Part shown: positions 1-64,000 of the stretch, in pieces | How positions within the stretch are numbered: the first letter of the stretch is position 1 | Layout: every line of letters starts with the position of its first letter | DNA from: Deltaproteobacteria bacterium | GTDB lineage: Bacteria; Myxococcota; Kuafuiibacteriia; Kuafuiibacteriales; Kuafuiibacteriaceae | Direction of reading: 5' to 3' | Length of the DNA: 64,000 nucleotides | Assembly: GCA_040218735.1 (NCBI GenBank) | Contig: JAVJQW010000019.1 | Location: 288,001-352,000 of the forward strand | Program-made: the position numbers and the translations under genes | Notes under the pieces: model-generated | Told to the model about the DNA's origin: nothing | The model's input: only the letters and a program-made list of their open reading frames with translations | Database searches by the model: none

Positions 1-786
1 GGCGAGCACCTCGGTCGCGCGAACGGGGCGACGCGACGGGTCCGCGCTCCCGAGCCGCTGCAGGAGCGCGCGGAAGTTGTCGGGGAGCCGATCGAACCCC
101 GGCGCGAGGGCGATGAGTGTGTGTCCGAGTCGCCAGAGGTCACCGAGCTTCGTGGGGGCGGCGGCCGGGATCTCTTCGGGGGCGAGGCGGGCGCAGGGCA
201 TCTCGGTCGCGAGGTGGTGCGGCGCGATGGAGACTGGGACGCCGACGATCTCGGCCCCGTCGGCGTGGACGATGACGGTGTGCTCGGAGAGCAGCGGCTC
301 GAAGCCGCCGAGGATGTGGCGCGTTGCGAGCCGCGTGCAAAGGGCGACCGCGATCCGCAGCAGGTGCGTCGTGTCCTCGACGTACATGCCGGGCGCGCTC
401 AGCCGGTCGACGTCGGTGCGCCACGGCATCGCCCAGAACAGGACGCGCGACCCGTCTTCGCGGTCGGCGCCGCCGTGCGCGAGGATCGGGATCTCGTTGT
501 CGACGAACAGCGCGGCGGTGGCCTTCGCGACGCGCGCCTCCTCGCGCGGATCGATCGCGTCCGCGAGGTGCGCGAGCTGCAGCAGCACCGCCTCCCCGTT
601 GGGCCCGCGCGCCTCCACGAGCCAGGCGCCCGGCGCGCGGACGACGCCGCGCAGCACGTCGTAGGGTCCGACGCGGAACAGCGCCTGGACGCCGTTGTCG
701 ATGATGCGGACGGGGTTGCGGTGACCGAGCAGCTCGCTGCGGTCGATGAGGCGCGTGATGATGCGCGATTCACTTCGGCCCGTCAT
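1..786 (-). CDS. Ser/Thr kinase-like protein, probably a pseudokinase; 3' end runs off the window
   Basis: Not in the ORF track; translated by hand from ATG 786 (GTG 789): MTGRSESRIITRLID...RLAPEEIPAAAPTKLGDLWRLGHTLIAL...DPSRRPVRATEVLA. This shows kinase subdomain VIII (APE), IX (DLWxLG) and XI (DPxxRP) motifs but no HRD, DFG or VAIK. Confidence 0.65.
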   Translation of the reverse strand, partial: MTGRSESRIITRLIDRSELLGHRNPVRIIDNGVQALFRVGPYDVLRGVVRAPGAWLVEARGPNGEAVLLQLAHLADAIDPREEARVAKATAALFVDNEIPILAHGGADREDGSRVLFWAMPWRTDVDRLSAPGMYVEDTTHLLRIAVALCTRLATRHILGGFEPLLSEHTVIVHADGAEIVGVPVSIAPHHLATEMPCARLAPEEIPAAAPTKLGDLWRLGHTLIALAPGFDRLPDNFRALLQRLGSADPSRRPVRATEVLA

Positions 787-884
787 CACCTGCCGTAGGA
801 CGCTCGCCGCGCCGGGATCGTCCCCCGGCTCGGACGATCGCCCGACCCCCATCTTATCGTACCAGGACGCTGACGAAGTCAGCC

Positions 885-1058
885 GTCCCCCTTGAACTTG
901 AACTTGCCCTTTCCCTTGCCCTCGATGGGAGAGGGTTCCTGGCGACTCGACATGATCCAGGGCTATCGCGCGTCCTTGCCCTGGTTCACGGCGGTCCGGC
1001 AGGAATCGCCGACGTGCTCGAGGGCAAGGAGAAGGGCAAGTTCAAGTTCAAGGGGCAC
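885..1058. repeat. ~170-bp long inverted-repeat (hairpin) element, MITE/REP-like
   Basis: 888-925 CCCCTTGAACTTGAACTTGCCCTTTCCCTTGCCCTCGA is the reverse complement of 1018-1055 with 2 mismatches. The interior also pairs (TTCCTG/CAGGAA; CCAGGGC/GCCCTGG). Confidence 0.85.
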
Positions 1059-1069
1059 GTGTGACTGCG

Positions 1070-1807
1070 TCACCGTGCGCGCAACAAATAGGTCCTCGCC
1101 CGCCGCGCCGCGGCCTCCGACCACGCGCGGAACCTCACCACCAGGCGGGTCGGATCCGTCGGGTCGATCGTCACCGTCACGGCGCGGGACCCGTCGCGGT
1201 AGGGGCAGAGCTGGGCGCTCCGCTCGGCCTGGGCGACGTCCTCCGGCTTGGCCGGGTGCTCCAGGTGGAGCGTGTACTCCACCGGGTAGGCGCGCTCGGG
1301 GGACGAGACCTTGAAGGTCTGGCCGTCGAGGGTCGCGACCGGGACGTGGACGCGTTCGCCGTCGTCGGTGCGGAGGATGAGCTGGAAGAGGCCGATGCGC
1401 TCGACGATCCCGACGCACGTGTCCAGCTCGAGCCGGGCGCCGATGCCCAGGCGGCTCGTCAGCACCTGCGCCAGGCCCACGCCCCACGCGCGCGCGCGGA
1501 GGCCGAAGGTGAACACCATCGAGGCGCCGCCGAGGACGAGCACGAACGTCACGAGGAGCGGCGCGCCTCGGTAGAAGTAACGGACGATCAGCGACACCGC
1601 GCCGCCCAGCGCGAAGAGGTTCACGGCGGGGAGCAGCAGCGGGTTGTTGGTCAGCGCCCGCGTGCGGACCTGGAGCGCCTTCTTCAGCATCGCGGCGACG
1701 AACCAGACGCCGGCGAGCAGGACGAGCAGGACGAGGCCGTCGACCCCGAACAGGATGCGCAGGAGGCTCTCGGCCTCGGCGTCGATGCGCGACAGCAGCA
1801 GGTCCAT
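1070..1807 (-). CDS. MscS-family mechanosensitive channel-like protein (245 aa)
   Basis: About 3-4 TM helices followed by an MscS beta-domain-like segment (GARLELDTCVGIVERIGLFQLILRTDDGERVHVP). The ATG overlaps the upstream stop at 1807. Confidence 0.7.
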   Translation of the reverse strand: MDLLLSRIDAEAESLLRILFGVDGLVLLVLLAGVWFVAAMLKKALQVRTRALTNNPLLLPAVNLFALGGAVSLIVRYFYRGAPLLVTFVLVLGGASMVFTFGLRARAWGVGLAQVLTSRLGIGARLELDTCVGIVERIGLFQLILRTDDGERVHVPVATLDGQTFKVSSPERAYPVEYTLHLEHPAKPEDVAQAERSAQLCPYRDGSRAVTVTIDPTDPTRLVVRFRAWSEAAARRARTYLLRAR

Positions 1808-4800
1808 CAGCTCACCACGCCCTGACGCTCGAGCACCGTCGAGACCTGCTTGGACATGTGCGCGGGGATCGCGACCCGCCCGCCGCGGCGCATGCGCAAC
1901 ACGAGCCCGGCGTCTTCGAGGGGCAGGAGCGCACCGCCGGCTTCGTCGGGCGGGACGCCGAGCACCTCGGCGACCTCCACCTGCGACAGCGGACCGAAGC
2001 GCACGAGCAGGCCGAGCACCGCGAGCGCGTCCACGGGGATCTGCTCGCCGAACGGGATCGACGTCTGCGACGGCGGCTCGAGCAGCAGCGTGGTGTCGCC
2101 GTTCACCTTGATGCTCCGGACGTGCGCGAGGAGCGCCGCGCGGAGGTTGCCGCCCGAGACGCGGGTGACGGCGCGGTAGTAGTCGTCGGCGGCCTTCTGC
2201 GGGCGCCAGGCACGACCGAGGAAGCGTCGCTGCTCGTGCTCGGCGGTGAAGCCGGAGAGGCTCGTCCGGGCTTCGAGGACCTCGCGGACCTCCTGCACGG
2301 ACAGCGGTGCGAGTGTGAAGCGACGACCGAACGCGGCGGACAGCGGCGCCATCTCCTCGAGCAGCGCGAGCGCGGACGTGGACGTCGACGCGACCCAGTG
2401 TGTGAACGCGCTGGTCGACATGACCGTCTGCAAGAACCTCGAGAGGTCGTCGAGGCCCGCGGCGGTCGGGAGGACGTAGTGCTCGATGTCGTCGATCAGA
2501 ATGATCGTCGTCTTGCGACGGAGCGCGACGGAGATGGATCGCGGATCGGGGTTGGTGCGCAGCTCGCGGGCGATGGCGCGGACGAGGCCGCCGCGCCGCG
2601 AGTGGAAGCGCGGGTCGATGCGGAGCACGCGGTGTCGCGCGAGGCGGAGCTCGAGCGCGTTGACGACCGAGGTGCGGCCGCTGCCGTGGTCACCGATGAC
2701 GAGCACGTTGGCGAACTGCTCGGTGCGCCCGGGTTGGATCGACTTGATGAGCTGCTCGAGCTGCGGCTTGTAGGCGACCGCGAGGCGGAGGTCTTCGATC
2801 GGCTCGAGGCTGAAGACCTTCTGGTGGATCGGCGGCAGCGACAGCGCCGCGGGGTCCGGGACGAAGCGGTCCAGGTACTGCCGCATCTGGCTCGCGTCGA
2901 GGCGGCGCTGGCCCGAGCGGATCAGCCAGTCGCGCACCTGTCGCCCGCGGACGATCGCGATCGCGGCGTTGGCGACGCGGCGGCGGGCGCGCTGGAGCGA
3001 GCGACGCACGCGGTCGACGGCGTCGGCGACGGTGCGGCGCGTCGGCTGCCGGCCGCGGGGGCGCGGCGGGGTCCCGTCGCTGGTGACGAGGGCTTCGAGG
3101 TCGTGGCAGGTCTCCTCGGCGAGGGTGTCGAGCTCCTTCGACGCGACCTCCTGCGCCTCGGTGAGCTCGCGGACGTACTGGTCGAGGCGGTCGCGGCTGC
3201 GGGTGGTGGACTCTTTGACGATCGCGCGCCACGTGACGTCGTCGGTGGTCTTGCCGGCGTCGTTGCCCGCGTTGTCGAGGCCGAAGCTCGCGGCGCCCAT
3301 CGCTTCGTCGAGGCGGGTCTCGCCCTGCACGACGATGTCCGAGACGTCGCGTACGACGTCGAGCATCTGCGGCGCGAAGGACTCGATGAGGAGGCCCTCG
3401 ATGCGGTTCGCCACGGAGGACTTGCGGATCTCGATCTTCCGCACGTCCGGGATCGTGTCGGGTTCGATCAGCTCCAGCGACTTCGGCGCGAGCTCCACGA
3501 GCTCCGAGAGCTCGGCGAGCAGGTCGGACGCCTGCGTCGCGTGGCGGTACTTGTCGCGAAGCCCGGTGAAGCGGTTGCGCTCGCGTTTGGGGTACAGCTC
3601 CTCCGCGGCCGCTTCGATCTCCGCGCGCGGCGCGGGTTCGTCGCCCTCCAACGATTCGAGGAGGACCTCGAGGCGGCTCTTGAGCGTGGCGGCGATCGGG
3701 AGGAGGTCCGTCTCGACCACGTCGAGCGGGACACGCACGCGCTTCTTCACGATCGCGACGAACGCGTCGCGCACGCGCTCGACGGCGGCGGCGGCGCGCA
3801 GGGTGTCGTAGGCGGCGTCGACGACTTCACGCCAGCGCGCGGCGTCGCCCTCCAGGCGTTCGAGCGCGGCGCGTCCGATCGGTTCGACCGCGGAGAGGCG
3901 CAGCGCGGACGCCGGAACGCCGGGGCTGCCGACGAGTCCGTAGGCGTCGATCGTCGCGTGCATCCCGCGGTCCACGGCGTCGATGAGATCGCGCCGAACG
4001 TCGTCGAGGAACGCGGCGGTGATCAGGTCGATCGCCTGCCGGCACTCGTCCGCGGTGATCGCGCCGATCACGTGCTGGCGCGCTTGCCACACCAGCTTCA
4101 GCTGCGTCGCGAACCACTTCTCGCGTGCGTCGAGGAGCGCTTCGCACAGCCGCGCTTCGATCGCGATGCGTGCGATCATGCGCGTGGGGACGGTGCGCGT
4201 TCGGCCGGCGAGCGCGGGGAAGTTGCGGCGCCACCAGCGGGCGACGCGCGTTCGTCGTCGATCCTGTGGTCGGCGGATCAGGAGCGCCGCCGACATGGGG
4301 ACGGTGACGGCGGTGTCGACGGCACCGAGCGCCGTCTGCAGATCTTCGACGACCGCGAGCAGCTCCTTCTCGAGACCTTCGGCGACGTCGTCCAGGTCCT
4401 GCTCGAGCGCCTCCGCGACGTGCACGGGCGCGCCGGACTTGGACGCGCCCGGTTCGACGAACAGGCGGATGCTTGCCTTGCGGCCCCGGTCGGCGAGGGG
4501 CTGCAGCTGCTCTTCGATCAGCGCTTCGAAGCGGCCGCGGAGGGTGTCGTCGAGCCGATGAACGATCTCCACCAGCTCCGGTGCGTCGAGGCGTGACGGG
4601 TCGGGGCGGTCCGTCGGAACGGGCGCGGGGGCGTCGGACTCGGGCGCGGCCTCCGGCGCCTCTTCCTCCTCGCGGGACCCCACCTCGCCGGCGCGTTTGA
4701 ACGCCAACCCCATGAGCACGGGGCCGATGACCAAGTTGATCGCGACGAGCGCGAGCCCCGTGCGGTGCAAGGGATCTTGCAACACCGGGAGCGCCTTCTC

Positions 4801-5958
4801 CGCGAGTAACACGAGGCCGAGCGTCACGCCGGCTTGGGGTGTGAACGCCATCCACGCGTTCACACCGACCGCGCGATCCTCGTTCCCGATCCGCGCGCCG
4901 AGGAAGCCGGCGATCACAAACGCGAGGATGCGCGCGACGGTCAGCGCGAGCGCGAGCGGGAGGATCTTGTAGGTCCCGAAGAGGTCGACGCCGGCGCCCG
5001 CCGTCGTGAAGAACACGACGAACACCGGCAGCGACACCTTCACCAACGGCTCGAGCAGCTCGTGCTCGAACTTGGAGAAGTTACGGACCACGAAGCCAGC
5101 GGTGATGAACACCAACAGCAGCTCGGCGTGGAGGTAAGCGATCGCCTCCGCCGACAGCAGCACGCAGACGACGATCGCGAGCAGCATGTCGCGGTGTACG
5201 AAGCGCAGGTACAGGATCAGGATGACGCCGAGCGCTCCGCCGAAGACGAGGGAGACGCCGATCTCGCGCGCGAGGAGCAGGAACGACGCCGCGCTCATCG
5301 TCGCGCCGGGTTCCACGAGCGTGCGAACGATCGCGATGCTCACCGCGAGCGCGAGCACGACGACGAGGTCCTTCACCACGGAGATCGCGAGCGTGATGTC
5401 CGAGAGGCGCCCCTTCGCGCCGGACTCGTTGATCACCGCGAGCGCGATGGCGGGGGAGGTGCCGATGCCGAGCACCGCGACGATCACCGCGAGCCCGATG
5501 ACCATGTTGCCGTCCTCGACGCCGAGGAACGGGAAGAAGGTCTCGACGCCGTAGAACGTCCCGCCGACCAGCAACAGCAGCAGCGGGATCTTGAGCGCGA
5601 CCATCGCGGACAACGTGCGCCCGACCTTCTTGATCGCTTTGATGTCCAGCTCGAGGCCGGCGGTGGTGGCGATCAGCCCGAGCGCGAGGGTGTTGAACAC
5701 GCGCATGTCGCCGACGATCGTCGTGGTGAGGATCTGCGAGACCTGCGGCCCGAGCAGGATGCCGCTGGCGATGTAACCGGTGATCCGCGGCAGCTTGATC
5801 GCCGTCATCATCTCGCCGACGGTGAACGCCGCGAGCACGACGAACCCGATCGCCGCGAGTGTCATCGGGTCGGCCGCACCGCCGCCCGTCTCGGCGCGCA
5901 GCGCGGACAGCGCGGTCATCAGACCGAGCAGGCCGGCGAGGACGAGGATGCGGCGCAC
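1807..5958 (-). CDS. Cation:proton antiporter (CPA) fused to a long helical region and a C-terminal AAA/STAND-like P-loop NTPase with winged helix (1383 aa)
   Basis: The N-terminal ~425 aa has 12-13 TM helices with CPA motifs (LPRITGYIASGILLGP, GTSPAIALAVINE, PQAGVTLGL). The C-terminus has Walker A GDHGSGRT, Walker B IILIDDIE, SGGNLR and an HTH-like LSQVEVAEVLG...LEDAGLV. Confidence 0.8.
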   Translation of the reverse strand: MRRILVLAGLLGLMTALSALRAETGGGAADPMTLAAIGFVVLAAFTVGEMMTAIKLPRITGYIASGILLGPQVSQILTTTIVGDMRVFNTLALGLIATTAGLELDIKAIKKVGRTLSAMVALKIPLLLLLVGGTFYGVETFFPFLGVEDGNMVIGLAVIVAVLGIGTSPAIALAVINESGAKGRLSDITLAISVVKDLVVVLALAVSIAIVRTLVEPGATMSAASFLLLAREIGVSLVFGGALGVILILYLRFVHRDMLLAIVVCVLLSAEAIAYLHAELLLVFITAGFVVRNFSKFEHELLEPLVKVSLPVFVVFFTTAGAGVDLFGTYKILPLALALTVARILAFVIAGFLGARIGNEDRAVGVNAWMAFTPQAGVTLGLVLLAEKALPVLQDPLHRTGLALVAINLVIGPVLMGLAFKRAGEVGSREEEEAPEAAPESDAPAPVPTDRPDPSRLDAPELVEIVHRLDDTLRGRFEALIEEQLQPLADRGRKASIRLFVEPGASKSGAPVHVAEALEQDLDDVAEGLEKELLAVVEDLQTALGAVDTAVTVPMSAALLIRRPQDRRRTRVARWWRRNFPALAGRTRTVPTRMIARIAIEARLCEALLDAREKWFATQLKLVWQARQHVIGAITADECRQAIDLITAAFLDDVRRDLIDAVDRGMHATIDAYGLVGSPGVPASALRLSAVEPIGRAALERLEGDAARWREVVDAAYDTLRAAAAVERVRDAFVAIVKKRVRVPLDVVETDLLPIAATLKSRLEVLLESLEGDEPAPRAEIEAAAEELYPKRERNRFTGLRDKYRHATQASDLLAELSELVELAPKSLELIEPDTIPDVRKIEIRKSSVANRIEGLLIESFAPQMLDVVRDVSDIVVQGETRLDEAMGAASFGLDNAGNDAGKTTDDVTWRAIVKESTTRSRDRLDQYVRELTEAQEVASKELDTLAEETCHDLEALVTSDGTPPRPRGRQPTRRTVADAVDRVRRSLQRARRRVANAAIAIVRGRQVRDWLIRSGQRRLDASQMRQYLDRFVPDPAALSLPPIHQKVFSLEPIEDLRLAVAYKPQLEQLIKSIQPGRTEQFANVLVIGDHGSGRTSVVNALELRLARHRVLRIDPRFHSRRGGLVRAIARELRTNPDPRSISVALRRKTTIILIDDIEHYVLPTAAGLDDLSRFLQTVMSTSAFTHWVASTSTSALALLEEMAPLSAAFGRRFTLAPLSVQEVREVLEARTSLSGFTAEHEQRRFLGRAWRPQKAADDYYRAVTRVSGGNLRAALLAHVRSIKVNGDTTLLLEPPSQTSIPFGEQIPVDALAVLGLLVRFGPLSQVEVAEVLGVPPDEAGGALLPLEDAGLVLRMRRGGRVAIPAHMSKQVSTVLERQGVVS

Positions 5959-7191
5959 CTAGGAGACCTCCACCGGCAACGTCGGTCCCTCGGACTCGGG
6001 CGGGAGGCGATCGTGCTCGCCGGCGTCGACGAGGAACCGGCCGAGCGCCGCGCCGCTGGAGAGGTCCTGCACGACGAGCGCGGCGAGCACGGTGGTGAGG
6101 ACGATCGACGACTGCGCCGGGTACACCTGCGCGTAGCTCACCGCGATGGCGGCGCTGATTCCGCCCTGCGCCCACAGCGCGCTGCCGGCGCGGTGTACGC
6201 GGGGGAGGTCGTCGAAGAGATCGACCGCGATGTTCGCCGCGACGCGGAGGGTGAGGAGGCGAACCGCGACGTAGACGAGCGGCGCGAGCCACCACACGCC
6301 GAACACCGGGGACCACATCGCGCCGGCGAAGATCAGGACGGTCGTCACGGCGGGGCGTTCGAGCCGGGCGAGCTTCACGTGGAGCAGGCCGGAGTCCTTC
6401 GCGATCAGCGACACGACCACGCCGACGATCGCGTTGAGGAGCAACGGCGACATCCCGGCGGCCGAGGCCATGCCGCTCGCGAAGATGACGATGCCGACGG
6501 TCGCGAGGAAGAGGCGGTCGTCGCCCTCCTCGCGGTCCTTGCCCATGAACAGCGCGAACAGGACGCCGCAGGAGACGCCGAGGAGGATCAGCGCGACGAG
6601 CCATTCGGTCTGGGTGAGCGTGAAGCGGTTCGACGCTTGTGCGGATCTCGACAACGCGAGCGCGGTCCCGGAGATCGCGACGCCGAACACGGAGCCGGTC
6701 AGCGCGAAGCCGCGCAGCATGTCGGTCGCGTCGCCGCGCGCGCGGTGGAGGCGTACGCCGGACTCGACGGCCGCGGTGGAGATCGTCGCGGCCGCGCTGC
6801 CGATGGTGACGACGGGCCACAGGATCGGCTCCAGCGGCGAGGGATCGATCGGGAGGTAGAGCAGGCCGAAGTACAGGACCGCGCCGACGGTGCCGCCGAC
6901 GCCGAGCGCGATGACGAAGCCGCCGCCGAGGGCGGGGAGCGCGAGGAGCCGGCGTCGCAGCGCGAGACCGAGTGAGAAGCCGACGACGCCGAGGGTGAGC
7001 GAGACGAACGGTCGGATCGTGTCCATCACGTCCGTGTCGAGGAGGCGCAGGCCGAAGGGCCCCAGGAGCACGCCAATCACGACGTACCCCACCTCCGAGA
7101 CCCCGACTCGGGCCTTCGCGTAGCGGTTGAGCAACGCGCTCGCGAGGACCGCGAACACGACGACCAAGACGAGCGTGACGACGATCGGCAA
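5959..7191 (-). CDS. Cation:proton antiporter-like membrane protein (~410 aa)
   Basis: Probable TTG start at 7191 (LPIVVTLVLVVV...). It contains GYVVIGVLLGPFGL and about 12 TM helices, and its stop abuts the next gene's start. Confidence 0.75.
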   Translation of the reverse strand: MPIVVTLVLVVVFAVLASALLNRYAKARVGVSEVGYVVIGVLLGPFGLRLLDTDVMDTIRPFVSLTLGVVGFSLGLALRRRLLALPALGGGFVIALGVGGTVGAVLYFGLLYLPIDPSPLEPILWPVVTIGSAAATISTAAVESGVRLHRARGDATDMLRGFALTGSVFGVAISGTALALSRSAQASNRFTLTQTEWLVALILLGVSCGVLFALFMGKDREEGDDRLFLATVGIVIFASGMASAAGMSPLLLNAIVGVVVSLIAKDSGLLHVKLARLERPAVTTVLIFAGAMWSPVFGVWWLAPLVYVAVRLLTLRVAANIAVDLFDDLPRVHRAGSALWAQGGISAAIAVSYAQVYPAQSSIVLTTVLAALVVQDLSSGAALGRFLVDAGEHDRLPPESEGPTLPVEVS

Positions 7192-7287
7192 CGCGCGTCG
7201 ATCAAGGCGGCTTGCGAGGGCCGAGTCAAACAATTGGCGGTGGGTCGCTGTGTCGCCGGATGGGGGGTAGACTCGTCGCCGGTCGCG

Positions 7288-8358
7288 ATGGCTTCGATCG
7301 TGGTGGTGGATGGCGGGTCGTCGTTCGGGGCGGAGCTCGTCGGACGTTTGTTCGGCGCGGGCCGAGACGTCCTCGTGGCGCCGACGATCGACGTCGCGCT
7401 CGAACGTATCGCGCGGTTTCCTCCCGAGGTCGTCTTCGTCTTCCACGATCCGCCGGTGCAAGACGGCGCGGAGATCGCGCGGTCCGCGCGCGCGGCGGAC
7501 GATCACGTGTTGGTGATCGTCGGCGGGCAGTGCGCGCCTTTGGACCCGATACCGGGCGTGCAGGCGATGTTCTCTCCGGCGCTGTCCGCCACGAACGTCG
7601 CGCGGGCGATCATGGTCGCGGCGGACGAGCGGATGCGGAGCGAAGAGGCCGAGACGCCGCCGATCTTGCCCGACGAGCTGGTCGACACCTCCGACGACAT
7701 CACGCCGGTCGGCCAGGACGCGGTGCAGGTGCTCCGCGCCGCACTCGAGTCGTCGCAGGCTGCGCAGCAAGCGCTCGCCGGTACGCAGACGCCGTCGTTG
7801 ATCGCGGACGACGTCCCCGACGTCACGGTGCGCCCCCGCGCGGTGTCGACCGCCGGTGCGCCGCGTTGGACGCCGGGGCAGTTCGATCAGATCGCGGAGT
7901 CCGATCTGTTCATGGCGCCGTCGGCGTCACCGCTCGACGCGTCGTTCTTCCGCGACGTGCCCGCGGCCGACGAGCTCCCGTCGGTGCAAGACGCGCTGTG
8001 CGGTGCGCTCGTCTCGGAGATCGACGGCGCCGTCGCAGCGGGGCTCGTCGATCTCGACGCCGCGGCGCTCGTCGGCCAGCACTACCCCGACGACCTGACG
8101 CGCCAGGTGCTCGAGTCGATCGCGCCGATGGTCGTGGCGATGTTCAACGGTGAGGCGCTCGCGCGTTTCGAGGACGTCGTGCACGAGGAGGGCGCCGTGC
8201 AGTCGATCGTCGTGTCGACCGCGGTGACGCACCATGTGTTGCGCGGGATCGGCGAGCGCTTCGTGGTGGTGCTCGTCGTCCCGACGATGTTGGAGCTCGA
8301 CCGGGTACGCGAACGCCTCGAAGCGCTGCTGCCCGGCCTCCACGCGAACCTCAGCTGA
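7288..8358 (+). CDS. Degenerate receiver-like domain, acidic linker and C-terminal Roadblock/LC7-like domain protein
   Basis: The N-terminus MASIVVVDGG...ALERIARFPPEVVFV resembles a REC fold without canonical phospho-acceptor residues. The C-terminus (EIDGAVAAGLVDLD...VQSIVVSTAVTHHVLRGIGERFVVVLVV) matches a Roadblock pattern. Confidence 0.6.
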   Translation: MASIVVVDGGSSFGAELVGRLFGAGRDVLVAPTIDVALERIARFPPEVVFVFHDPPVQDGAEIARSARAADDHVLVIVGGQCAPLDPIPGVQAMFSPALSATNVARAIMVAADERMRSEEAETPPILPDELVDTSDDITPVGQDAVQVLRAALESSQAAQQALAGTQTPSLIADDVPDVTVRPRAVSTAGAPRWTPGQFDQIAESDLFMAPSASPLDASFFRDVPAADELPSVQDALCGALVSEIDGAVAAGLVDLDAAALVGQHYPDDLTRQVLESIAPMVVAMFNGEALARFEDVVHEEGAVQSIVVSTAVTHHVLRGIGERFVVVLVVPTMLELDRVRERLEALLPGLHANLS

Positions 8359-9415
8359 CGGCGCGCACCGCTTCGAGCCACCCCGTGCCGAAGCGATCGT
8401 CCGGCTCGAGGTAGTGCCCCTCCGACCACTCGTTGAGCGAGGCGACGAACACCCACGGGCTGCCGTAGTCCGCCGCGCGGGTGAGCGCCGCGCGGAAGTG
8501 GTCGGGGTGCTCGCCGACCACGACCGGCGACCACGGGTACTTGTCGGGGCGTTTGTCTCCGAAGTCCGCGCCGCGCGGTGAGGCGTCCCAGCCCGGCGCG
8601 ACGGAGGGCATGTACGGGAGCGTCCCTTCGCGGGCGAAGTGGTCCCAGCGCTCGGCGCTGATCCTCGCGCGCTCGGCGTAGTCCTGCAGGAACGGCCCGC
8701 GCCAGTCCGGGAGGAGCACGTAGTGCGTCACGCTGTCGAAGCCGACCTCGCGGACGTGAGGGAGCACGTCGTAGGCGGGATCGATCGCGGCGAAGTGCGG
8801 ATCGCCGACGCCGTTCGATCGGCACCACCGCCGCGCGCGCTCGATCGCGCGACGCGCGTCATCGAGGCCGAGCTCGTGCAGGAAGAACGTCGAGTCGAAG
8901 ATCGAAAAGTAAGGGCGCCCGTCGATCCGCAGGTAGTTGTCGCGCGCGAAGTAACGCTCGCCGACGTAAGCGATCAGCGCTTCGAAGTCGTCGACGTCCG
9001 TCTCGACGAGGCGGTCGTGTGCGATGACCGGGAGGTCCGAACGGCGCACCGGCAACACCCGACGCGGCATGCGGTTCGCCCACATCAACGCAAACGGTGT
9101 GTCGCGCCCGAGGGGCGATCCGAGGAAGCCGAGGTCGAGCCCGTCCTGGAACACCCGCTTCCCGCGACACCAGAAGAAGCCGTACACAAACGCATCCACG
9201 CCGTGATCCCGCGCGAGCGTGACGCGCGCGGCGAGCGCCTCCGGGTCGCGGTCGTCGTAGGGACCGAGCGCCGGGACCTTCGGCTGCGCGTGCCCCTCGA
9301 AGCGCGGGCGGCAGTCCCTCACGAGGTCCCACTCCGTGAAGCCCGGGTAGAACGATGCGTCGCGCTCCGGGATCGGGTGCCAGCCCGGGTAGACGTACGC
9401 AGCGATCCGAACCAT
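8351..9415 (-). CDS. WbsX-like / glycoside hydrolase family 99-like protein
   Basis: Motifs AAYVYPGWH...GFTEW...PRFEGHAQPKVPALGPYD...ARDHGVDAF, MWAN and SLNEWSEGHYLEPD are typical of the WbsX/GH99-like family. Confidence 0.85.
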   Translation of the reverse strand: MVRIAAYVYPGWHPIPERDASFYPGFTEWDLVRDCRPRFEGHAQPKVPALGPYDDRDPEALAARVTLARDHGVDAFVYGFFWCRGKRVFQDGLDLGFLGSPLGRDTPFALMWANRMPRRVLPVRRSDLPVIAHDRLVETDVDDFEALIAYVGERYFARDNYLRIDGRPYFSIFDSTFFLHELGLDDARRAIERARRWCRSNGVGDPHFAAIDPAYDVLPHVREVGFDSVTHYVLLPDWRGPFLQDYAERARISAERWDHFAREGTLPYMPSVAPGWDASPRGADFGDKRPDKYPWSPVVVGEHPDHFRAALTRAADYGSPWVFVASLNEWSEGHYLEPDDRFGTGWLEAVRAVS

Positions 9416-10707
9416 CAGAGCGTCAGGCGCCGGTTGGCGCCTTCCGTCGAGGACACCACGAGCTCGCAGACGAGGTCACCCTTCGAAACGCAGCGCGTCT
9501 CCTCCACCCGCCACGGCAGGCCGCCCTCGAGGAGCCGGTCGTAGAAGTCACCCGAGAGTGAAGGGCGACTCGTCCAGGGGACACGGTGGGCGAGCTGCAT
9601 CGTGGCGAGTGCCGCACCCTGCATGAAGTAACACGCGCCCTCCGTCGCCCGCCCTTCGCGGTGCACGTAGTAACAACTCTCGTAGGTCGCGGGGACGCGG
9701 AGCACGAGGCGCTGGTGCGGGACGATCTCCTCGATGCACCACCGACCGAGGCCCATCGCACGCCCGATCGCACACGCGCCGATCACGATCTCTTCGACTT
9801 CACCGCGGAGCGGACCGCCCTGCGTCTCCCACTGCGGGGACATCAGGATGTGGCCGAACGCGTTGAACGTGCCGACGTGCGCGGCCTCCCGGAGGAGCGC
9901 CTTCATCACGCGGACCGACTGCGGCGCGATGCGCGCGACGTGCCTCAACGCGTCGTACGCCGCGCGGTTGTAGTACGTCGCGGGGGTCAGCGCGAAGTAG
10001 AGCCCGAACGCACGCAGGCGACCGTCCGGATCCGCGAACAGCTTCGACGCGTGGTTTCTCAGGCGCTCCGCGAGCACCGCCACCGCGGTCTCGTCGACGC
10101 TCGAGATCGGCTCCAAACGTGTGCGCTCCACGTGCTCGCGGAGCACCGGGCGCATCAGCGGGGCCTGGTCCATCGGACGCAGCGCGAAGCGACAGTTCGG
10201 GACATCGAGGACGACGCAGGGCTCTTCGGTGGCGTCGACTGACTCCCGCGGGAGCCCGTGCACGACCTCCATCGCCGCGGCCGCGTAACCGGCGGTGACG
10301 GCGTCGGCGGGGCGGCGGCGGTACATCCTCTCGCCGTACTTCTCTCGCCAGCAGGTGCCGTGGTGCAGGTGGGTCCCTTCGGCGAGGCCGCTGTTGCCGC
10401 CGACGCCCATGCGGAGGGTGCCGTGACCGAGCGTGGCGAAGAGGGCTTCGGCGAGGGCGCGCTGCTCCTTCTCACCCTCGACCGCGAGGAGGTCGAGCAG
10501 CCGCGCGATGACGTCGTAGAACGCTTCGCGCGCGGCGCGCGTGCGGACGACGGCGCCGAGCTGGGCGCCGAGCGCGTCGTCGATCGTCTGGTCCCAGAAC
10601 AGGTTGAAGTGGTGGCAGTGGTAGACGATCGGGACGTCGGCCAGCAGCTCGAAGTCGTAGCCGCTGAGGGTGGTGCGGTGCTCGGCGATTCGCGCGAGGT
10701 CCGCCAT
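9415..10707 (-). CDS. Tandem V4R (4-vinyl reductase-like) domain protein (430 aa)
   Basis: Two halves each show a G-[HL]-G motif, then AGY/MQG, then E-x-x-C-x6-C-x-[FL] (EEPCVVLDVPNCRF; ETRCVSKGDLVCEL). There is also an N-terminal YHCHHFN motif. Confidence 0.75.
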   Translation of the reverse strand: MADLARIAEHRTTLSGYDFELLADVPIVYHCHHFNLFWDQTIDDALGAQLGAVVRTRAAREAFYDVIARLLDLLAVEGEKEQRALAEALFATLGHGTLRMGVGGNSGLAEGTHLHHGTCWREKYGERMYRRRPADAVTAGYAAAAMEVVHGLPRESVDATEEPCVVLDVPNCRFALRPMDQAPLMRPVLREHVERTRLEPISSVDETAVAVLAERLRNHASKLFADPDGRLRAFGLYFALTPATYYNRAAYDALRHVARIAPQSVRVMKALLREAAHVGTFNAFGHILMSPQWETQGGPLRGEVEEIVIGACAIGRAMGLGRWCIEEIVPHQRLVLRVPATYESCYYVHREGRATEGACYFMQGAALATMQLAHRVPWTSRPSLSGDFYDRLLEGGLPWRVEETRCVSKGDLVCELVVSSTEGANRRLTL

Positions 10708-10711
10708 CGCT

Positions 10712-11785
10712 TCAGATACCGACGGGGTCTTGTCCGAGGATGTCGCGAATCGAATCGGCGATGGCGTCGACCTGGGCGTCGTCGAGCGCGTCGGGGGCTT
10801 CGAGGAGATCGACCGGGATGCCGGTGCGCAGCGAGAGCCTCAACAACGCCGCGTGGGGATCGGGCGCGTAGCGACGGAAGAAGTCGAGCAGGCGCGTCGC
10901 GCGCGGACGGGCGACTGGGCGCGTGGGGACGTCGGGGATCGGGGAGGGCGGCGGCGACGCGGGCTTCAACGCTTCGTCCAGCTCCGTGCGATCGAACCGG
11001 CCCGTGATCTCCCCCTCGCTCGACGGCGACTCCACGGGCTGCGGGGTGATCGTCAGATCCCCAGGCAGCGGCGTCGGGTCGGGGCCCATCGTCGCCTCGG
11101 CGACGAACGGCGTGACCTCCCGCGTGAACGCGTCGGCGGCGCGCTTCGAGTCGAAGGTCGTGCTCGGCGGCGGCGGGACGCGCGGGGGCGGCGCTTCGAA
11201 GATCGGCGTCGGCGCGGGCTGCGTCGGGCGACGCACGCGCGGGACGCCGAGCGGCGGCGTCTCACCCGTGGGGTCCGAGACGGTCGGCCCGAAGCGCGGT
11301 GTGGCGCGCTCCTCGGTCGACGGCGACGAGAACCGTGGCGCGGCCGGCATCGCGCGGTCCGCGGACGACGCCGGGACCCGCTTCACGGTGCCGGTGTCCA
11401 TCGGCTTGGTGAACTGCTCGACCGACCCGCGGATGTGATCGCGGAGCTGGCGCGCCTGCACGCGCATGAGGCCGAGCGGCGCGGAGCGCTCGAAGACAAA
11501 CGCCGCCATCATCCCGGTCGTGACCTGCTCGAGGCGGATGAGGGTGTCGCGGGCTTCGACGGTGACACCTTCGACCGCTTCGCTCCCCACCGCGGTGGTG
11601 AGCGCGGTGACGCTCGCGCGGAACACCGAGCCGAGCTGCACGGCGGTCTCTTCTTCGTTGGTCCGCCCGGCGCGCGCCCACGACTTGATGAGCAGGCAGT
11701 CGGGGATGGAGACGATGAACACCTCCTTGAGCGCCGGCGCGCCGAGCGCGACGCGGCCGAGATCCTCCCTTGCGGACGTCGCCAT
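10712..11785 (-). CDS. Roadblock/LC7 (MglB-like) domain, Pro-rich linker and small C-terminal helical domain
   Basis: The N-terminal ~115 aa has the Roadblock topology ending MAAFVFERSAPLGLMRVQARQL. It is followed by a ~180-aa P/S/T-rich linker and a C-terminal RLSLRTGIPVDLL helical bundle. Confidence 0.7.
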   Translation of the reverse strand: MATSAREDLGRVALGAPALKEVFIVSIPDCLLIKSWARAGRTNEEETAVQLGSVFRASVTALTTAVGSEAVEGVTVEARDTLIRLEQVTTGMMAAFVFERSAPLGLMRVQARQLRDHIRGSVEQFTKPMDTGTVKRVPASSADRAMPAAPRFSSPSTEERATPRFGPTVSDPTGETPPLGVPRVRRPTQPAPTPIFEAPPPRVPPPPSTTFDSKRAADAFTREVTPFVAEATMGPDPTPLPGDLTITPQPVESPSSEGEITGRFDRTELDEALKPASPPPSPIPDVPTRPVARPRATRLLDFFRRYAPDPHAALLRLSLRTGIPVDLLEAPDALDDAQVDAIADSIRDILGQDPVGI

Positions 11786-12424
11786 TCAGGACTCCTTCCA
11801 GTCGAACGTGCGCGCGATGTAGCGGCGGATGGACGTCACGACCGACTTCGACAGCGGCTTCGTGCCGACGACGCCGACCGCGATGCGGCCGACCGGCGTG
11901 TCACACCAGATCGTGTCGAGCGTGCGATCGGCGTCGAGCTCGATCGACGCGGCGCCGACGCTGGGCGCCTTGGTGATCCCGCGCAGCGATCGAATGGCCC
12001 GCTCCAGCGCGACGCCCGACACCACGAGGTCCTCGACGCTCTTCGTCACCGCGATCGGCAACCCCTCTGGGTCCGCGATGTAGAAGTCGTCGCCGACGAC
12101 CTGCGCGAGCCACGCCGAGAGCGCTTCGATTCGCGCCCACACCGAGGGGGCGTCGAGGTTCGGCTCCTCCGCGGCGTCCGTCGAGGCGGTGACGTCGTTG
12201 AACGACCCCTCCTTGGTCTCGGGGAGGGGCGTGGCCTCGACCGACGAAGGCGGGTGGTTGGGGTACGGCGTGATCGGCGGTACCGGCGCGCGCGTCAGGG
12301 TCGGCGGGTCGTAGAACCGCGGCGTCGACGAAGGACGGGTGGAGATCGGGAGCGTCGACACTCCGGCGCGCGTCAGCGAGGACGCGAGGGTGTCTTCGTC
12401 AATCCACGAGAGCGATGGGCTCAT
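11786..12424 (-). CDS. Short N-terminal helix, Pro-rich linker and Roadblock/longin-like domain protein
   Basis: The C-terminal FYIADPEGLPIA...IELDADRTLDTIWCDTPVGRIAVGVVG fits the Roadblock hhhhDxxGLhh signature. It abuts the downstream gene with a 0-bp gap. Confidence 0.6.
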   Translation of the reverse strand: MSPSLSWIDEDTLASSLTRAGVSTLPISTRPSSTPRFYDPPTLTRAPVPPITPYPNHPPSSVEATPLPETKEGSFNDVTASTDAAEEPNLDAPSVWARIEALSAWLAQVVGDDFYIADPEGLPIAVTKSVEDLVVSGVALERAIRSLRGITKAPSVGAASIELDADRTLDTIWCDTPVGRIAVGVVGTKPLSKSVVTSIRRYIARTFDWKES

Positions 12425-13202
12425 TGCTCATGCCTCGTTCGTCGATGGCGATGCGGGACTCGAGCTCCGCCGCCAGTTGGTCGAAGACCATCGCCACGGG
12501 CGGGGGCCTTCGCTTGAGTAGACCAACCGGGACGCCGTTGGCGCTGGCGTCGAGGAAGACCGAGTCGCGCGGGATGGAGGTGTCGAACAGCAGCGACTGC
12601 GGCAGCGACGCCCACAGATCCTCGGCGACACCGAGGGAGCTGGCCTGCCGGGTCTGCAGCATCGTGAGGAGGATGCCGACGACCTCGGTGTTGGCGCCCT
12701 TCTCGCGGAGGCTCCCGAGCACGTCGAAGATGCGCAGCACGGAGCGCGCGGCGATCGGTTCGGCCTGCACCGGGCACAGGACGTACCGGCACGCGCGCAT
12801 CGCGCCCATCGTCGCGCCGCCGAACCCGCTCGGCGTGTCGACGATGATCAGCTCGCGGTCCGACGCCTCACGTTCGATGCGCTTCAGGACGGCGCCGTCG
12901 GCGAGCGCCGCCTGAAACCCCATCGCGTCCTCGGGCGCGACGCGGCCGACCGTCAGGATCTGCAGCTCGGGGAGCTTGGTCTGCACGGCGAGCTGCGCGA
13001 GCGGGCGGCGGTGCACGATGTACTCCGCGAGGCCGGGCGACTGGCTGAGCTTCTTGGTGAGCGACAGGCCGATGGCCCCGGCGGGATCGGTGTCGACGAG
13101 CAGCGTCCGCAGGCCGCGGCGGGCGAGCGAGAAGGCCAGGTTGAGGGCCACGGTCGTCTTGCCGACGCCCCCCTTCTGGCTCGCTACGCACAACGACACC
13201 AT
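12399..13202 (-). CDS. ParA/MinD/Soj-family ATPase (267 aa)
   Basis: The true start is ATG 13202. It has a deviant Walker A SQKGGVGKTT, LLVDTDPAG and IIVDTP. No parB is adjacent. Confidence 0.9.
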   Translation of the reverse strand: MVSLCVASQKGGVGKTTVALNLAFSLARRGLRTLLVDTDPAGAIGLSLTKKLSQSPGLAEYIVHRRPLAQLAVQTKLPELQILTVGRVAPEDAMGFQAALADGAVLKRIEREASDRELIIVDTPSGFGGATMGAMRACRYVLCPVQAEPIAARSVLRIFDVLGSLREKGANTEVVGILLTMLQTRQASSLGVAEDLWASLPQSLLFDTSIPRDSVFLDASANGVPVGLLKRRPPPVAMVFDQLAAELESRIAIDERGMSNEPIALVD

Positions 13203-13231
13203 CGGACAGGATCTATTTCGCAAACGCGACC

Positions 13232-14032
13232 TCACCGCAAGGCGCGGTCGTGTAACAGGTGACAGGTGAGCTCCGCGAAGCCCTCGCCGCCCTCGCGCTC
13301 GGTCACGTATGCGGGGGGTGATGTCAGACGATCCGTGAACGCGCGGATGTTCGCGACGCCGACGCTGTGCTCGAAGAAGCCGAACGCGGGCTCGTCGTTG
13401 GGCGAGTCGCCGACGTACACGGCGCGCTGCCGGACCTCGGGGCGGTCGAGGTCGAGGTCGAGGACCTCGCGGGCGACGCGTCGGATCATGCCGAGTTTGT
13501 CGTAGGTGCCGAACCACCCGTTGACGTGGATGGAGCTCACTTTCGCGGTCGCGCCCGCGGCTTCGAAGATCTCCACGATCCGATCCACGTCTGCGCGCTC
13601 GAGGGGTTCGACGTCCTCGCAGAAGTCGATCGCGAGATCGTGGATGCGGTAGGGCTGGTCCGACGCGACGCCGGCGCCCGGGACCGCGGCGAGGATCTGC
13701 GCCTTCACCTCGGCGAGGCGGGTCTGGAGGGTCGCGCGCTCCTCGGCGCTCAGCACGAACGCCTGGTGGAGGCGGCGCGCGGATCGGTCGTAGCTGAAGT
13801 AGAACGCGCCGTTTTCACCGACGACGCCGGCCACCGGCCAAAAGCGCGCAATCATGTCGCACCACCCGGCGGGGCGGCCGGTGACGGGCACCACGGGGAT
13901 GCCGGCGTCGGCGAGCTTTTCGACCGCTTCGTAGGCGACGGCGGGTAGGCGCCCCTCGGTGGTGAGGGTGTCGTCGATGTCGCAGAAGACGGCGCGGATG
14001 TCGGCGGCGGGGAGCGCTTCGAAGGATTGCAT
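13232..14032 (-). CDS. HAD-superfamily hydrolase, subfamily IIB
   Basis: Motifs DIDDTLT, VTGRPAGW, K in YDKLG, and GDSPND. Confidence 0.9.
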   Translation of the reverse strand: MQSFEALPAADIRAVFCDIDDTLTTEGRLPAVAYEAVEKLADAGIPVVPVTGRPAGWCDMIARFWPVAGVVGENGAFYFSYDRSARRLHQAFVLSAEERATLQTRLAEVKAQILAAVPGAGVASDQPYRIHDLAIDFCEDVEPLERADVDRIVEIFEAAGATAKVSSIHVNGWFGTYDKLGMIRRVAREVLDLDLDRPEVRQRAVYVGDSPNDEPAFGFFEHSVGVANIRAFTDRLTSPPAYVTEREGGEGFAELTCHLLHDRALR

Positions 14033-14039
14033 CGGTCGT

Positions 14040-15101
14040 TCAGGCCAGCAGCTGCACGCGCTGCTCGACGGGCTCGGTGGGCTTGTCGCCGCGTTCGGCC
14101 TGTTTGAGCAAGCGCCAGATGTGGCCGCCGAGCAGATCCACGTCGGTGGAGACGAACTGCTCGCCGTCGAAGCGCTGCACGACGTCGGTCTGCGCCTGGA
14201 GCATGACGACGTCCTGCTTCAGGACCCGCATCGCGATCGGGGTGGCGACGAGGCGGAGCAGGAACGCCGGGACGATCGTCTTGAACGTCACCACCGCGAA
14301 CAGCCTGGTGACGAAGTCCGACACCGGCGTGAGCGCGCTGGTCGCGATGACCCGGTGCCGGTCGGCGAGCCCGTACTCGACCTGCGCGATCGAGGGGAGG
14401 ATGAACCGGTCGAAGTGCGTCACCGTGCCGCCCTGCGGCGCGAGGATGCTGCCGATGAGCCCGGTCGGGCGCGGCTCGCCGATGAACTCCGCCGATACCC
14501 GGTCGGCCTCGCGTCGAACTACCGCCGTGATCTCGTTCCGCTTCACGCCGCGGAACAGGCCGCGGTGGAGGAACGCCGTGTGCGGGACGTCGAGGATGTT
14601 CTCGCAGGTCGCGTGCAGCGTCGCCGGCACCTCGGCGTCGTAGCGCACCGTCGCGAAGCCGGGCTCGTCGAGGTGCGGGAGCTGGTACGGCCCGACCTCC
14701 GGCTCGTGGTCCGGGTCCATGTACACCCAGACGAACCCCTGCGACTCACGCGCGAAGAAACGCGGCACCCGCCGACCCTTCCCGGTCTGCACGCCGCACA
14801 GCGCGGGCACCCGCTGGCACGCGCCTTCACGATCGAAGGTCCACCCGTGGTAGCCGCACACGAGCTGGCCGCTCTCCACCGCGCCCATCGACAGCGGCAC
14901 GTTGCGATGCGCGCAGCGATCCAGGAGCGCGCTCGGCTGTCCGTCTTCGTCGCGGAAGAGCACGAGCGGCGTGTCGAGGATCGTGACGGCGAGCGGCTTC
15001 GCGCCGAGCGCGCCGGAGTGACACGCGACGTACCAGGCGCGCGTCACCCGCGCGACGGAGTACCGGCGCTTCGGCGCGGGGATGATCGGCGCGGTGTCCA
15101 C
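14040..15101 (-). CDS. Rieske non-heme iron oxygenase alpha subunit (VanA-like)
   Basis: Rieske motif DRCAHR...CGYHGW and mononuclear iron motif ENILDVPHTAFLH. Confidence 0.9.
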   Translation of the reverse strand: MDTAPIIPAPKRRYSVARVTRAWYVACHSGALGAKPLAVTILDTPLVLFRDEDGQPSALLDRCAHRNVPLSMGAVESGQLVCGYHGWTFDREGACQRVPALCGVQTGKGRRVPRFFARESQGFVWVYMDPDHEPEVGPYQLPHLDEPGFATVRYDAEVPATLHATCENILDVPHTAFLHRGLFRGVKRNEITAVVRREADRVSAEFIGEPRPTGLIGSILAPQGGTVTHFDRFILPSIAQVEYGLADRHRVIATSALTPVSDFVTRLFAVVTFKTIVPAFLLRLVATPIAMRVLKQDVVMLQAQTDVVQRFDGEQFVSTDVDLLGGHIWRLLKQAERGDKPTEPVEQRVQLLA

Positions 15102-15173
15102 GGCGCCGCGCGATCATAACAAACGGGCACCGCTGGCCAACTTGCGTCGGTGGTTCGGAGCGCGATCCCGGGG

Positions 15174-15377
15174 CTCACTGAGGCGCTCGACATCGCGCGG
15201 CGAGGCGGAAAACGGCAGGCGGCGCCGTTCTCGAAAGGCGCCGCAGAAGCCGGGCCGGAAGAAGCGCGAGGACCACGGCCCGAAGGAACGGCGGAAGGTG
15301 CTGTCGCGCATCGTTGCAAGGTGCCTGGATGGGCCACTCCGTGCGCCTGTCCGAACTGCGGCGGCGGAAGCCGCTGA
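15174..15377 (+). pseudogene. Frameshifted IS66-family transposase (TnpC) N-terminal remnant
   Basis: Frame A reads RRGGKRQAAPFSKG, frame B reads KPGRKKREDHG...RRKV, and frame A then reads CPNCGG-stop. This is the motif order of the leader and zinc-finger region of IS66 TnpC, recognised from memory. Confidence 0.55.
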
Positions 15378-15408
15378 CGATTATCGTCGATCGTCGTCGG
15401 TGGTCCGA

Positions 15409-15909
15409 TCAGGCGCCGAGAGTGGGCGCTGCGGACGTGTGGATGACGTCCACACCGAACCCGCGGCAGGCGTTCAGCAGAGGCGAATCGGACGTGACGA
15501 GGGTGGCATGGTCTTGGTCGGCGGCAGCAATGACGGATGCGTCAACGACCCCGAATCTGCGGATCAGATCTGGTCGAAGCAACGCGAGTCTTACCGGGGA
15601 GTCATCGACACGAAGGCGCACGAGTTCCTCGACATAGTGCATCCGAAACCTCTCGAGCCACGACCCGCGTCGCCGTAGACACTGTTCGGCGTGGGCGTCG
15701 AGTTCCGCGAGAACGTAGTGGGTCGTCAGCACATGGGCTCGCGCCAGGAGCTGCTCGAACCTCTCCGCGACAATCGTCGAATTCACATACGAGATCCTCT
15801 GTTCGAGCTGCGCGAGCGCGGCAGCTGCGTCGTGGAACCCGCGACTCTGATCGATGAATTTGGCCGCGACGACATCCAGCAAGGGACCCGTATCGAGACA
15901 GAGCCTCAT
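15409..15909 (-). CDS. PIN-domain (VapC-like) ribonuclease
   Basis: Acidic motifs LCLDTG, TTHYVLAEL, GVVDASVIAAA and LVTSD. Confidence 0.8.
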   Translation of the reverse strand: MRLCLDTGPLLDVVAAKFIDQSRGFHDAAAALAQLEQRISYVNSTIVAERFEQLLARAHVLTTHYVLAELDAHAEQCLRRRGSWLERFRMHYVEELVRLRVDDSPVRLALLRPDLIRRFGVVDASVIAAADQDHATLVTSDSPLLNACRGFGVDVIHTSAAPTLGA

Positions 15910-15915
15910 CGCGCC

Positions 15916-16587
15916 TCACCCGGCAGGAGCGGGTGGGATGTCGTATCTGTCGCATAGCCGTGTACGTTGCGATTCGATCGACGCGATGAGCGAGGCCGCA
16001 TCAGTAACGACGTGCTCCTTCGCAGTATGCGCCGCCACGACCTCGGGCTTGCTCGCGAACTTGGCAAAGTAGGTCTCGTTCATCGCAGACCAATAGGGAG
16101 CCAGGCCATTCGTTGGTTCAATCTCGCGCAGTCCGTTCACGATGCGCGTGGCCGCATTGGCTGGGAGCGATGAAAAGTCGGCGTTGTTCCAACTTCTGAA
16201 GATTCCAGTAGAGGCGATGTCTTCTCGCCTCGCGAGGTCCGACGCCGCACTCACGAATTCGGCATCGGAAATGAGTGACTCGTGCGCCGCCTGGCATGCC
16301 TGACGAAAAGCCTCGATGGCTTTCCCGTGTTCCTCGAGATCGTCGGCAAGGTCCGACGTCGTGTTCGCGAGAAGGTCGTCCAGCAGCATCTGTGCGTTCG
16401 GGAGCAGGTACTCTTTGGGGGCCCGCAGCAGACCGTAGCCCCTATCGCGTCGCCAAACGAGAGTGGGCTTCATCATGACCTCGCGCTCGGCATGGAGCGC
16501 GGCAATGAGTGGGTTCATTGCTCCGTGAATCCAGGCTTGAACTCGGGGCGAGTGCTTCTCAGGCGTCCATGTTGGCCGGGCGACCAT
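15916..16587 (-). CDS. Hypothetical helical protein, coupled to the PIN gene
   Basis: A 223-aa ORF with visibly lower GC and atypical codon usage, ending 6 bp upstream of the PIN gene start. Confidence 0.6.
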   Translation of the reverse strand: MVARPTWTPEKHSPRVQAWIHGAMNPLIAALHAEREVMMKPTLVWRRDRGYGLLRAPKEYLLPNAQMLLDDLLANTTSDLADDLEEHGKAIEAFRQACQAAHESLISDAEFVSAASDLARREDIASTGIFRSWNNADFSSLPANAATRIVNGLREIEPTNGLAPYWSAMNETYFAKFASKPEVVAAHTAKEHVVTDAASLIASIESQRTRLCDRYDIPPAPAG

Positions 16588-16825
16588 TTTAGAACCTGAC
16601 CACGAGCGTCATGCAGAGGCAATCCCGGACCAAAGCGATGAACCCGGCAGAACACTCGCTCGGGAACCAGGACCGAGACGCTTCGGAGGTGGCTCGGACG
16701 ATGAAGCGAGGGCGCTCGTGTGTGCACGAGACGTCGTCGCTGGAGCCGTGGTGCTCGCAAATCGAAGAGCTGTTCATGTGCTTCCTGCCGTGACGCGTCG
16801 CGCTCGGAATCACCGATCCTCTTCC

Positions 16826-17191
16826 TCACACGCGGGCCAGGGCTACGCCCGCCGCGGTCGCGCCGAGGCAGACCACGAACGTAGCGGCCGCGTAGGCGAC
16901 GCCGAGCCCCGGACGGCCCTCCAGGATCAGTCGGTGCACCTCCAGGTTGTACGTCGAGTAGGTCGTGAAGCCGCCCATCGCCCCGGTCGTCAGCAGCAGC
17001 CGCATCTGGGGCGTGCCCGCCGTCCCGAACTTGGCCACGAGCACCCCGAGCAGGACCGATCCCACGACGTTCACGACGAACGTGCCGATTGGGAACGCCG
17101 TCACCCCGAACATGCGTATCGCCCCGACCCCGACCAGGTACCTCAGCGCCGAACCCGCGGCGCCGCCGAGTGCGACCCACAGGACGTTCAC
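16826..17191 (-). CDS. crcB: Fluoride channel CrcB/FluC
   Basis: Motifs GGAAGSALRY, FPIGTFVVNVVGS and TGAMGGFTTYSTY; 121 aa. Confidence 0.93.
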   Translation of the reverse strand: MNVLWVALGGAAGSALRYLVGVGAIRMFGVTAFPIGTFVVNVVGSVLLGVLVAKFGTAGTPQMRLLLTTGAMGGFTTYSTYNLEVHRLILEGRPGLGVAYAAATFVVCLGATAAGVALARV

Positions 17192-18573
17192 AGCACGGCC
17201 CCGAGCGCCTGCTCGATCGTCCGCGCGCCCACGACCTCCATCCCGCGCGGCGCCGAAGCCCGCGCGCGCGAAGCCTCCGGCAGCACGGCGCGCGAGAAGC
17301 CCAGCTTGTGCGCCTCCGCCAGCCGCAGGTCCGCCTGCGCGATCGCGCGCAGCTCGCCGGCGAGCCCGACCTCCCCGAACACCACCGTGCGTGAATCGAC
17401 CGAGCGCCCGCCGAGTGAGGACGCGAGTGCCGTCGCCACCGCGAGATCCGCGGCGGGCTCCGAGATGTCGATGCCGCCCGCGACGTTCACGAACACGTCA
17501 CAGCCCAGCAGGTCCAAGCCGGCGCGCCGCTCGAGCACCGCGACGAGGAGCGCGGCGCGCGAGGCGTCGAAGCCGAGGCACGTGCGTCGCGGCGTGCCGA
17601 AGTTGGTCGGCGACACCAGCGCCTGCACCTCCACGAGCAGCGGGCGCGTCCCCTCCAGCGCGGGGAGCACGACCGAACCCGGGGCGTCCTCGGGGCGCTC
17701 CGCGAGGAACAGCTCCGACGGGTTCTCCACCGCGACGAGCCCGCGCTCCTGCATCTCGAACACGCCGATCTCGTTCGTCGATCCGAAGCGGTTCTTGTGC
17801 GCGCGTAGGATCCGGTAGGGGTGGCCGCCGGTGCTCTCGAAGTACAGCACCGTGTCGACCATGTGCTCCAGCACGCGCGGCCCCGCGAGCGCGCCCTCCT
17901 TGGTGACGTGCCCGACCAGCACCGTGGGCACGCCGTGCGCCTTCGCGAGGTAGAGGAACCGCGCTGCGACCTCGCGGATCTGCGACACGGATCCGGGCGC
18001 CGACTCCAGCGCAGGATCGTAGATCGATTGAATGGAGTCGATGACGACGGCGGAAGGTTTGTCGTCCTCGATCGCCGCGGCGATCCGATCCGCGCGCGTC
18101 TCTGCGAAGATCATCACCCGCGACGCGTCGACCCCCAGACGCTCCGCGCGCAACTTGACTTGCTCCGGCGATTCCTCGCCGCTCACGTACAGCGGGCGGC
18201 TGTCCGGCACGACGGCCGCGATGCGATCGAGCGCCGCCAACAGCAGCGTCGACTTGCCGATCCCCGGGTCCCCGCCGACCAGCACCAGCGCCCCCGCGAC
18301 CAACCCGCCACCGAGCACCCGATCCAGCTCCGACTGCCCGGTGACGATCCGCGTGGCCCCCGCCGACGTGACCTGATCCAACGGCACCGGCTTCGCGCTC
18401 TTCACGGCCTCCGGCAGGCGGAACGTGCGTCCGACGTTGGTGCCCTTCGCGGGCGCTTCCTTCTTGGTCTCGACGAGGCTGTTCCAGGCGCCGCACCCCG
18501 GGCAGCGCCCCATCCACTTCGCCGACTCGTGCCCGCACGCGTTGCAGCGGTGAACCGTCTTTGCCTTCGCCAT
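17188..18573 (-). CDS. radA: DNA repair protein RadA/Sms
   Basis: Zn finger CNACG...KWMGRCPGC, Walker A GDPGIGKST, KNRFG motif and Lon-like C-terminus. ATG at 18573. Confidence 0.97.
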   Translation of the reverse strand: MAKAKTVHRCNACGHESAKWMGRCPGCGAWNSLVETKKEAPAKGTNVGRTFRLPEAVKSAKPVPLDQVTSAGATRIVTGQSELDRVLGGGLVAGALVLVGGDPGIGKSTLLLAALDRIAAVVPDSRPLYVSGEESPEQVKLRAERLGVDASRVMIFAETRADRIAAAIEDDKPSAVVIDSIQSIYDPALESAPGSVSQIREVAARFLYLAKAHGVPTVLVGHVTKEGALAGPRVLEHMVDTVLYFESTGGHPYRILRAHKNRFGSTNEIGVFEMQERGLVAVENPSELFLAERPEDAPGSVVLPALEGTRPLLVEVQALVSPTNFGTPRRTCLGFDASRAALLVAVLERRAGLDLLGCDVFVNVAGGIDISEPAADLAVATALASSLGGRSVDSRTVVFGEVGLAGELRAIAQADLRLAEAHKLGFSRAVLPEASRARASAPRGMEVVGARTIEQALGAVL

Positions 18574-18624
18574 CGTCGCCGCGGACGGTAGCAAAACTGG
18601 ACCGCTCGTAGGTCCGGAAATCGT

Positions 18625-19470
18625 TCAGGAGCGCGGGCGCCGTCGAACCCACGCCAGCAGCGCGATCAGAGCCCACGCGCTCGGCGCGCCGGTGCTCGTG
18701 CACCCGAATGGTTCGTTCGTCACGAGGGACTCGCCGCTCTCGGGGATCGCGGAGCACTGCTGCGGAGGTCGCGAGCGCGGGTACACAAAACACAACGCCT
18801 GCGTGTCGTCGCTCTCCAGCGAAGCGAGCTGGGTGTCGCACGCGTTCACGATCGGCCACATCGTGGGCAGCCGCCCGTCCTCGGTGAGCGCGGGATCGAG
18901 GTCCGAGCACATCGTCACCGGGCACGGATCCTCCGGGTCGATCGTCGCGGGCGTCTCACACGGGTGCGCGAGCCCGATGAAGTGCCCGACCTCGTGCGTG
19001 ATCACCGTCTGGAGATCAAACGCGCCGGAGCACGCGGAGGACGTCGTCGTGACCTCCTCGTTCACGGAGATCGTCGCGGTCCGAATCAACCCCGACCGCA
19101 CCGCGTAGGAGACACTCGTGATCGCCGCGGCGCTCGGCTCGAACTCCAAGTTCCAGCCTTGGTCGATCAGCTCGACCTCGTTCTTCACCGCGTTCACCGG
19201 ACCGGGCGGGAGGATCGCCACCCGCGTGAACCGCATGTCGGAGCACGCGACCGACGCCCACCGCTCGAACGCTCCGTCCACGGCGCGCATCGCGTCGACC
19301 TCCGAGAACCGCGAAGCCTCCGGTTTCCGCAGCACGTACGGGAGGTTCCGCTCGGGCCAGTGCAGCGACACGATGCAGCGCGAGTCCGACCGCGTGCACT
19401 CGAACGCGCTCGCGACCTCGGGCGCACCGAGGCACAGGCCGACGAGGGCCATGGCGAGCAACCGACGCAC
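18625..19470 (-). CDS. Matrixin-family (M10) metalloprotease with signal peptide and MYXO-CTERM-like tail
   Basis: HEVGHFIGLAH with a Met-turn (TMWP). The C-terminus is GCTSTGAPSAWALIALLAWVRRRPRS. Confidence 0.85.
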   Translation of the reverse strand: MRRLLAMALVGLCLGAPEVASAFECTRSDSRCIVSLHWPERNLPYVLRKPEASRFSEVDAMRAVDGAFERWASVACSDMRFTRVAILPPGPVNAVKNEVELIDQGWNLEFEPSAAAITSVSYAVRSGLIRTATISVNEEVTTTSSACSGAFDLQTVITHEVGHFIGLAHPCETPATIDPEDPCPVTMCSDLDPALTEDGRLPTMWPIVNACDTQLASLESDDTQALCFVYPRSRPPQQCSAIPESGESLVTNEPFGCTSTGAPSAWALIALLAWVRRRPRS

Positions 19471-19589
19471 GAGACATCTACTCTACCAAACGACCCGGGA
19501 GTCGGGCATTTCGTGACGATTCTCGATCGACGCCCGCGATCCGCGTGCGCATCATCGGGGGACCGCCCGCTCCGGGAGGTGCCTCACTC

Positions 19590-20807
19590 ATGCTGCGCTC
19601 CGTCTTCCGAGCTTATCGGGAGGCCTACTCGGGTCTCCCGCGAGCCACCTGGCTGCTGGCCGGCGCGGCGTTCTTCAACCGCGCGGGGCACATGGTCCTC
19701 CCGTACTTGGCCCTCTACCTCACCAGCCAACACGGGTACGCCGCGGACCAGGCCGGGCGTTTCATCGGGCTGTACGGGGTGGGGGCCTTCCTCGGCGCCT
19801 ACCTTGGAGGGGAGCTCGTCGACCGTTTCGATTCGGTCCGCGTGCAGGTCTTCTCACTCCTCGGGACCGCGGTGGGGTACGGCATCCTCTCCCAGGCCCA
19901 GACCACCACGCAGATCGGCGTCGTACTGTTCGGGACGGCGTTGGTGTCGGAGGCCTTCCGGCCCGCGAGCTTGGCGTCGGTCGCGATCTACAACCCCGAA
20001 GCGGTGCGTCCGCGGGCGTTCGGGTTGGTGCGCCTGGCGGTCAACCTGGGTTTTGCGATGGGGCCCACGCTCGGTGGGTTCCTCGCGGCGGTGAGTTACT
20101 CGTGGCTGTTCGCGGTGGACGCCGCGACCTGCCTCGCGGCGGGGCTGTTCCTCGCGGTGACGATGCGGGGGCGGCGTGCGTTCGAGGACGAGCCTTCGGC
20201 CGACGAGCTCGCGGGGGTACGGCGGTCGCCGTGGCGTGACCGGGTGTTCCTGTCGATCCTCGTGTTGCTGCTCGGGATCGGCGCGATCTTCTTCCAGTTC
20301 GAGTCGACGTACACGCTGTACCTGCACGAGGTGATCGGCCTGTCGGAGGCGAGGATTGGTCCGCTGTTCGCGATCAACGCGCTGACGATCGCGTTGTTCG
20401 AGATGCTGCTGATCAAACGCCTCGAGAACGCGTCGCCGCTGCGGGTGGTCGCGTTCGGCGCGCTCTTCGTGACGATGGGCTTCGCGGGGCTGCTGCTGTT
20501 CGACCACATCGCTTGGGTGATCGTGACGCTCCTGATGTGGACGATCGGCGAGATGCTCACGTTCCCGATCCTTTCGAACGTGGTGTCCTCGCGCGCGGAC
20601 CGCTTCAGCCGCGGGCGTTACATGGCGCTGTACACGATGGCGTTCGCGACGGCGTTCTCTACCGCGCCGATCCTCGGGACGATGCTCTACGAGCACGTCA
20701 GCCCGCGCGCGCCCTTCGCGGCGTGTGGCGTGGTGGGGCTCCTAGCGACGGCGGGGTTCTTTGCCCTGGATCGACGTGCGTCCGCGATGGATGCTCATCG
20801 GCGGTGA
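19590..20807 (+). CDS. MFS transporter
   Basis: 12 TM helices, motif A GGELVDRFD and TIGEML...RGRYM. ATG at 19590. Confidence 0.9.
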   Translation: MLRSVFRAYREAYSGLPRATWLLAGAAFFNRAGHMVLPYLALYLTSQHGYAADQAGRFIGLYGVGAFLGAYLGGELVDRFDSVRVQVFSLLGTAVGYGILSQAQTTTQIGVVLFGTALVSEAFRPASLASVAIYNPEAVRPRAFGLVRLAVNLGFAMGPTLGGFLAAVSYSWLFAVDAATCLAAGLFLAVTMRGRRAFEDEPSADELAGVRRSPWRDRVFLSILVLLLGIGAIFFQFESTYTLYLHEVIGLSEARIGPLFAINALTIALFEMLLIKRLENASPLRVVAFGALFVTMGFAGLLLFDHIAWVIVTLLMWTIGEMLTFPILSNVVSSRADRFSRGRYMALYTMAFATAFSTAPILGTMLYEHVSPRAPFAACGVVGLLATAGFFALDRRASAMDAHRR

Positions 20808-21682
20808 GGCCGAAGCACTACATCGCGGGCGCCGCCGTCCTGTTCGCGGTCGGGTTCGCGGGGTACGTGCTCAAGGAACGGAACCTCAAGTACCGCCCGT
20901 ACAAGAGCGCGCTGTTCTTCGCGCTCACCGAGAACGACTTCTCCCAAGCCTTCCTCCGCCCCGGCGCCGAAGCCGAGCTGCGCGCTGCCGTGCCGCTGAC
21001 CGGTGAGACGGAGCGCGCGCGGGTCTACCAGTTGATCGATTGGATCCGCGACCAGACCGAACCCACCGAGCAGTGGACGGTCGACGCCGAGCGCCTCCTC
21101 GAGTCGCGCGCGGGTGCGTGTGAGATCCACGCGCTCGCCGTCGCGGTGCTCCGGGCGCACGACATCCGCGCGCGGTGGATCGCGGGGGTGCGTTCGTCGA
21201 TCGGGTTCGGGTACCTGGAGGCCCACGTCGACGGGTCGTGGGAGGCGTTCAAGCTGCGCGACCTCGAAACCAAGACCACCTCGGTCAGCGCGTGGACGCT
21301 CTACCAAACGCGCGAGCCTGACCTCAGCATCCGGACCTTCTACCCATCGCCCGGCGAGCGGCTCACGTCGTGGGCGGGGCCGATGGCGGTCGGTTTGTTC
21401 CCGTTCGAGAACGTCGAGCGGCACCCGGAGTTGGAGGCGGTGTTCACCGGCACCGAGGGGCTCGACCTCGAGTACGGCGCGCTCGATCCGTACGACTACG
21501 TTTACGACTGGGCGCACCACGCTGACCATCCGTGGCTCGAGAAGGGAGAGGTCTGGGATCGGCTTTGGGCGCGGCGCGACAAGTTCCGGTTCCACCGGCG
21601 TCGCGCGCTGGGGCGTTTGATCGACGCGATCGATCGCGCCCTCGGCGTTCAGTCCACCGCGCCGCGCGTGGCGAGCAAGTAG
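20804..21682 (+). CDS. Membrane-anchored transglutaminase-like domain protein (degenerate triad)
   Basis: GTG overlaps the MFS stop. It has an N-terminal TM and RAGACEIHALAVAVLRAHDIRARWIAG...GYLEAHVDGSW. Confidence 0.55.
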   Translation: MRPKHYIAGAAVLFAVGFAGYVLKERNLKYRPYKSALFFALTENDFSQAFLRPGAEAELRAAVPLTGETERARVYQLIDWIRDQTEPTEQWTVDAERLLESRAGACEIHALAVAVLRAHDIRARWIAGVRSSIGFGYLEAHVDGSWEAFKLRDLETKTTSVSAWTLYQTREPDLSIRTFYPSPGERLTSWAGPMAVGLFPFENVERHPELEAVFTGTEGLDLEYGALDPYDYVYDWAHHADHPWLEKGEVWDRLWARRDKFRFHRRRALGRLIDAIDRALGVQSTAPRVASK

Positions 21683-22563
21683 CTCTCGGTCCAGGCGACG
21701 CCGGTGAGGGCGCGACCGAGCGGCACCGTCACGAGCATGCCGATGCAGAGGAGCATCACGCCGACCAGCGCCGCGGCGCATTCGACGAGGACCATCACGA
21801 ACCCGAACTTGAAGAGCGACCAGCGGTTGCCGTCGGCGAGGGACCAGGACGACCGCAGCGACTCGATCGGTCCGTCGCCGTCGAGCGCGACGCGGAACGA
21901 CGCGAGGCACATGCCGAGGTACGCGTAGATCAGCGGGCCGATCGCGAGGAGCGCGAGGAGCGCGGTGACGGCGAACGCGGGGCCTTCGTCGAGGAAGTAG
22001 AACGCGGCGCCCGCGCCTGCGGCGAACGGAGCGGCGATGACGATGTAGACGAGGCCCTGCAGGAGCGTGGAGCCGAGCATGCTGAGCATCGCGTCGGCGC
22101 CACTGAAGAGATCGCGGTAGCCCTCCTCGCCGTAGGCGTGGACCGTGTGCATCTGGCGGAGGAAGCCGGTGCGGAAGAACGCGTGGCCGAGGAGCATCGC
22201 GGCGGCGACGACCAGGCCGACCAGGATGACGCCCGCGGTGGGGATGGCGTCCTGGAGCGCGGAGAATTTGGATCCCATCACGGCGATCGTGTCGCCGGCG
22301 CCGCTGACGAGGCTCGAGAGGCCGTCGTCGCTGTCGCCGCCGCCCGAGTAGTGGCCGTCGAAGAGGACCATGAGGACGCCGCCCACCCACATCGCGAGCG
22401 GCGCGGCGCGCACCGCCGCCATGCCGGAGTCGAAGCCGCGGGAGATGTCGAAGGCGAGACCGAAGGGGAGCTGTCGAGGGGGCTCTTCGTAGGGGTCGTG
22501 GGGATCGTCGGGCCAGGCGTCGGGAGCGTCGAAGGGATCGTTCACTACGAAGGGAATAGGCAC
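21649..22563 (-). CDS. Integral membrane protein (DUF975 / GDPD membrane-domain-like); start uncertain
   Basis: Multiple TM segments and the motif GPIESLRSSWSLADGNRWSLF. Confidence 0.7.
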   Translation of the reverse strand: MPIPFVVNDPFDAPDAWPDDPHDPYEEPPRQLPFGLAFDISRGFDSGMAAVRAAPLAMWVGGVLMVLFDGHYSGGGDSDDGLSSLVSGAGDTIAVMGSKFSALQDAIPTAGVILVGLVVAAAMLLGHAFFRTGFLRQMHTVHAYGEEGYRDLFSGADAMLSMLGSTLLQGLVYIVIAAPFAAGAGAAFYFLDEGPAFAVTALLALLAIGPLIYAYLGMCLASFRVALDGDGPIESLRSSWSLADGNRWSLFKFGFVMVLVECAAALVGVMLLCIGMLVTVPLGRALTGVAWTESYLLATRGAVD

Positions 22564-22631
22564 GAGGGGAGCGCCGTCGATCGGATTAGCGCGTGGCCGG
22601 GGGTTCACGGCGACCCCGGACGACGCGGGCG

Positions 22632-23235
22632 GGTCGTTGTCGCCGGAGGGTTCACAGGGAGACGGTGAGCTTGGGAGGCGCCGAGCACCGAGGGACCGCC
22701 GAGGCGGTTTTGGAGGGGCTGCCTCGAGCTACGAACCCATCCCCCAAAAACTCCCGTCCTCCCCGTCTCACTGTTCGTTTCGACGGCGCTCGCGACTCGG
22801 TCGATGCGGGTTGGTCGTTGTCGCCGGAGGGTTCACAGGGAGACGGTGAGCTTGGGAGGCGCCGAGCACCGGGGGGACCGCCGAGGTGGCGCGCGTTCTT
22901 GGATGGGGCTTCTCGAGCCACGCCCCATCCCCAAATCTCCCCGTCCTCCCCGTCTAACTGTTCATTTCGACGGCGCTCGCGACCCTGTCGCCCGCGGGTT
23001 GGTCGTCGTCGCCGGAGGGTTCACAGGGAGACGAGAGCTTGGGAGGTGCCCAGCACCGAGCGGACCACCGAGGCGACGCGCGTTTTTGGATGGGGCTTCT
23101 CGAGCCACGCCCCATCCCCAAATCTCCCCGTCCTCCTCGTCTCACTGTTCATTTCGACGACGCTCGCGACCCTGTCGATGCGGGCTCGTCGTCGTCGTCC
23201 TCCCGTCTCACTGTTCGTTTCGACGGCGCTCGCGA
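22632..23235. repeat. Tandem array of three ~181-188-bp palindromic units plus a partial fourth right arm (REP/REPIN/MITE-like)
   Basis: Units start at 22632, 22813 and 23001 (GGTCGT[T/C]GTCGCCGGAGGGTTCACAGGGAGACG). Each has arms ACAGGGAGACG..GGGAG / CTCCC..CGTCT[C/A]ACTGT and an inner hairpin. Confidence 0.9.
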
Positions 23236-24384
23236 TCAGTCTTCTTCGTCCCGCGGCTCCGCGCCGCGTTTGTGCCGCGCGGGCGCGCCTTCGCCGGCGA
23301 GGCTGACGGCGCCGTCGGCGGCGTCGGCGAGGCTCACGGCGCCGCCGTCCGCGCCTTCGTCGGCGAGCGAGAGCGTGCCGCGGGCGCCGCCGTCTTCGGC
23401 GATTCGGCCGCGGACCAGCTCGATGGTGGTGTCGAGGCCCAGCGCGTCCTCCTTGTCGAAGCCCTTGGCGCGCAGCGCGAGGAGCCGCGGGATCGAGTTG
23501 CGTCCTCCGACGGCGGCGAGCACGTCGAGGGCCGTCTCGGTCAGGCCCTCGCGTTCGAGGAAGTGAAGCGCCGCGGTCTCCGCCTCGGGGCGGCGTGTCT
23601 GACCGAGCGCCTCCAGGTAGGTGATCGCCAACGCGCTCGGCACCGCGCTCGGGTGAATGGCGACCAGCCCCTCGGCGTCGCGGTGCTGCACCAGCGCGCG
23701 CAGCGCGATCTTCTTCGCCTCGGTCGCGGCGCGTTCGTTCATGATCGCGAGGAGCCGTTCACGTCCGCGTGGGTACTCGAAGGCGGCGATGGCCGCGGCG
23801 AGGCCGACGTCGGCGTGCTCGCGGTGGCGCTCGGCCAGCTCGCGGGCGTGTGACTTGTCGGGGCACTTGCGCGCGAGGATCGAGAACGCCACGGCGTTGG
23901 GCGGGGCGCTCTTTGCATCGACGTAACGGACCAGCTCGGCGACGACGTCCGGCTTGGACTCGAGGAACGGCGTCGCGACGTCGACGAGCACCGCCGACCG
24001 CGGCGGAGAGGACGCCGCGCGTGTCTCGTACACGAGGTCACCGTGCGTCGCGTAGACGGTGCCGCCGTGGGACAGCATCGGCGCCGGACCGAGCAAGATC
24101 TCCGCCCACACCGCGTTGGCATCGCGAGGGGTGCCGTGTCCGCCGTCGGTCAGCCACCCGAACGAGACCCACTCCGGGAGCGCACCTTGGATCGTCGTGA
24201 CGTTGCGCCAGATGTCGATGCGCCGACCGCTCAGCGAGCGCGTCCCGAGGTGTCGGTGTTCATGGACGACGACGTGACCGCACACCACCTGCGTCGCGTT
24301 GTTGCGCTTGCGGCGTCGTAGGCGCATGAGCTCATAGGCCGCGTAGGCGCCGAAGCCGAGGGAGACGATGACGAGCGGGTCCAC
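23236..24384 (-). CDS. Membrane-anchored HEAT-like repeat protein, paralog 1
   Basis: MDPL followed by a TM, TTIQGALPEWV, helical repeats (ALDVLAAVGGR) and C-terminal GTLSLA/GAVSLA repeats. Confidence 0.75.
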   Translation of the reverse strand: MDPLVIVSLGFGAYAAYELMRLRRRKRNNATQVVCGHVVVHEHRHLGTRSLSGRRIDIWRNVTTIQGALPEWVSFGWLTDGGHGTPRDANAVWAEILLGPAPMLSHGGTVYATHGDLVYETRAASSPPRSAVLVDVATPFLESKPDVVAELVRYVDAKSAPPNAVAFSILARKCPDKSHARELAERHREHADVGLAAAIAAFEYPRGRERLLAIMNERAATEAKKIALRALVQHRDAEGLVAIHPSAVPSALAITYLEALGQTRRPEAETAALHFLEREGLTETALDVLAAVGGRNSIPRLLALRAKGFDKEDALGLDTTIELVRGRIAEDGGARGTLSLADEGADGGAVSLADAADGAVSLAGEGAPARHKRGAEPRDEED

Positions 24385-24416
24385 CTACGCGCGCTCGCAT
24401 TCGGGTACGGCACGCA

Positions 24417-25520
24417 TCACGGCTCGTCCGGGTCGGCGAGCGCGAGACCGCCGTCGTGGGTGAAGCTCACCGCGCCCGCGTCGCTGCCGCCGTCGGCGAG
24501 CGAGAGTGTGCCCCGTGCGCCGCCGTCCTGGGCGATGCGGCTGCGGACCACCTCGATGGTCGTGGTGAGGCCGAGCGCTTCGTCCCGGTCGAAGCCGCTC
24601 GATTGCAGCGCGAGGAGGCGCTCGATCGAGGCGCGCCCACCGACCGCGGCGAGCACGTCGAGCGCCGTCTTGCGCATCACGTCGTCCTCGACGAAGTGCA
24701 ACGCGGCACGCTCCGCTTCGGGGCGCTTCGTCCGGCCGATCGCCTCCAGGTACTCGCCGGCCACGGCGCCCGGCACCGCGGCGGGATCGATCTGCGCGAG
24801 GAGCGCGCGGTCGTAGCGGTGGATGAGCACCCGCAGCGCGATCTTCTTGGCGTCTTCGGGCGCGGTGCCGTTGACGATCGCGACGAGTCGTTCACGTCCG
24901 CGCGGGTACTCGAGCTCGGCGATGGCCGCGGCGAGGCCGGGGTCGGCGTGGTCGCGGTGACGTCGGGCGAGGTCGCGTGCGGGGCGTTTGTCGGGGCAGC
25001 TCCGCGACAAGATCCGAAACGCGACGGCATTCGACGGCGACAGTCCGGCGTCGACGTAGCGGATCAGCTCGGCGACGACGTCCGGCTTCCGCTCGAGGAA
25101 TGGGCGCGCCGCTTCAACGAGCCCGCGCGACGACGGCGGGAACGCCGCGGGCCGCGTCTCGAAGGTCATGTTTCCGTTCGCCGCGACGACCGTACCGCCC
25201 TCCAAGAGCGCCGGCGCCGGCCCGAGGATGATCTCGATCCACAGCGCATTGGCGTCACGCGGCGCGCCGTCGCCGCGACGCTCGACCGGCCAACCGAAGT
25301 GCACCCAGTCCGGGAGCATCCCTTGAATCGTCGTGACGTTCTGCTCGAGCTCGACGTTGCGCGTCGCGCGAAATCCGCTGTGGGTGTAGGCCCGATGGTG
25401 CAGGACGGTGTGTCCGCACACCTCCTCCGACGACGCCGTCCCGGCACGCCGTCGCGTCTGCACCTCCTGAAAGAGCAGGAACCCGGCGTAGCCGAGCGCC
25501 ATGAAGAACAGCGGCTCCAA
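24417..25520 (-). CDS. Membrane-anchored HEAT-like repeat protein, paralog 2
   Basis: Probable TTG start (MEPLFF, matching MDPL of the paralogs). Shares long blocks with paralog 1 (DVVAELIRYVDA, EYPRGRERL, GGARGTLSLAD). Confidence 0.75.
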   Translation of the reverse strand: MEPLFFMALGYAGFLLFQEVQTRRRAGTASSEEVCGHTVLHHRAYTHSGFRATRNVELEQNVTTIQGMLPDWVHFGWPVERRGDGAPRDANALWIEIILGPAPALLEGGTVVAANGNMTFETRPAAFPPSSRGLVEAARPFLERKPDVVAELIRYVDAGLSPSNAVAFRILSRSCPDKRPARDLARRHRDHADPGLAAAIAELEYPRGRERLVAIVNGTAPEDAKKIALRVLIHRYDRALLAQIDPAAVPGAVAGEYLEAIGRTKRPEAERAALHFVEDDVMRKTALDVLAAVGGRASIERLLALQSSGFDRDEALGLTTTIEVVRSRIAQDGGARGTLSLADGGSDAGAVSFTHDGGLALADPDEP

Positions 25521-25557
25521 CACTTGAATCGTAACCCCGTCGGGGCGCCGGTCGAGG

Positions 25558-26694
25558 TCATTCTTCGTCGGTGACCGACAGCGTCCCCGACTCCGCGAGC
25601 GACAGGCCCCCGGCCTCGTCACCCCCGGCGATCGCGAGCCGGCCTCGCTCGGCGCCGACCTCCGCCGCGATGCGCGCGCGCACCATCTCGATCGTGAGGT
25701 CGAGGTTCAGCTCGTGGGCGCCCGTCGCGCTCTGTTGATACGCGAGGAGCGGTCCGATCGAAGCACGCCCGCCGACGGTCGTGAGCGCCTGGAGCGCCGC
25801 GCCGATGTCTCGGCGCTCCTCGAAGTAGTAGAGCGCGGCGGCCTCGGCCTTCGGGTGTTTCGCGAGCCGGAGCGTCTCGAGGTACGCCTCGACGGATCCC
25901 GCGGGGACACGCACCGGGTCGATCGCCGCGAGCCCCTCGACGTCCTTGTTCTCCACCAGCGTGCCGATGAACACCGAGCGGGCTTCGATCGACGCGTCGC
26001 CGTTCACCTTCGTGACCACACGATCGCGACTCTTGGGGAGCTCGAACGCCGCGACCTCGGTCCACAGCGCCTCGTCAGTGGTTCCGCGATGCCGCGCGGC
26101 GAGGCGCTCGGCGACGGTCCGGTCCGGACAGCTACGCGCGAGGATTCGGAACGCCACCGCCGCGGAGGGCGCGCCGCGCTCCACGTACCCCTCCAGCGCC
26201 GCGACGACGTCCGGGAGCCCCTCGACGAAGCGCCGCGCCGCCTGCACGAGCGTCGCGGACGCGGGGGGTGCGTCGTCCACGATCGAGTCGTAGACGAGGT
26301 CGCCCTTCGAGGCGTAGACCGTGCCGCCGTTGGGGAGGTCCGGGTACTCGCCGAAGATCAGATGAACCCAGAGTGTGTTGCGCGAGTCCGGGTCCACGGC
26401 GTGGGGAGCGACCGTCCAGCCGAAGGCCACCCACTCGGGCAGCACCCCGTGAATGGTGGTGGTGTTGCGGTACAGCGGGAGCGGTTCGCCCGTTCCGCCG
26501 AGGGAGTGCTGGCCGACGTCTTCGCGGTGGTGGGTGACCCGAAAGCCGTTCACGGTTTCGGCGCGCGCACTCGGCGACGGAGACGCGAGTAGCTCCCCCG
26601 CGCGGCGCACCTGGCGCCGTCGGTATTGGATCACGGTGCCGATAGCGCCCGCGACGCCCATTCCGATCAGATACATCACCGTGAGCGGATCCAA
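25558..26694 (-). CDS. Membrane-anchored HEAT-like repeat protein, paralog 3
   Basis: MDPLTV followed by a TM, TTIHGVLPEWV, VGGRASI and the tail GRLAIA..GGLSLA..GTLSV. Confidence 0.75.
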   Translation of the reverse strand: MDPLTVMYLIGMGVAGAIGTVIQYRRRQVRRAGELLASPSPSARAETVNGFRVTHHREDVGQHSLGGTGEPLPLYRNTTTIHGVLPEWVAFGWTVAPHAVDPDSRNTLWVHLIFGEYPDLPNGGTVYASKGDLVYDSIVDDAPPASATLVQAARRFVEGLPDVVAALEGYVERGAPSAAVAFRILARSCPDRTVAERLAARHRGTTDEALWTEVAAFELPKSRDRVVTKVNGDASIEARSVFIGTLVENKDVEGLAAIDPVRVPAGSVEAYLETLRLAKHPKAEAAALYYFEERRDIGAALQALTTVGGRASIGPLLAYQQSATGAHELNLDLTIEMVRARIAAEVGAERGRLAIAGGDEAGGLSLAESGTLSVTDEE

Positions 26695-26882
26695 ACCTCA
26701 GTCCGTCTCCGCCGAGGCCCAGCGGGCGGCGTCGACGACCCCGAGGCCACCGGCGAGCGCGCCCGAGAGGAGCCCGAGGGTCACGCGGGGATGGTAAGGC
26801 GCGAGCCGCGTCCCTGTCAGGTCCTACGCGATGGATTCGTGACGCCCGCGTGGTGTACACGCCCCCGGCCGTCCCCTCTTCG

Positions 26883-28181
26883 ATGACCGCACCATCCCAC
26901 GCGCAGCGGCGGCGCGGACTCGTCGCCTCGGTCGTCGAAGGGGCGCTGCACGCCGTGATGGTCGGCGTCAGCGAGTCGTACCTCGGCGCGCTCGCCGTCG
27001 AGCTCGGTCACGGCGACGTCGCGATCGCGCTGCTCGTCACGCTGCCGATCCTGGTCGGTGCCCTCGCGCAGCTCACCGCGGGGCGCCTCGGCGATCGCAT
27101 CGGTCGACGCCGCCTCGTCCTGATCGGCGCGGCGCTCCAGGCCGCGAGTCACGTCGGGTTCTGGTGGATCGCCTCCACACGCGAAGACGACTTCTTGGCG
27201 CTCCTCCTCGCGAAGGTCGCGTTCTGGACCTCGGGCATGATGATCGTCCCCGCGTGGAGCGCGTGGATGGCGCGCCTCACCGAAGGCATGGGCCGGGAGC
27301 GCTACTTCGCGCGGCGGGGCGCGACGACCGCCGCGGCGCTGCTGGTGACGTTCCTCTTCGCCGGCTTCTTCCTCGAGTCCGGGCGTCGCGCCGGCGATGC
27401 GCTGGGAGCGTTCGCGGTGATGTTCGTCGTGGGGTTGGTCGCCCGGGCCGTGAGCCTCGGCGGCTTCTTCCTCATGCCGCCGATGGAGCGACTCGACACC
27501 TCCGCGCAACCTAGCTTGCGTGCGGTCATCGCGCGGTCGCGTCTGCGGACGCCGGTGTACCTGGCCGCGATGACCTTCGGCACCTATCTCTCCGCGCCGT
27601 TCTTCACGCCGTACATGCTCCGCGTCCTGGAGCTCGACTTCGAGCGCTACGCGGCGCTCATCGCGACGGCGACGCTGACGAAGGTCGTCGCCTTCCCGCT
27701 CCTCCACCGCGCGGCGGTGCGCTTCGGGCTCCCGCGGGTCCTGCTGGTGTCGGGCATCGGCGTCGCGGTCGTCCCCCTCGCGTGGTCGTGGACCACGGAG
27801 TTCGGTTGGCTGATGGCGGCGCAGGTCCTGAGCGGCGCCGCGTGGTCCGGCGTGGAGCTCGCGAGCTTCCAGCTCCTCCTCGACAGCGCCGACGACGATC
27901 ACCGTACCGGCCTGATGGGGCTGTCGAGCGCGATGTCGGGCGCGATGCAGGTCACCGCCGCGCTGGTCGGCAGCGCTCTGTTGGTGACGCTCGTGCATGA
28001 CTACGTGCTGGTGTTCGTGATCTCCGCCGCGGCGCGCGCGCTCGCCCTCGCGTTTTTGTGGAGCGCCGTCCGCCGCGAGAGCTTCGAGCGGATCCCTCGT
28101 GTGTTCGTGCGCATCGTCTCGATGCGCCCGGTGGAGGGCGTGGTGCGGAAACTGGTGGGGTGGGAGTCGCCGCGCGACTAA
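26883..28181 (+). CDS. MFS transporter
   Basis: About 12 TM helices and motif A GRLGDRIGRRR. Confidence 0.85.
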   Translation: MTAPSHAQRRRGLVASVVEGALHAVMVGVSESYLGALAVELGHGDVAIALLVTLPILVGALAQLTAGRLGDRIGRRRLVLIGAALQAASHVGFWWIASTREDDFLALLLAKVAFWTSGMMIVPAWSAWMARLTEGMGRERYFARRGATTAAALLVTFLFAGFFLESGRRAGDALGAFAVMFVVGLVARAVSLGGFFLMPPMERLDTSAQPSLRAVIARSRLRTPVYLAAMTFGTYLSAPFFTPYMLRVLELDFERYAALIATATLTKVVAFPLLHRAAVRFGLPRVLLVSGIGVAVVPLAWSWTTEFGWLMAAQVLSGAAWSGVELASFQLLLDSADDDHRTGLMGLSSAMSGAMQVTAALVGSALLVTLVHDYVLVFVISAAARALALAFLWSAVRRESFERIPRVFVRIVSMRPVEGVVRKLVGWESPRD

Positions 28182-28225
28182 CAACCATCGAACCGCGGCC
28201 GTCGCCGCCTGCGGTCGAGGGCGAG

Positions 28226-31200
28226 CTACGCCCGCCGAATCAGGTTGGCGAGGTCGTCCGTGGTGAGGCGCGCGGTCTGATTCGTGCCGTCGAGGAGCGC
28301 GGCGAACATGCCGCGTTTGTCGTCGTGCAGCTCGAGGATCGTCTCTTCGACGGTGTCGCGCGTGACCAGCCGGTAGACCGTCACGGGGTGCGTCTGGCCG
28401 ATGCGGTGCGCGCGGTCGGTCGCCTGGTCTTCGACCGCCGGGTTCCACCACGGATCGAGGTGCAGCACGGTGTCGGCGGCGGTGAGGTTGAGGCCGGTGC
28501 CGCCGGCCTTCACGGAGATGAGGAACAGCGGAACGTCGCCGGCCTGGAAGCGGTCGACGCGTCGCGCGCGCTCCTTCGCGGGGGTGCTGCCGTCCAGGTA
28601 GACGTAGTCGAGCGCTTCGTCCTCGAGCGCTTCGCGGACGAGCGCGAGGTGTTTGACGAACTGGCTGAAGATCAGCGCGCGGCGCCCTTCGGCGGCGAGC
28701 TCGCGGACGATGGTCAGCACGCGGTCGAGTTTCGACGAAGCCACCGTCGAGTCGTCGTCGACGAGCCGCGGGTGACACGCGAGCTGCCGCAGCCGCGTAA
28801 GCGCGGCGAGCACCTTCACGTGCAGCTGACTTCCCCGTTCGTCCTGCTTCTCCTTCTCGATCGTGTGGATCGCGGCGAGCCGCGCGTCGTCGTAGAGCGC
28901 GCGCTCGCGTGTCGAGAGCACCACGTCGAGCGTCACGTCGCTGCGCGGCGGGAGGTCCGTCGCGACCTCCTGCTTCGTTCGCCGCAGGATGAACGGCCGC
29001 ACCACGTGCGCGAGCGCCGCCGAAGCGAATGCGACGCCGTCCGCGTCGCTCCGACCGGCGTCGTCGAAGAAGTCGCGCTTGAAGCGCTCCCAGCTCCCGA
29101 GCAGACCCGGGAAAACCGCCGCGAACAGCGCCCACAGCTCGGATGGGTGGTTCTCCACGGGCGTGCCCGTGAGCGCGACCGTCCACGCCGCGTCGAGCTT
29201 GCGCACCGCGCGCGAGCGCTTGGTCTGCGCGTTCTTGATCGCCTGCGCCTCGTCGAGCACGAGTGTCCCGAAGTGCACCGCGGCGAGCAGCTCCGCGTCG
29301 CGCTGCACGACACCGTACGACGTGATCACCACGTCCTTCGCGCCGAGCCCGTCGAGGTGTCGTTCGCGATCCGAGCCCGCGTAGCTGATAACGTTCAACT
29401 CCGGCGCGAACCGCGCGAGCTCACGCGCCCAGTTGAACCCGACCGACGTCGGCGCGACGACGAGCGCCGGGCCCTCTTCGCTGCGATCGAGCAGGCACGC
29501 GATGGTCTGGATCGTCTTGCCGAGCCCCATGTCGTCGGCGAGCACCGCGCCCGCGTTCCACGCGGCGAGGCGCATCATCCACGCGTGCCCCTCGCGCTGG
29601 TACGGGCGGAGTTTGTCGGCGAGCTGCGGCGGCGGCGTGGGTTCGAGCGCGGCCGCGGCGTCGATGCGTTCGAGCAGCTGCGCCCAGGTGTCCGGGGTCT
29701 CGTACGACTCGGCTTCACGACCGAGCGCCTCCACCGCCTGCGCCGCGGCGATCGACATCTCGATGCGCTCGTCGATGCTCATCGTGAGCGGCGCGAGCGC
29801 GGTGAGGCGCCCGAGGAGCTTCGCCTCCAGCTCGACGAACTCACCCTCGCCGAGCCGCACGTACTTTTCGTCGTGTCGCGCGGCGTCGAGGAGGACGGCG
29901 AGCTGGATGCGACGCCCGTCGACGTGCGCCGAGCCCTCCACGTCGAACCAGTCCTTGTGGCCGTTCACCTGGAGCGACAGGTGGCTCGTGGTCGCGACGC
30001 TCGGGCGCTTCCACTCGCGCACCGGCCACACCGCGTGGATCGCGTCGTCGTCACGGACGCGGCGCACGAGCTCCAGGGCGTCGTCGAGCGTCTCGGCGTG
30101 GAGCGTGAAGTCCTCGCGCGTGACACCCTCCAGGCCCGCGTCGAGGATGCGTTCGATCGCGGCGTTGGCGGCCTCCACCTCGGCGTAGCGATCGCGTGTC
30201 GTCTGGACGATCTGCCGGTCCGGCGTCGAGGTCGTGAGGTCATCGGTGCCCATGCCCGGCACGAGCATCGGCCCGTGCTCCAGCGGGCGCACGCGCACCT
30301 CGACCATCACGCCCATGTCGCGCGGGAGGGGCGTCATCGAGAAGAACACGTCGAGGCTCGGTGCGACGTCGATCTGCTGAATCGCATCGGACCCGCGCAC
30401 CGGGATGTGCGCCGCGACCTTCGTCAGCCGCGACATCAACGCGGCGCGCGCTTCGGCGGGGATGTCGGTGCCGAAGTCGATCCACCGGCGCAGGAACTCC
30501 GAGAGGGTGTTGTCGATCGGCGTGATGAGGACTTCGCGTTTCTCGGGATCGAAGCGCACCACGGGACCGTCGCCGACGCGGTGGGGATCGACGTGCTCGG
30601 TCCACGCCTCCGCGCTGAACGATTCGTCGCCGAGGACCGCGCGCAGCGTGAGGGTGTCCTCGTCTTCCGTCGCTTCGGCGGTGAGGGCGACGGGCACTTC
30701 GACGACGCGCCAGTGCTGCGACTCGTGGCCTTCGAACGTGACGCGCGGGTGTCCGATCAGGGACATCAGGACCTTGGCGTACAGGCGCGTCGCTTCGACG
30801 AACTTCAGGCGTTGCCGCCGCGCCTTCATCAGCTGCACGCGCAGCGCGATCGCTTCGTCGTTGGCTTCGAGGGTGTGCTCTTCGAGGAGCCGGTCCACGC
30901 TGATGCGTTTGGGTTTGAGGAACGTCCCGCGTTTGCCGCGGTGGGCGACGAGCGGGATCACGCTGTCTTCGACCGGGCTGACGGACCACCACACGCGCAC
31001 TTCGTCGGGGGTGTCGTCGAACCCGTCGATCGCGTCGTCGAACTCCTGGATCCAGCGCTTCCAGGTCGGCGTCGCCGCGGCTTCGAGGAGCGCGGATCGC
31101 GAGAGCGTCCCGACCTCCTGATAGATCACGCCGAGCAGGTGATCGATCGCGCCGAGCTGGTGCTCACACGGCACGTCGCATTGGCTGCAGATCGGTCGGA

Positions 31201-32026
31201 CGTCGACACCGGGCTCCAGGCTCACCGGGATGAAGACCTTGCGCCCGGTGCTCGTCCACCGCGGCGCGCCGGCTTCCACCGCTTCGTAGCGGAAGCGGCG
31301 CGGGTTCTCGTCGGTGAGCTTCGCGTCGACGACGACCACGTCGGCCGCGCGCCGCGGCGCGACGATCTCACGCACGCCTTTGCGCGCGCGACGCAGGCGC
31401 TCGACGAGCTTGGCGGCGACTTCGTCGTCCGGGAGTGGGCGCGTCGCAAACGCGGACGCGGCTTCTTCGGCGAGCGCCTCCTTGCGCCGCGCGGCGTGGT
31501 CCTCGAGCCACGCGAACAGCGCCGCCTTGTGGGGCGCGAGGTCGGGGATCGGGAGTGTGAAGAACTTCGCGATCGTCGCGTCGTAGTGCACGTGGCGCGC
31601 GGTGTGCCAGCCCTCGGGGGCGTCGGGGAGATCGTACGGGAGCTTCGTGTCGAGCGCTTCGAAGACACCGCGTTCGCGCGCCCAACCTTCGAGGTCCTTG
31701 GGGAGGTCGACCTTCGGCGCCTCCTCCTTCGGGAGCTGACGCAGCAGGTGTTTGATCAGGTCGCGCCGCAGGACGCGCAGCTGCGACGCCGTGAGGATCG
31801 GACCGAGCAGCCCCTGCGCCTTGTCGAGGAACGTCGCGAGCGACGCGTCGCCGGTCGTCGACGCGACGTGGTCCGCGGCGCGCAGCGAACGCGGCGTCGC
31901 GCGTGGGCCGAGCGCTTCGCGGGTGTCGGCCGTGAGCGCCTGCTCGATCCCGCACTCGATCGCCGCGGACCGAATCGCCGCGAACGACTCGGCGAGACGA
32001 AGCTTGGCGATCGTGCGCTCGTCCAC
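28226..32026 (-). CDS. SNF2-family helicase/ATPase
   Basis: Motifs LADDMGLGKT, LDEAQAIKN, LTGTPVEN, RALIFSQF and DPWWNPAVEDQATDRAHRIGQ, plus a SWIM-like CxxC...CEH. Confidence 0.95.
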   Translation of the reverse strand: MDERTIAKLRLAESFAAIRSAAIECGIEQALTADTREALGPRATPRSLRAADHVASTTGDASLATFLDKAQGLLGPILTASQLRVLRRDLIKHLLRQLPKEEAPKVDLPKDLEGWARERGVFEALDTKLPYDLPDAPEGWHTARHVHYDATIAKFFTLPIPDLAPHKAALFAWLEDHAARRKEALAEEAASAFATRPLPDDEVAAKLVERLRRARKGVREIVAPRRAADVVVVDAKLTDENPRRFRYEAVEAGAPRWTSTGRKVFIPVSLEPGVDVRPICSQCDVPCEHQLGAIDHLLGVIYQEVGTLSRSALLEAAATPTWKRWIQEFDDAIDGFDDTPDEVRVWWSVSPVEDSVIPLVAHRGKRGTFLKPKRISVDRLLEEHTLEANDEAIALRVQLMKARRQRLKFVEATRLYAKVLMSLIGHPRVTFEGHESQHWRVVEVPVALTAEATEDEDTLTLRAVLGDESFSAEAWTEHVDPHRVGDGPVVRFDPEKREVLITPIDNTLSEFLRRWIDFGTDIPAEARAALMSRLTKVAAHIPVRGSDAIQQIDVAPSLDVFFSMTPLPRDMGVMVEVRVRPLEHGPMLVPGMGTDDLTTSTPDRQIVQTTRDRYAEVEAANAAIERILDAGLEGVTREDFTLHAETLDDALELVRRVRDDDAIHAVWPVREWKRPSVATTSHLSLQVNGHKDWFDVEGSAHVDGRRIQLAVLLDAARHDEKYVRLGEGEFVELEAKLLGRLTALAPLTMSIDERIEMSIAAAQAVEALGREAESYETPDTWAQLLERIDAAAALEPTPPPQLADKLRPYQREGHAWMMRLAAWNAGAVLADDMGLGKTIQTIACLLDRSEEGPALVVAPTSVGFNWARELARFAPELNVISYAGSDRERHLDGLGAKDVVITSYGVVQRDAELLAAVHFGTLVLDEAQAIKNAQTKRSRAVRKLDAAWTVALTGTPVENHPSELWALFAAVFPGLLGSWERFKRDFFDDAGRSDADGVAFASAALAHVVRPFILRRTKQEVATDLPPRSDVTLDVVLSTRERALYDDARLAAIHTIEKEKQDERGSQLHVKVLAALTRLRQLACHPRLVDDDSTVASSKLDRVLTIVRELAAEGRRALIFSQFVKHLALVREALEDEALDYVYLDGSTPAKERARRVDRFQAGDVPLFLISVKAGGTGLNLTAADTVLHLDPWWNPAVEDQATDRAHRIGQTHPVTVYRLVTRDTVEETILELHDDKRGMFAALLDGTNQTARLTTDDLANLIRRA

Positions 32027-32083
32027 CCGCGGAAACTGCCAAACCCCGGCGCGAGTTTCAGCAGCTTTTACGTCACGGTTTCG

Positions 32084-32746
32084 TCACGGCGCGCGCGGCA
32101 CGATCTGCGCGTCGTCGAGCGACGCGGCGTGCGCCTCGGCCTTCTCCCGCTCCTCGAAGACCCCGACGAGGGAGCGCCCGCCGTCCGCGGCGACGCGCCA
32201 GACCTCCCAGGTCCCCTCGGTGGAGACCGCGCGTACCGGGGCGGGGGGGCGCTTGGGGCGTGCGCCGCGCGCGGAGACGATGCGTTCGCGTCGCGCGCGG
32301 GCGTCGGCTTCGGGTTCGAGCTCGATGCGGGCCCCGGTCTGGTCCGCGCGCCACGCGGCTTCGCGCGGGGAAGGGGTCTCGTGGACGACCGCGCCGTCGA
32401 CGACGAGTCGGTGCATCTGCCAGGCGGGGAAGTGCTCCTCCAGCGCGATGGCGTAGTGGGTCGGGTCCTCGTCCAGGCGGTCGACGACGTCCGCCAGCGC
32501 GAGCCGCGCGACGAGGTAGTCGATGTCGCGGAGGTCGCCGTTGACGTAGCAGGTGTCGTCGCCGGCTCTGAAGTGCAGCTCGAAGGAGGTGCCGTCCTCG
32601 AGCTCGAAGCCCCACGCGGGGAGGCCGCGCGGCCCGTTCGCACCGTAGTGCGGCGGGCCGAACCGCGCCTGCATGGCGGCTTCGTCGATCGCGAACCGGA
32701 ACAACATCCGGCCCGGCGGCGAGAACGCGAACTCGGCGCGCTTCAC
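32084..32746 (-). CDS. Hypothetical protein
   Basis: A 220-aa ORF with a 4-bp overlap to the glnS stop and typical codon usage. Confidence 0.65.
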   Translation of the reverse strand: MKRAEFAFSPPGRMLFRFAIDEAAMQARFGPPHYGANGPRGLPAWGFELEDGTSFELHFRAGDDTCYVNGDLRDIDYLVARLALADVVDRLDEDPTHYAIALEEHFPAWQMHRLVVDGAVVHETPSPREAAWRADQTGARIELEPEADARARRERIVSARGARPKRPPAPVRAVSTEGTWEVWRVAADGGRSLVGVFEEREKAEAHAASLDDAQIVPRAP

Positions 32747-34446
32747 TTCTTGGACTGACCCGACTGCTTCGCGATCTTCGCCCAGCTGTCACGCAGCGGG
32801 ACGGTGCGGTTGAACACCGGCCGCTCCGCGGTCGAGTCGGGATCCGCGATGAAGTAGCCGGTGCGCTCGAACTGGTAGCGCTGGCCGGCCTCCGTCCCGC
32901 CGAGCGAGCGCTCGACCTTCGCGTTTTCGATGACGACCTCGGACTTGTCGTTGAGCTGCTCGAAGAAGTCCCCTTCGTCGTCGGCGACCTCGTCGTCGAG
33001 GAGCAGCGGTTCGTACAGGCGCACCTCGGCTTCGACGGCGTGTTTCGCGGAGACCCAGTGGATGGTGCCCTTCACTCGGCGCCCGTCCGGCGGCGAGCCG
33101 CCGCGGGTCTCGGGGTCGTAGGTGCAGTGCACTTCGACGACGTTGCCGTCGTCGTCCTTCACGAACCCGGTGCACGTGACGAGGTACGCCCAGCGCAACC
33201 GAACCTCGCGGCCGACGGAGAGGCGGAAGAACTTCTTCGGCGCGTCCTCCATGAAGTCGGTCGCCTCGATGTAGATCTCCTTGCCGAACGGGATCTCGCG
33301 CGAGCCCATCTTCGGCGGGTCGTCCGGGAAGTTCGGCGCCTCGAAGACGTCCTCTTGGTCCTCCGGGTAGTTCGTGATGACGAGCTTCAGCGGGTTCAGC
33401 ACCGCCATCACGCGCGGCGTGGTGGTGTTGAGGTCGTCGCGCACGGTGCTCTCGAGGAGCGCCATGTCGACCACGCTGTTGCGCCGCGCGACGCCGACCT
33501 TCTCGCAGAACTCGCGGATCGCTTCGGGCCGGTAGCCGCGCCGGCGCAGCGCCGCGAGTGTCATCAGGCGCGGGTCGTCCCAGCCGCGCACCTTCCCGTC
33601 CTGCACGAGCCGCAGGAGCTTCCGTTTGCTCATGACGGTGTGCGTGAGGTTGAGGCGCGCGAACTCGGTCTGCTCGGGCGGAGCGTCGCTGTCGATCAGG
33701 TGCCCGACGAGCCAGTCGTACAGCTCGCGGTTGTTCTCGAACTCGAGCGAGCACAGCGAGTGCGTGACGCCTTCGATCGCGTCCGACAGGCAGTGCGCGA
33801 AGTCGTAGAACGGGTAGATGCACCAGTCGTCGCCGGTGCGGTAGTGCGAGATCTTCCGGATGCGGTACAGCGGCGGGTCGCGCAACTTCATGTTCGGCGC
33901 GGACATGTCGATCTTCGCGCGCAGCGTGTACTTGCCGTCCTCGAACTCACCGGCCTTCATGCGCGCGAACAGATCGAGGTTCTCTTCAGTGGAACGGTCG
34001 CGGTCGGGGCTCGGCGTGCCGGGCTCCTTCACGGTGCCGCGCGTCGCGCGGACCTCGGCTTCGCTCTGGCTGCACACAAACGCGAGGCCCTTCTCGATGA
34101 GCTTCACGCCGAACTGGTAGAGCTGCTCGTAGTAGTCGCTCGCGAAGTACAGGTGCTCGCCCCAGTCGAACCCGAGCCAGCGGATGTCCTCCTGGATGGA
34201 CTCGACGTACTTCATGTCCTCCTTCGCCGGGTTGGTGTCGTCGAAGCGGAGGTGGCAGCGCCCGCCGAACTCTTGGGCGACGCCGAAGTTCAGGCAGATC
34301 GCCTTCGCGTGCCCGATGTGCAGGTAGCCGTTCGGCTCCGGCGGGAAGCGCGTGACGACGCGGCCCCCGTGTTTGTCGGAGGCGACGTCGGCCTTCACCA
34401 TCTGGCGGATGAAGTTCGAGTTGATGAGCTCGTTGTCGTTAGCCAA
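32743..34446 (-). CDS. glnS: Glutamine--tRNA ligase
   Basis: Motifs TRFPPEPNGYLHIGH, MSKRKL, KGTIHWVS and QFERTGYF. Confidence 0.97.
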   Translation of the reverse strand: MANDNELINSNFIRQMVKADVASDKHGGRVVTRFPPEPNGYLHIGHAKAICLNFGVAQEFGGRCHLRFDDTNPAKEDMKYVESIQEDIRWLGFDWGEHLYFASDYYEQLYQFGVKLIEKGLAFVCSQSEAEVRATRGTVKEPGTPSPDRDRSTEENLDLFARMKAGEFEDGKYTLRAKIDMSAPNMKLRDPPLYRIRKISHYRTGDDWCIYPFYDFAHCLSDAIEGVTHSLCSLEFENNRELYDWLVGHLIDSDAPPEQTEFARLNLTHTVMSKRKLLRLVQDGKVRGWDDPRLMTLAALRRRGYRPEAIREFCEKVGVARRNSVVDMALLESTVRDDLNTTTPRVMAVLNPLKLVITNYPEDQEDVFEAPNFPDDPPKMGSREIPFGKEIYIEATDFMEDAPKKFFRLSVGREVRLRWAYLVTCTGFVKDDDGNVVEVHCTYDPETRGGSPPDGRRVKGTIHWVSAKHAVEAEVRLYEPLLLDDEVADDEGDFFEQLNDKSEVVIENAKVERSLGGTEAGQRYQFERTGYFIADPDSTAERPVFNRTVPLRDSWAKIAKQSGQSKK

Positions 34447-34523
34447 GGCGGGACCGTTGTTCCTGGTTTGCTGCGGCGATTCAAGTCCTGCGTTACGCTG
34501 AGGCCCTGTTCTTCCTCACGGCC

Positions 34524-35921
34524 ATGATCCTGACCGCCGCAACCCCACAGGCGTTGGAAGCGAAGGTGTCCTTCGACCCCACGGCACACACCTTCGAGGC
34601 CTGCGGGACGTGGACCTTCGATTCGGCGGGCCCTGCGCCCTACGTCCTCGCGTCGGGCGTCACGGCGAAGCTCGACGCCAAGCCCGCACCGGAGGGGGTG
34701 TTGGTGCCCGAAGACCGCCGCGTCGCCTTTCGTGCGTGGGGCTCGGCGGATCGCCCGGGCGAGAACTTCGTCGGGCCCGACGCGGTGCTGCTCAACGGCG
34801 TGACGTTTCAGTTCTACCCGCGCTTCGAGGGGTCGGTGGACACCGTCGTCCGCGTCGAGGCGCCCGAGGGTTGGATCGTCCGCGCGACGGGTGACGCCGA
34901 GGGCGACGGCTTTCGCGCGCCGACGACACGGTGGTTCCTGGTCGCGGGGCGCAAGAACGGGCACGAGCTGCGGCGCGGTGATCTCGAGGTGGTGGTCGCC
35001 GAGGAGGCGACGGCGGGACCGTTCCTCGACGCGCTCGAACGCATCACGACGGAGCTGGAGGGGTGGTACGGGCGCCGGCCCAGCCGGACGCTCACCGTCG
35101 TGGAGGTCCCGTTCGACGGCGGCTTCTCGGGGATCGGTCTGATCGTCGTCCACGGCGGCGCGGTCCGGTCGTTCTTGGAGGGCGATCGCGAGGGGGCGTT
35201 CCTCGCGCACGAGATCGCGCACCAGTGGTTCGGCGGGGTGCTCGACTCGACGAACGCGATCCGCGAGGGCCTCGCGACCTACACGGCGCTGCGCTACGAG
35301 CGTGCGCGATCTGCGGAGCGCGGGGAGCTCTATCGCGAGCGGTTGCTCGAGATGGCGTCGCGCGCGCGGCCGGGCCGGACGATCCGGGAGATCACGCGGG
35401 CGGATGGTTGGCGTGACTACGAGGCGGTGGCCTACGCGCGCTCGGCGCTGGTGTTCGATCGGGTGCGCGAGCAGATCGGTGACGATCGGTTTCATGCGCT
35501 GCTCAGGCGTTGGGTGAGTACCGCGTCTGTGACCCAGGCGATGAGTTTCGATGAGTTTCTCGCGCCGCTCGACGAGATTGCGCCCGAGCTCGACGTCGAC
35601 CCATTCGTCGCGCGCACCGTCGACGCCGACTGGGACCCACGCACGAACGAGGTGCGGCGCGAGGTCACGACGATCTCCGGCAAGATCGCCGCGCTCTTGG
35701 TGGCGCTCACGTTTTTGTTCGCGCGTCGTTTCGCCCCGGTCGAGGGCCTCGCGGCGGCGGGCGTCGCGCTGTGGATGGTGCGCCTCCCGTGGGTGATCGC
35801 GTGGCCGGTCGTCGCCGGGATCGCGCTCGTCCTCGGCGGGACGTACCTGTTGCCCGACGGGTACCGAGGCTGGGCGGTGATCGGCTACTTCGTCGCGGCC
35901 TCGGCGTTCTTCGCGTTCTGA
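34524..35921 (+). CDS. M1-family (gluzincin) aminopeptidase-like protein with C-terminal TM helices
   Basis: HEIAHQWFG followed by EGLATY, and a hydrophobic C-terminal ~80 aa. Confidence 0.8.
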   Translation: MILTAATPQALEAKVSFDPTAHTFEACGTWTFDSAGPAPYVLASGVTAKLDAKPAPEGVLVPEDRRVAFRAWGSADRPGENFVGPDAVLLNGVTFQFYPRFEGSVDTVVRVEAPEGWIVRATGDAEGDGFRAPTTRWFLVAGRKNGHELRRGDLEVVVAEEATAGPFLDALERITTELEGWYGRRPSRTLTVVEVPFDGGFSGIGLIVVHGGAVRSFLEGDREGAFLAHEIAHQWFGGVLDSTNAIREGLATYTALRYERARSAERGELYRERLLEMASRARPGRTIREITRADGWRDYEAVAYARSALVFDRVREQIGDDRFHALLRRWVSTASVTQAMSFDEFLAPLDEIAPELDVDPFVARTVDADWDPRTNEVRREVTTISGKIAALLVALTFLFARRFAPVEGLAAAGVALWMVRLPWVIAWPVVAGIALVLGGTYLLPDGYRGWAVIGYFVAASAFFAF

Positions 35922-35979
35922 TCCCTCTTTCGCGCCGGCCCGTATCGACGTGGACGCGCCGATGCGGCAGATCGTCGGC

Positions 35980-36936
35980 ATGCCGATCATCGAACGCGAC
36001 CCCTGGCGCATGCAGTACTTCGAAGGGGTGTCGTGCCCCGACGCCGTCGAGATCCCCACCGAGGAGAGCGACGCCTACCGCCTCTTCCCGAAGCACCGGT
36101 GGGTCTTCAACAAACTCACCGTCGCGGAGAGCCAGGGGATCGTGTGTGGGTTGCACGGGATCGATCCGCCGTCGTTTCCGGTGTTCAGCAAACCCGTCTA
36201 CAACATGCGCGGCATGGGCGCGGGGAGCCGCGTGCTGCGAACGCCGGAGGGGTACGAGCGGTACAACAAACCGGGGCACTTCTGGATGGAGCTGCTGGAG
36301 GGTGAGCACGTGAGCTCGGACGTCGCGGTCGTCGACGGCGAGCCGGTGTGGTGGCGGCACGTGGTCGGCAAGCCGATCGGCCAGGGCAAGTTCGACTACT
36401 GGACGGTGAGCGCCGCGTCGAACCCGGCGGTGGAGGCGTACTGCACGGAGTGGATCCGCGAGAACATGAAGGGCTACTCGGGGATGATGAACCTCGAGAC
36501 GATCGGCGCGCGGATCATCGAGGTGCACCTTCGGTTCGCGGATCAGTGGCCGGATTTGTACGGGCGCGGTTGGCTCGACGCGTTGGTGAAGCTGTACGCG
36601 GAGGGGCGCTGGGACTACGCAGACGAGGATCGGCGTGATGGGTACAGCGTGGTGCTCTTCGGGATGCACGAGGTGGCTTATCAGCACCCGAACCCGGAGG
36701 TGATCGAGGCGATCCGCGCGTGGGCGCAGGTGTCGAGCGTGCAGGTCACCTTCCACGCCGACAAACCTTCGTGGGCGCACTCGATGCCGCCCGGTGGGTT
36801 TCGGCTCGCAATCATCAACACCTGGGATCTCGACGTCGGCGTGCGCGCGCGGCAGGAACTCGCGCTCGCGTTCTGGGCGGCGCAAGGTCTGTTGCCGAAG
36901 GGAGCGAAGCGGGCCCGCGCCGCCGAGGCGCGCTGA
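35980..36936 (+). CDS. ATP-grasp-fold protein of unknown function (start may be 35950, 35962 or 35980)
   Basis: Motifs FPVFSKPVYNMRGMG, FWMELLEGEHVSSD and MNLETIGARIIEVHLRF. Confidence 0.7.
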   Translation: MPIIERDPWRMQYFEGVSCPDAVEIPTEESDAYRLFPKHRWVFNKLTVAESQGIVCGLHGIDPPSFPVFSKPVYNMRGMGAGSRVLRTPEGYERYNKPGHFWMELLEGEHVSSDVAVVDGEPVWWRHVVGKPIGQGKFDYWTVSAASNPAVEAYCTEWIRENMKGYSGMMNLETIGARIIEVHLRFADQWPDLYGRGWLDALVKLYAEGRWDYADEDRRDGYSVVLFGMHEVAYQHPNPEVIEAIRAWAQVSSVQVTFHADKPSWAHSMPPGGFRLAIINTWDLDVGVRARQELALAFWAAQGLLPKGAKRARAAEAR

Positions 36937-38957
36937 TGGTGCGCGTGCGCGACGACCTCGCGGACCGCGTCCGGGAGATCGAGAACGTCTTCATCGAGCT
37001 ATCGGACGGGTGCCGCCTCGCGGCGCGTGTGTTCCTGCCGATCGACGAGGCGCCGGTGCCCGCGATCCTCGAGTACCTCCCGTACCGCAAACGCGACTTC
37101 ATGCGCGCGCGTGACGAACGGATGCATCGTTACTTCGCGGCGCACGGTTACGTGTCGCTGCGCGTGGACATCCGCGGGACGGGCGACAGCGACGGTGTGC
37201 TCGAGGATGAGTACAGCGTGCAGGAGCAGCTCGATGGGTTGGAGGTCATCACATGGATCGCCCAGCAGCCGTGGTGCTCGGGGCGCGTGGGGATGATCGG
37301 GATCTCGTGGGGTGGGTTCAACGCCCTGCAGATCGCGGCGCGTCGGCCTCCGGAGCTCGGCGCGATCATCACGTTGTGTGCGTCGGACGATCGCTACAGC
37401 GACGACGCGCACTACATGGGTGGGTGCCTGCTGAACGAGAACCTGCAGTGGGGTTCGATACTCATGACCTACGACGCGCTGCCGCCGGACCCGGAGATCG
37501 TGGGGGAGCGGTGGCGCTCGATGTGGCTGGAGCGCCTGGACGCTGCGGTTGCGTTCCCCGCGCTGTGGATGCGTCACCCGCTGCGCGACGCGCAGTGGAC
37601 GCAGGGATCGGTGTGTGAGGACTACGGATCGATCACCTGCCCGGTCTACGCGATCGGCGGGTGGGCGGATGGGTACAGCAATGCGGTGCCGCGGTTGCTG
37701 GAGCATCTGAGCTCACCCAAGAAGGGTTTGATCGGTCCGTGGGCGCACGCGTTTCCCAACACGGCGATCCCGGGGCCGCGGCTCGGCTTCCTGCAAGAGA
37801 GCTTGCGGTGGTGGGATCGGTGGTTGAAGGACGAGGACGACGGCATCATGGACGAGCCGCTGCTCACGGTCTGGATGCAGGAGTCCGTGCCGCCGGCGCC
37901 GCAGTACGAACATCGCGAGGGCCGGTGGATCGTCGAGTCCGCGTGGCCGCCGCCGAGTGTTCGGGCCGAGCGGTGGTTCCTCGCACCAGGATCGTTGGAG
38001 GCTTCGCCGCCGTCGGACCGCGAGACGATGGTGGTGAGCTCGCCGCAGATCACGGGGATGGTGTCGGGGGAGTGGTGTGCGTTCGGTTCGGCGGGCGAGA
38101 TGCCGCTGGACCAGCGCCCGGACGACGGGCGTTCGTTGGTCTTCGACTCCGCGCCGCTGACGGCGCCGCTGGAGATCCTCGGCGCGCCGACGGTGGCGCT
38201 GGACCTCTCGGTGGATCGCGAGGTCGCGCTGATCGCGGTGCGCCTCGACGAGGTGGATCCGGCGGGCGCTTCGACGCGGATCAGCTACGGGTTGTTGAAC
38301 CTCACCCACCGCGAGGGGCACGGGGAGGCGCGCCCGATGCGACCGGGGGCGCGCGAGCGGGTGGTCGTCGCGCTGAACGACATCGCCCACGTCTTCACGG
38401 CCGGACACCGCGTTCGGCTCGCGATCAGCACGGCGTACTGGCCGATCGCCTGGCCGCCGCCGCACGCGGCGGTGTTGTCGCTACACCTCGGTGAGGCGTC
38501 TCTCGCGCTCCCGGTGCGCTCGGGTGAGGACGGCCCGGCGCCCCGCTTCGCGGACCCGGAGGTCGCGCCGAGCACGTCGGCGTCGCCGATGTCCCCGCGT
38601 CCGTTCCGCCGCACCGTCGAGCGCGACCTCGCGAACGGCGAAGTCACCTACCGCCTCCAGACCACGGAGTTCGAAGGCCACGCGATGGGCCACCTCCCGG
38701 ACATCGACCTGGAGATCGGACACGAGATCCAGAAGACACACCGCATCTGCCCGAACGACCCCCTCACCGCGCAGAGCACGATGGTGCAGTGGGCGATGAT
38801 GCGGCGCGGGGATTGGTCGGTGCGGATCGACTGCCGCACGTGCCTGACGAGCGAGGCGGACCACCTTCACTTCACCGCCGAGCTCGTGGCGCGGGAGGGG
38901 GACGAGGAAGTGCGTCGGCTGAGTTGGGACGAGCGGATCGCGCGCGTGGGTTTTTGA
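36936..38957 (+). CDS. CocE/NonD (S15) family hydrolase
   Basis: Motifs EYLPYRK, DIRGTGDSDG, GISWGG nucleophile elbow and GPWAH. The ATG overlaps the upstream TGA. Confidence 0.92.
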   Translation: MVRVRDDLADRVREIENVFIELSDGCRLAARVFLPIDEAPVPAILEYLPYRKRDFMRARDERMHRYFAAHGYVSLRVDIRGTGDSDGVLEDEYSVQEQLDGLEVITWIAQQPWCSGRVGMIGISWGGFNALQIAARRPPELGAIITLCASDDRYSDDAHYMGGCLLNENLQWGSILMTYDALPPDPEIVGERWRSMWLERLDAAVAFPALWMRHPLRDAQWTQGSVCEDYGSITCPVYAIGGWADGYSNAVPRLLEHLSSPKKGLIGPWAHAFPNTAIPGPRLGFLQESLRWWDRWLKDEDDGIMDEPLLTVWMQESVPPAPQYEHREGRWIVESAWPPPSVRAERWFLAPGSLEASPPSDRETMVVSSPQITGMVSGEWCAFGSAGEMPLDQRPDDGRSLVFDSAPLTAPLEILGAPTVALDLSVDREVALIAVRLDEVDPAGASTRISYGLLNLTHREGHGEARPMRPGARERVVVALNDIAHVFTAGHRVRLAISTAYWPIAWPPPHAAVLSLHLGEASLALPVRSGEDGPAPRFADPEVAPSTSASPMSPRPFRRTVERDLANGEVTYRLQTTEFEGHAMGHLPDIDLEIGHEIQKTHRICPNDPLTAQSTMVQWAMMRRGDWSVRIDCRTCLTSEADHLHFTAELVAREGDEEVRRLSWDERIARVGF

Positions 38958-38987
38958 CTTGGGTCGACGTCCCATTCGGGAAAGAAC

Positions 38988-39060
38988 ACAGGAGACGGGA
39001 GATCTGGAGAGGCTCTGCTGATCGCGGAAGCTGTGCACCTCCCGAGCTCCCGTCTCTTGT
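38988..39060. repeat. Single palindromic REP-like element between convergent genes
   Basis: ACAGGAGACGGGAGATCTGGAGAGG ... CCTCCCGAGCTCCCGTCTCTTGT. The arms resemble those of the 22632-23235 units. Confidence 0.75.
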
Positions 39061-39105
39061 AACTTTTTCAGGAACTCGAGCGATCGCCGGTGGGGGCGTG
39101 CCGCG

Positions 39106-40101
39106 TCAGCGAGCGCGTCGCTCGGCGGTTGTGAGGATCAGCTCCAGAAGGTCGCGATATTCCAACCCATCGAAGCGCGCCATCAACGCCAGCTTCGCAG
39201 CGTGGCTCCACGCCGGGTTGGGGTTGACCTCCATGAGTTTGATCGCGCCGTCCGCGCCGGTGCGGAAGTCGAAGCGCGCGTAGTCGCGGCAACCCAGGCG
39301 CGCGAACAGGCGCTCCGCGCGGGTGCGCAGCTCGGCGATCACGTCGGCGTCGAGCTCGGCGCGGCGGACCTTCACGCGTCCGTAGTCGGTGTCCGGCCCG
39401 GTCTTGGATTCGAAGGCGAGGATCTTCGGGAGGTGGTCGGGGAGCGCCGAGAAGTCGACTTCGAGGGGCGGCAGCGCGCGGAAGCCGTGGCCCGGGTTGC
39501 CGATGAGCGCGAGGCCGTACTCGGGGCCCGGGAGGTACTCCTGGACGAGGGCCGGCTCGCCCGGGAGGTTCTCCCGAAACCAGGTGAGTTGGCGTTCGGC
39601 TTCCTCCTGCGAGTGGACGACCGCGTTGGTGTTGATGCCGACGCTGCCGTCGCCGCGCGCCGGTTTGATGAGCGAAGGAAACGTCAGCGCGGGGATGGTG
39701 TCGTCGGGGCCGATGACGGCCTCGTGCGGGACGGGGACATCGAGGTCCTGCGCGAGGAGGCGGACGAGCGCCTTGTCGTAGCAGAGCACCATCGCCTGGG
39801 GCCCCGAGCCCGTGTACGGGACGCCGAACACCTCGAGGAGCGCGGGGACGTGCAGCTCTTGGGTGGCGCGGTTGTCGTAGCCCGTGTCGCAGAAGTTCAC
39901 GACGAACGCAGGCGGGTCGTCACGCAGTCGATCGAGGAGCTCGGCGTGGCGGGTGAGGACGTCGAACGTTCGACCCTTCAGCGAGCGGAACGCCTCGACC
40001 ATCGCGTCGTGCAGCTCGAGGTCGTCGGCGCTGTACGCGCCGTCCCACTTGGTGGGGTCGGCCTGCTCGTGATCGCCGGTGAGGATCAGGATCGTGCCCA
40101 T
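39106..40101 (-). CDS. D-alanine--D-alanine ligase-like ATP-grasp protein (atypical N-terminus)
   Basis: Motifs VPYTGSG, FPSLIKP, ALVQEYLPGPE, RDYARFDFR and MEVNPNP. Confidence 0.85.
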   Translation of the reverse strand: MGTILILTGDHEQADPTKWDGAYSADDLELHDAMVEAFRSLKGRTFDVLTRHAELLDRLRDDPPAFVVNFCDTGYDNRATQELHVPALLEVFGVPYTGSGPQAMVLCYDKALVRLLAQDLDVPVPHEAVIGPDDTIPALTFPSLIKPARGDGSVGINTNAVVHSQEEAERQLTWFRENLPGEPALVQEYLPGPEYGLALIGNPGHGFRALPPLEVDFSALPDHLPKILAFESKTGPDTDYGRVKVRRAELDADVIAELRTRAERLFARLGCRDYARFDFRTGADGAIKLMEVNPNPAWSHAAKLALMARFDGLEYRDLLELILTTAERRAR

Positions 40102-40123
40102 ACGCTACGAAGGTAGCGCAGTT

Positions 40124-40549
40124 CTACGCTTCGGATAACGGCGGCTCGGGGGCGTGCTCCGCGTGCTGCGGAGCGTCGCCGCCGATGTGATCCCACGGCG
40201 CCTTGGACGCAACGAAGATGTGCATCTCGATCTGCACACCCGGGTCACCATCCACGCTCCCGAGCGTCACCCCGTGGACGGCGCCGCCGCCGATCCCGCA
40301 CAGCGTCGTTCCGCAACGCGAACAGAACCCCATCCCCCAACCGGGCGCCGTCTCGTAGAGCGTGAGCAGCTCGCGACCCGCGGTCCAGGTGAACGCGTCT
40401 GCGTCGACCTCTGCGTAGGCCGATCCGGCGCCGCTGAATGCCTTGCGGCACCGCGAACAATGACAGCTGCGCGCGGCGCGGAGGGGCGCGTCGATCGCGT
40501 AGCGGATCGCGCCGCAGAAGCAGCCGCCCGTCTTGGGTTCGAAGCTCAT
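40124..40549 (-). CDS. GFA (CENP-V) family protein
   Basis: Motifs GGCFCGAIRY, CHCSRCRK and FCSRCGT. Confidence 0.9.
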   Translation of the reverse strand: MSFEPKTGGCFCGAIRYAIDAPLRAARSCHCSRCRKAFSGAGSAYAEVDADAFTWTAGRELLTLYETAPGWGMGFCSRCGTTLCGIGGGAVHGVTLGSVDGDPGVQIEMHIFVASKAPWDHIGGDAPQHAEHAPEPPLSEA

Positions 40550-40592
40550 CGCGTACCTACTCTTTCCGGAAGGGGGCACTCGCTCGAACTCA

Positions 40593-41000
40593 TCAGAACA
40601 ACGCTTCGCCCGGGAGCTTCGCGGCTTGTTTCATCCACTTCGTGATGAGTTTGTCGTCCATCTCATCGTCTTCGTGGATGTGGAAATAACGTACGTTCTC
40701 TTGCTTCGAAGTCTCCGGGGGCGGTGGTTTCATCGAAGCGCCCTGGAAGAACGTGACTTTGATGTACTTCGTCATGCAGTGGTACGAGACGAACCACCCG
40801 TTGCCTTCGATGCCGTAGAAGGGTGAGTTCCACCGAACCGCCTTCTTCGCCTTGGGGACGGCTTCCATGATCAGCGCGTCCAGGCGCCGCACGACGACCT
40901 GCTTCCATCCGGGTGTCGCGTCGAGATACGCGGCGACCGGGGCGTCACCGTCGCCCTTCGGGATCTGGGGGTTGCCGCCGGAGAGCAGCTTGGGGGCCAT
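40593..41000 (-). CDS. DUF1801-domain protein
   Basis: LLSGGNPQIPKGDGDAPVAAY...KAVRWNSPFYG. Confidence 0.8.
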   Translation of the reverse strand: MAPKLLSGGNPQIPKGDGDAPVAAYLDATPGWKQVVVRRLDALIMEAVPKAKKAVRWNSPFYGIEGNGWFVSYHCMTKYIKVTFFQGASMKPPPPETSKQENVRYFHIHEDDEMDDKLITKWMKQAAKLPGEALF

Positions 41001-41066
41001 ACGTCACGCTACCACGCCGCCCTCGCGTTGACGCGGCTCTTGTCACCCTTACACTCGCTGCACCGG

Positions 41067-42275
41067 ATGTCCGATTTCGAAGAGATGCGAAAGCGTTGGC
41101 GCGAGCAAGGCCTCGAACCCACCGGCGAGCTCGCCGACGCCGCCAAGGACGCACCCGACACCCTCCACGGCCCGGAGCGCGACGTCCCGATCGTCACGCA
41201 GGACCCCAAAGCCGACATCGCAGCCGAGCGCGCCGAGGAGTCGCGCCACGCCTACTACGCCTACGAAAACGGTATCCCCGACGGAAAACTCGAGGTCCTG
41301 GAGAACCGGCGCCTCGACGCCAAGGACTACAGCCGAGGCACGTGGTTCCTCATACTGGGATCGATCACGTCGACCGTGCTCCTGTTCGTCGTCGGCACGG
41401 CGGTGTTCCCGAAGCTCACCGGCGTCGTCGGGATCATGAGCCTCATCGTCGGTCCGAGCGCGATGTACGGGTTGTGGCACTCCGTCGATCGGCACACGCG
41501 CGACTTCTTGCGGATGCTGGTCCCGGTGTTCCCCGTCGCGCTCATCTCGGGCCTGGTGTTGTACGGCGTCTTCGCGCCCGGGCCACGCGAGGAACCTCCC
41601 GCCGATCCGCCGGTGACCGAGAACGAAGCCCAGCTCCGCTGGCGCACGCGGGTCCTCCCGGGGCTGTCCCCGTTCGCCGCGCGAATGCTGTACGACGGCG
41701 ATCGCGTCTACGCCGACCTACGAAGGGAGCTCGCCACGGCGCGCGGGCCCGAGCTCCTCCTCGCGTTCCTCGAGCTGCGCGAGCGATGCAACGCAAAGCT
41801 GCGCGACGCGGAGCTCGGCGAGCGCGATCGGCAACGACTCGACGCGTGCCTCTCGTTCGCCGCACGCATGCGGCCCGACATCCGCGCGTGGGCGGAGCGC
41901 TACGGCAAGAACCTGTACGGCGTCGTCCCGGAGGATCCGTCGCTCGGCGCGCTGCGTGGGTTCATGGGGACGCGCGAGGTCGGCCCTTTGGTGCGCGGCG
42001 CGCTCGCCGCGCCCGACGCGGAGTGGCTGGTCTACCTCGGCGCGCTGTCGGAAGCGGCCGAGCTTCAGTCCGCGACGATCGAGCGGTTCCTCGCGACGAC
42101 GAAGTCGAAGGACACGACGCGCCGAGCGTGGATTCAGGCGAGGCTCGGGCTCGAGGGCCCCGAGGAGAAGCCGTGTGACGTGCTGCAGAGCGCCGCGGCG
42201 ACGGACGCGCTCGCCGATCTCGCGCAGCGCTGCGACCCCGAACGTTCGGGGCCAACGCCGTGGTGGATGCGATGA
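41067..42275 (+). CDS. Hypothetical membrane protein
   Basis: Three TM segments followed by a helical domain. Confidence 0.65.
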   Translation: MSDFEEMRKRWREQGLEPTGELADAAKDAPDTLHGPERDVPIVTQDPKADIAAERAEESRHAYYAYENGIPDGKLEVLENRRLDAKDYSRGTWFLILGSITSTVLLFVVGTAVFPKLTGVVGIMSLIVGPSAMYGLWHSVDRHTRDFLRMLVPVFPVALISGLVLYGVFAPGPREEPPADPPVTENEAQLRWRTRVLPGLSPFAARMLYDGDRVYADLRRELATARGPELLLAFLELRERCNAKLRDAELGERDRQRLDACLSFAARMRPDIRAWAERYGKNLYGVVPEDPSLGALRGFMGTREVGPLVRGALAAPDAEWLVYLGALSEAAELQSATIERFLATTKSKDTTRRAWIQARLGLEGPEEKPCDVLQSAAATDALADLAQRCDPERSGPTPWWMR

Positions 42276-42301
42276 CGGAGCGTCGCTACGGACGCAGGTG
42301 A

Positions 42302-42601
42302 CTATCGGGTCGCCGGCTGCATTCGATTCAATAGCTTCGCGTCCTCCGCCGGCATGTTCGGGCCGTACGTCACGACGTAGGTCCCGCGCACCGGCGTCGT
42401 CTTGGACGACACGGCGAGCACGAGCGTCTGGCCGTCGGGGTTGCTTCCGGTCTCGACGCGAACGGTCTCGTCGATCACCACGTCCTCCGGCGGGAACGCC
42501 ACCCCCTCGTTGCGAGCGACGAGACCCGCGGGCTCGGCGCGAAACACCTCTCGGTAACCTGCGCGTTCGAGGTCTTGGATGATTTGGGTCAGCGTCTTCA
42601 T
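42302..42601 (-). CDS. Small conserved hypothetical protein (99 aa)
   Basis: MKTLTQIIQDLERAGY...IDETVRVETGSNPDG...RGTYVVTYG resembles a small family often mislabelled 'phosphoribosylpyrophosphate synthetase'. Confidence 0.65.
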   Translation of the reverse strand: MKTLTQIIQDLERAGYREVFRAEPAGLVARNEGVAFPPEDVVIDETVRVETGSNPDGQTLVLAVSSKTTPVRGTYVVTYGPNMPAEDAKLLNRMQPATR

Positions 42602-42645
42602 GCCCGCTGAAGGATGCAGAGGGTATGCCGCGCAAGCGCGACCCA

Positions 42646-43404
42646 TCATGCGGGGTGTGCGCCGCGTCGACGTGTCTCGCGCGAGGCAAGATGTCTCAGC
42701 TCCGTCTCCGCAACCGACCGCAGCTGCGCGGTCAGCGCGTCGCGATCCGCGTACGTCATTCCGCGCGTGGGGATCGCTTCGCACAGGATGCCGTGGATCG
42801 AACCAGGACGCACCCGCCACGATCCGTACGGCATCCGCTCCCGCGCCCCGAAGGTCACGAACGGCACGACGGTCGCCTGTGCGCGGATCGCCATCACCGC
42901 AGGACCCTTCTTGTACGGCTGCAGCGCGCCGTCGGGGCTGCGTCGACCTTCGATCGAGATGAAGTAGCTGTCGCCGTCTTCGAGATCGCGGATCGCTCGG
43001 TCGATGCCGCGCTTCGCTTGGGTCGGCCACTGGCGCACGATGACGCGCGCCCCCATCGCGATCGTCGCCGGCCCGATGAACGGGAGCAGGCCGTACTCGA
43101 AGTTGATGATCAGGCGAAAGGGGATCGGCACCATGGCGGTCTTGGTGAAGGACTCGACCAGGCTCGTCTGATTCAGGTGGACGAAGAGATAGGGTGGGTC
43201 GTCGTAGGCCGAGTTGCGATCGTCCACGGTGACTTGGAGCCCGAAGATGGCTTGTTGAAGTCGACCCCAGGACTCCATCCACGCGCCGGCGCGTCTTCGA
43301 TCGAACCAACCCATCGTGGAGACCGCGGAGAGCATCGGCGCGGTCGTGGCGATCGAACCCATCCACCGAAGACCGGCGCCCAGCGCGGACGGTTCAGAAG
43401 GCAT
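42646..43404 (-). CDS. Lysophospholipid/PlsC-like acyltransferase
   Basis: Motifs SIEGRRSPDG, YKKG and VRPG. Motif I is the variant LNQTSLVE. Confidence 0.75.
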   Translation of the reverse strand: MPSEPSALGAGLRWMGSIATTAPMLSAVSTMGWFDRRRAGAWMESWGRLQQAIFGLQVTVDDRNSAYDDPPYLFVHLNQTSLVESFTKTAMVPIPFRLIINFEYGLLPFIGPATIAMGARVIVRQWPTQAKRGIDRAIRDLEDGDSYFISIEGRRSPDGALQPYKKGPAVMAIRAQATVVPFVTFGARERMPYGSWRVRPGSIHGILCEAIPTRGMTYADRDALTAQLRSVAETELRHLASRETRRRGAHPA

Positions 43405-44092
43405 TGTGTCCGATCCCCCACAAGTCATGCAGCGCGACCCCGAGATCGAAGCGCCACGTCCGGGCGTCGAACGGGTCCGCGTCGGCGCGCGAGGCGTAGC
43501 GGCGCACGTCGACGCCCGCGCCCAGCCACAGCGACAACGAACCCATGAGTCGAACGAAGACCTCCAACTCACCCAACGCAAAAACCCCGGAGTAAGTTTC
43601 ATCGCCCCGCAGGACCGAAACCCCGGCGGCGATCGAGGGGTCGAACCGCACCCGTCCCCACGCGGGGAAGGCGAAGTGCAGCGACACGCCGCCGTCGACG
43701 CCGCGGCCCCCCACAACCCATTCGCCCCGCTCGCGGACGCCGATCGACTTGCCGTCCACGAGCAAACCCACGGCGAGGTTTCCGGACGCGCGCGGCCAGT
43801 GCACGCCGACCTCGCCGCCGCCGAACATGTCGGTCACGAAACGTGCGTGGGGTTCGTCGCCGGTGACGCCCGAGACGAACGTCGCCCGCAGCTTGAGGAA
43901 CCAGTCGCCACCGTAGACGACGAACCCGAGCCGCGGCGCGTGGTTCAGCGCGCTCGCGTCTCCGTCCGTGCTGCTCAACGTCGTGGCGGCGCCGCGGTAG
44001 CCCGCGACGAGCGCTGCGTAGTCGTGGCCGGCGTAGGCGTTGGCCGGGAGCAACCCCGCGACGAGGACCCACGCGCGCACGTCCCCACGCAT
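43394..44092 (-). CDS. Hypothetical exported beta-barrel-like protein
   Basis: Signal peptide ending in ANAYA and alternating beta-strand patterns. Confidence 0.55.
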   Translation of the reverse strand: MRGDVRAWVLVAGLLPANAYAGHDYAALVAGYRGAATTLSSTDGDASALNHAPRLGFVVYGGDWFLKLRATFVSGVTGDEPHARFVTDMFGGGEVGVHWPRASGNLAVGLLVDGKSIGVRERGEWVVGGRGVDGGVSLHFAFPAWGRVRFDPSIAAGVSVLRGDETYSGVFALGELEVFVRLMGSLSLWLGAGVDVRRYASRADADPFDARTWRFDLGVALHDLWGIGHNAF

Positions 44093-44144
44093 CGCACGCC
44101 GACGCGACACGCGACAATCACCCCGACCCGCTATACTCGCCGAC

Positions 44145-44537
44145 GTGCGGCTCGTGATCACCACCTTGTTGGCCCTCGCGACCGCAGCGCCCCCGGCGTC
44201 GCAGCCCGCGTCGAGGCCGGGCAAGACGGCGGCGGATCTCCTCACCGACACGCAGCTCCCGCAGCAGGAGCAGGCGCTCGGTTGGTGGCTCGGCGGCGCC
44301 GGCACCATCGGCCTCGCGGCGGGCGTGTTTGCGCTCTACCTCGCGGATCGGTCGAGCCCCGGACCCACCCGCGACCTCGAGTACGCCACCGGCGTGACCT
44401 TCGTAGGGCTCGGCGCGGCCGTGCTCGTCGCGGGCATCTACACCATGGCCGCCAAGGACCCCGGGCCCTGCGAGACCGACGGTACCGCGCTGTCGGCCGT
44501 GATCATCACCCCGGCCGGCGTGGTCGCCCGCTTCTGA
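44145..44537 (+). CDS. Hypothetical exported/membrane protein
   Basis: Signal peptide, two TM segments and C-terminal GVVARF. Confidence 0.6.
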   Translation: MRLVITTLLALATAAPPASQPASRPGKTAADLLTDTQLPQQEQALGWWLGGAGTIGLAAGVFALYLADRSSPGPTRDLEYATGVTFVGLGAAVLVAGIYTMAAKDPGPCETDGTALSAVIITPAGVVARF

Positions 44538-44580
44538 TCGGGTGGCGACCCACCCGCAACTTTGATACTCGCCAACGCAC

Positions 44581-47256
44581 GTGGGGCTGACGTGCACGCT
44601 CCTGCTCGCGCTCGTCGCGCAGCAGCCGCCGGCGCAGCTCACGAAGCCGCCCGAGCTGGTCCAGTACGTCGAGGCGCCGTACCCCGCGGAGGCCGAGGAG
44701 CTCGGGTTGGAGGGCACCGTGGTGCTCACGCTCGACGTCGACGCGGAGGGGCTCGTGCAGCGCGTCGAGCTCGTCGAGTCCGCGGGGTTCGGGTTCGACG
44801 AAGCCGCGATGAACGCGGCGGCCGGTTTTGTCTTCTCGCCGGCCGAGGCGGGGGAGCTCGGGCCGGTGCCGGTGAAGATCACGTATCGCTACGGCTTTGT
44901 GTTGCAGGACCCCACGGCCACCACGACCGCCACCGTCGCGACCGCGACCGCGGCGGATCCCGTCGCGCCGAAGCCGCCCGATCCGATCAACTTCCGCGGG
45001 ACCGTGCTCGAAGCCGGGTTCCGCAAGCCGGTCGCGTTTGCGAACGTCACGGTGTCGATCGCAAACACCGCGACGGTCACGCGCACGTCGACGCAGTCCG
45101 ACGACGCCGGGCGCTTTGCGTTCCGCGGCCTCCCCGCGGGACAGCACGTCGTCACCGTGCGCGCGCCGTTCTTCGAGCGCCTCGACACCAAGGAGCGGGT
45201 GCGCGACGGCGAGGTGTTGGAGGTCGTCTACTTCGCGACGCGCGCCGAGCGTGACCCGTACGAGGTCGTCGTCCGCGCGAAGCTGCCGCGCAAGGAGGTG
45301 TCGCGCACCACGCTGCGCTTCGAAGACGTGGAGCGGCTCCCCGGAACCCAGGGCGACGCCATCCGCGTCGTGCAGAACCTCCCCGGCGTTTCGCGCACGC
45401 CGTTCGGCGTGGGTTTGCTCGTCGTCCGCGGCGCGCCGCCGCAGGACACCGGTGTGTTCCTCGACGGGCACCGCCTCCCGCTCCTGTTCCACTTCGGCGG
45501 GCTCGGCGGTCTGACGAGCGTCGTCTACGCGCGAGCGTTGGAGGGGATCAGCTTTGCGCCCGGTGGGTTCGGTCCGCGGCAGGGGCGCATCTCGGCGGGC
45601 ATCGTGGAGCTCGACACGAAGTTCGCGGCGACCGATCGCGTGCACGGCGAGGCGGTCGTCGACATCGCCGGCGCGTCGGTGTTCTTGGAGGGGCCGGTCT
45701 CCTCCGACCCGAACGACGGTGCGTTCACCATCGCGCTCCGCCGCAGCTATGTGGACGGCGTGCTCGCGGGGGTGCTGTCCGCGCTCGACGCCTCCGCGAC
45801 GTTGGCGCCGCGGTACTACGACTATCAGGTGCGGTACGACCGCCCCGTCGGCGGCGACGACAAGCGGATGTTCTCGCTGCTCGCGTACGGCTCCGACGAC
45901 GAGATCCTCTTGCTCGGGAGCACGACGCAGGCGTCGGGTGCGCCGGAGGGGACGCAGTCGCGCACCTTCTTCCACCGCATCAACCCGAGCTTCACGTACC
46001 GCCCGGACACGAGCACCTGGTTCCGCATCTCACCGATCCTCGGCTATGACTTCACGAACACTCAGACGTCGGGTGACCCGTCCGGCAACAACATCCAGTT
46101 CCGTCTGAGCAATGTGAACGGCGGCGTGCGAGTCGACGGGAAGTCACCGCTGGCAGAAAACCTCCGACTCACCGCGGGCGGTGACTTCCTCTACTTCCGC
46201 TTCGACACGGACAGCACGCTCCCCGTCTTCCCCGCGATCCGCGACTTCCCGAGCCCGTTGCCGACCGACACCGCGCTGCGCGAGGACAAGGTCACCGTCC
46301 CCGCGGTCCTCGGCTCGGCGTACGCGGAGCTGGAGTACCAGCCGTTCGAAGCGCTGCGCATCTGGCCGGGGGTGCGTTTCGATCTCTACAGCTTCGACGC
46401 GGTCGCGGACGTGAATTCGGCGGTCGACCCGCGCCTCGTCGAGGGGCGCTCGTTGTTCGGGTTCGATCCGCGGCTGAGCGCGCGTTACACGCTCACGGAC
46501 AGCGTCAGCCTGAAGGCCCAGGCCGGGCTCTACCAGCAGCCTCCGCTCCCCACGCAGTTCTACGTGAACGCGGACCTCCCGCTACTGAAGGCGCAGCAAT
46601 ATTCGGGTGGGTTCGAGTGGAAAATCATCGACCGACTCTCGCTCGACCTCGTGGGTTTTCATCGCTACCAGTCGAACGTCCCGCGTTTCTCCGGGGACAC
46701 GGAGGTCGTGGACGGCGTGGTGCGCCTCGTCGGCTTCCGGCCGGATGGGTTGCGTCGTTCGTACGGCGCCGAGATGTTGTTGAAGCTCGAGAAGCGCTGG
46801 GGGCTGTTCGGGTGGATCGCGTACACGCTGAGTCGGAGTGAGTTCCGTCGGCGTGACGAGGAGTGGGGGCGCAACCTCTACTTCGACCAGACGCACAACG
46901 TGAACGTGGTCGCGTCGTATGACCTCGGCCTGAATTGGACGCTGTCGATGCGCTTCCGCTACGTGACGGGCGGCGGCCTCCCCACGACGACCTACCGGCA
47001 CTACGACGCCGACGAGGACCAGTACGACCGCGAGACCGGGGACCTCCAGCGCGCGCCGGCGTTCCACCAGCTCGACGTGCGCATCGACAAGCGGTGGATC
47101 TTCGACAGCTGGTACTTGGAGGCGTACCTGGACATCAACAACGTCTACAATCGGAGCAACACGGAGATCTACGTGCCGTCGTTCGACTTCAAAGAGGAGG
47201 TCGCCATCCCGAGCCTCCCGTTCTTCCCGCTCATCGGGTTCAAGGGGGTGTTCTGA
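44581..47256 (+). CDS. TonB-dependent receptor with N-terminal TonB C-terminal domain and carboxypeptidase-regulatory-like domain
   Basis: YPAEAEELGLEGTVVL (TonB_C), plug VVQNLPGV...VRG, barrel region and C-terminal Phe (GFKGVF). Confidence 0.9.
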   Translation: MGLTCTLLLALVAQQPPAQLTKPPELVQYVEAPYPAEAEELGLEGTVVLTLDVDAEGLVQRVELVESAGFGFDEAAMNAAAGFVFSPAEAGELGPVPVKITYRYGFVLQDPTATTTATVATATAADPVAPKPPDPINFRGTVLEAGFRKPVAFANVTVSIANTATVTRTSTQSDDAGRFAFRGLPAGQHVVTVRAPFFERLDTKERVRDGEVLEVVYFATRAERDPYEVVVRAKLPRKEVSRTTLRFEDVERLPGTQGDAIRVVQNLPGVSRTPFGVGLLVVRGAPPQDTGVFLDGHRLPLLFHFGGLGGLTSVVYARALEGISFAPGGFGPRQGRISAGIVELDTKFAATDRVHGEAVVDIAGASVFLEGPVSSDPNDGAFTIALRRSYVDGVLAGVLSALDASATLAPRYYDYQVRYDRPVGGDDKRMFSLLAYGSDDEILLLGSTTQASGAPEGTQSRTFFHRINPSFTYRPDTSTWFRISPILGYDFTNTQTSGDPSGNNIQFRLSNVNGGVRVDGKSPLAENLRLTAGGDFLYFRFDTDSTLPVFPAIRDFPSPLPTDTALREDKVTVPAVLGSAYAELEYQPFEALRIWPGVRFDLYSFDAVADVNSAVDPRLVEGRSLFGFDPRLSARYTLTDSVSLKAQAGLYQQPPLPTQFYVNADLPLLKAQQYSGGFEWKIIDRLSLDLVGFHRYQSNVPRFSGDTEVVDGVVRLVGFRPDGLRRSYGAEMLLKLEKRWGLFGWIAYTLSRSEFRRRDEEWGRNLYFDQTHNVNVVASYDLGLNWTLSMRFRYVTGGGLPTTTYRHYDADEDQYDRETGDLQRAPAFHQLDVRIDKRWIFDSWYLEAYLDINNVYNRSNTEIYVPSFDFKEEVAIPSLPFFPLIGFKGVF

Positions 47257-48419
47257 TGCGGCGCCTCCTCGTCCTGTTGCTCGCCACGAGCGGGTGCTTC
47301 GAGCTCCCCGACGAGTACCGCATCGAGGACCTGCGTATCGTGGAGGTGCGCGCCGAGCCGCCGGAGATCCCGTTCTTCCGGAGCGCACCGATCGGTGGGA
47401 CGGCGGAAGAGGTGTTTGCTTCCGATCTCGCCAACGAAGACATCCGAATGAGTGTCCTCACCGCGCACCCGGACTTGGACGCCGAGTTTACCTACACATG
47501 GTTTAGGTGCGCGCGGGAGAACGAGAACGACGATCGCGTGGGTGGCTACGGTCGCGTGCCGTGTGAGCCCGAGGACGACGAGGTCGAGGCGCCGCTGGTC
47601 GCGGACTCCGACGACAAGGAGCTCATCTTCAGACCCGAGCCAGCGTATGAATTCTCGCCTGTCGACCTCCTCGTCAACGACCTCCTGAACAGTGGGAGCG
47701 ACCAAGTGGGTTTCGTCGGTTCGCTCGCCGAGGACCCCCGCGATCTCTTCAGTGGACTGCGCCTCAACTTCCACGTGCGCACTGTCGTCACCGACGCCGC
47801 CATCAGTGTCGACACCCCCTCGCTCGACGGCCGCAAACGTGTCGTCCTCTTCGACCCCGCGATTGTCGCGCTCGTGCTCCAGGCCGCGCGCGACGGCGAG
47901 CTCGGCGCCGTGCCGATGGTGCAGGGCGTCGACATCCCCTCGCTCTGCACGAACGTCAGCGCCGGCCAATACGGGACGCTCCTCCGCTACCTCCAAACGC
48001 GCGTCCCGAACCAGTCGCCCGACTACCTCGAGCTGGAGCTGACCCGCGAGGGGGCGACGAGCACCGTCGCCTACGATCCGCGCCAGGGGCCGATCGAGCT
48101 CGACGCCGGAGAGTCGCTCCTGCTCGCCGGGCGCGTCAGCGACGAGAGCTTCGAGACCTACCGCGTCATCGACGACAACTGCGAGCTGGTGGAGCTCGAC
48201 GAGACGATGGCGTGGTCGTGGTTCGTCGTCGACGGCGAGCTGTCCGACCACATCACCTCGCTCGAAGCCGAGCGCCGCGACTTCTCCGGGCACGCCACGC
48301 GTTACACCGCGCCGACGGACTTCGAAGGCGACGAGCTGCGCACGCGGATCTACAGCGTGCTGCGCGACGGGCGCGGGGGATCGGACAGCCTGGTCATCGA
48401 AGTCGTCGTTGGACGTTAG
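47256..48419 (+). CDS. Lipoprotein partner of the TonB-dependent receptor
   Basis: Lipobox LLATSGC, RIVEVRAEPPE and VLRDGRGG. The ATG overlaps the receptor stop. Confidence 0.8.
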   Translation: MRRLLVLLLATSGCFELPDEYRIEDLRIVEVRAEPPEIPFFRSAPIGGTAEEVFASDLANEDIRMSVLTAHPDLDAEFTYTWFRCARENENDDRVGGYGRVPCEPEDDEVEAPLVADSDDKELIFRPEPAYEFSPVDLLVNDLLNSGSDQVGFVGSLAEDPRDLFSGLRLNFHVRTVVTDAAISVDTPSLDGRKRVVLFDPAIVALVLQAARDGELGAVPMVQGVDIPSLCTNVSAGQYGTLLRYLQTRVPNQSPDYLELELTREGATSTVAYDPRQGPIELDAGESLLLAGRVSDESFETYRVIDDNCELVELDETMAWSWFVVDGELSDHITSLEAERRDFSGHATRYTAPTDFEGDELRTRIYSVLRDGRGGSDSLVIEVVVGR

Positions 48420-48421
48420 CG

Positions 48422-51400
48422 CTACGGCGTGAGCTGGTAGTCGATCGCGAGGACGAGCTGGTCGACCGTGACCGTCGGCGGGACGGGGCGACGGCCGCGA
48501 CGCCCGCGCGTGGTGACGGCGAAGATCACCCGGTCCGGGCGGGTCGCGACGAGGTCGCCGACGTCGGTGGCCGTCGAGACGTCGGCGCGCGCGGGTGCGG
48601 TGGTCGGCGCTGTGTCGTCGCCGATGACCCGCCACGTGGTTTGGCCGGCGTCGTACGCGAGGACTTCGAAGCCGTTCACCGTCGTGGTGCCGGCGTCGGT
48701 CGCGGCGCCGCCGGCGACGACCGTCGCGGAGAGGCCGGTGATCGCAGCGGGCGTGACGCGTGCCGCGGTCAGATCGACGGACGCGATCACCGCGGGGCGC
48801 GCGTCGGGATCGACGTCGAGATCGTACACCGCGCCCGGCGGCTCCCCCGGAGGGCTGCCGTTCGTCGCGAGGAAGCGGCGCCGCGCGGGATCGTAGTGGT
48901 GGAACGTCGGCCCGTTGTTGACGCCGGCGGGGATCGGCGGGTCCGCGAGATCGACCGGCCGCCAGACGCCCGCGTCGTCGAGCTCGTAGGCGTCGCCGCG
49001 ATCCTCGAACGCCATCACGCGTTCCCGCACTGGGTCGTAGGCGAGGCGGCCTCCCGGGGCCGGAGTCACCGCGGTGAAGCCGTCGTCGTAGCGGTGCGCG
49101 GCGGTGCGGCCGTCGACGATCAGCGCGCCCTGACCGACGGACACCATCTGCGTAAGCTCCGGGTTCAGGCCGAGGTTCGCGGGCCCCTGGTCGAAGCGCG
49201 TCCACGCCGCGCCGTCGAAACGCCACAGCGCCCAGCCGCCGCTCGCCGGCTCGACGAACGTGACGAGCTCGCCGCGCGACGGGTCGTAGGTCGCGACGAG
49301 TGTCTCCAGCACATCGCGAGAGACCGGGCCGCCCGGCGGCGACGTCCACGCGCCCGTCGACGTGAGCACCGAGAACCGCGCCGGGTTCAGCGCGAAGGTC
49401 CGCCCCCAGTAGTACGTCAGGTCGCGCAGCGGATCGAAGGCCACCGTCCCGAGCGTGAGCTCGGGTCCGCCGCTCGCGTGGAGGCGCCACCCGCTCGGCG
49501 ACCAGCGCCATACACGTTCGTCGAGGTCCCCGATCAGCAGCAGCTCCTCGTTCGCGGTGTCGAAGGTCGTCGCGCCGCGGCCCGGGACCGTCGTGGCCGG
49601 CGCTTGGGACGACGGGGTCCGCACGCGGCGACCGGAGGGTGACAGCGCGTAGGTGTCGGCGGGTTCGATGTCGCCCCCGCCGAGCGGAGCGCCGGTGATC
49701 GTGACCGGCGGCTCCTGGCCCACCGACGCGGCGGTGATGCCGATGCCCGCGGGCCCGGCGCCGGGCATCGACGTCCAGGCGGCGCCGTCCCACCACCACG
49801 TGTCCGCCAGCCCCGCGTCCTGTTGCGTGAGCTGCCGTGCGCGTGGCTCTCGGTCCGTCCCCGCGACGACGCCGATCCGCATCGAGCGCGGATCGAACAC
49901 CATCCTGTGACCGCCTCGCGCGGGCGGCCAAGGTTGGGTCCGAGTGAGCTCCGTCCACGTCGTCCCGTCCCAGGCCCACAGATCGTCGAGGGGGTCGCGG
50001 TTGGCGTCGAAGCCTCCGAACAGCAGCACGCGCTCGGTGACCGGGTCGTAGATCATCGCCGCGCGATCGCGCGGGGGCGGCGTCGTCCCGGGCGAGCGCT
50101 CGGTCCATCGCAACCCCGCCGGCGCGTCGCTCGTCGTGCGCACGGCCTCGAGCTCCCACGTGTCACCGAGGGTCTCGCGGAAGCCGGGCACGTCCGGGCC
50201 GGGCACCTGGAGCGTGCCGGTGTTGCCGCCGAACACGACGACGCGGCGGCGCTTCGGATCGTAGGTCACCGCGTGCCCGACACGGCCGACGGGGCCTTCG
50301 CCGAGCAGCGGGACGTCCGCCCACGTCTGGCCGTTCCACCCGAACGCGACGAGCTCGTCGACCGCGGTCTCGGGCAGCGGCGGCGGGGCGACCGGATCGA
50401 GTCGGCGGCACACCACGATCGTCTGGCTGACGCTCGCGGCGAAGGTGGTGTAGCCGAACGGGTCGTCGCCGAACGACGTGCCGTCCTCGCACCGCGGGAA
50501 GCCGGCGGGGTCGCCGCCGCGATGCCACGCGGCGCCGTCCCACTCCCAGACGTCGGTCTGCACGAGGTCGCCGGCCGAGCGACCGCCGACGACGATCGCG
50601 CGTCGGCGCGTCGGGTCGTACGCCGTGCCCGCGAAGCGTCGCGCGTCGGGGGCGGCGACCACGGAGGGGAGGTGGCGGGTGTAGCTGAAGGGGGCCTGCG
50701 CCGTCACGACGCCGCTGCCCGTGGAGGTGAGCGCCGAGATGTCGATGACGTCGCGGCGACCGGGGCCGTCGAAGAGCAGATCGTCGGTCAGGTGGCGCCG
50801 CGTCAGCGCGCGGATCGGTGGCGGGCTGTTGCCGCTCGCGGTCGCGGGCGAGACCCACTGCACGTGCTGAACGAGCGCGGCCTCACGCGCGTGCAGGCTG
50901 CCCGACGCGCTGATCGCGAGCACGTACACCGCGAGTCGATCGACGGGAACGAGCCGCACCGAGAATGCGCCGTTTTCGTCGGCCTGCGCTTGCCCCGCGC
51001 GTACCGCGATGACGTCGGTGCCGTCGAACACCTGCGCGTCGTCGTAGACGTGTACGAACGCAAACGGCGTCACCGCGCCGGGCTGGCCGACCACCTCGAA
51101 CCGCGGCGTCGGATCGTCCGCCGTGCCCCACGCCGCGCGGCGGTAGACGATCCGGCCCGGGGTCTCGACGTCGGGCGGATCGGGCACGCGACGTTCGACG
51201 TCGTAGGCGGCTTCGTCGAGCGTGATGACCGCTTCGTTGCCGGCGAGGTCCGTCGCGGTGAGCACCGGTTGCTGCGGCCCCTCCGGATCCTCGGGGCCGA
51301 CCGTCCGCGTGTACACCCAAGTGCTGTTCACGCGCGCGACGAGATTGAAAGGCAGCTCCGAGTCGGCGAGCGCCAGCGTGGGCGTCGAGCTCACGGTCTC

Positions 51401-52186
51401 CGTGAGCGAGAACGACACGCGCACTTCGATGCCGTCGTCGGCGCGCGTGACCGCGACGAAGTCGCCGGGCGCGGTGAGCTGCAGGACGGTCGTCCCGGGG
51501 ACGACCGCGGGCGGGAAGAGATCGCGCTGCACGACGAGCGACGCGCGGTCCGACGGATAACCGGCGCGGTCCTCGAGCTGCACGACGACGGAGCGCGGTC
51601 CGTCGACGCACGCCCCGGCTTCGCGGCAAGCGGCGTCGAGGTCGTACGGCACGGTGAACGTGTCGCCGCCGTCGACGTCGACGTCGGCGCGCCCCAACGA
51701 CAAGCCCGGGTCCTGCGCGACGATCACGTGCGCGATGTCCGGACGGCTCGACGTGATCCGCAGCGTGACGTTCGGATCACGCGCGAAGCCCAGCTCGGCG
51801 CCGTCGATCGACAGGGCTTCGACCGACGCGACCGCGCGGATCTCGACCTCCACTTCGACGGTCTTCGCCTCGCCCGCCACGAGCGAGAACGGCTCGGAGA
51901 TGCCGTAGCCGAGGATGCGCGCCGTCGCCGGGTCGGGGCCTTCGCGCACCTCGACCACCGCGACGTGGCCCTCGCCGTTACGGACCGACAACGTCGCCGC
52001 GCCCCCCGACGCAGGCACGACCGCGCCGCCGAGCACCGCCCCGCCGTCGTCGCGGACCGTGACGTGGAGCCACGTGTCCTCGATGCGGTTCGCGAGCTCG
52101 CCGGTCAGACGAAAGGAGAGCCCGATGGAGCCTTCGCCCGTGCAACCCAGCGCGAGGAGGACCAGCAGCGGCGCCGCGCGCCGCAT
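48422..52186 (-). CDS. Large lipoprotein with Ig-like domains and Kelch-type beta-propeller repeats (~1254 aa)
   Basis: Lipobox LLALGC and repeated [YF]DP.R...FGG...D.W.WDG..W units. Confidence 0.85.
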   Translation of the reverse strand: MRRAAPLLVLLALGCTGEGSIGLSFRLTGELANRIEDTWLHVTVRDDGGAVLGGAVVPASGGAATLSVRNGEGHVAVVEVREGPDPATARILGYGISEPFSLVAGEAKTVEVEVEIRAVASVEALSIDGAELGFARDPNVTLRITSSRPDIAHVIVAQDPGLSLGRADVDVDGGDTFTVPYDLDAACREAGACVDGPRSVVVQLEDRAGYPSDRASLVVQRDLFPPAVVPGTTVLQLTAPGDFVAVTRADDGIEVRVSFSLTETVSSTPTLALADSELPFNLVARVNSTWVYTRTVGPEDPEGPQQPVLTATDLAGNEAVITLDEAAYDVERRVPDPPDVETPGRIVYRRAAWGTADDPTPRFEVVGQPGAVTPFAFVHVYDDAQVFDGTDVIAVRAGQAQADENGAFSVRLVPVDRLAVYVLAISASGSLHAREAALVQHVQWVSPATASGNSPPPIRALTRRHLTDDLLFDGPGRRDVIDISALTSTGSGVVTAQAPFSYTRHLPSVVAAPDARRFAGTAYDPTRRRAIVVGGRSAGDLVQTDVWEWDGAAWHRGGDPAGFPRCEDGTSFGDDPFGYTTFAASVSQTIVVCRRLDPVAPPPLPETAVDELVAFGWNGQTWADVPLLGEGPVGRVGHAVTYDPKRRRVVVFGGNTGTLQVPGPDVPGFRETLGDTWELEAVRTTSDAPAGLRWTERSPGTTPPPRDRAAMIYDPVTERVLLFGGFDANRDPLDDLWAWDGTTWTELTRTQPWPPARGGHRMVFDPRSMRIGVVAGTDREPRARQLTQQDAGLADTWWWDGAAWTSMPGAGPAGIGITAASVGQEPPVTITGAPLGGGDIEPADTYALSPSGRRVRTPSSQAPATTVPGRGATTFDTANEELLLIGDLDERVWRWSPSGWRLHASGGPELTLGTVAFDPLRDLTYYWGRTFALNPARFSVLTSTGAWTSPPGGPVSRDVLETLVATYDPSRGELVTFVEPASGGWALWRFDGAAWTRFDQGPANLGLNPELTQMVSVGQGALIVDGRTAAHRYDDGFTAVTPAPGGRLAYDPVRERVMAFEDRGDAYELDDAGVWRPVDLADPPIPAGVNNGPTFHHYDPARRRFLATNGSPPGEPPGAVYDLDVDPDARPAVIASVDLTAARVTPAAITGLSATVVAGGAATDAGTTTVNGFEVLAYDAGQTTWRVIGDDTAPTTAPARADVSTATDVGDLVATRPDRVIFAVTTRGRRGRRPVPPTVTVDQLVLAIDYQLTP

Positions 52187-53529
52187 CACGGGACCAGCAC
52201 CTCGAAGTGCACCGCCCCGTCGCGCGCGTAGGCCATGAGCAGCGCGCCGGTGCCGGGGACGGCGAACAGGTGCGTGTTCGAATAGGCGCCCGGGTAGAGC
52301 CGTCCGGCGCTCACGAAGTCCAGGGTGTCGGCGATCGGCATGACCTCCGTGACCGCGTCGGCGTCGGCGTCGTATTGGTAGAGCCGCTCGGTGAACTGGG
52401 ACGTCATCGAGTTCCACGGCTCGCCGTCGTGCATGACGGTGAAGGCGCGGCCGTCGTCGAACACCGTGAGGCCGCCGTTCGATCGGATGTCGATCGCACC
52501 GGAGTCGGCGTAGCCCGAGACGTCGCCGCCGAGGTCGTAGTAGCCGATGCCACCGCCGGGCGATGCGTAGAAGATCCGATCGCCGAGCTTACGGCGCTCC
52601 GCGGAGCCGACCATCGCGCGTTGCTCGACCATCGCGAACGACACCGCCCGATCGTCGCTCCGCATGATCGTCTCCGTACGCGTCGGGAGGTTTCGGTCGT
52701 CGGTCCAGACGAAGAGCAGCCCATCGTCGTCCGGGACCAGCTCGGGCTCCCATACCTGCGTGCGGTCCACCGCGAACGTGGACGTCAGCACGAAGGGCTC
52801 CCCGCCGCGCTGCCCGGCCCGCCAGAATCGGACCGTCTCCATGTCGCTCACCCACTGCGAGCTCATGTAGACGTCGTCGCCGTCGACCGCGAAAGCGCCC
52901 GAGTAGCCGAAGGGCGCGTTGTTGACCGGACCGAGATCCACGGGCCGCGGCGGGCTCCAGGTCTCACCGCCGTCGGTCGTTCGCTGATAGACGAGCACGC
53001 CCTGTAAGGGCTCGCCGGTCACGGCGGCGACGTGCGCCTCGCCGTTGTCGGTCGCGATGATCTCGAAGCCCTGCACGTTGCGCAGACCCATCGGGTGGAG
53101 CTGAAAGCTCTCTCCGCGATCGGTGCTCGTCGCCATGTACCCTTCGCCGTCGCAGACGAGGCCGAGGTAGATGCGCTGGTCGCGATCGACCGCGAAGCGC
53201 TGCGACCAGAACGGGATCTGCGTGTCGCAGTCGAGGCCCCCGTCGTCGATCGTGTAGCGCTGGACCGGGAGGAACGGCGCGGTGCAGCCGCCGAGGATGC
53301 AGGCGTCCCCCGCCTCGCACGCGTTGTCACATCCACCGCAGTGGACGGGATCCGTCGCGAGGTCCGCGCACGCGGCGCCGCACATTTCGCGCGGTGCTTC
53401 GCAGGCCTCGGTCGCTCCGGCGTCGCGTGATCCGGCGTCGCGTTCGACCGGTGGCTCGCGAATCGTGTCGACCGGGCCGCCGCTGCAAGCGACCAGGCCA
53501 CCGACGATCACGAGCCACGTCTCCCGCAC
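52186..53529 (-). CDS. Lipoprotein with Cys-rich repeat and BNR/Asp-box (sialidase-like) propeller
   Basis: Lipobox LVAC, CGAACADLATDPVHCGGCDNAC, and Asp boxes STDRGESF, TTDGGETW and SDDRAVSF. Confidence 0.8.
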   Translation of the reverse strand: MRETWLVIVGGLVACSGGPVDTIREPPVERDAGSRDAGATEACEAPREMCGAACADLATDPVHCGGCDNACEAGDACILGGCTAPFLPVQRYTIDDGGLDCDTQIPFWSQRFAVDRDQRIYLGLVCDGEGYMATSTDRGESFQLHPMGLRNVQGFEIIATDNGEAHVAAVTGEPLQGVLVYQRTTDGGETWSPPRPVDLGPVNNAPFGYSGAFAVDGDDVYMSSQWVSDMETVRFWRAGQRGGEPFVLTSTFAVDRTQVWEPELVPDDDGLLFVWTDDRNLPTRTETIMRSDDRAVSFAMVEQRAMVGSAERRKLGDRIFYASPGGGIGYYDLGGDVSGYADSGAIDIRSNGGLTVFDDGRAFTVMHDGEPWNSMTSQFTERLYQYDADADAVTEVMPIADTLDFVSAGRLYPGAYSNTHLFAVPGTGALLMAYARDGAVHFEVLVP

Positions 53530-53642
53530 CACGACGAGGCTACTACGAACCGCGCGATCGGGTGGCTCGCCGGGCTCGGGTACGCGGACCCCGGATACGA
53601 ATGTTGACACCCGGGGGCTCGGGCCGCCTGGTGGTACGAAAC

Positions 53643-54035
53643 GTGGCGCGTCGTGAGTCCGGACTCGTGCACGAGCACGTCCTCGGGCCGCTCTTCGCGG
53701 CGGCGATGTTGTTCGCGGCGTTCCTCCCCGACTTCGTGCCGCGGCCGCCGTGTGTCTTCCGCACGCTGACCGGTGTCCCGTGCATGACCTGTGGAAGCAC
53801 CCGCGCGGCGTTCGCGCTCGCCCGGCTCGACCCGGTCGAGGCGTGGGTGATGAACCCGTTGATGACCGTCGTGCTGGTGGCGATCGGCGTGTACGTCCTG
53901 CACGCGGCGGCGGTGTTCGCGGGGGTGTCGCGGTCCTGGTCGCTGACGTGGTCGTCGAAGACACGCTGGGCGGGGCGGATCCTCTTGGCGTTGATCGCCG
54001 TCAACTGGGCGTACCTGGTCGCGGTCGGACGTTGA
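53643..54035 (+). CDS. DUF2752-domain membrane protein
   Basis: [19 protein letters not shown]...NP motif. Start uncertain (53643 or 53667). Confidence 0.8.
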
Positions 54036-54066
54036 CGCTGGCGACGCCCCCCGCGATAGTCCCGCC

Positions 54067-54420
54067 GTGGATCGCGAAGAGCTCAAGCGCGTCGTGCGGG
54101 AGGTCCTCGAGGACGAGACCGCTTACGGGTACACGTCCATTGCGGAGCGGTTCTCGGGCGGGGCGCTCTTGATCAAACCGCGGGACGAATCGCTTCAAGC
54201 GAAGGAGATCCCGCTGGAGACCTTCTTCCACAAGATCGTGATGGTGCGCGATCGCCTCCGGGTGCTCGAGCAGAAGATCAACGCGAGCAAGGACCTCTCG
54301 GACGCGGCGAAGGTCGACCTTCAGCAGTACATCACCAAGGTGTACGGGTCGCTCACCTCGTTCAACGTGCTCTTCCACGACCCGGCGGATCAGTTCACGG
54401 GCGCGAAGGGGGCCGAGTGA
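54067..54420 (+). CDS. Conserved hypothetical protein
   Basis: 117 aa containing [27 protein letters not shown]...[16 protein letters not shown]. Confidence 0.75.
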
Positions 54421-54935
54421 AGCGGCTCGCGCTGGCGCTGTTGTTGTCCACCGCGGCGTGTAAGTCGTCGACGGCGTCGTCGATGGAGGCACTGCAGGAA
54501 TCGGTCGACGCGTACAACCACGCGTACCGCTGGAAGAACTACGAGCGGGCCGCGTCGTTCCTACCGAACGACATGCGCGCGGCGTTCATCGCGGCGTACG
54601 AGGACGACCAGAAGTCACTGCACATCGAGGACTACCGAATCCTCCAGGTCGACGTCGAAGGTGAGGAAGCGGCCACCGTCATGGTGCGCATGTCGTACAC
54701 GCTCCTCCCGGACATCACCGTCCAGAAGCGAACCCTGACGCAGCACTGGCACAAGGTCGGGGGCGCCTGGATCCTGGAGACCGAAGACGACTCGCTGCGC
54801 GAGATCGAGCTGGGCGCTTCGCCCAAGAATCCCGCGGCGTCCGGGGAGCTCACCCCCCCGGCCAGCGAGAACACCGAGGTCGAGGTCACGTCGCCCGGCG
54901 ACGACATCCCCGAGGACGAGTCCGATCCAGAGTGA
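54417..54935 (+). CDS. Hypothetical lipoprotein (NTF2-like fold possible)
   Basis: Lipobox STAAC, acidic tail and a 4-bp overlap with the upstream gene. Confidence 0.7.
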
Positions 54936-55005
54936 ACCACCCCCGGCTCGAGGGCCGTCTCCGCCTTGAGACGGTCGCCCCCGGGTCCGATGTCTAGCGC
55001 GTACG

Positions 55006-55428
55006 ATGTCGCGTCAGCACTCGGCCTATCAAACCACCCAGCTCTCGGGCATGTCGCCGGGGAAGGTCGTCGAGGCGGTCCTCGACGGCGCCCTGCGCGC
55101 GACCACCCGGGCGATCGTCGCCGCCGAAGAGGGGCACGTCGCGTTGCGCGGCGAGCAGGTCTCTCAGGCGCTCGCTCTCGTCGGCGAGCTCCAGAGCGCC
55201 CTGGATCTCGAGGCGGGCAAGCTCGCGGAGGATCTGTACGCGTTGTACGACTTCGTGATCACGGAGCTGCTCCAGGGCAACCTGAAGAACGAGCCGGACC
55301 GCTTCACGAACGCCGAGGCCGTGCTCACCGAGATCCACGAGGGGTGGGTGCAGATGCTCGAGGCGAGCGAGCAGGCCCCGACGCCGCCCGTGGCGGCCGG
55401 CGATGCCCGCGTGACCGACTACGCCTGA
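55006..55428 (+). CDS. fliS: Flagellin export chaperone FliS
   Basis: AYQ...SPGKVV..LDGA, ELQSALDLEAG.LAEDLYALYDF and EGW. Confidence 0.85.
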   Translation: MSRQHSAYQTTQLSGMSPGKVVEAVLDGALRATTRAIVAAEEGHVALRGEQVSQALALVGELQSALDLEAGKLAEDLYALYDFVITELLQGNLKNEPDRFTNAEAVLTEIHEGWVQMLEASEQAPTPPVAAGDARVTDYA

Positions 55429-55465
55429 CTAATGTTTCGGTTTGAAACGCCGATTCGGTTCGGTG

Positions 55466-57574
55466 ATGTCCTCCCCCGCGAAGACACTCGCGACCGCCAT
55501 CGACCACCACCGCGATGGTCGGCTCGCTGACGCCGAAAAACTCTACCGCCGGATCCTGAAGCGTGCCCCCCAGCACGCCGACGCGCTGCACCTGCTCGGC
55601 CTCGTCCATCACCAACGCGGGCGGCACGACCCGGCGCTCACGTACGTCGACCGCGCGCTCCGCGTCGCGCCCGCGACGCCGTTCTACCTCAACACCCTCG
55701 GCGAGGTTCGACGCGCACGCGGCGAGCTCGGCCCCGCGCGACGTGCGTTCGAAAAGGCGATCGCGCGGAAGGCGGACTACGTCGAGGCGCATCACAACCT
55801 CGGCACCCTCCACCGCGACGCGGGCGACCTCGCGGCGGCCCTCGACGCGTACGATCGTGCGTTGCAGCTCAACCCCTCGTTTGCGCTCTCGCACTGCGGA
55901 CGCGCGACGGTGCTGCGTCGCCTCGGGGACGCGGAGGGGGCCTTCGCCGCTTCGCAGCGTGCGCTCGCGCTCGACCCGGACCTCGCCGACGCGCACTTCG
56001 AGCTCGCGCTGGGTTACCTCCTGTTCGACCGGCACGGCGACGCGCTGACGGAGCTCAAGCTCGCGCTCACCCTCGCGCCCGACGCGCGTGGGCGCTACCT
56101 CCCGTCGGTGGTGATGGGGCTGCGGCGCGCGCAGTTCGACGCCTACGATCCCTGGTACGCGCACCTCCTGGTCGAGCTGTTCGACGACCCGGCGTACGAG
56201 GACCGCGCGGTGCTCCCCGCGGCGCTGACGATGCTCGCGCGCGACCCGATCGTGATCGACGCGATGGTCAACGCGCCGAACCTGATCGCGCTCGCGCACC
56301 GCCCCCTCCTCGCGGCGGTGCTGCGCGCGGAGATCGTGAGTGACCTTCGACTCGAGGGGCTCGTCCTGCGGATTCGCGACGCGCTCCTCGCCGCGACACC
56401 CGACGCGGCGCTCTTGGATTTGTTCGGTGCGGTGGTGGAGCAGATGTTCTTCACCGAGTACGCCAACGCCGAGGAGCCCGTCCCGTTGGTGCTGGACGCG
56501 GACCCGCTGCAGCGCGCCTGGAACGTGCTGTCGGCGGCGACGCACCGCGCGTTGCTGTTCGCGGACGGTGCCGAGATCTTTGACGCGACGTCCCGCGACG
56601 CGTGGCCGGAGCCGGTCGCACGGGTGATCGATCGGGTGTACTTCGAGCCCAAGGCGGAGCGTGCGTGGCTCGCGCGGATCGACGTGCTCACGCCGATCCA
56701 CGACGACACCTCGCGCGACGTGCAGGCGCAGTACGAGACGCACCCCTACCCCCGGTGGATCGATCTTCCGCGCTTCGAGCCGGAGCCGCTCGCGTATTCG
56801 CTGTCGCGGACGCTCGGCGAAGCGGTCGACTTCCCCGAGCACCCGCGGGTGTTGATCGCGGGCGCGGGCACGGGGCGGCACCCTCTGGCGCGCGCGATGG
56901 CGCACCCCGAGATCGATCTGCTGGGTATCGATCTGTCGAAGCGGAGCCTCGCGTACGCGCGGCGCATGGTGGAGCGGTCGGGGGTGTCGAACGTTCGGCT
57001 CGGTCAGGCGGACCTGATGGAGCTGAAGTCGCGCGAGCGCTTTCATCTGATCGAAGCGGTGGGGGTGTTGCATCACCTCGCGGATCCGCTGCGTGGGTGG
57101 CGTGCGCTCGCCGAGCTCCTCGAGCCGGGCGGGGTGATGAAGGTCGGGCTGTACAGCGAGCGTGCGCGGGCTGGTGTCGTCGCGGCGCGGACGTGGGTCG
57201 CCGAGGAGGGCTTCACGCCGACGGCGGATGGGCTTCGTGCGTTTCGGCGGCGGGTGAAGACGGGTGAAGGTGTCCCGGAGGCGGTGCTCGCGGTGACGCG
57301 GTTCCGTGACTTCTACTCGATCGGTGAGCTGCGCGATCTCGTCTTCCACGTGATGGAGCACCGGACGTCGCCGCTCGAGATCGCGACGACGCTCGAGGTG
57401 TGCGGGCTCGAGTTCTGCGGGTTTCAGTTCCCGGAGCCGTCGGTGATGGCGCGGTTCGAGGCCGAGCATCCGGGGCGCGCGCGTGACCTCAGCGCGTGGG
57501 AGGCGTTCGAGATCGAGCACCCCGACACGTTCCGTTCGATGTACCAGTTCTATTGCCGTAAGCTCGGCGGGTGA
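55466..57574 (+). CDS. TPR-repeat class I SAM-dependent methyltransferase
   Basis: N-terminal TPRs (DALHLLG, AHHNLG), then QYETHPYPRW, VLIAGAGTG, GIDLSKRSLAYA and GVLHHLADP. Confidence 0.9.
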   Translation: MSSPAKTLATAIDHHRDGRLADAEKLYRRILKRAPQHADALHLLGLVHHQRGRHDPALTYVDRALRVAPATPFYLNTLGEVRRARGELGPARRAFEKAIARKADYVEAHHNLGTLHRDAGDLAAALDAYDRALQLNPSFALSHCGRATVLRRLGDAEGAFAASQRALALDPDLADAHFELALGYLLFDRHGDALTELKLALTLAPDARGRYLPSVVMGLRRAQFDAYDPWYAHLLVELFDDPAYEDRAVLPAALTMLARDPIVIDAMVNAPNLIALAHRPLLAAVLRAEIVSDLRLEGLVLRIRDALLAATPDAALLDLFGAVVEQMFFTEYANAEEPVPLVLDADPLQRAWNVLSAATHRALLFADGAEIFDATSRDAWPEPVARVIDRVYFEPKAERAWLARIDVLTPIHDDTSRDVQAQYETHPYPRWIDLPRFEPEPLAYSLSRTLGEAVDFPEHPRVLIAGAGTGRHPLARAMAHPEIDLLGIDLSKRSLAYARRMVERSGVSNVRLGQADLMELKSRERFHLIEAVGVLHHLADPLRGWRALAELLEPGGVMKVGLYSERARAGVVAARTWVAEEGFTPTADGLRAFRRRVKTGEGVPEAVLAVTRFRDFYSIGELRDLVFHVMEHRTSPLEIATTLEVCGLEFCGFQFPEPSVMARFEAEHPGRARDLSAWEAFEIEHPDTFRSMYQFYCRKLGG

Positions 57575-58143
57575 CGCACCCGGCCTTGCTCGATCCCTCC
57601 GCCGCCACCGCGACGGCGCCCGACACGTTCACCGTACAGCTCGACACGACGCAGGGTGCGATCCTCGTCGATGTGGATCGCGGCTGGGCGCCGCTCGGCG
57701 CGGACCGCTTCTACAACCTGGTGACGATCGGCTACTACGACGACGTCGCGTTCTTTCGCGTGGTCGACGGGTTCGTCGCGCAGGTCGGCATCCACGGGGA
57801 CCCGGCGGTGAACAAGGTCTGGAAGAAGGCGTTGATCAAGGACGACCCGGTGGTGGCGTCGAACGCGGAGGGGACGGTGACGTTTGCGACGTCCGGTCGC
57901 GACGCGCGCACGACGCAGTTCTTCATCAACTACCGCAACAACGCGCGGCTCGACGCGATGGGGTTCTCGGCGTTCGGGAAGGTGCAGGACATGGACGTCG
58001 CCCGGAAGCTGCACGCGGGGTACGGCGAGGGCGCGCCGTCGGGGCGCGGACCGCAGCAAGGCCGCATCCACCGCGAGGGCAACGTGTATCTACGCGGAGG
58101 GTTTGCGCAGCTCGACTACATTCGCACGGCGCGCGTGGTTTGA
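57571..58143 (+). CDS. Cyclophilin-type peptidyl-prolyl isomerase
   Basis: Motifs WAPLGADRFYNLV, FFRVVDGFVAQ and RTTQFFIN. Confidence 0.92.
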   Translation: MTHPALLDPSAATATAPDTFTVQLDTTQGAILVDVDRGWAPLGADRFYNLVTIGYYDDVAFFRVVDGFVAQVGIHGDPAVNKVWKKALIKDDPVVASNAEGTVTFATSGRDARTTQFFINYRNNARLDAMGFSAFGKVQDMDVARKLHAGYGEGAPSGRGPQQGRIHREGNVYLRGGFAQLDYIRTARVV

Positions 58144-58652
58144 TGCGCGCGGCGTTGGTGCTGATCGCCGTGCTGTCGGCGTCCGAGGCGCGCGCGGAGG
58201 ACTGGGCGAACGCGTTCGAGATCGGCGCGTCGTCGGACGCGGACACGGTGGTGATCACGGTGCGTCCGACGCGGGACGGCCACTACGTGAACGCCGACTA
58301 CCCGACGAAGCTCACGCTCGCGTCGACGGGGACGACCTTGTCGAAGACGACGCTGCGTCGCGACGACGCACGGTTCGTCGACGCCGGGCTACCGGGGAAG
58401 GCGAAGCGCGCGACGTTCTCTGTCGGCGCGAAGGGCGACGGCACGATCACGGTGACCTACAAGCTAACGGTGTGCACGTCGAAGGCGTGCTCGCCGCCGC
58501 TGAAGGGGACGTTCACACACCGACACCGCGGGCCTCGTGCCCCGCGTCCGCCTCCGGCGGTGCGCGCGCCCGTGGTGGAGGTGCAAGTTGGCTTGCGCGC
58601 GGAGCGGTGCGGCCATCGTCGGTGGCCGGGGGCGCCCCGGGTCGCTCCGTGA
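58143..58652 (+). CDS. Exported protein, DsbD-N-like Ig domain
   Basis: Signal peptide, GHYVNADYPTKL and VCTSKACSP. The ATG overlaps the cyclophilin stop. Confidence 0.55.
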   Translation: MRAALVLIAVLSASEARAEDWANAFEIGASSDADTVVITVRPTRDGHYVNADYPTKLTLASTGTTLSKTTLRRDDARFVDAGLPGKAKRATFSVGAKGDGTITVTYKLTVCTSKACSPPLKGTFTHRHRGPRAPRPPPAVRAPVVEVQVGLRAERCGHRRWPGAPRVAP

Positions 58653-58691
58653 TCGCAGCGGGCGCCCGTGGAGGGGGGTAGGCTGACGGCT

Positions 58692-60881
58692 CTAGCCGGA
58701 GGGGGCTTCGCTGTTCACTTCGAAGCGCGCGACGGCTTCGTGTTTGCTGACGCCCATCGGCGCGGCGAAGACGTAGACGTAGAAGTCGCCGGCGCGGGTG
58801 AACTGGCAGTCGGCGGCGCTGCGGCGGCCGAGCTGGGAGCGTGAGACGCAGTCCGTGAACGGGCCGGTCGGGCGGTCGCGCTGCGCGTACGCGAAGAACA
58901 CCGACGCGCCGAGCGGGTTGTCGACCTCGAAGTGCGCCGACGCGGCGACGGTGATCTGCGACCGGTCGGGCGTCACGAGCCCGAAGCCGTACGCGAAGAA
59001 GCGGGGGAGCAGGAGCGGTTGCCGCAGGAAGGCGCCGCGGGAGAGCGGCTGCGCGAGGAGCTGCCACTGCGTCTGTTGGGGGAGGTGGGTGAGGACGAAG
59101 ATGTCGGGCGGCGCGAGGAGGTAGTCGGTGCGGTACTTCTCGACGAAGTCGCGGCCGTCGATGTGGCCGGCGTCCCAGGTGACGTCGACGAGGTACCACC
59201 GCCCTTCGAGCTCGACGGCGTTCCAGGCGTGCGATGCGCTGGGGTTGCGCGGCTGCGCGAAGCGCGCGTCGCCCGAGATGTAGACGGCGCGGTAGCCGAC
59301 GGTCTCCATCATCGCTTTGAAGAGCCGCGCGTAGCCGGCACACACCGCTTCGCGTCGGTCGAAGACCGTCTTGGGATCACTCGGGGGGAGGCGGTTGAGA
59401 TCGAAGTCGGCGTCGTAGTCGATCCGTACCGCGATGAAGTCGTGGATCGCTTTGGTGAGCTCGTAGGGATCGCGCACGCGCGACGCGATGTGCTGCGCGA
59501 CTTGTTCGTAGGAGCCCGACGCGCTCGCCGGGATGTTCGTCGCGAGCGCGTGCGGTGACGGGCGGCGCAGCCAATCGAGGTAGCGCTGACGTGCGACGGA
59601 GGTGGGGGGTGCCGGAGGCGGCGCTGTTGGTGGCGGCGGCGGCGTGGTGCGCGAGGGGGGTGGCGGCGGCGGGGGGGCGTCGTCGCTGGGGCCGATGATG
59701 ATGAGGGGGATGTCGTGGTCGGGGTCCGTGCTCACACGCCCCGCTCGGGGAGCCGACGGCGGCGGAGCTGCGGCGCCGGACCCGGAACCGGGGGCCGCCG
59801 ACTCTGAACCCTTGCCCGAGCCCTCGCCCCAGCCCCTGCCCGAATCCGACTCCGAACCCTTGCCCGAGCCCTCGCCCCAGCCCTTGCCCGAATCCGACTC
59901 CGAACCCTTGCCCGAGCCCTCGCCCCAGCCCTTGCCCGAATCCGACCCGGAACCCGAACCCGAACCCGAACCCGAACCCGAACCCGAACCCGAACCCGAA
60001 CCCGAACCCGAACCCGAACCCGAACCCGAACCCGAACCCGAACCCGAACCCGAACCCGAACCCGAACTCGAACCCGAACCCGAACCCGTTCCCGTTCCCG
60101 AACCCGATCCCGACCCGGAACCTGATTCGGACTCCGTACCTGATTCGGACCCGGATTCGGGCGAGGGCTGGGGCTCGGGCTCGGGCAAGGGGTCTGAACG
60201 TGATGCCGAGTCCGAGCCCGATTCGGACTCGGGACCCGGACCGGAACCGGGACCCGGACCGGGTTCGGCGGGGGTACCGACGTCCCAGATCTCCCCGCCC
60301 GGCTCCACACCCGCCGCGCCCGAGCGCACGCGCGTGCGATCCCAACCGACGTCGACCGGCTCGACTTTCACGCTGTCGTCGAAGGCGTCGAACGGGTTGT
60401 CCTCGGCGTACAGGAAGTCGGCGCGATCTGCGACGGCGAGGAGCGCGTCGCGCCAGGGGCCGCGCGCGCCCTCCATCATCCAGTCGCCGCGTGTGGTGAT
60501 CGCCGTGAAGACCACGCGCGGGAAGACGATCAGCGCGACGACGAGGAGCGCGGCGTTCACGCGGAGCGCGGAGCGGAGGATGCGGACGCGCGGGGGCGGG
60601 TGGTCGTCCTCGGTCTCGCCGTAGCGGCGTCTGTCGATGCGGTGCCAGATCTCCAGCAGCAGCGGCACACCCGGGAACACGACCAGGCCCACGACCACCG
60701 CCCATAACAACGACACGTTGAGGTGCACGGCGACCGACGTTGCGATCCACAGCCCGACGAGCCCGGCGACCAGGCTGACCACGTCGATCACGCCGGCGAT
60801 CACCGGGAACAGCACACGCTTCGGCCACGCGTCGTAGTCCTGCGTCGTCCAGTCGCTCACCGCACGCGCATCCTCCCTCAT
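58692..60881 (-). CDS. Membrane-anchored transglutaminase-like cysteine protease (KY/CYK3-like) with low-complexity Gly/Ser linker
   Basis: Three N-terminal TMs and the catalytic triad AVCAGYA / SHAWNAV / LVDVTWDAG. Confidence 0.88.
59800..59943. repeat. Three tandem 48-bp repeats (encode DSG[KR][12 protein letters not shown] on the minus strand)
   Basis: Units start at 59800, 59848 and 59896. Confidence 0.9.
59950..60087. repeat. (GAACCC)n hexanucleotide microsatellite encoding (Gly-Ser)n
   Basis: 19 perfect units at 59950-60063, one variant unit, then 3 more. Confidence 0.95.
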
Positions 60882-60888
60882 TTTTCGC

Positions 60889-60939
60889 TTGAACCAGGTA
60901 CCCCCCGGGGGTATTAGTTCATATACCTATAGGGGGTAT
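60889..60939 (+). promoter_or_regulatory. CsoR-type operator pair overlapping a putative sigma70 promoter
   Basis: TACCCCCCGGGGGTA (60899-60913) and ATACCTATAGGGGGTAT (60923-60939). TTGAAC at 60889 and TATTAG 17 bp downstream are a possible -35/-10 pair. It lies directly upstream of a CsoR-family gene. Confidence 0.7.
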
Positions 60940-60946
60940 CGAAACG

Positions 60947-61237
60947 ATGATGGATGCCGAGACGAAGAAGAAGGTCCTCGCGCGTTTGAAGCGCGCAGAA
61001 GGGCAAGCCGCGGCGCTGCGCCGCATGGTGGAGGAGGACAGCTACTGCGTGGACGTCCTCGTCCAGATCTCCGCGGTGCAGGGCGCGCTGGGGAAGGTCG
61101 GGCAGATCATCCTCGGGTCACACGTTCGCACGTGTGTCTCGGAGGCGTTCGACCGCGGGACCGAGGACGACAAGGTCGCGAAGGTGGAAGAGCTGATGGA
61201 TGTCTTCGGGCGTTACGCCGGGATCGGGAGTCGATGA
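60947..61237 (+). CDS. csoR: CsoR/RcnR-family metal-sensing repressor
   Basis: RLKRAEGQ...YCVDVLVQISAVQGAL...SHVRTCV carries the C-H-C copper-sensing fingerprint. Confidence 0.88.
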   Translation: MMDAETKKKVLARLKRAEGQAAALRRMVEEDSYCVDVLVQISAVQGALGKVGQIILGSHVRTCVSEAFDRGTEDDKVAKVEELMDVFGRYAGIGSR

Positions 61238-62655
61238 TGAACGCGTACTGGACCGCAGTGCTCGGTGTCCTCGCGTCGCTCGCGCCGTTCCTGCTGCTCG
61301 GCGCGGTGGTCGCGGGTGTACTCCACATCCTCCTCCCGAAGGACTTCGTTCGCCGGCACCTCGGCGGTCGCGGCGGCGTGCTCAAAGCGGTCGCGCTCGG
61401 CGTGCCGCTGCCGCTCTGTTCGTGCGGCGTCATCCCTGCCGGGCTCGGCCTGAAGAAGGACGGCGCCAGCGACGCCTCGACCGTGGGCTTCCTGATCAGC
61501 ACGCCGCAGACCGGCGTCGACTCGATCCTCGTCAGCGCTTCGTTCCTCGGGCTCCCGTTTGCGCTCTTCAAGGTCGTCTCCGCCGCGGTCACCGGAATCG
61601 TCGGTGGCTGGGTCACCGGCTTCGCGTCCGACGGCACGACCCAGCTCCCCGCACCAGCCATGACCAGCGCCGGGGCGCGTCGCAACAAACTGCGCGACTT
61701 CGTCGATCACACGCTGATGATCCTCGGCTCCATCTGGGGCTGGGTCATCTTCGGCATCCTCGCCTCCGCCGCGATCGAGGTCTTCGTCCCGCATGACTTC
61801 CTCGCTGGCTTCGCGGAGTCGGGCTCAATCCTCCCGATGATCGCCGCGCTCGTGATCTCACTGCCGCTCTACGTGTGCGCGACCGCTTCGGTGCCGATCG
61901 CCGCTGCGCTCGTCGAAGCCGGCCTCCCCGCCGGCGCTGCGCTCGTGTTCCTGATGGCGGGGCCCGCGACGAACGTCGCGACCATCGGCGCCATCTACCG
62001 GACGCTCGGCAAGAAGCCGCTCGCGATCTACCTCGCGACGATCGTCCTCGGGAGCATTGGCTTCGGCTTCATGTTCGACTTCGTCCTTCCGCTCGACGCG
62101 GTCACCGCTCCCCACGACCACACCACGTTCGAGTGGTGGCGCGTCGCGAGCATGGTGGCGCTGGTCGCGCTGCTCGCCTACTTCGCCGTCCGTGACCTCC
62201 GCGCGAAGCTCCGCAAGCAACCGGAGCCCGCCGGAGCGATCGAGGTCGCCGTCGAAGGCATGACCTGCAACGGCTGCGTCAATACACTCGAGCGAAAGCT
62301 CCGCGAGACCGCGGGCGTCGAATCCGCTCACGTCTCACTCGACCCGCAGCGCGCGGTCGTCCGCGGCTCGATCTCCGAGGAGGCCGTTGGGGCCGCCGTC
62401 GTCGCGGCCGGCTTTCGCGTCGCGCCGACGGCGCGCTCGGTGGAGGTCGCGGTCGAGGGCATGACCTGTAACGGGTGCGTACGAAAGCTCGAACGCATCC
62501 TCCGCGAGAAGCCGGGTGTCGAAGACGTTCAGGTCACGCTCGACCCGCAGCGCGCCGTGGTGCGCGGGACGATCGCGGAGGCCGACGTCCACGCCGCCGT
62601 CGACGAAGCCGGCTATCGCGTGCCGACCGCCGAGCCGATCTCCGCCGCGAGCTGA
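61234..62655 (+). CDS. ArsP/DUF318-type permease (SO_0444-like Cu/Zn efflux) with two C-terminal HMA domains
   Basis: GVPLPLCSCGVIP, STPQTGVDS, PLYVCATASVP, AGPATN and two copies of GMTCNGC. Confidence 0.9.
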   Translation: MMNAYWTAVLGVLASLAPFLLLGAVVAGVLHILLPKDFVRRHLGGRGGVLKAVALGVPLPLCSCGVIPAGLGLKKDGASDASTVGFLISTPQTGVDSILVSASFLGLPFALFKVVSAAVTGIVGGWVTGFASDGTTQLPAPAMTSAGARRNKLRDFVDHTLMILGSIWGWVIFGILASAAIEVFVPHDFLAGFAESGSILPMIAALVISLPLYVCATASVPIAAALVEAGLPAGAALVFLMAGPATNVATIGAIYRTLGKKPLAIYLATIVLGSIGFGFMFDFVLPLDAVTAPHDHTTFEWWRVASMVALVALLAYFAVRDLRAKLRKQPEPAGAIEVAVEGMTCNGCVNTLERKLRETAGVESAHVSLDPQRAVVRGSISEEAVGAAVVAAGFRVAPTARSVEVAVEGMTCNGCVRKLERILREKPGVEDVQVTLDPQRAVVRGTIAEADVHAAVDEAGYRVPTAEPISAAS

Positions 62656-62732
62656 CCGTCGAAACCGTCGCCACCGTTCGGCTCGCGTCGGGTCGCTTTC
62701 CGCCCGGACACGCCGGCGCTACCCTCGCGCCG

Positions 62733-63275
62733 ATGGAAGGCCACTGCACCTGCCGACAGATTCGCTACCGCCTCGAAGGTGATCCGCTCTTCGTTCACTG
62801 CTGCCACTGCAGTTGGTGCCAGCGCGAGACCGGGACGGCGTTTGCGCTCAACGCGATGTACGAAGCCACACGCGTCGAGGTGCTCGAAGGCGAGCCTGAG
62901 CTCGTCGATACCCCATCGAACAGCGGGAAGGGCCAGGTCATCGCGCGCTGCCCGACGTGCCGCGTCGCGCTGTGGAGCAACTACGGCGGTCGCGGCGATG
63001 TCGTGCGGTTCGTGCGCGTCGGGACGATCGACGGCCACGCGTTGAAGCCCGACGTCCACATCTTCACATCGACGATGCAACCCTGGTTGACACTCGGCGA
63101 CGGCGCGCCCGTTTGCGACGCGTACTACGATCGAAAGAAGCTGTGGCCCGAGGCGAGCCTCGAGCACCCGGCCGTCGCCGCGGCTTCGCCGCGCCCACTG
63201 GGCACCTCGTCGGCTTCCCCCCTTCCGGGGGGGCGCCTCCTCGGGCGATGGAAGGTCATGTTGGAATCGAGGTGA
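62733..63275 (+). CDS. GFA (CENP-V) family protein
   Basis: EGHCTCRQIRY, HCCHCSWCQRETG and RCPTC, with an atypical C-terminal extension. Confidence 0.85.
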   Translation: MEGHCTCRQIRYRLEGDPLFVHCCHCSWCQRETGTAFALNAMYEATRVEVLEGEPELVDTPSNSGKGQVIARCPTCRVALWSNYGGRGDVVRFVRVGTIDGHALKPDVHIFTSTMQPWLTLGDGAPVCDAYYDRKKLWPEASLEHPAVAAASPRPLGTSSASPLPGGRLLGRWKVMLESR

Positions 63276-63279
63276 CGAG

Positions 63280-63678
63280 TCAGACGGTGATTTCGAGCAG
63301 GGCTCCACCGCCCTGTTCGGCGATCTTCCGCGCGGCGCTGAGCGCCTGTTCCGACGGAATCTGTCGAATGACGTCGCCCGAGCTCTTGTCGATGACTTGA
63401 ACTACGGCGCGACCACTCTCCTCATCAATGGCGAAGTGCAGGTTCGGATGTCGCTGATGTGCGGCTTCGGCGAGGCGCTCGACCACCTCTTGGAGCGCCT
63501 CGGGCGCCAGCGGATCGTTCTCCTGCCCAGGTGATGCCGGTTCGAATCCGGAAGCGGCGGCGTGATCCGACGAGGGCGCGACCGACGTCGACGCCTTGGC
63601 GGCGGGCGACGTCCGCGTCGCGGCCAGGTCGGGCCGCGCTCCGGTGGGCCTGGGGCCCTTGAAATCCAGCTCGCTCAT
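63280..63678 (-). CDS. flaG: Flagellar protein FlaG
   Basis: LHFAIDEESGRAVVQVIDKSSGDVIRQIPSE; lies directly downstream of flagellin. Confidence 0.9.
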   Translation of the reverse strand: MSELDFKGPRPTGARPDLAATRTSPAAKASTSVAPSSDHAAASGFEPASPGQENDPLAPEALQEVVERLAEAAHQRHPNLHFAIDEESGRAVVQVIDKSSGDVIRQIPSEQALSAARKIAEQGGGALLEITV

Positions 63679-63701
63679 GCGAAGTACCTAGGCACTCGAG
63701 T

Positions 63702-63726
63702 GCCCCGGAGCATCACGCTCCGGGGC
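63702..63726 (-). terminator. Stem-loop between flagellin and flaG (terminator or mRNA-stabilising hairpin)
   Basis: GCCCCGGAGC-ATCAC-GCTCCGGGGC forms a perfect 10-bp stem; there is no U-tract. Confidence 0.5.
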
Positions 63727-63746
63727 GCCCGAGAGTTTTCGACTGA

Positions 63747-64000
63747 TTACCCGAGCAGCGACAGGGCCGACTGCTGCGAGACGTTCGCCTGCGCGAGCAT
63801 TGCCGTACCGGCCTGCTGCAGAATCTGGCCACGCGTCAGGTTCGCCGTCTCCGTCGCGAAGTCCGCGTCCATGACGCGAGACCGAGCGGCGGAGATGTTC
63901 TCCGAGACGTTGGTCAGGTTCGAGATGGTCGAGTCGAGACGATTCTGGATGGCACCGAGGTCGGCGCGCGCGTTGTCGATCGCAGTGAGCGCCGCGTCGA
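63747..64000 (-). CDS. fliC: Flagellin, C-terminal part (5' end outside the window)
   Basis: Manual translation: ...[73 protein letters not shown]. Confidence 0.95.

Follow-up and report, generated by a model that had tools for sequence, protein, structure and literature searches.

Why should a cation/proton antiporter carry a long cytoplasmic tail ending in an ATPase and a winged helix, and why should its gene lie between one for a second antiporter-like protein and one for an MscS-like protein? This question is raised by three minus-strand genes, in the order A-B-C, within the window, by which we mean the whole stretch of 64,000 nucleotides that was analysed. The features of the locus are as follows.

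5959 to 7191, minus strand: gene A, a 410-aa multi-pass membrane protein, diverged CPA (Na_H_Exchanger) paralog
1807 to 5958, minus strand: gene B, a 1383-aa fusion protein with a GTG start and a stop codon overlapping the ATG of C
4669 to 5958, minus strand: CPA antiporter domain, B residues 1-430 (PF00999; motifs GTSPA and K196-D197)
4594 to 4668, minus strand: acidic Pro-rich linker, predicted disordered, B residues 431-455 (sequence; pLDDT <50 in model residues 1-19)
2854 to 4593, minus strand: long bundle of helices containing two small pairs of beta hairpins, B residues 456-1035 (model scores and structure comparisons)
2062 to 2853, minus strand: AAA+ ATPase core and lid, B residues 1036-1299 (Pfam, AlphaFold2 model, Foldseek and invariant columns)
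2671 to 2694, minus strand: Walker A, GDHGSGRT, with Arg1095 for the usual Lys
2479 to 2505, minus strand: Walker B, IILIDDIEH (D1156, D1157, E1159, H1160), invariant in 8 of 8 sequences
1810 to 2061, minus strand: C-terminal winged helix-turn-helix, B residues 1300-1383, to the protein end (MarR_2, NmtR and structure matches)
1070 to 1807, minus strand: gene C, a 245-aa MscS-family protein with an ATG start

The three open reading frames lie where the earlier note had placed them, and the tight junctions that it described were confirmed: the TAG of A directly abuts the GTG of B with 0 bp between them, and B and C overlap by 1 nt (TGATG). These junctions couple the three genes translationally into an operon. 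Gene A sits inside a longer open frame (5959-7770), and its start was tentatively placed at the TTG at 7191, the alternative being an in-frame TTG at 7231.

It could be asked whether B is a dead gene or, as the earlier note had allowed for, whether its fusion is the product of an assembly error or a frameshift. Two relatives do have a broken B, the ortholog in one genome (G004) being spread over several frames (L015) and that in another (G006) having its AAA part in another frame than the remainder (L016). Against this stand intact full-length orthologs at 33-82% identity, motifs kept along the whole of B, and a 15,773-nt contig from another study, which spans 1000-7300 with 93 substitutions and no indel within the genes, its sole gap relative to the window falling at 1052, outside A, B, and C. 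Full-length orthologs and contig together refute an artefact in the window, and we give this explanation practically no weight; the fusion is real and conserved. Eight database proteins resemble full-length B (1382-1469 aa), with an identity of 99% in one case and of 35-80% in the other seven, and co-linear matches to the CPA and AAA parts were found in 8 of 41 related genomes, all within the window's own family. The A-B-C order is retained in five of seven related loci, the remaining two being interrupted by contig ends. Because the arrangement recurs in related genomes and in an independently assembled contig it is not due to chance, and the three-gene operon is both real and conserved. The flanking DNA is common only to a same-genus genome, and therefore the A-B-C block is the conserved unit. 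Neighbouring genes with a Pfam match encode a WbsX glycosyltransferase and a protein with a weak V4R match, while the others had no match.

The N-terminal part of B is a clear member of the CPA superfamily. Residues 42-415 match Pfam PF00999 (Na_H_Exchanger) at E 2.7e-17, with 63.1 bits against a cut-off of 26.2, and the match covers profile positions 2-373 of 375. Residues T167, S168, P169, K196, and D197 are invariant in all eight aligned orthologs, and an alignment of B, B', and other CPA sequences has the Asp in all 8. This is presumably the canonical ion-binding Asp of the mid-membrane helix in CPA; no solved CPA aligned by sequence. The conserved Asp motif is N-D in CPA1, D-D in CPA2, and Q-D in Kef proteins. 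Such strict conservation of the CPA motifs suggests real transport, and B may be a working-type CPA cation/proton antiporter with a regulatory cytoplasmic tail. In this respect B resembles the CPA2 proteins KefC and KefB (C-terminal KTN/RCK domain, ancillary KefF/KefG), which also join a CPA membrane domain to a cytoplasmic nucleotide-binding regulatory tail and whose genes also share an operon with a partner gene. In contrast to these, B carries K-D at the conserved Asp, it is accompanied by another CPA-like protein and by an MscS-like channel, and its tail of about 950 aa consists of a helical bundle followed by AAA+ core, lid, and winged helix. None of the three proteins had a Pfam match to a TrkA_N or TrkA_C (KTN/RCK) domain at E<=0.1, and in this respect B is not of the KTN/RCK-regulated Kef type.

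Gene A gave no Pfam match and no PDB profile match of its own, and its description as CPA-like was borne out by comparison with B: hhalign matched its profile to the CPA domain of B (390 columns, probability 99.3%, E 4.9e-20). In addition, the A-type proteins of shorter A-B' pairs do match Na_H_Exchanger PF00999 (E 5.9e-16 and 3.3e-12). In the hhalign alignment G-S of A lies opposite K196-D197 of B, and the Asp is missing in three of four A-type sequences (MAFFT). A is thus a CPA homolog but, with this Asp missing, probably not an independent transporter, and most likely it would serve as the second protomer of a CPA heterodimer.

Beyond the linker, a model of B residues 455-1010 was obtained with pLDDT 86.2 and pTM 0.74. 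Foldseek with the helical-region model returned no match at E<=0.001, and structure comparison found generic helical bundles only (Z up to 13.8). On this model the helical region (456-1035) has no specific known fold.

The C-terminal part of B was more informative. Pfam AAA_22 and AAA_16 fall on residues 1066-1178 below their cut-offs (25.3 versus 27 and 24.3 versus 32.6), MarR_2 matches residues 1308-1353 weakly (E 0.027), and the winged helix gave a profile match to the ArsR-type regulator NmtR (E 6.8e-4). In the AlphaFold2 model of residues 430-1383 (pLDDT 79.8) an AAA+ core is followed by a helical lid and then a winged helix, and the best Foldseek matches of this tail were Cdc6/ORC1 and RuvB (E 1.6e-7 to 1e-5, probability 1.00), extending across the winged-helix domains of these proteins. 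The P-loop NTPase and winged helix read from the sequence by the earlier note are real, because the model matches Cdc6/ORC1 and RuvB, with which B shares the three-domain order. B differs from them in being membrane-anchored, in its Walker A Arg, in an identity of only 14-19%, and in belonging to no replication or recombination context.

Its label as a STAND switch did not hold up as a statement of membership. Like the STAND NTPases (NLR, MalT, NACHT, NB-ARC), B has a P-loop, a helical domain, a winged helix, and a Walker B ending in D-D, and one TIR-NLR came 23rd among the Foldseek matches of the tail. In contrast to them, its sensor-like parts are N-terminal and in the membrane, and the sensor repeats (TPR, WD40, LRR) looked for after the winged helix are absent, since B ends there. 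There was no Pfam match to NACHT or NB-ARC in B at E<=0.1, and among 46 relatives sub-threshold matches to NACHT occur in 5 and to NB-ARC in 1. With Cdc6/ORC1 and RuvB as its best structures, membership in STAND is not supported.

The third protein, C, has N-terminal membrane helices, a beta domain, and a short C-terminal domain, and is conserved downstream of B orthologs. It barely reaches the Pfam MS_channel_2nd cut-off (21.0 bits versus 20.2), and a profile of six orthologs gave matches to 32 MscS-family sequences of solved structure at E<=1, with E 3.9e-10 over profile positions 4-192 for the best of them. Both results uphold its reading as MscS-like, and we assign it to the MscS family, with channel activity predicted. 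MscS-family proteins with added domains (MscK, MscM, YnaI, cyclic-nucleotide-gated bCNG) have the same membrane helices and beta domain; here, in contrast, the extra domains are on a separate, upstream-encoded protein ending in an AAA+ ATPase.

The AAA+-winged-helix module of B is found far beyond this locus. Cluster representatives carrying it number 8078 with an E-value limit of 0.001, 4060 with 1e-10, and 2935 with 1e-30; the module is C-terminal in all but 3 of the 150 matches listed, and a simple hydropathy count predicts mostly 3-8 membrane helices on its N-terminal side. In the phylum scan, 28 of 30 loci have an MscS-like gene immediately downstream of the module gene, and in the window's own genome each of the four module proteins is followed by one on the same strand. 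The same order occurs on a Caulobacter plasmid, as an 'ATP-binding protein' followed by a 'mechanosensitive ion channel domain-containing protein'. Judged by homology and gene order, the module is the conserved core of a bacterial family, very large and so far unnamed, in which the gene of a membrane-anchored ATPase is almost always paired with that of an MscS-like channel. In plain members of this family the N-terminal half shows a weak likeness to the N-terminal regions of MscK and MscM (Atlas score 0.82, a lead only), and none of 46 members had a Pfam match to MscS_TM or MscS_porin at E<=0.01. One SLC12-fusion locus (L024/L032) has no MscS-like gene within reach, which we counted against a homeostatic role.

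The earlier note had proposed looking for the same tail and MscS pairing behind different transporter N-termini, and besides the pairing above we found the whole 900-aa tail of helical region, NTPase, and winged helix on AA_permease/SLC12 proteins. The tails of the CPA and SLC12 fusions share an hhalign alignment of 907 columns (probability 100%, E 1e-43), including the helical region of roughly 580 aa, which is homologous between the two. A single clade (19 of 154 leaves, support 0.998) holds the CPA fusions, the SLC12 fusions, and four forms without membrane helices. These results show that the module has been swapped between the two transporter classes.

The nucleotide site of B departs from the canonical GxxGxGK[ST] and hhhhDE, with Arg for Lys and a Walker B of D-D. 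The Arg, already remarked on from the sequence, is present in nine of ten B orthologs and in every SLC12 fusion listed, while across 154 family members the Walker A residue is K in 126, R in 24, and another in 4. The D1156 column is D in 143 of the 154 and E in 10, and the following position is D or E in only 72. Going by its motifs, the site is deviant, which is not proof of inactivity, and the Arg could equally mean a dead site. An alternative is that the AAA+ module works as an active motor or chaperone, whose substrate, the MscS-like heptamer or the transporter dimer, it would assemble, insert, or remodel. Remodelling machines are common among AAA+ proteins, the Walker A Lys is retained in most of the family, and B orthologs have a conserved F-G-R-R stretch after the core and a G-N-x-R motif in the lid, presumably at the positions of the arginine finger and sensor 2 in Cdc6-type proteins. 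However, fast hydrolysis is disfavoured by the Arg of this branch and by the poor conservation of the catalytic position next to the Walker B Asp; there is no signal of a pore-loop-type substrate-threading clade, and the best matches are initiator and clamp-loader-like switch ATPases. We therefore regard a motor as improbable. Given an Arg in place of the Lys, and a family in which the residue following the Walker B Asp is variable, a switch that binds nucleotide and hydrolyses it slowly is the more likely role of the module.

The winged helix points to a further alternative, a membrane-tethered signalling or transcription device (a 'trigger transporter') with the carrier and the MscS-like protein as its sensors. 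Its AAA+ module would oligomerise on the signal, and the winged helix would bind DNA or a partner and change gene expression. The similarity of the winged helix to the DNA-binding domains of ArsR/MarR regulators fits such a transcriptional role too, and we counted that against a homeostatic one. The closest structural relatives, Cdc6/ORC1 and RuvB, have winged helices that act on DNA, and transporters are established co-sensors of membrane-bound regulators, as in LysP-CadC. However, the putative recognition helix of B is by eye acidic, not basic; in modules of the AAA+ and STAND kinds a winged helix is often a mere structural third domain; there are no evident target genes, and the flanks are not conserved; and the strict pairing with an MscS-like gene is left unexplained. 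On balance we consider this device unlikely.

The distribution of the module bears on another alternative, raised in the earlier note, namely anti-phage or stress suicide, in which the NTPase would detect infection and open the MscS-like channel or the carriers, collapsing the membrane potential. Defence systems commonly combine an NTPase sensor with an effector in the membrane, the module is patchy in the phylum (36 of 151 genomes), one family member is on a plasmid, and weak sub-threshold matches occur among 46 relatives (NACHT in 5, nSTAND in 5). Such patchiness is also untypical of core homeostasis genes, and was counted against that role too. Yet the module is present, with 1-4 matches per genome, throughout the 19 other genomes of the window's family, the strict conservation of the CPA motifs suggests real transport, and the neighbours with Pfam matches are not defence genes. 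PADLOC-DB 2.0 gave only noise-level matches for B (mad8 E 9.3e-4; Csa3 E 0.003) and nothing for A, C, and four relatives. We found no positive evidence for defence, which seems a rather poor candidate.

The reading that we prefer, with a probability of roughly 0.45, is that A-B-C encode a nucleotide-binding switch, so named from its motifs, that coordinates a carrier and a channel for ion or volume homeostasis. The three proteins, if in mutual physical contact as we infer, would form a membrane assembly for ion or osmotic (cell-volume) homeostasis, in which the AAA+ module would sense the cytoplasmic state and jointly set how active the fused carrier and the MscS-like channel are. The plain membrane anchor would have been replaced in this branch by secondary ion transporters, CPA here and SLC12 in the paralogs. 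Osmotic or volume regulation is a known role of CPA/NHE exchangers, of SLC12 cotransporters, and of MscS channels, and the osmotic theme is suggested by these roles of the partner families. Eukaryotic NHE (CPA1) and SLC12 (NKCC/KCC) proteins belong to the same two superfamilies and each have a long cytoplasmic regulatory tail, but the tail here is bacterial, AAA+-based, alike on both carriers, and tied to an MscS-like gene.

A wider reading, which we offer tentatively and hold to be rather less probable, is that a membrane-anchored Orc1/Cdc6-like AAA+-winged-helix protein and its MscS-like partner constitute a widespread membrane machine of two proteins that has gone unrecognised. The AAA+ modules, by assembling under the channel in a nucleotide-dependent way, would gate ion release, or turn membrane tension and ion flux into a conformational signal, and the CPA and SLC12 fusions would be hard-wired forms in which a carrier is coupled to a release valve. 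If this is true, these fusions would give a bacterial cell-volume regulator.

The three genes lie on the minus strand of a window with a G+C content of ~70%, and in the order A, B and C they are:

5959-7191, minus strand: A, a diverged CPA paralog, an ORF of 410 aa if the start is the TTG picked in the earlier note
1807-5958, minus strand: B, a CPA antiporter fused to a helical region and an AAA+ module, an ORF of 1383 aa
1070-1807, minus strand: C, an MscS-family protein, an ORF of 245 aa

The TAG of A is followed on the very next base by the GTG start of B, and the TGA of B and the ATG of C overlap by one base, an A. Where A begins is uncertain, the candidates being TTG at 7191 and an in-frame TTG at 7231, with no ATG present. 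A consensus scan found no promoters, and its 2 terminator-like sites, against 2.1 expected, were no excess over chance. Flanking DNA is common only to the same-genus genome. Three neighbouring frames and one antisense frame were noted:

1-852, minus strand: ORF of at least 284 aa located 3' of C, with no Pfam match; its conservation, at ~87%, is confined to the same-genus genome
8351-9415 and 9415-10707, minus strand: upstream neighbours, a glycosyltransferase of WbsX type (E 1.2e-48) and a protein of 430 aa that matches V4R weakly; in other genera neither is kept beside the operon
1858-4596, plus strand: open frame of 912 aa, antisense to B

Long antisense frames are expected at 70% G+C, and no evidence supporting gene status was found for this one.

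Residues 42-415 of B match Pfam Na_H_Exchanger (E 2.7e-17; 63.1 bits versus a cut-off of 26.2). Further along the protein, AAA_22 and AAA_16 match residues 1066-1178, both under the Pfam cut-offs, and MarR_2 gives a weak Pfam match at 1308-1353. An AlphaFold2 model of residues 430-1383 (10 input sequences, mean pLDDT 79.8) had Cdc6/ORC1 and RuvB as its top Foldseek matches in the PDB (E 1.6e-7 to ~1e-5, probability 1.00), with one plant TIR-NLR at rank 23, and a profile of B orthologs matched the ArsR-type winged-helix regulator NmtR at the extreme C-terminus (E 6.8e-4). On these fold and profile matches, therefore, an AAA+ core, a lid and a winged helix make up the end of the tail of B, and together they are referred to here as the module. 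Sequence searches of the PDB gave nothing at or below E 0.08 for full-length B and nothing at E≤5 for residues 1-430. The helical region (residues ~456-1035), modelled alone, reached a pLDDT of 86.2 and a pTM of 0.74, with long helical hairpins and two small beta pairs. Foldseek found nothing for it in the PDB at E≤0.001, the best match being TolC at E 0.11, and an HMM of the region recovered orthologs only. Judged from its model, the region is without a specific PDB counterpart, and no fold is assigned to it. VIA-align had offered generic or designed helical bundles only, and these were rejected, with Z scores of at most 13.8 falling in the range that is unspecific for helical models.

The Walker A motif of B is GDHGSGRT and the Walker B motif is IILIDDIEH. 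Of 10 orthologs, 9 have the Walker A Arg; the exception, and the most distant ortholog, is that of the related genome G013, with Lys in this place and without the Glu of D-D-x-E. In the antiporter domain, K196-D197 is invariant in all eight aligned full-length B proteins, and G-T-S-P-A and the K-D pair are kept both in B and in short B-type proteins. The Asp of this pair is the putative ion-binding Asp of CPA carriers; no solved CPA protein aligned by sequence. The residue before the ion-binding Asp is N, D or Q in known CPA subfamilies.

The earlier note had raised the possibility that the fusion was an assembly or frameshift artefact, and this can now be set aside as extremely improbable given its full-length orthologs and the gap-free coverage of the genes by a contig from a different study. 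Both halves of B were matched co-linearly in 8 of 41 related genomes searched (the window's own included), all eight belonging to the window's family, and single open frames of full length are found in G012 (44% identity) and G013 (35%). Eight proteins of 1382-1469 aa came out of a word-indexed protein search, one of them 99% identical and bearing the source label of a Deltaproteobacteria MAG cation:proton antiporter, and seven 35-80% identical over the tail; the alignment of the eight B-type fusions has invariant motifs along its whole length. The contig from the different study's run, 15,773 nt long, spans 1000-7300 unbroken with 93 substitutions and a single-base gap at 1052, outside the genes. 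One base is missing at this position, in the spacer 3' of C, in contigs of two other-study runs, X2 and X3. Short joints and loose ends in run contigs were rejected as rearrangements, their sides being 20-22 letters long and from other metagenome contigs. In two relatives the B ortholog is broken. That of G004 (L015, C110, 6218-10513) is scattered across five or more reading frames, which could reflect sequencing error or frameshift, or a pseudogene; in G006 (L016, C8, 5222-10829) the AAA+-winged-helix part is out of frame with the CPA-helical part, and here a true split form could be added to the same explanations.

Searches of Pfam, NCBIfam and PDB profiles with A gave no match, and NCBIfam had no meaningful match to A, B, C or nine relatives. 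However, hhalign placed a profile of A on the antiporter domain of B across 390 columns (probability 99.3%, E 4.9e-20), and the less diverged A-type proteins of relatives match Na_H_Exchanger directly. A carries G-S at the K-D position of B, and the Asp is absent in three of four A-type sequences. If our mapping of the Asp holds, B would be the transporting subunit and A a non-transporting partner. C scored just above the cut-off of Pfam MS_channel_2nd, and a profile of six orthologs matched solved MscS channels (E 3.9e-10) across both the membrane helices and the beta domain. Complex prediction with B 1001-1383 and C stayed below the mark of 0.32, at 0.19 and 0.00, which counts neither way.

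By tblastn and an HMM of C, the A-B-C order is present in five of seven related loci (G012, G013, G004, G006 and G008), and in the remaining two (G001 and G016) contig ends fall inside B. Relatives also carry shorter tandem pairs, an A-type protein and a 445-aa B-type CPA protein without the tail:

L018, 4343-6909: tandem CPA pair, two genes of ~400-445 aa
L020, 3608-6135: tandem CPA pair, likewise
L019: tandem CPA pair, likewise

After each pair comes an ORF of 409-487 aa without a Pfam match. The existence of tail-less pairs suggests that the tandem CPA pair may be the ancestral state, the tail having been added to B afterwards. A further CPA protein of 575 aa in the window's own genome (C52:34715-36439) carries I-D where B has K-D and, by eye, a C-terminal domain with a PTS EIIA-type regulatory look.

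The tail is not confined to CPA carriers. Paralogs have the same tail after an AA_permease and SLC12 domain, including one in the window's own genome, outside the window:

C61:201198-208123, minus strand: SLC12-type fusion paralog of 1768 aa, with the Walker A Arg

For the helical region this homology came to light only by profile-profile comparison, in which an alignment of 907 columns between CPA-fusion and SLC12-fusion profiles began with the helical region and ran to the C-terminus (probability 100%, E 1e-43). In a FastTree phylogeny of the module (154 sequences, midpoint root), a single clade (support 0.998) unites 11 CPA fusions, 4 SLC12 fusions and 4 forms that lack membrane helices. 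These results speak for conservation of the tail with a different transporter N-terminus, a check proposed in the earlier note. At the Walker A position 126 of the 154 sequences have K and 24 have R; among the latter are 10 of the 11 CPA fusions and every SLC12 fusion listed. The Walker B Asp column has D in 143 and E in 10, and the position after it, which is normally the catalytic one, holds D or E in only 72. From these motifs the ATP site of the module looks built for binding rather than fast turnover. An assembly motor is an unlikely alternative beside such a site.

A profile of the last 400 residues (11 sequences) was searched against 1.84 billion cluster representatives and matched 8078 proteins at E≤0.001, 4060 at E≤1e-10 and 2935 at E≤1e-30. 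Among the 150 best matches the module is at the protein C-terminus except in three (P0014, P0080 and P0153). A crude hydropathy count places mostly 3-8 membrane helices before the module (146 of the 150 best matches), often preceded by a long N-terminal stretch without other predicted membrane helices, and 11-14 membrane helices in the transporter fusions. In 46 plain members, those without a carrier domain, Pfam found only the generic P-loop (AAA_22 in 36, AAA_16 in 26) and no membrane-domain family, and NCBIfam, searched with nine relatives, had nothing for the module family. Curated libraries leave this membrane-anchored AAA+ family unnamed, and its Atlas look-alike clusters are sets of 'hypothetical protein', commonest in Bacteroidota, Pseudomonadota and Myxococcota. 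A likeness of plain members to MscK/MscM N-termini (Atlas 0.82) was rejected, this score being reached by shuffled proteins too and having no Pfam backing in the 46 members. An own-genome paralog gave chance-level rows only against PDB sequences. Within the phylum the module was found in 36 of 151 genomes scanned, and all 19 other genomes of the window's family carry it, each with 1-4 matches. The defence alternative offered in the earlier note, a defence or suicide device, is also improbable. PADLOC, run on four relatives, returned nothing for the module family.

All four full-module proteins of the window's own genome have a same-strand MscS-like ORF downstream, three immediately downstream of the module gene and that of the SLC12 fusion ~0.9 kb on, a gap in which an additional gene or an N-terminally extended channel may be encoded. 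Two of these pairs are located on contig C33:

C33:72152-76221, plus strand: module gene and MscS-like gene
C33:147267-151549, minus strand: module gene and MscS-like gene

In one C33 module protein no membrane helices are predicted and Walker A is degenerate; in the other the module is preceded by a hydrophobic segment at the N-terminus (by eye a signal peptide), then a long helix-rich region and several membrane helices. In the phylum scan an MscS-like match was directly downstream of the module gene in 28 of the 30 loci returned, two of these (G013 and G008) being in the training set of the C HMM and kin not being independent. As for the exceptions, one locus has its MscS-like gene 1.2 kb further (seen in L025) and L024 has none within 12 kb. 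A plasmid search with the tail of B gave no match, and one with the relative P0019 gave three records. Beyond the phylum, on a Caulobacter plasmid (L057, NZ_CP114872.1, 2942-7364), genes for an 'ATP-binding protein', the RefSeq name of one family member, and a 'mechanosensitive ion channel domain-containing protein' overlap by 4 bp, and two tandem MscS-domain genes, not one, follow the family member. MscS-like genes in their thousands appear to be linked to a membrane-anchored AAA+ protein.

Osmotic and ion homeostasis depends centrally on MscS-type channels and on CPA and SLC12 carriers, which are known to be regulated by tension, KTN/RCK domains, cyclic nucleotides and phosphorylation. Because all three are tied to one cytoplasmic module with what looks like a binding-type ATP site, we favour a nucleotide-dependent switch that would coordinate carrier and release valve, at a probability of approximately 0.45. 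The nucleotide state of the AAA+ module would then set the carrier and the MscS-type release valve jointly. A membrane-tethered regulator whose winged helix acts on DNA is a less probable alternative. The parts belong to known families; a literature search, with subscription journals outside its scope, found no description of the pairing or of the carrier fusions, though an earlier description of the combination may exist. If the pair works together, a nucleotide-controlled layer would be added to mechanosensitive channel biology, and the natural carrier fusions would, if this is true, be a direct handle on how bacteria coordinate carriers and release valves.

Follow-up and report, generated by a model that had tools for sequence, protein, structure and literature searches.

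Background

The MglA-MglB switch of Myxococcus xanthus combines a Ras-like GTPase with a homodimer of the Roadblock protein MglB and is linked to MglC, RomR/RomX, SgmX and FrzS, the last two being TPR/REC effectors of the switch. ATPases with a deviant Walker A motif act in ParABS, MinDE, PomXYZ, McdAB and BcsQ-BcsR; the activators of ParA/MinD ATPases typically have a conserved peptide at the N-terminus and then a disordered linker, and in known ParA partners this peptide is usually basic. Eukaryotic and Asgard TRAPP and Ragulator complexes contain Bet3/TRAPPC3-fold together with longin- or Roadblock-fold subunits, the Roadblock fold being related to, yet distinct from, the longin fold seen in TRAPP. 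A passage of PMC10933270 (citing Podar 2008) presents V4R as a prokaryotic relative of TRAPPC3/Bet3, and the layout of ParA/MinD activators can be compared in the abstracts of PMC7993993 and PMC13170346. A recent preprint (bioRxiv 10.64898/2026.10.19.760177, October 2026) mentions in two short passages that some ParA proteins have taken the place of MglA in systems centred on MglA and MglB. The locus described here lies in a stretch of 64,000 nucleotides of contig JAVJQW010000019.1, which as a whole is called the window.

Organisation of the locus

Five coupled genes on the minus strand, met by one convergent gene, had been proposed in the original prediction, and this layout was borne out by the ORF coordinates (Table 1). 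The start of the convergent gene agreed with homologues covering 95% of the longer ORF. The HAD hydrolase and Rieske oxygenase genes upstream of parA are probably co-transcribed with the module, because the gaps are only 29 and 7 nt. They adjoin the module in one family only, since the synteny was found only in loci L013, L014 and L018 and, among the 80 loci described below, in L024 and L025.

Table 1. Features of the locus, in window coordinates.
Feature	Size or residues	Position	Strand	Basis	Remarks
Convergent gene	356 aa	7288-8358	(+)		8-nt overlap with WbsX
Convergent gene, degenerate receiver-like N-terminus		~7288-7617	(+)	alignment	
Convergent gene, conserved C-terminal domain		7990-8355	(+)	homologue comparison	
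WbsX-family glycan enzyme	354 aa	8351-9415	(-)		1-nt overlap with V4R2
V4R2	430 aa	9415-10707	(-)	ORF coordinates	gap to RbP 4 nt
RbP	357 aa	10712-11785	(-)	ORF coordinates	gap to RbS 0 nt
RbP, C-terminal helical domain	~65 aa	10715-10909			RPRAxRLL.F..RYAPDPHAALLRLSLRTGI...
RbP, MglB-like Roadblock domain (N-terminal)	residues ~1-125	11411-11785		profile match	
RbS	212 aa	11786-12424	(-)	ORF coordinates	26-nt overlap with ParA
RbS, C-terminal Roadblock-superfamily domain	residues ~90-209	11795-12154		family-level Pfam scans	
ParA/MinD-type ATPase	267 aa	12399-13202	(-)	ORF coordinates	MVSLCVASQKGGVGKTT start
HAD-type hydrolase		13232-14032	(-)	Pfam Hydrolase_3	
Rieske/VanA-type oxygenase		14040-15101	(-)	Pfam Rieske + VanA_C	
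Sole promoter-like match		15140-15113	(-)	consensus match only	just upstream of Rieske gene

Conservation of the module

V4R2 loci were searched among GTDB species genomes; 133 were confirmed by tblastn, 80 were kept, and gene order was counted in the 68 with at least 2300 bp upstream. RbP was found in 66 of these, RbS in 65 and ParA in 61, with all three on the same strand in 60, and the order ParA-RbS-RbP-V4R2 was kept in 60 of the 68, which is more than chance. The loci came from Myxococcota and Acidobacteriota, and this neighbourhood survey across two phyla upheld the proposed set of a ParA, two Roadblock-type proteins and a tandem V4R protein.

A small gene, X, followed V4R2 in 75 of the 80 loci, starting a median of 23 nt past the V4R2 stop. 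PATAN/TPR/REC-type genes were present at 59 of 66 loci, and 43 of the 66 had one upstream in the same orientation; the 72 ORFs of this cluster included matches to DUF4388 (28), TPR_2 (30) and Response_reg (13). Other signalling genes flanking the module were Ser/Thr kinases (16 loci) and histidine kinases (12 loci). The canonical form is [PATAN/TPR adaptor]-ParA-RbS-RbP-V4R2-X, often with REC-PATAN genes or with histidine or Ser/Thr kinases after it. A canonical paralogue of the module, with REC-DUF4388 after X and without WbsX, lies elsewhere in this genome on a separate contig, the two independent copies being C41 and C26, and two copies per genome were also found in G041 and G042. The window copy lacks both the upstream adaptor and X, whose slot is occupied by WbsX; the window locus is a derived, reduced copy of the conserved module.

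The original prediction had missed gene X, the PATAN/TPR/REC adaptors, the paralogue in the same genome and the derived state of the window copy.

ParA was not adjacent to RbS-RbP-V4R2 or RbP-V4R2 at L027, L037, L039, L074 and L101, and no module-type ParA was detected anywhere in genomes G043-G045 (best matches 133-149 bits, against about 365), suggesting that the RbS-RbP-V4R2 trio may work without ParA.

The ATPase and the Roadblock-type proteins

The window ParA carries the deviant Walker A motif SQKGGVGKTT, a DTD motif and the Walker B motif IIVDTP, and its C-terminal tail is acidic, ending in ...EPIALVD. It matched AAA_31/CbiA/CBP_BcsQ in Pfam, and the nearest solved chain was 8ray_B, a 'ParA family protein' (E 4.8e-23), followed by Thermus Soj. 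K10, G11, G12, G14, T16, T17, D39 and D122 were invariant among 62 module ParAs. The family was confirmed and no ParB_N match was found on the window's contig, in agreement with the description of this protein as an orphan ParA/MinD ATPase without parB. The module consensus shares the DxDPQ sensor-1 glutamine with the PriB1 clade, as described in passages of the preprint, and differs from it in the second residue before the Walker A Lys, which is Ser in the module and Asn in PriB1; the window ParA has Ala in place of the DxDPQ Gln.

RbP was confirmed at profile level as a Roadblock/MglB-like protein, its profile matching M. xanthus MglB (6h5b_B, E 3e-6) in the PDB; a deep profile matched the same chain (E 2e-4), with MglB accounting for 8 of the 9 matches. 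Robl_LC7 was matched by 4 of 77 family members, the window RbP had no Pfam match, and an Atlas structure match is a lead only. The long Pro-rich linker is far shorter in most relatives (proteins of ~192 aa), and the C-terminal domain gave only weak matches, to LPD22 and HicB, and fell in no known family.

RbS begins with a conserved peptide (MSPSLSWID..L) coded within the 3' end of parA in a different frame, followed by a Pro-rich linker and a C-terminal domain of ~115 aa. Its family comprises 979 cluster representatives (E<=1e-3). Pfam scans matched Robl_LC7 in 22 and LAMTOR5 in 13 of 150 members (the next family in 2), and LAMTOR5 in 11 and Robl_LC7 in 7 of 72 members. The window RbS itself matched neither of these Pfam families, PDB profile searches with RbS found no Roadblock chain, and the profile comparisons of RbS with RbP and with solved Roadblock chains gave no significant match. 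Of the two Roadblock proteins predicted in the operon, RbP could thus be retained through its match to MglB, and RbS appears Roadblock-like with support at the family level only.

The module resembles the MglA-MglB switch in its MglB-like RbP with a C-terminal extension, in a second Roadblock-type protein, RbS, in the P-loop NTPase gene directly upstream, and in the PATAN, TPR and REC proteins and kinases of its neighbourhood. In contrast, its NTPase is a ParA/MinD-type ATPase (SIMIBI, dimer-active) and not a Ras-like GTPase, it has two different Roadblocks instead of an MglB homodimer, and a tandem V4R protein and X are added. A tblastn search with the MglA of this genome as query (E<=0.01) detected no MglA-type GTPase in the window or in 91 related loci, while the genome has a separate canonical mglA-mglB pair elsewhere; the missing GTPase fits the proposal that ParA takes its place. 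The system had also been called undescribed, a claim weakened by the preprint, whose text passages (10.64898/2026.10.19.760177), on the systems of its Figure 2B, panel 16, give the same idea of a ParA that works as a switch beside MglB-like proteins. No experiments on the module were found in the literature.

The module could instead be a diffusion-ratchet positioning system, with the RbS N-terminal peptide as ATPase activator, ParA-ATP on the nucleoid or membrane, and RbS, RbP, V4R2 and X as the positioned or partitioned complex (cf. PomXYZ or McdAB). We hold this to be unlikely, even though the deviant Walker A set of ParA is complete and its nearest structures are Soj/ParA, and RbS, with its conserved extreme N-terminal peptide and disordered linker, looks like the co-transcribed partner found in ParABS, MinDE, PomXYZ, McdAB and BcsQ-BcsR. 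The tight translational coupling of the two genes also fits positioning, as it fits the switch discussed below: in 40 of the 62 loci measured, the end of parA ran 23-35 nt into RbS, every such overlap having a length of 3n+2 (26 nt in the window). However, ParA is missing from some loci, its C-terminal tail is acidic, and the Roadblock/PATAN/TPR/REC/kinase context is typical of switch and signalling modules and unlike that of the known cargo systems. Compared with the positioning systems named above, in NCBIfam the window ParA scored best against BcsQ, yet at 81.6 bits it fell below the cut-off of 157.85, ParB is absent from the window's contig, and the partners would be Roadblock-fold and V4R proteins, which those systems do not have.

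The tandem V4R protein

PF02830 was matched by 11 of 12 V4R2 members (best E 8.1e-11), the window protein scoring 27.7 bits, below the cut-off of 31, and the part recognised by Pfam was the second half. The two halves aligned with each other (hhalign, 68.8% probability, E 4.5e-5), and the first half was weakly matched to the V4R structure MJ1460 (2osd, E 0.16). These comparisons support the predicted arrangement of two V4R domains in tandem. H115, E161, C164 and C172 of the first half were invariant in 81 of 81 sequences; H30, C31, H32 and H33 (the HCHH.N motif) were invariant as well, an observation biased by the use of HCHH as the seed pattern of the locus search. The window V4R2 departed from the family at six near-invariant positions. 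Double-V4R proteins were also found alone (L022, L023 and L114-L117).

With two V4R and two Roadblock-type domains encoded together with an NTPase, the fold inventory, here taken from the genes, is the same as that of TRAPP and Ragulator, although here the NTPase belongs to a different class, being an ATPase. The module genes are in an operon, unlike the Asgard GTPase, RB and TRAPPC3 genes, which according to a passage of PMC10933270 are generally not.

The invariant His, Cys and Glu residues would also suit a maturation system for a cofactor or metal centre, in which a SIMIBI ParA-like insertase or chaperone (cf. CooC, HypB, Mrp) would load the V4R His/Cys site, or V4R2 would be a BchJ-like enzyme, with the Roadblocks as accessories. 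Passages of the preprint (10.64898/2026.10.19.760177) have ParA clades recruited to metal-cluster biogenesis, and a Rieske oxygenase and a HAD hydrolase are encoded upstream in the window's family. Nevertheless, we regard this reading as improbable, because these neighbours are confined to that one family and most loci are flanked by signalling genes; no conserved Cys was found in the 62 module ParAs, which therefore have no bridging-cluster motif, and the Cys/Glu site may be the structural Zn site of V4R/PoxR proteins treated in a passage of PMC10933270.

WbsX, gene X and the convergent gene

According to the original prediction, a ligand-sensing module localises a WbsX/GH99-like glycan-remodelling enzyme. 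WbsX is a confident PF14307 member (E 1.2e-48, 166.9 bits), and this part of the assignment held; GH99 scored 16.8 bits, below its cut-off of 33. An ATGA overlap couples the gene translationally to V4R2, and the arrangement is kept in a genus-mate with 87% identity. However, WbsX, a single-copy gene in this genome, was adjacent to the module nowhere except in the window and that genus-mate (L013 and L024 are one contig with two locus labels), that is, in 1 of the 80 related loci (L024) and in no other family members, the conserved occupant of its slot being X, and the paralogous module of the same genome does without it. WbsX is a genus-specific local add-on outside the conserved module, and its role as the localised output is very improbable.

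For the convergent gene, a degenerate receiver was supported by an alignment in which the columns that hold the acceptor Asp, the Thr and the Lys in true receivers are occupied by F, G and S; the match to YycF was weak (E 0.057) and no Pfam match was obtained. A low-complexity linker leads to a C-terminal domain that is also carried by REC-DUF4388(PATAN)-Cdom proteins encoded at other loci of the module, and homologues of this domain matched PF14332 in 15 of 17 cases and PF00072 in 13 of 17. Judging from these homologues, the window protein has lost its PATAN domain. The third Roadblock proposed for this gene could not be shown.

Discussion

A role of the module in defence against phages or mobile elements, on the model of the immune systems with ParA and V4R that the preprint puts forward, is scarcely credible. 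Passages of the preprint do connect immunity with some ParA-V4R fusions and ParA-wHTH-V4R proteins, but they place MglB-associated ParA under cellular switch functions (10.64898/2026.10.19.760177). PADLOC gave P-loop-level matches for ParA only, the other five proteins having none, and effector domains (nuclease, TIR etc.) were not found among the conserved neighbours. The gene order is also kept in both phyla, there are paralogous copies within genomes, and the context is one of housekeeping or signalling.

We give about even chances to the module being a polarity-type nucleotide switch like MglA/MglB, with ParA as the NTPase, the Roadblock pair as regulator and V4R as the ligand input. The gene order, family membership, translational coupling and lack of a neighbouring GTPase were observed. 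The reading is also favoured by the invariant catalytic motifs of ParA, the MglB match of RbP, the Robl_LC7 and LAMTOR5 matches in the RbS family, the signalling genes around the module, the two independent copies within one genome and the preprint. Several observations weigh against it: RbS had no significant profile match to RbP or to a solved Roadblock chain, some loci lack an adjacent ParA, double-V4R proteins also occur alone, and the RbS peptide, unlike that of most known ParA partners, was not consistently basic across loci and may owe part of its conservation to dual coding with the ParA tail. In such a switch, the ATP-bound ParA dimer would play the role of MglA-GTP, and RbS and RbP would form a Roadblock heterodimer that sets the nucleotide state of ParA by stimulating ATP hydrolysis or release. 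The pair would act via the N-terminal peptide of RbS, the tethered C-terminal domain of RbP, or both, by analogy with the role of the C-terminal helix in MglB. The tandem V4R protein would act as a built-in pseudo-dimer carrying a conserved His/Glu/Cys site; it would bind a small ligand and modulate the Roadblock pair, and the PATAN/TPR/REC proteins would connect the switch to inputs from two-component systems or kinases and to its outputs. How the proteins interact physically, which way the regulation runs and what the switch does in the cell are all inferred.

In the window's genus, X and the upstream adaptor have been lost, WbsX has been inserted after V4R2, and the REC-PATAN partner has decayed to a pseudo-receiver without PATAN. 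With its six V4R2 deviations and no X, the window copy may not behave like the canonical module, and these losses, together with the WbsX insertion, suggest that it may have a specialised role or rely on the canonical copy elsewhere in the genome.

Organisation of the locus

The ORF listing placed five minus-strand genes in a row, encoding the ATPase ParA, the Roadblock-type proteins RbS and RbP, the tandem V4R protein V4R2 and the glycan enzyme WbsX, and a plus-strand gene facing WbsX. The junctions were exactly those of the original prediction, namely a 26-nt overlap, a 0-nt gap, a 4-nt gap and a 1-nt overlap along the row, and an 8-nt convergent overlap at its end. The parA ORF reaches further upstream, and the start at MVSLCVASQKGGVGKTT agrees with that of all relatives. 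A single promoter-like match (consensus match only) was found in the 6800-15600 region, immediately 5' of the Rieske gene; because it was the sole one, seven genes, from the Rieske gene through WbsX, may form one predicted transcription unit. The terminator-like matches of the scan were located inside coding regions and were set aside.

Features of the ParA-Roadblock-V4R locus and its surroundings (window positions, unless a contig or related locus is named)
Feature	Position	Strand	Remark
Na+/H+ exchanger fusion	1807-5958	-	1383 aa
Membrane protein	5959-7191	-	410 aa
Convergent gene	7288-8358	+	ORF listing; start at 7288 consistent with homologues covering 95% of the longer ORF
WbsX	8351-9415	-	ORF listing
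V4R2	9415-10707	-	ORF listing
RbP	10712-11785	-	ORF listing
RbS	11786-12424	-	ORF listing
Dual-coded parA/RbS junction	12399-12424		
ParA	12399-13202	-	ORF listing
HAD hydrolase	13232-14032	-	upstream of ParA, 29-nt gap
Rieske/VanA-type oxygenase	14040-15101	-	upstream of HAD hydrolase, 7-nt gap
Low-GC stretch	15001-17000		GC 0.63-0.66, flanks ~0.70
Small ORF	15409-15909	-	no known family
Small ORF	15916-16587	-	no known family
Paralogous module	C26 ~20500-25200 (L020:6581-11164)		second module of the same genome
X	L020:9756-10082 (C26:23761-24075)		about 9250-9600 in related loci

Just 5' of the Rieske gene the GC content falls, and two small ORFs lie in this low-GC stretch, which may be an inserted segment. 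Beyond the convergent gene, an unusual fusion protein begins with a Na+/H+ exchanger membrane domain and continues as a long soluble region that has P-loop matches (AAA_22/AAA_16); the gene coupled directly upstream of it encodes a membrane protein without Pfam match, and both are kept in the genus-mate (L013).

Conservation of the gene set

A V4R2 homologue was found in 13 of 41 related genomes, and synteny mapping showed that ParA-RbS-RbP-V4R2 recurs across genera. A locus survey, carried out with one genome per GTDB species, gave 133 confirmed loci, 80 of which were kept; according to their record titles, 61 were myxobacterial or 'Deltaproteobacteria', 10 belonged to Acidobacteriota and 9 were unspecific or other. 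Among the 68 loci having at least 2300 bp 5' of V4R2, RbP was present in 66, RbS in 65 and ParA in 61 (one of them, L049, was scored without RbP solely through the choice of an over-long ORF). In 60 of the 68 loci, all three genes shared one strand and preceded V4R2, which supports the predicted association of these genes.

Neighbour clustering of ORFs of at least 90 aa grouped adaptor genes from 63 of the 80 loci into one family. Of the 66 loci with sufficient flank, 59 contained a member of this family at any position and 43 had it 5' of ParA in the same orientation; DUF4388/PATAN was matched by 28, TPR_2 by 30 and Response_reg by 13 of the 72 adaptor ORFs scanned. Next in frequency among the neighbours came kinases, of the Ser/Thr type in 16 loci and of the histidine type in 12. 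The small protein X was found by a separate search, as a ~100-aa ORF directly 3' of V4R2 in 75 of 80 loci, two of the five misses being truncated contigs. X bears the motif L.RD..C.R.L.W ... GH.VV.VPRTGRVQ(I/L)R..Y.TP. Among 40 members scanned against Pfam, 18 families were each matched by a single member and none recurred, and hhalign against the Roadblock-type domains gave nothing.

We took adaptor-ParA-RbS-RbP-V4R2-X-(REC-PATAN...) as the canonical module, since it was seen whole in one related locus (L118) and in contig C26 of the same genome. The paralogous module on C26 reads ParA-RbS-RbP-V4R2-X-REC-DUF4388 and is followed by a bestrophin gene and by a Ser/Thr kinase gene in convergent orientation; instead of an adaptor of the PATAN/TPR type, the gene 5' of its ParA encodes a protein that is Cys-rich and probably secreted.

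ParA was not adjacent in loci L027 and L037, and a second module copy with ParA was found elsewhere in the same genomes (L104/L105; G041 and G042). The presence of two copies, one of them without ParA, suggests that one ParA may serve two Roadblock/V4R sets. In both genomes the ParA-less RbS-RbP-V4R2(-X) copy adjoins folP and glmM-like genes, the ParA-RbS-RbP copy being separate. Loci L039, L074 and L101 had neither an adjacent ParA nor a module-type ParA in their MAGs (best 133-149 bits, versus ~365). At L039:4076-7203, the place of ParA/RbS, directly 5' of RbP-V4R2-X, is taken by DUF4388/PATAN proteins, two or three in number, one of which has 401 aa and scores 110 bits.

A V4R2-type protein (E<=1e-30) was detected in 28 of 301 genomes sampled from the phylum, corresponding to 21 of 126 genera; about 12 of these genomes had the stand-alone type, and the module is therefore patchy. 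The stand-alone double-V4R proteins score 315-490 bits with the V4R2 profile and constitute a separate subfamily. A single large family within the phylum has them in many of its genomes (L114-L117, from G204, G189, G191 and G106); they also occur in L022 and L023, and no ParA, RbS, RbP or X was located near them.

The ATPase and its overlap with RbS

The window ParA carries the deviant Walker A ATPase signature, with the motifs SQKGGVGKTT, VDTDP and IIVDTP. K10, G11, G12, G14, T16, T17, D39 and D122 were invariant in 62 module ParA sequences, and K15 and D37 were conserved in at least 90% of them. Pfam matches were to AAA_31 (77.3 bits), CbiA (63.5 bits) and also CBP_BcsQ, and the closest solved chains were 8ray_B, a 'ParA family protein' (E 4.8e-23), and then Thermus Soj. 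We conclude that ParA is a standard deviant-Walker-A ATPase. Its description as an orphan without parB was correct, as the three ParB_N matches of the genome were located on contigs C9, C3 and C7 and none on C41, the contig of the window, which argues against a ParABS system. BcsQ was the best NCBIfam model, yet the score with TIGR03371 was 81.6 bits against a cut-off of 157.85 and this identity was rejected; there were no bcs genes among the conserved neighbours of the module loci.

The parA stop and the RbS start overlapped by 23, 26, 29, 32 or 35 nt, always 3n+2, in 40 of 62 loci; 17 loci were unmeasurable, the motif pattern being unsuited to 'S.FLPD'-type N-termini, and 5 gave odd values, probably owing to start-codon choice. 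ParA ends in an acidic run followed by P-I-x-L-[VLF]-[DA] and, because the two ORFs overlap, this tail and the N-terminal peptide of RbS are written in one DNA in two frames. The ParA stop TGA falls within the W-I-[DE] codons of RbS. The dual coding at this junction was retained across Myxococcota and Acidobacteriota.

Roadblock-type proteins

The window RbP alone had no Pfam match. When a profile of 10 RbP sequences (A1) was compared with the PDB, it matched M. xanthus MglB (6h5b_B, E 3e-6) over profile positions 18-123, that is, the whole Roadblock domain, together with further MglB/Robl chains, and MglB accounted for 8 of the 9 matches of a 77-sequence profile (A7); PF03259 was matched by just 4 of 77 members. 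These matches place RbP among the predicted Roadblock/LC7 proteins of the MglB-like kind. An Atlas model of RbP had Roadblock-like structural neighbours (TM 0.69-0.79 by row), which we considered as a lead only. Beyond this domain RbP contains a Pro-rich linker, long in the window clade alone, most relatives having ~192 aa, and then an invariant-rich helical domain of ~65 residues without known family, for which Pfam gave only weak matches that named no family (LPD22 in 9 of 77 members, best 0.0054; HicB in 4 of 77).

RbS starts with a conserved peptide at its extreme N-terminus (M..SLSWID..L..LL), which a variable linker joins to a C-terminal domain of ~115 residues, and its family counts 979 cluster representatives at E<=1e-3. 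RbS and RbP are separate, with a stop codon between them, in related locus L018. The Roadblock fold is alpha-beta-beta-alpha-beta-beta-beta(-alpha), and two families of this fold were the sole recurrent ones when RbS members were scanned singly against Pfam: 22 of 150 matched Robl_LC7 (best 6.9e-5) and 13 LAMTOR5 (best 6.5e-6), any other family being matched by at most 2, and a smaller set of 72 gave LAMTOR5 in 11 and Robl_LC7 in 7. The window RbS itself had no Pfam match, no Roadblock chain was returned by four PDB profile searches (A2, A6, A10 and A11), and the hhalign comparison of RbS with RbP was insignificant (0.4-1.1% probability). The top PDB rows of the RbS profiles (ribosomal protein S6 designs, a chloride channel and others) all had E>0.04 and were taken as chance. 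We took RbS as a divergent protein of the Roadblock superfamily with a putative fold.

Predicted tandem V4R protein

The window V4R2 reached 27.7 bits with PF02830, below the cut-off of 31 and covering just the last 22 model residues; in its family, 11 of 12 members matched PF02830 in the C-terminal half at E<=1 (best 8.1e-11). The first half gave a weak match to the V4R structure MJ1460 (2osd, E 0.16), and an alignment of the two halves to each other spanned 99 columns at 68.8% probability (E 4.5e-5), their E...C...C motifs falling into the same columns. H115, E161, C164 and C172 of the first half were invariant in 81 of 81 sequences. An HCHH.N motif was also invariant, a biased result, since the locus search had been seeded with this motif. 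A Zn site of the same type, together with a ligand cavity, is described for V4R/TRAPPC3 proteins (PMC10933270).

The window copy as a derived module

The copy in the window is a reduced derivative of the canonical module. X was not found in the window, the only X of the genome being on C26, and WbsX occupies its slot; the HAD and Rieske genes are located where the adaptor usually sits, the linkers are long and Pro-rich, and V4R2 is substituted at six positions that elsewhere are conserved in 76-80 of 81 sequences. The REC-PATAN-Cdom partner has been cut down to a pseudo-REC plus Cdom protein, encoded in convergent orientation. Because the sister genus G004 (L014/L025) retains both X and a convergent REC-like-DUF4388-Cdom gene, these losses and the WbsX insertion are recent.

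For the convergent gene, proposed to encode a REC-Roadblock protein, the degenerate receiver-like N-terminus was upheld and the Roadblock C-terminal domain found no support in PDB or Pfam. The protein had no Pfam match, including PF00072, the sole match of its N-terminus was YycF (E 0.057), and F, G and S occupy the columns of the acceptor Asp, Thr and Lys of true receivers (alignment A4). This N-terminus is predicted to be receiver-like, without the PF00072 match and acceptor residues by which a response regulator receiver was recognised. PF14332 (PATAN/DUF4388) is missing from the window protein, leaving a gap in A4, and the C-terminal 120 residues are common to REC-DUF4388(PATAN)-Cdom proteins; among 17 homologues of this domain, 15 had PF14332 and 13 had PF00072, and a search for stand-alone homologues gave one unannotated protein. 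None of 15 members of the domain matched the Roadblock families of Pfam, and a PDB profile search with it returned no Roadblock chain. By hhalign it aligned with the RbP domain end to end, over 111-112 columns, at just 6.5-6.7% probability (E 0.0055), and the comparison with RbS was insignificant.

The WbsX/GH99-like enzyme turned out to be WbsX (PF14307, 166.9 bits versus 25.1, full model) and not GH99 (PF16317, 16.8 versus 33).

Discussion

Roadblock/MglB proteins are regulators of small Ras-like GTPases, and ParA/MinD proteins are positioning machines with peptide-bearing partners. In the MglA-MglB system an MglA-type Ras-like GTPase is encoded with the Roadblock protein; the module differs in this respect, as tblastn with one query, the MglA encoded in the same genome (C28:9280-9870), which a very divergent GTPase could escape, detected no MglA-like GTPase at E<=0.01 in the window and 91 related loci. 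An ordinary mglA-mglB pair is located elsewhere in the same genome. Because polarity and switch circuits of bacteria have this Roadblock/PATAN/TPR/REC/kinase set, and because the GTPase is missing, the module most likely functions as a switch, judging from gene content. The ATP-dimer cycle of ParA would take the place of the GTPase cycle, the RbS/RbP pair would regulate ParA through contacts that are all predicted, and the tandem V4R protein would be the ligand-sensing input.

The partners of ParA/MinD proteins possess activating peptides and MglB a regulatory C-terminal helix; the tethered C-terminal domain of RbP is comparable to the latter, and the N-terminal peptide of RbS, on its flexible linker, to the former. 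The weightiest alternative to a switch is a cargo-positioning ParA system. Second in weight is that the genes serve cofactor or metal maturation of V4R2. Localisation of WbsX by the module, as originally proposed, carries less weight than these; synteny mapping of related genomes showed WbsX following V4R2 elsewhere in the genus-mate only (L013/L024), and the enzyme can no longer be counted as a module part. A defence system is the least weighty alternative, PADLOC having given just P-loop-level matches for ParA.

Returning to the switch, we consider it rather improbable that a bacterial TRAPP/Ragulator-like platform, assembled from RbS, RbP, X and the tandem V4R protein as a pseudo-dimer of Bet3/TRAPPC3 fold, would sense a small ligand and thereby govern the nucleotide state of ParA, an ATPase of the SIMIBI class, a comparison drawn from fold inventory and gene linkage only.

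The literature search returned no experimental study of the ParA-RbS-RbP-V4R2 module, and the sole mention consisted of two short passages of a preprint (10.64898/2026.10.19.760177), whose figures and supplements may show more. The system can no longer be called undescribed as far as the core idea is concerned, since it is in print there that some ParA proteins displace MglA in MglA-MglB-centred systems. The PriB1 clade of the preprint, according to the same passages, has the DxDPQ glutamine in common with the module ParA consensus and differs in having Asn before the Walker A lysine, where the consensus has Ser. Absent from these passages is the full composition, in which PATAN/TPR/REC adaptors and X accompany a tandem V4R protein and two distinct Roadblock proteins; the conservation of the frame overlap, the distribution among phyla and the derived state of the window copy are likewise absent. 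We regard the module as a variant of the MglB-type switch systems, relevant to bacterial polarity and to the origin of TRAPP/Ragulator-like platforms, and less novel and less related to glycans than in the original prediction.

Roadblock and ParA genes in one operon, coupled by overlapping frames in Myxococcota and Acidobacteriota, would be a case of a Roadblock platform that regulates a different class of NTPase, an ATPase. The module would give a defined and testable set of five or six proteins, with the tandem V4R protein as candidate ligand input, and the annotation is corrected, WbsX lying outside the unit and X and the PATAN/TPR/REC adaptors inside. With V4R2 included, the module has the same fold inventory as TRAPP-type exchange factors, a point of relevance to the origin of such platforms. 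If the TRAPP/Ragulator-like reading were true, bacteria would encode in one operon a P-loop switch together with its regulator of Bet3-fold plus Roadblock/longin-fold design, the switch being an ATPase and not a GTPase, and the bacterial design would predate or parallel the eukaryotic/Asgard arrangement.
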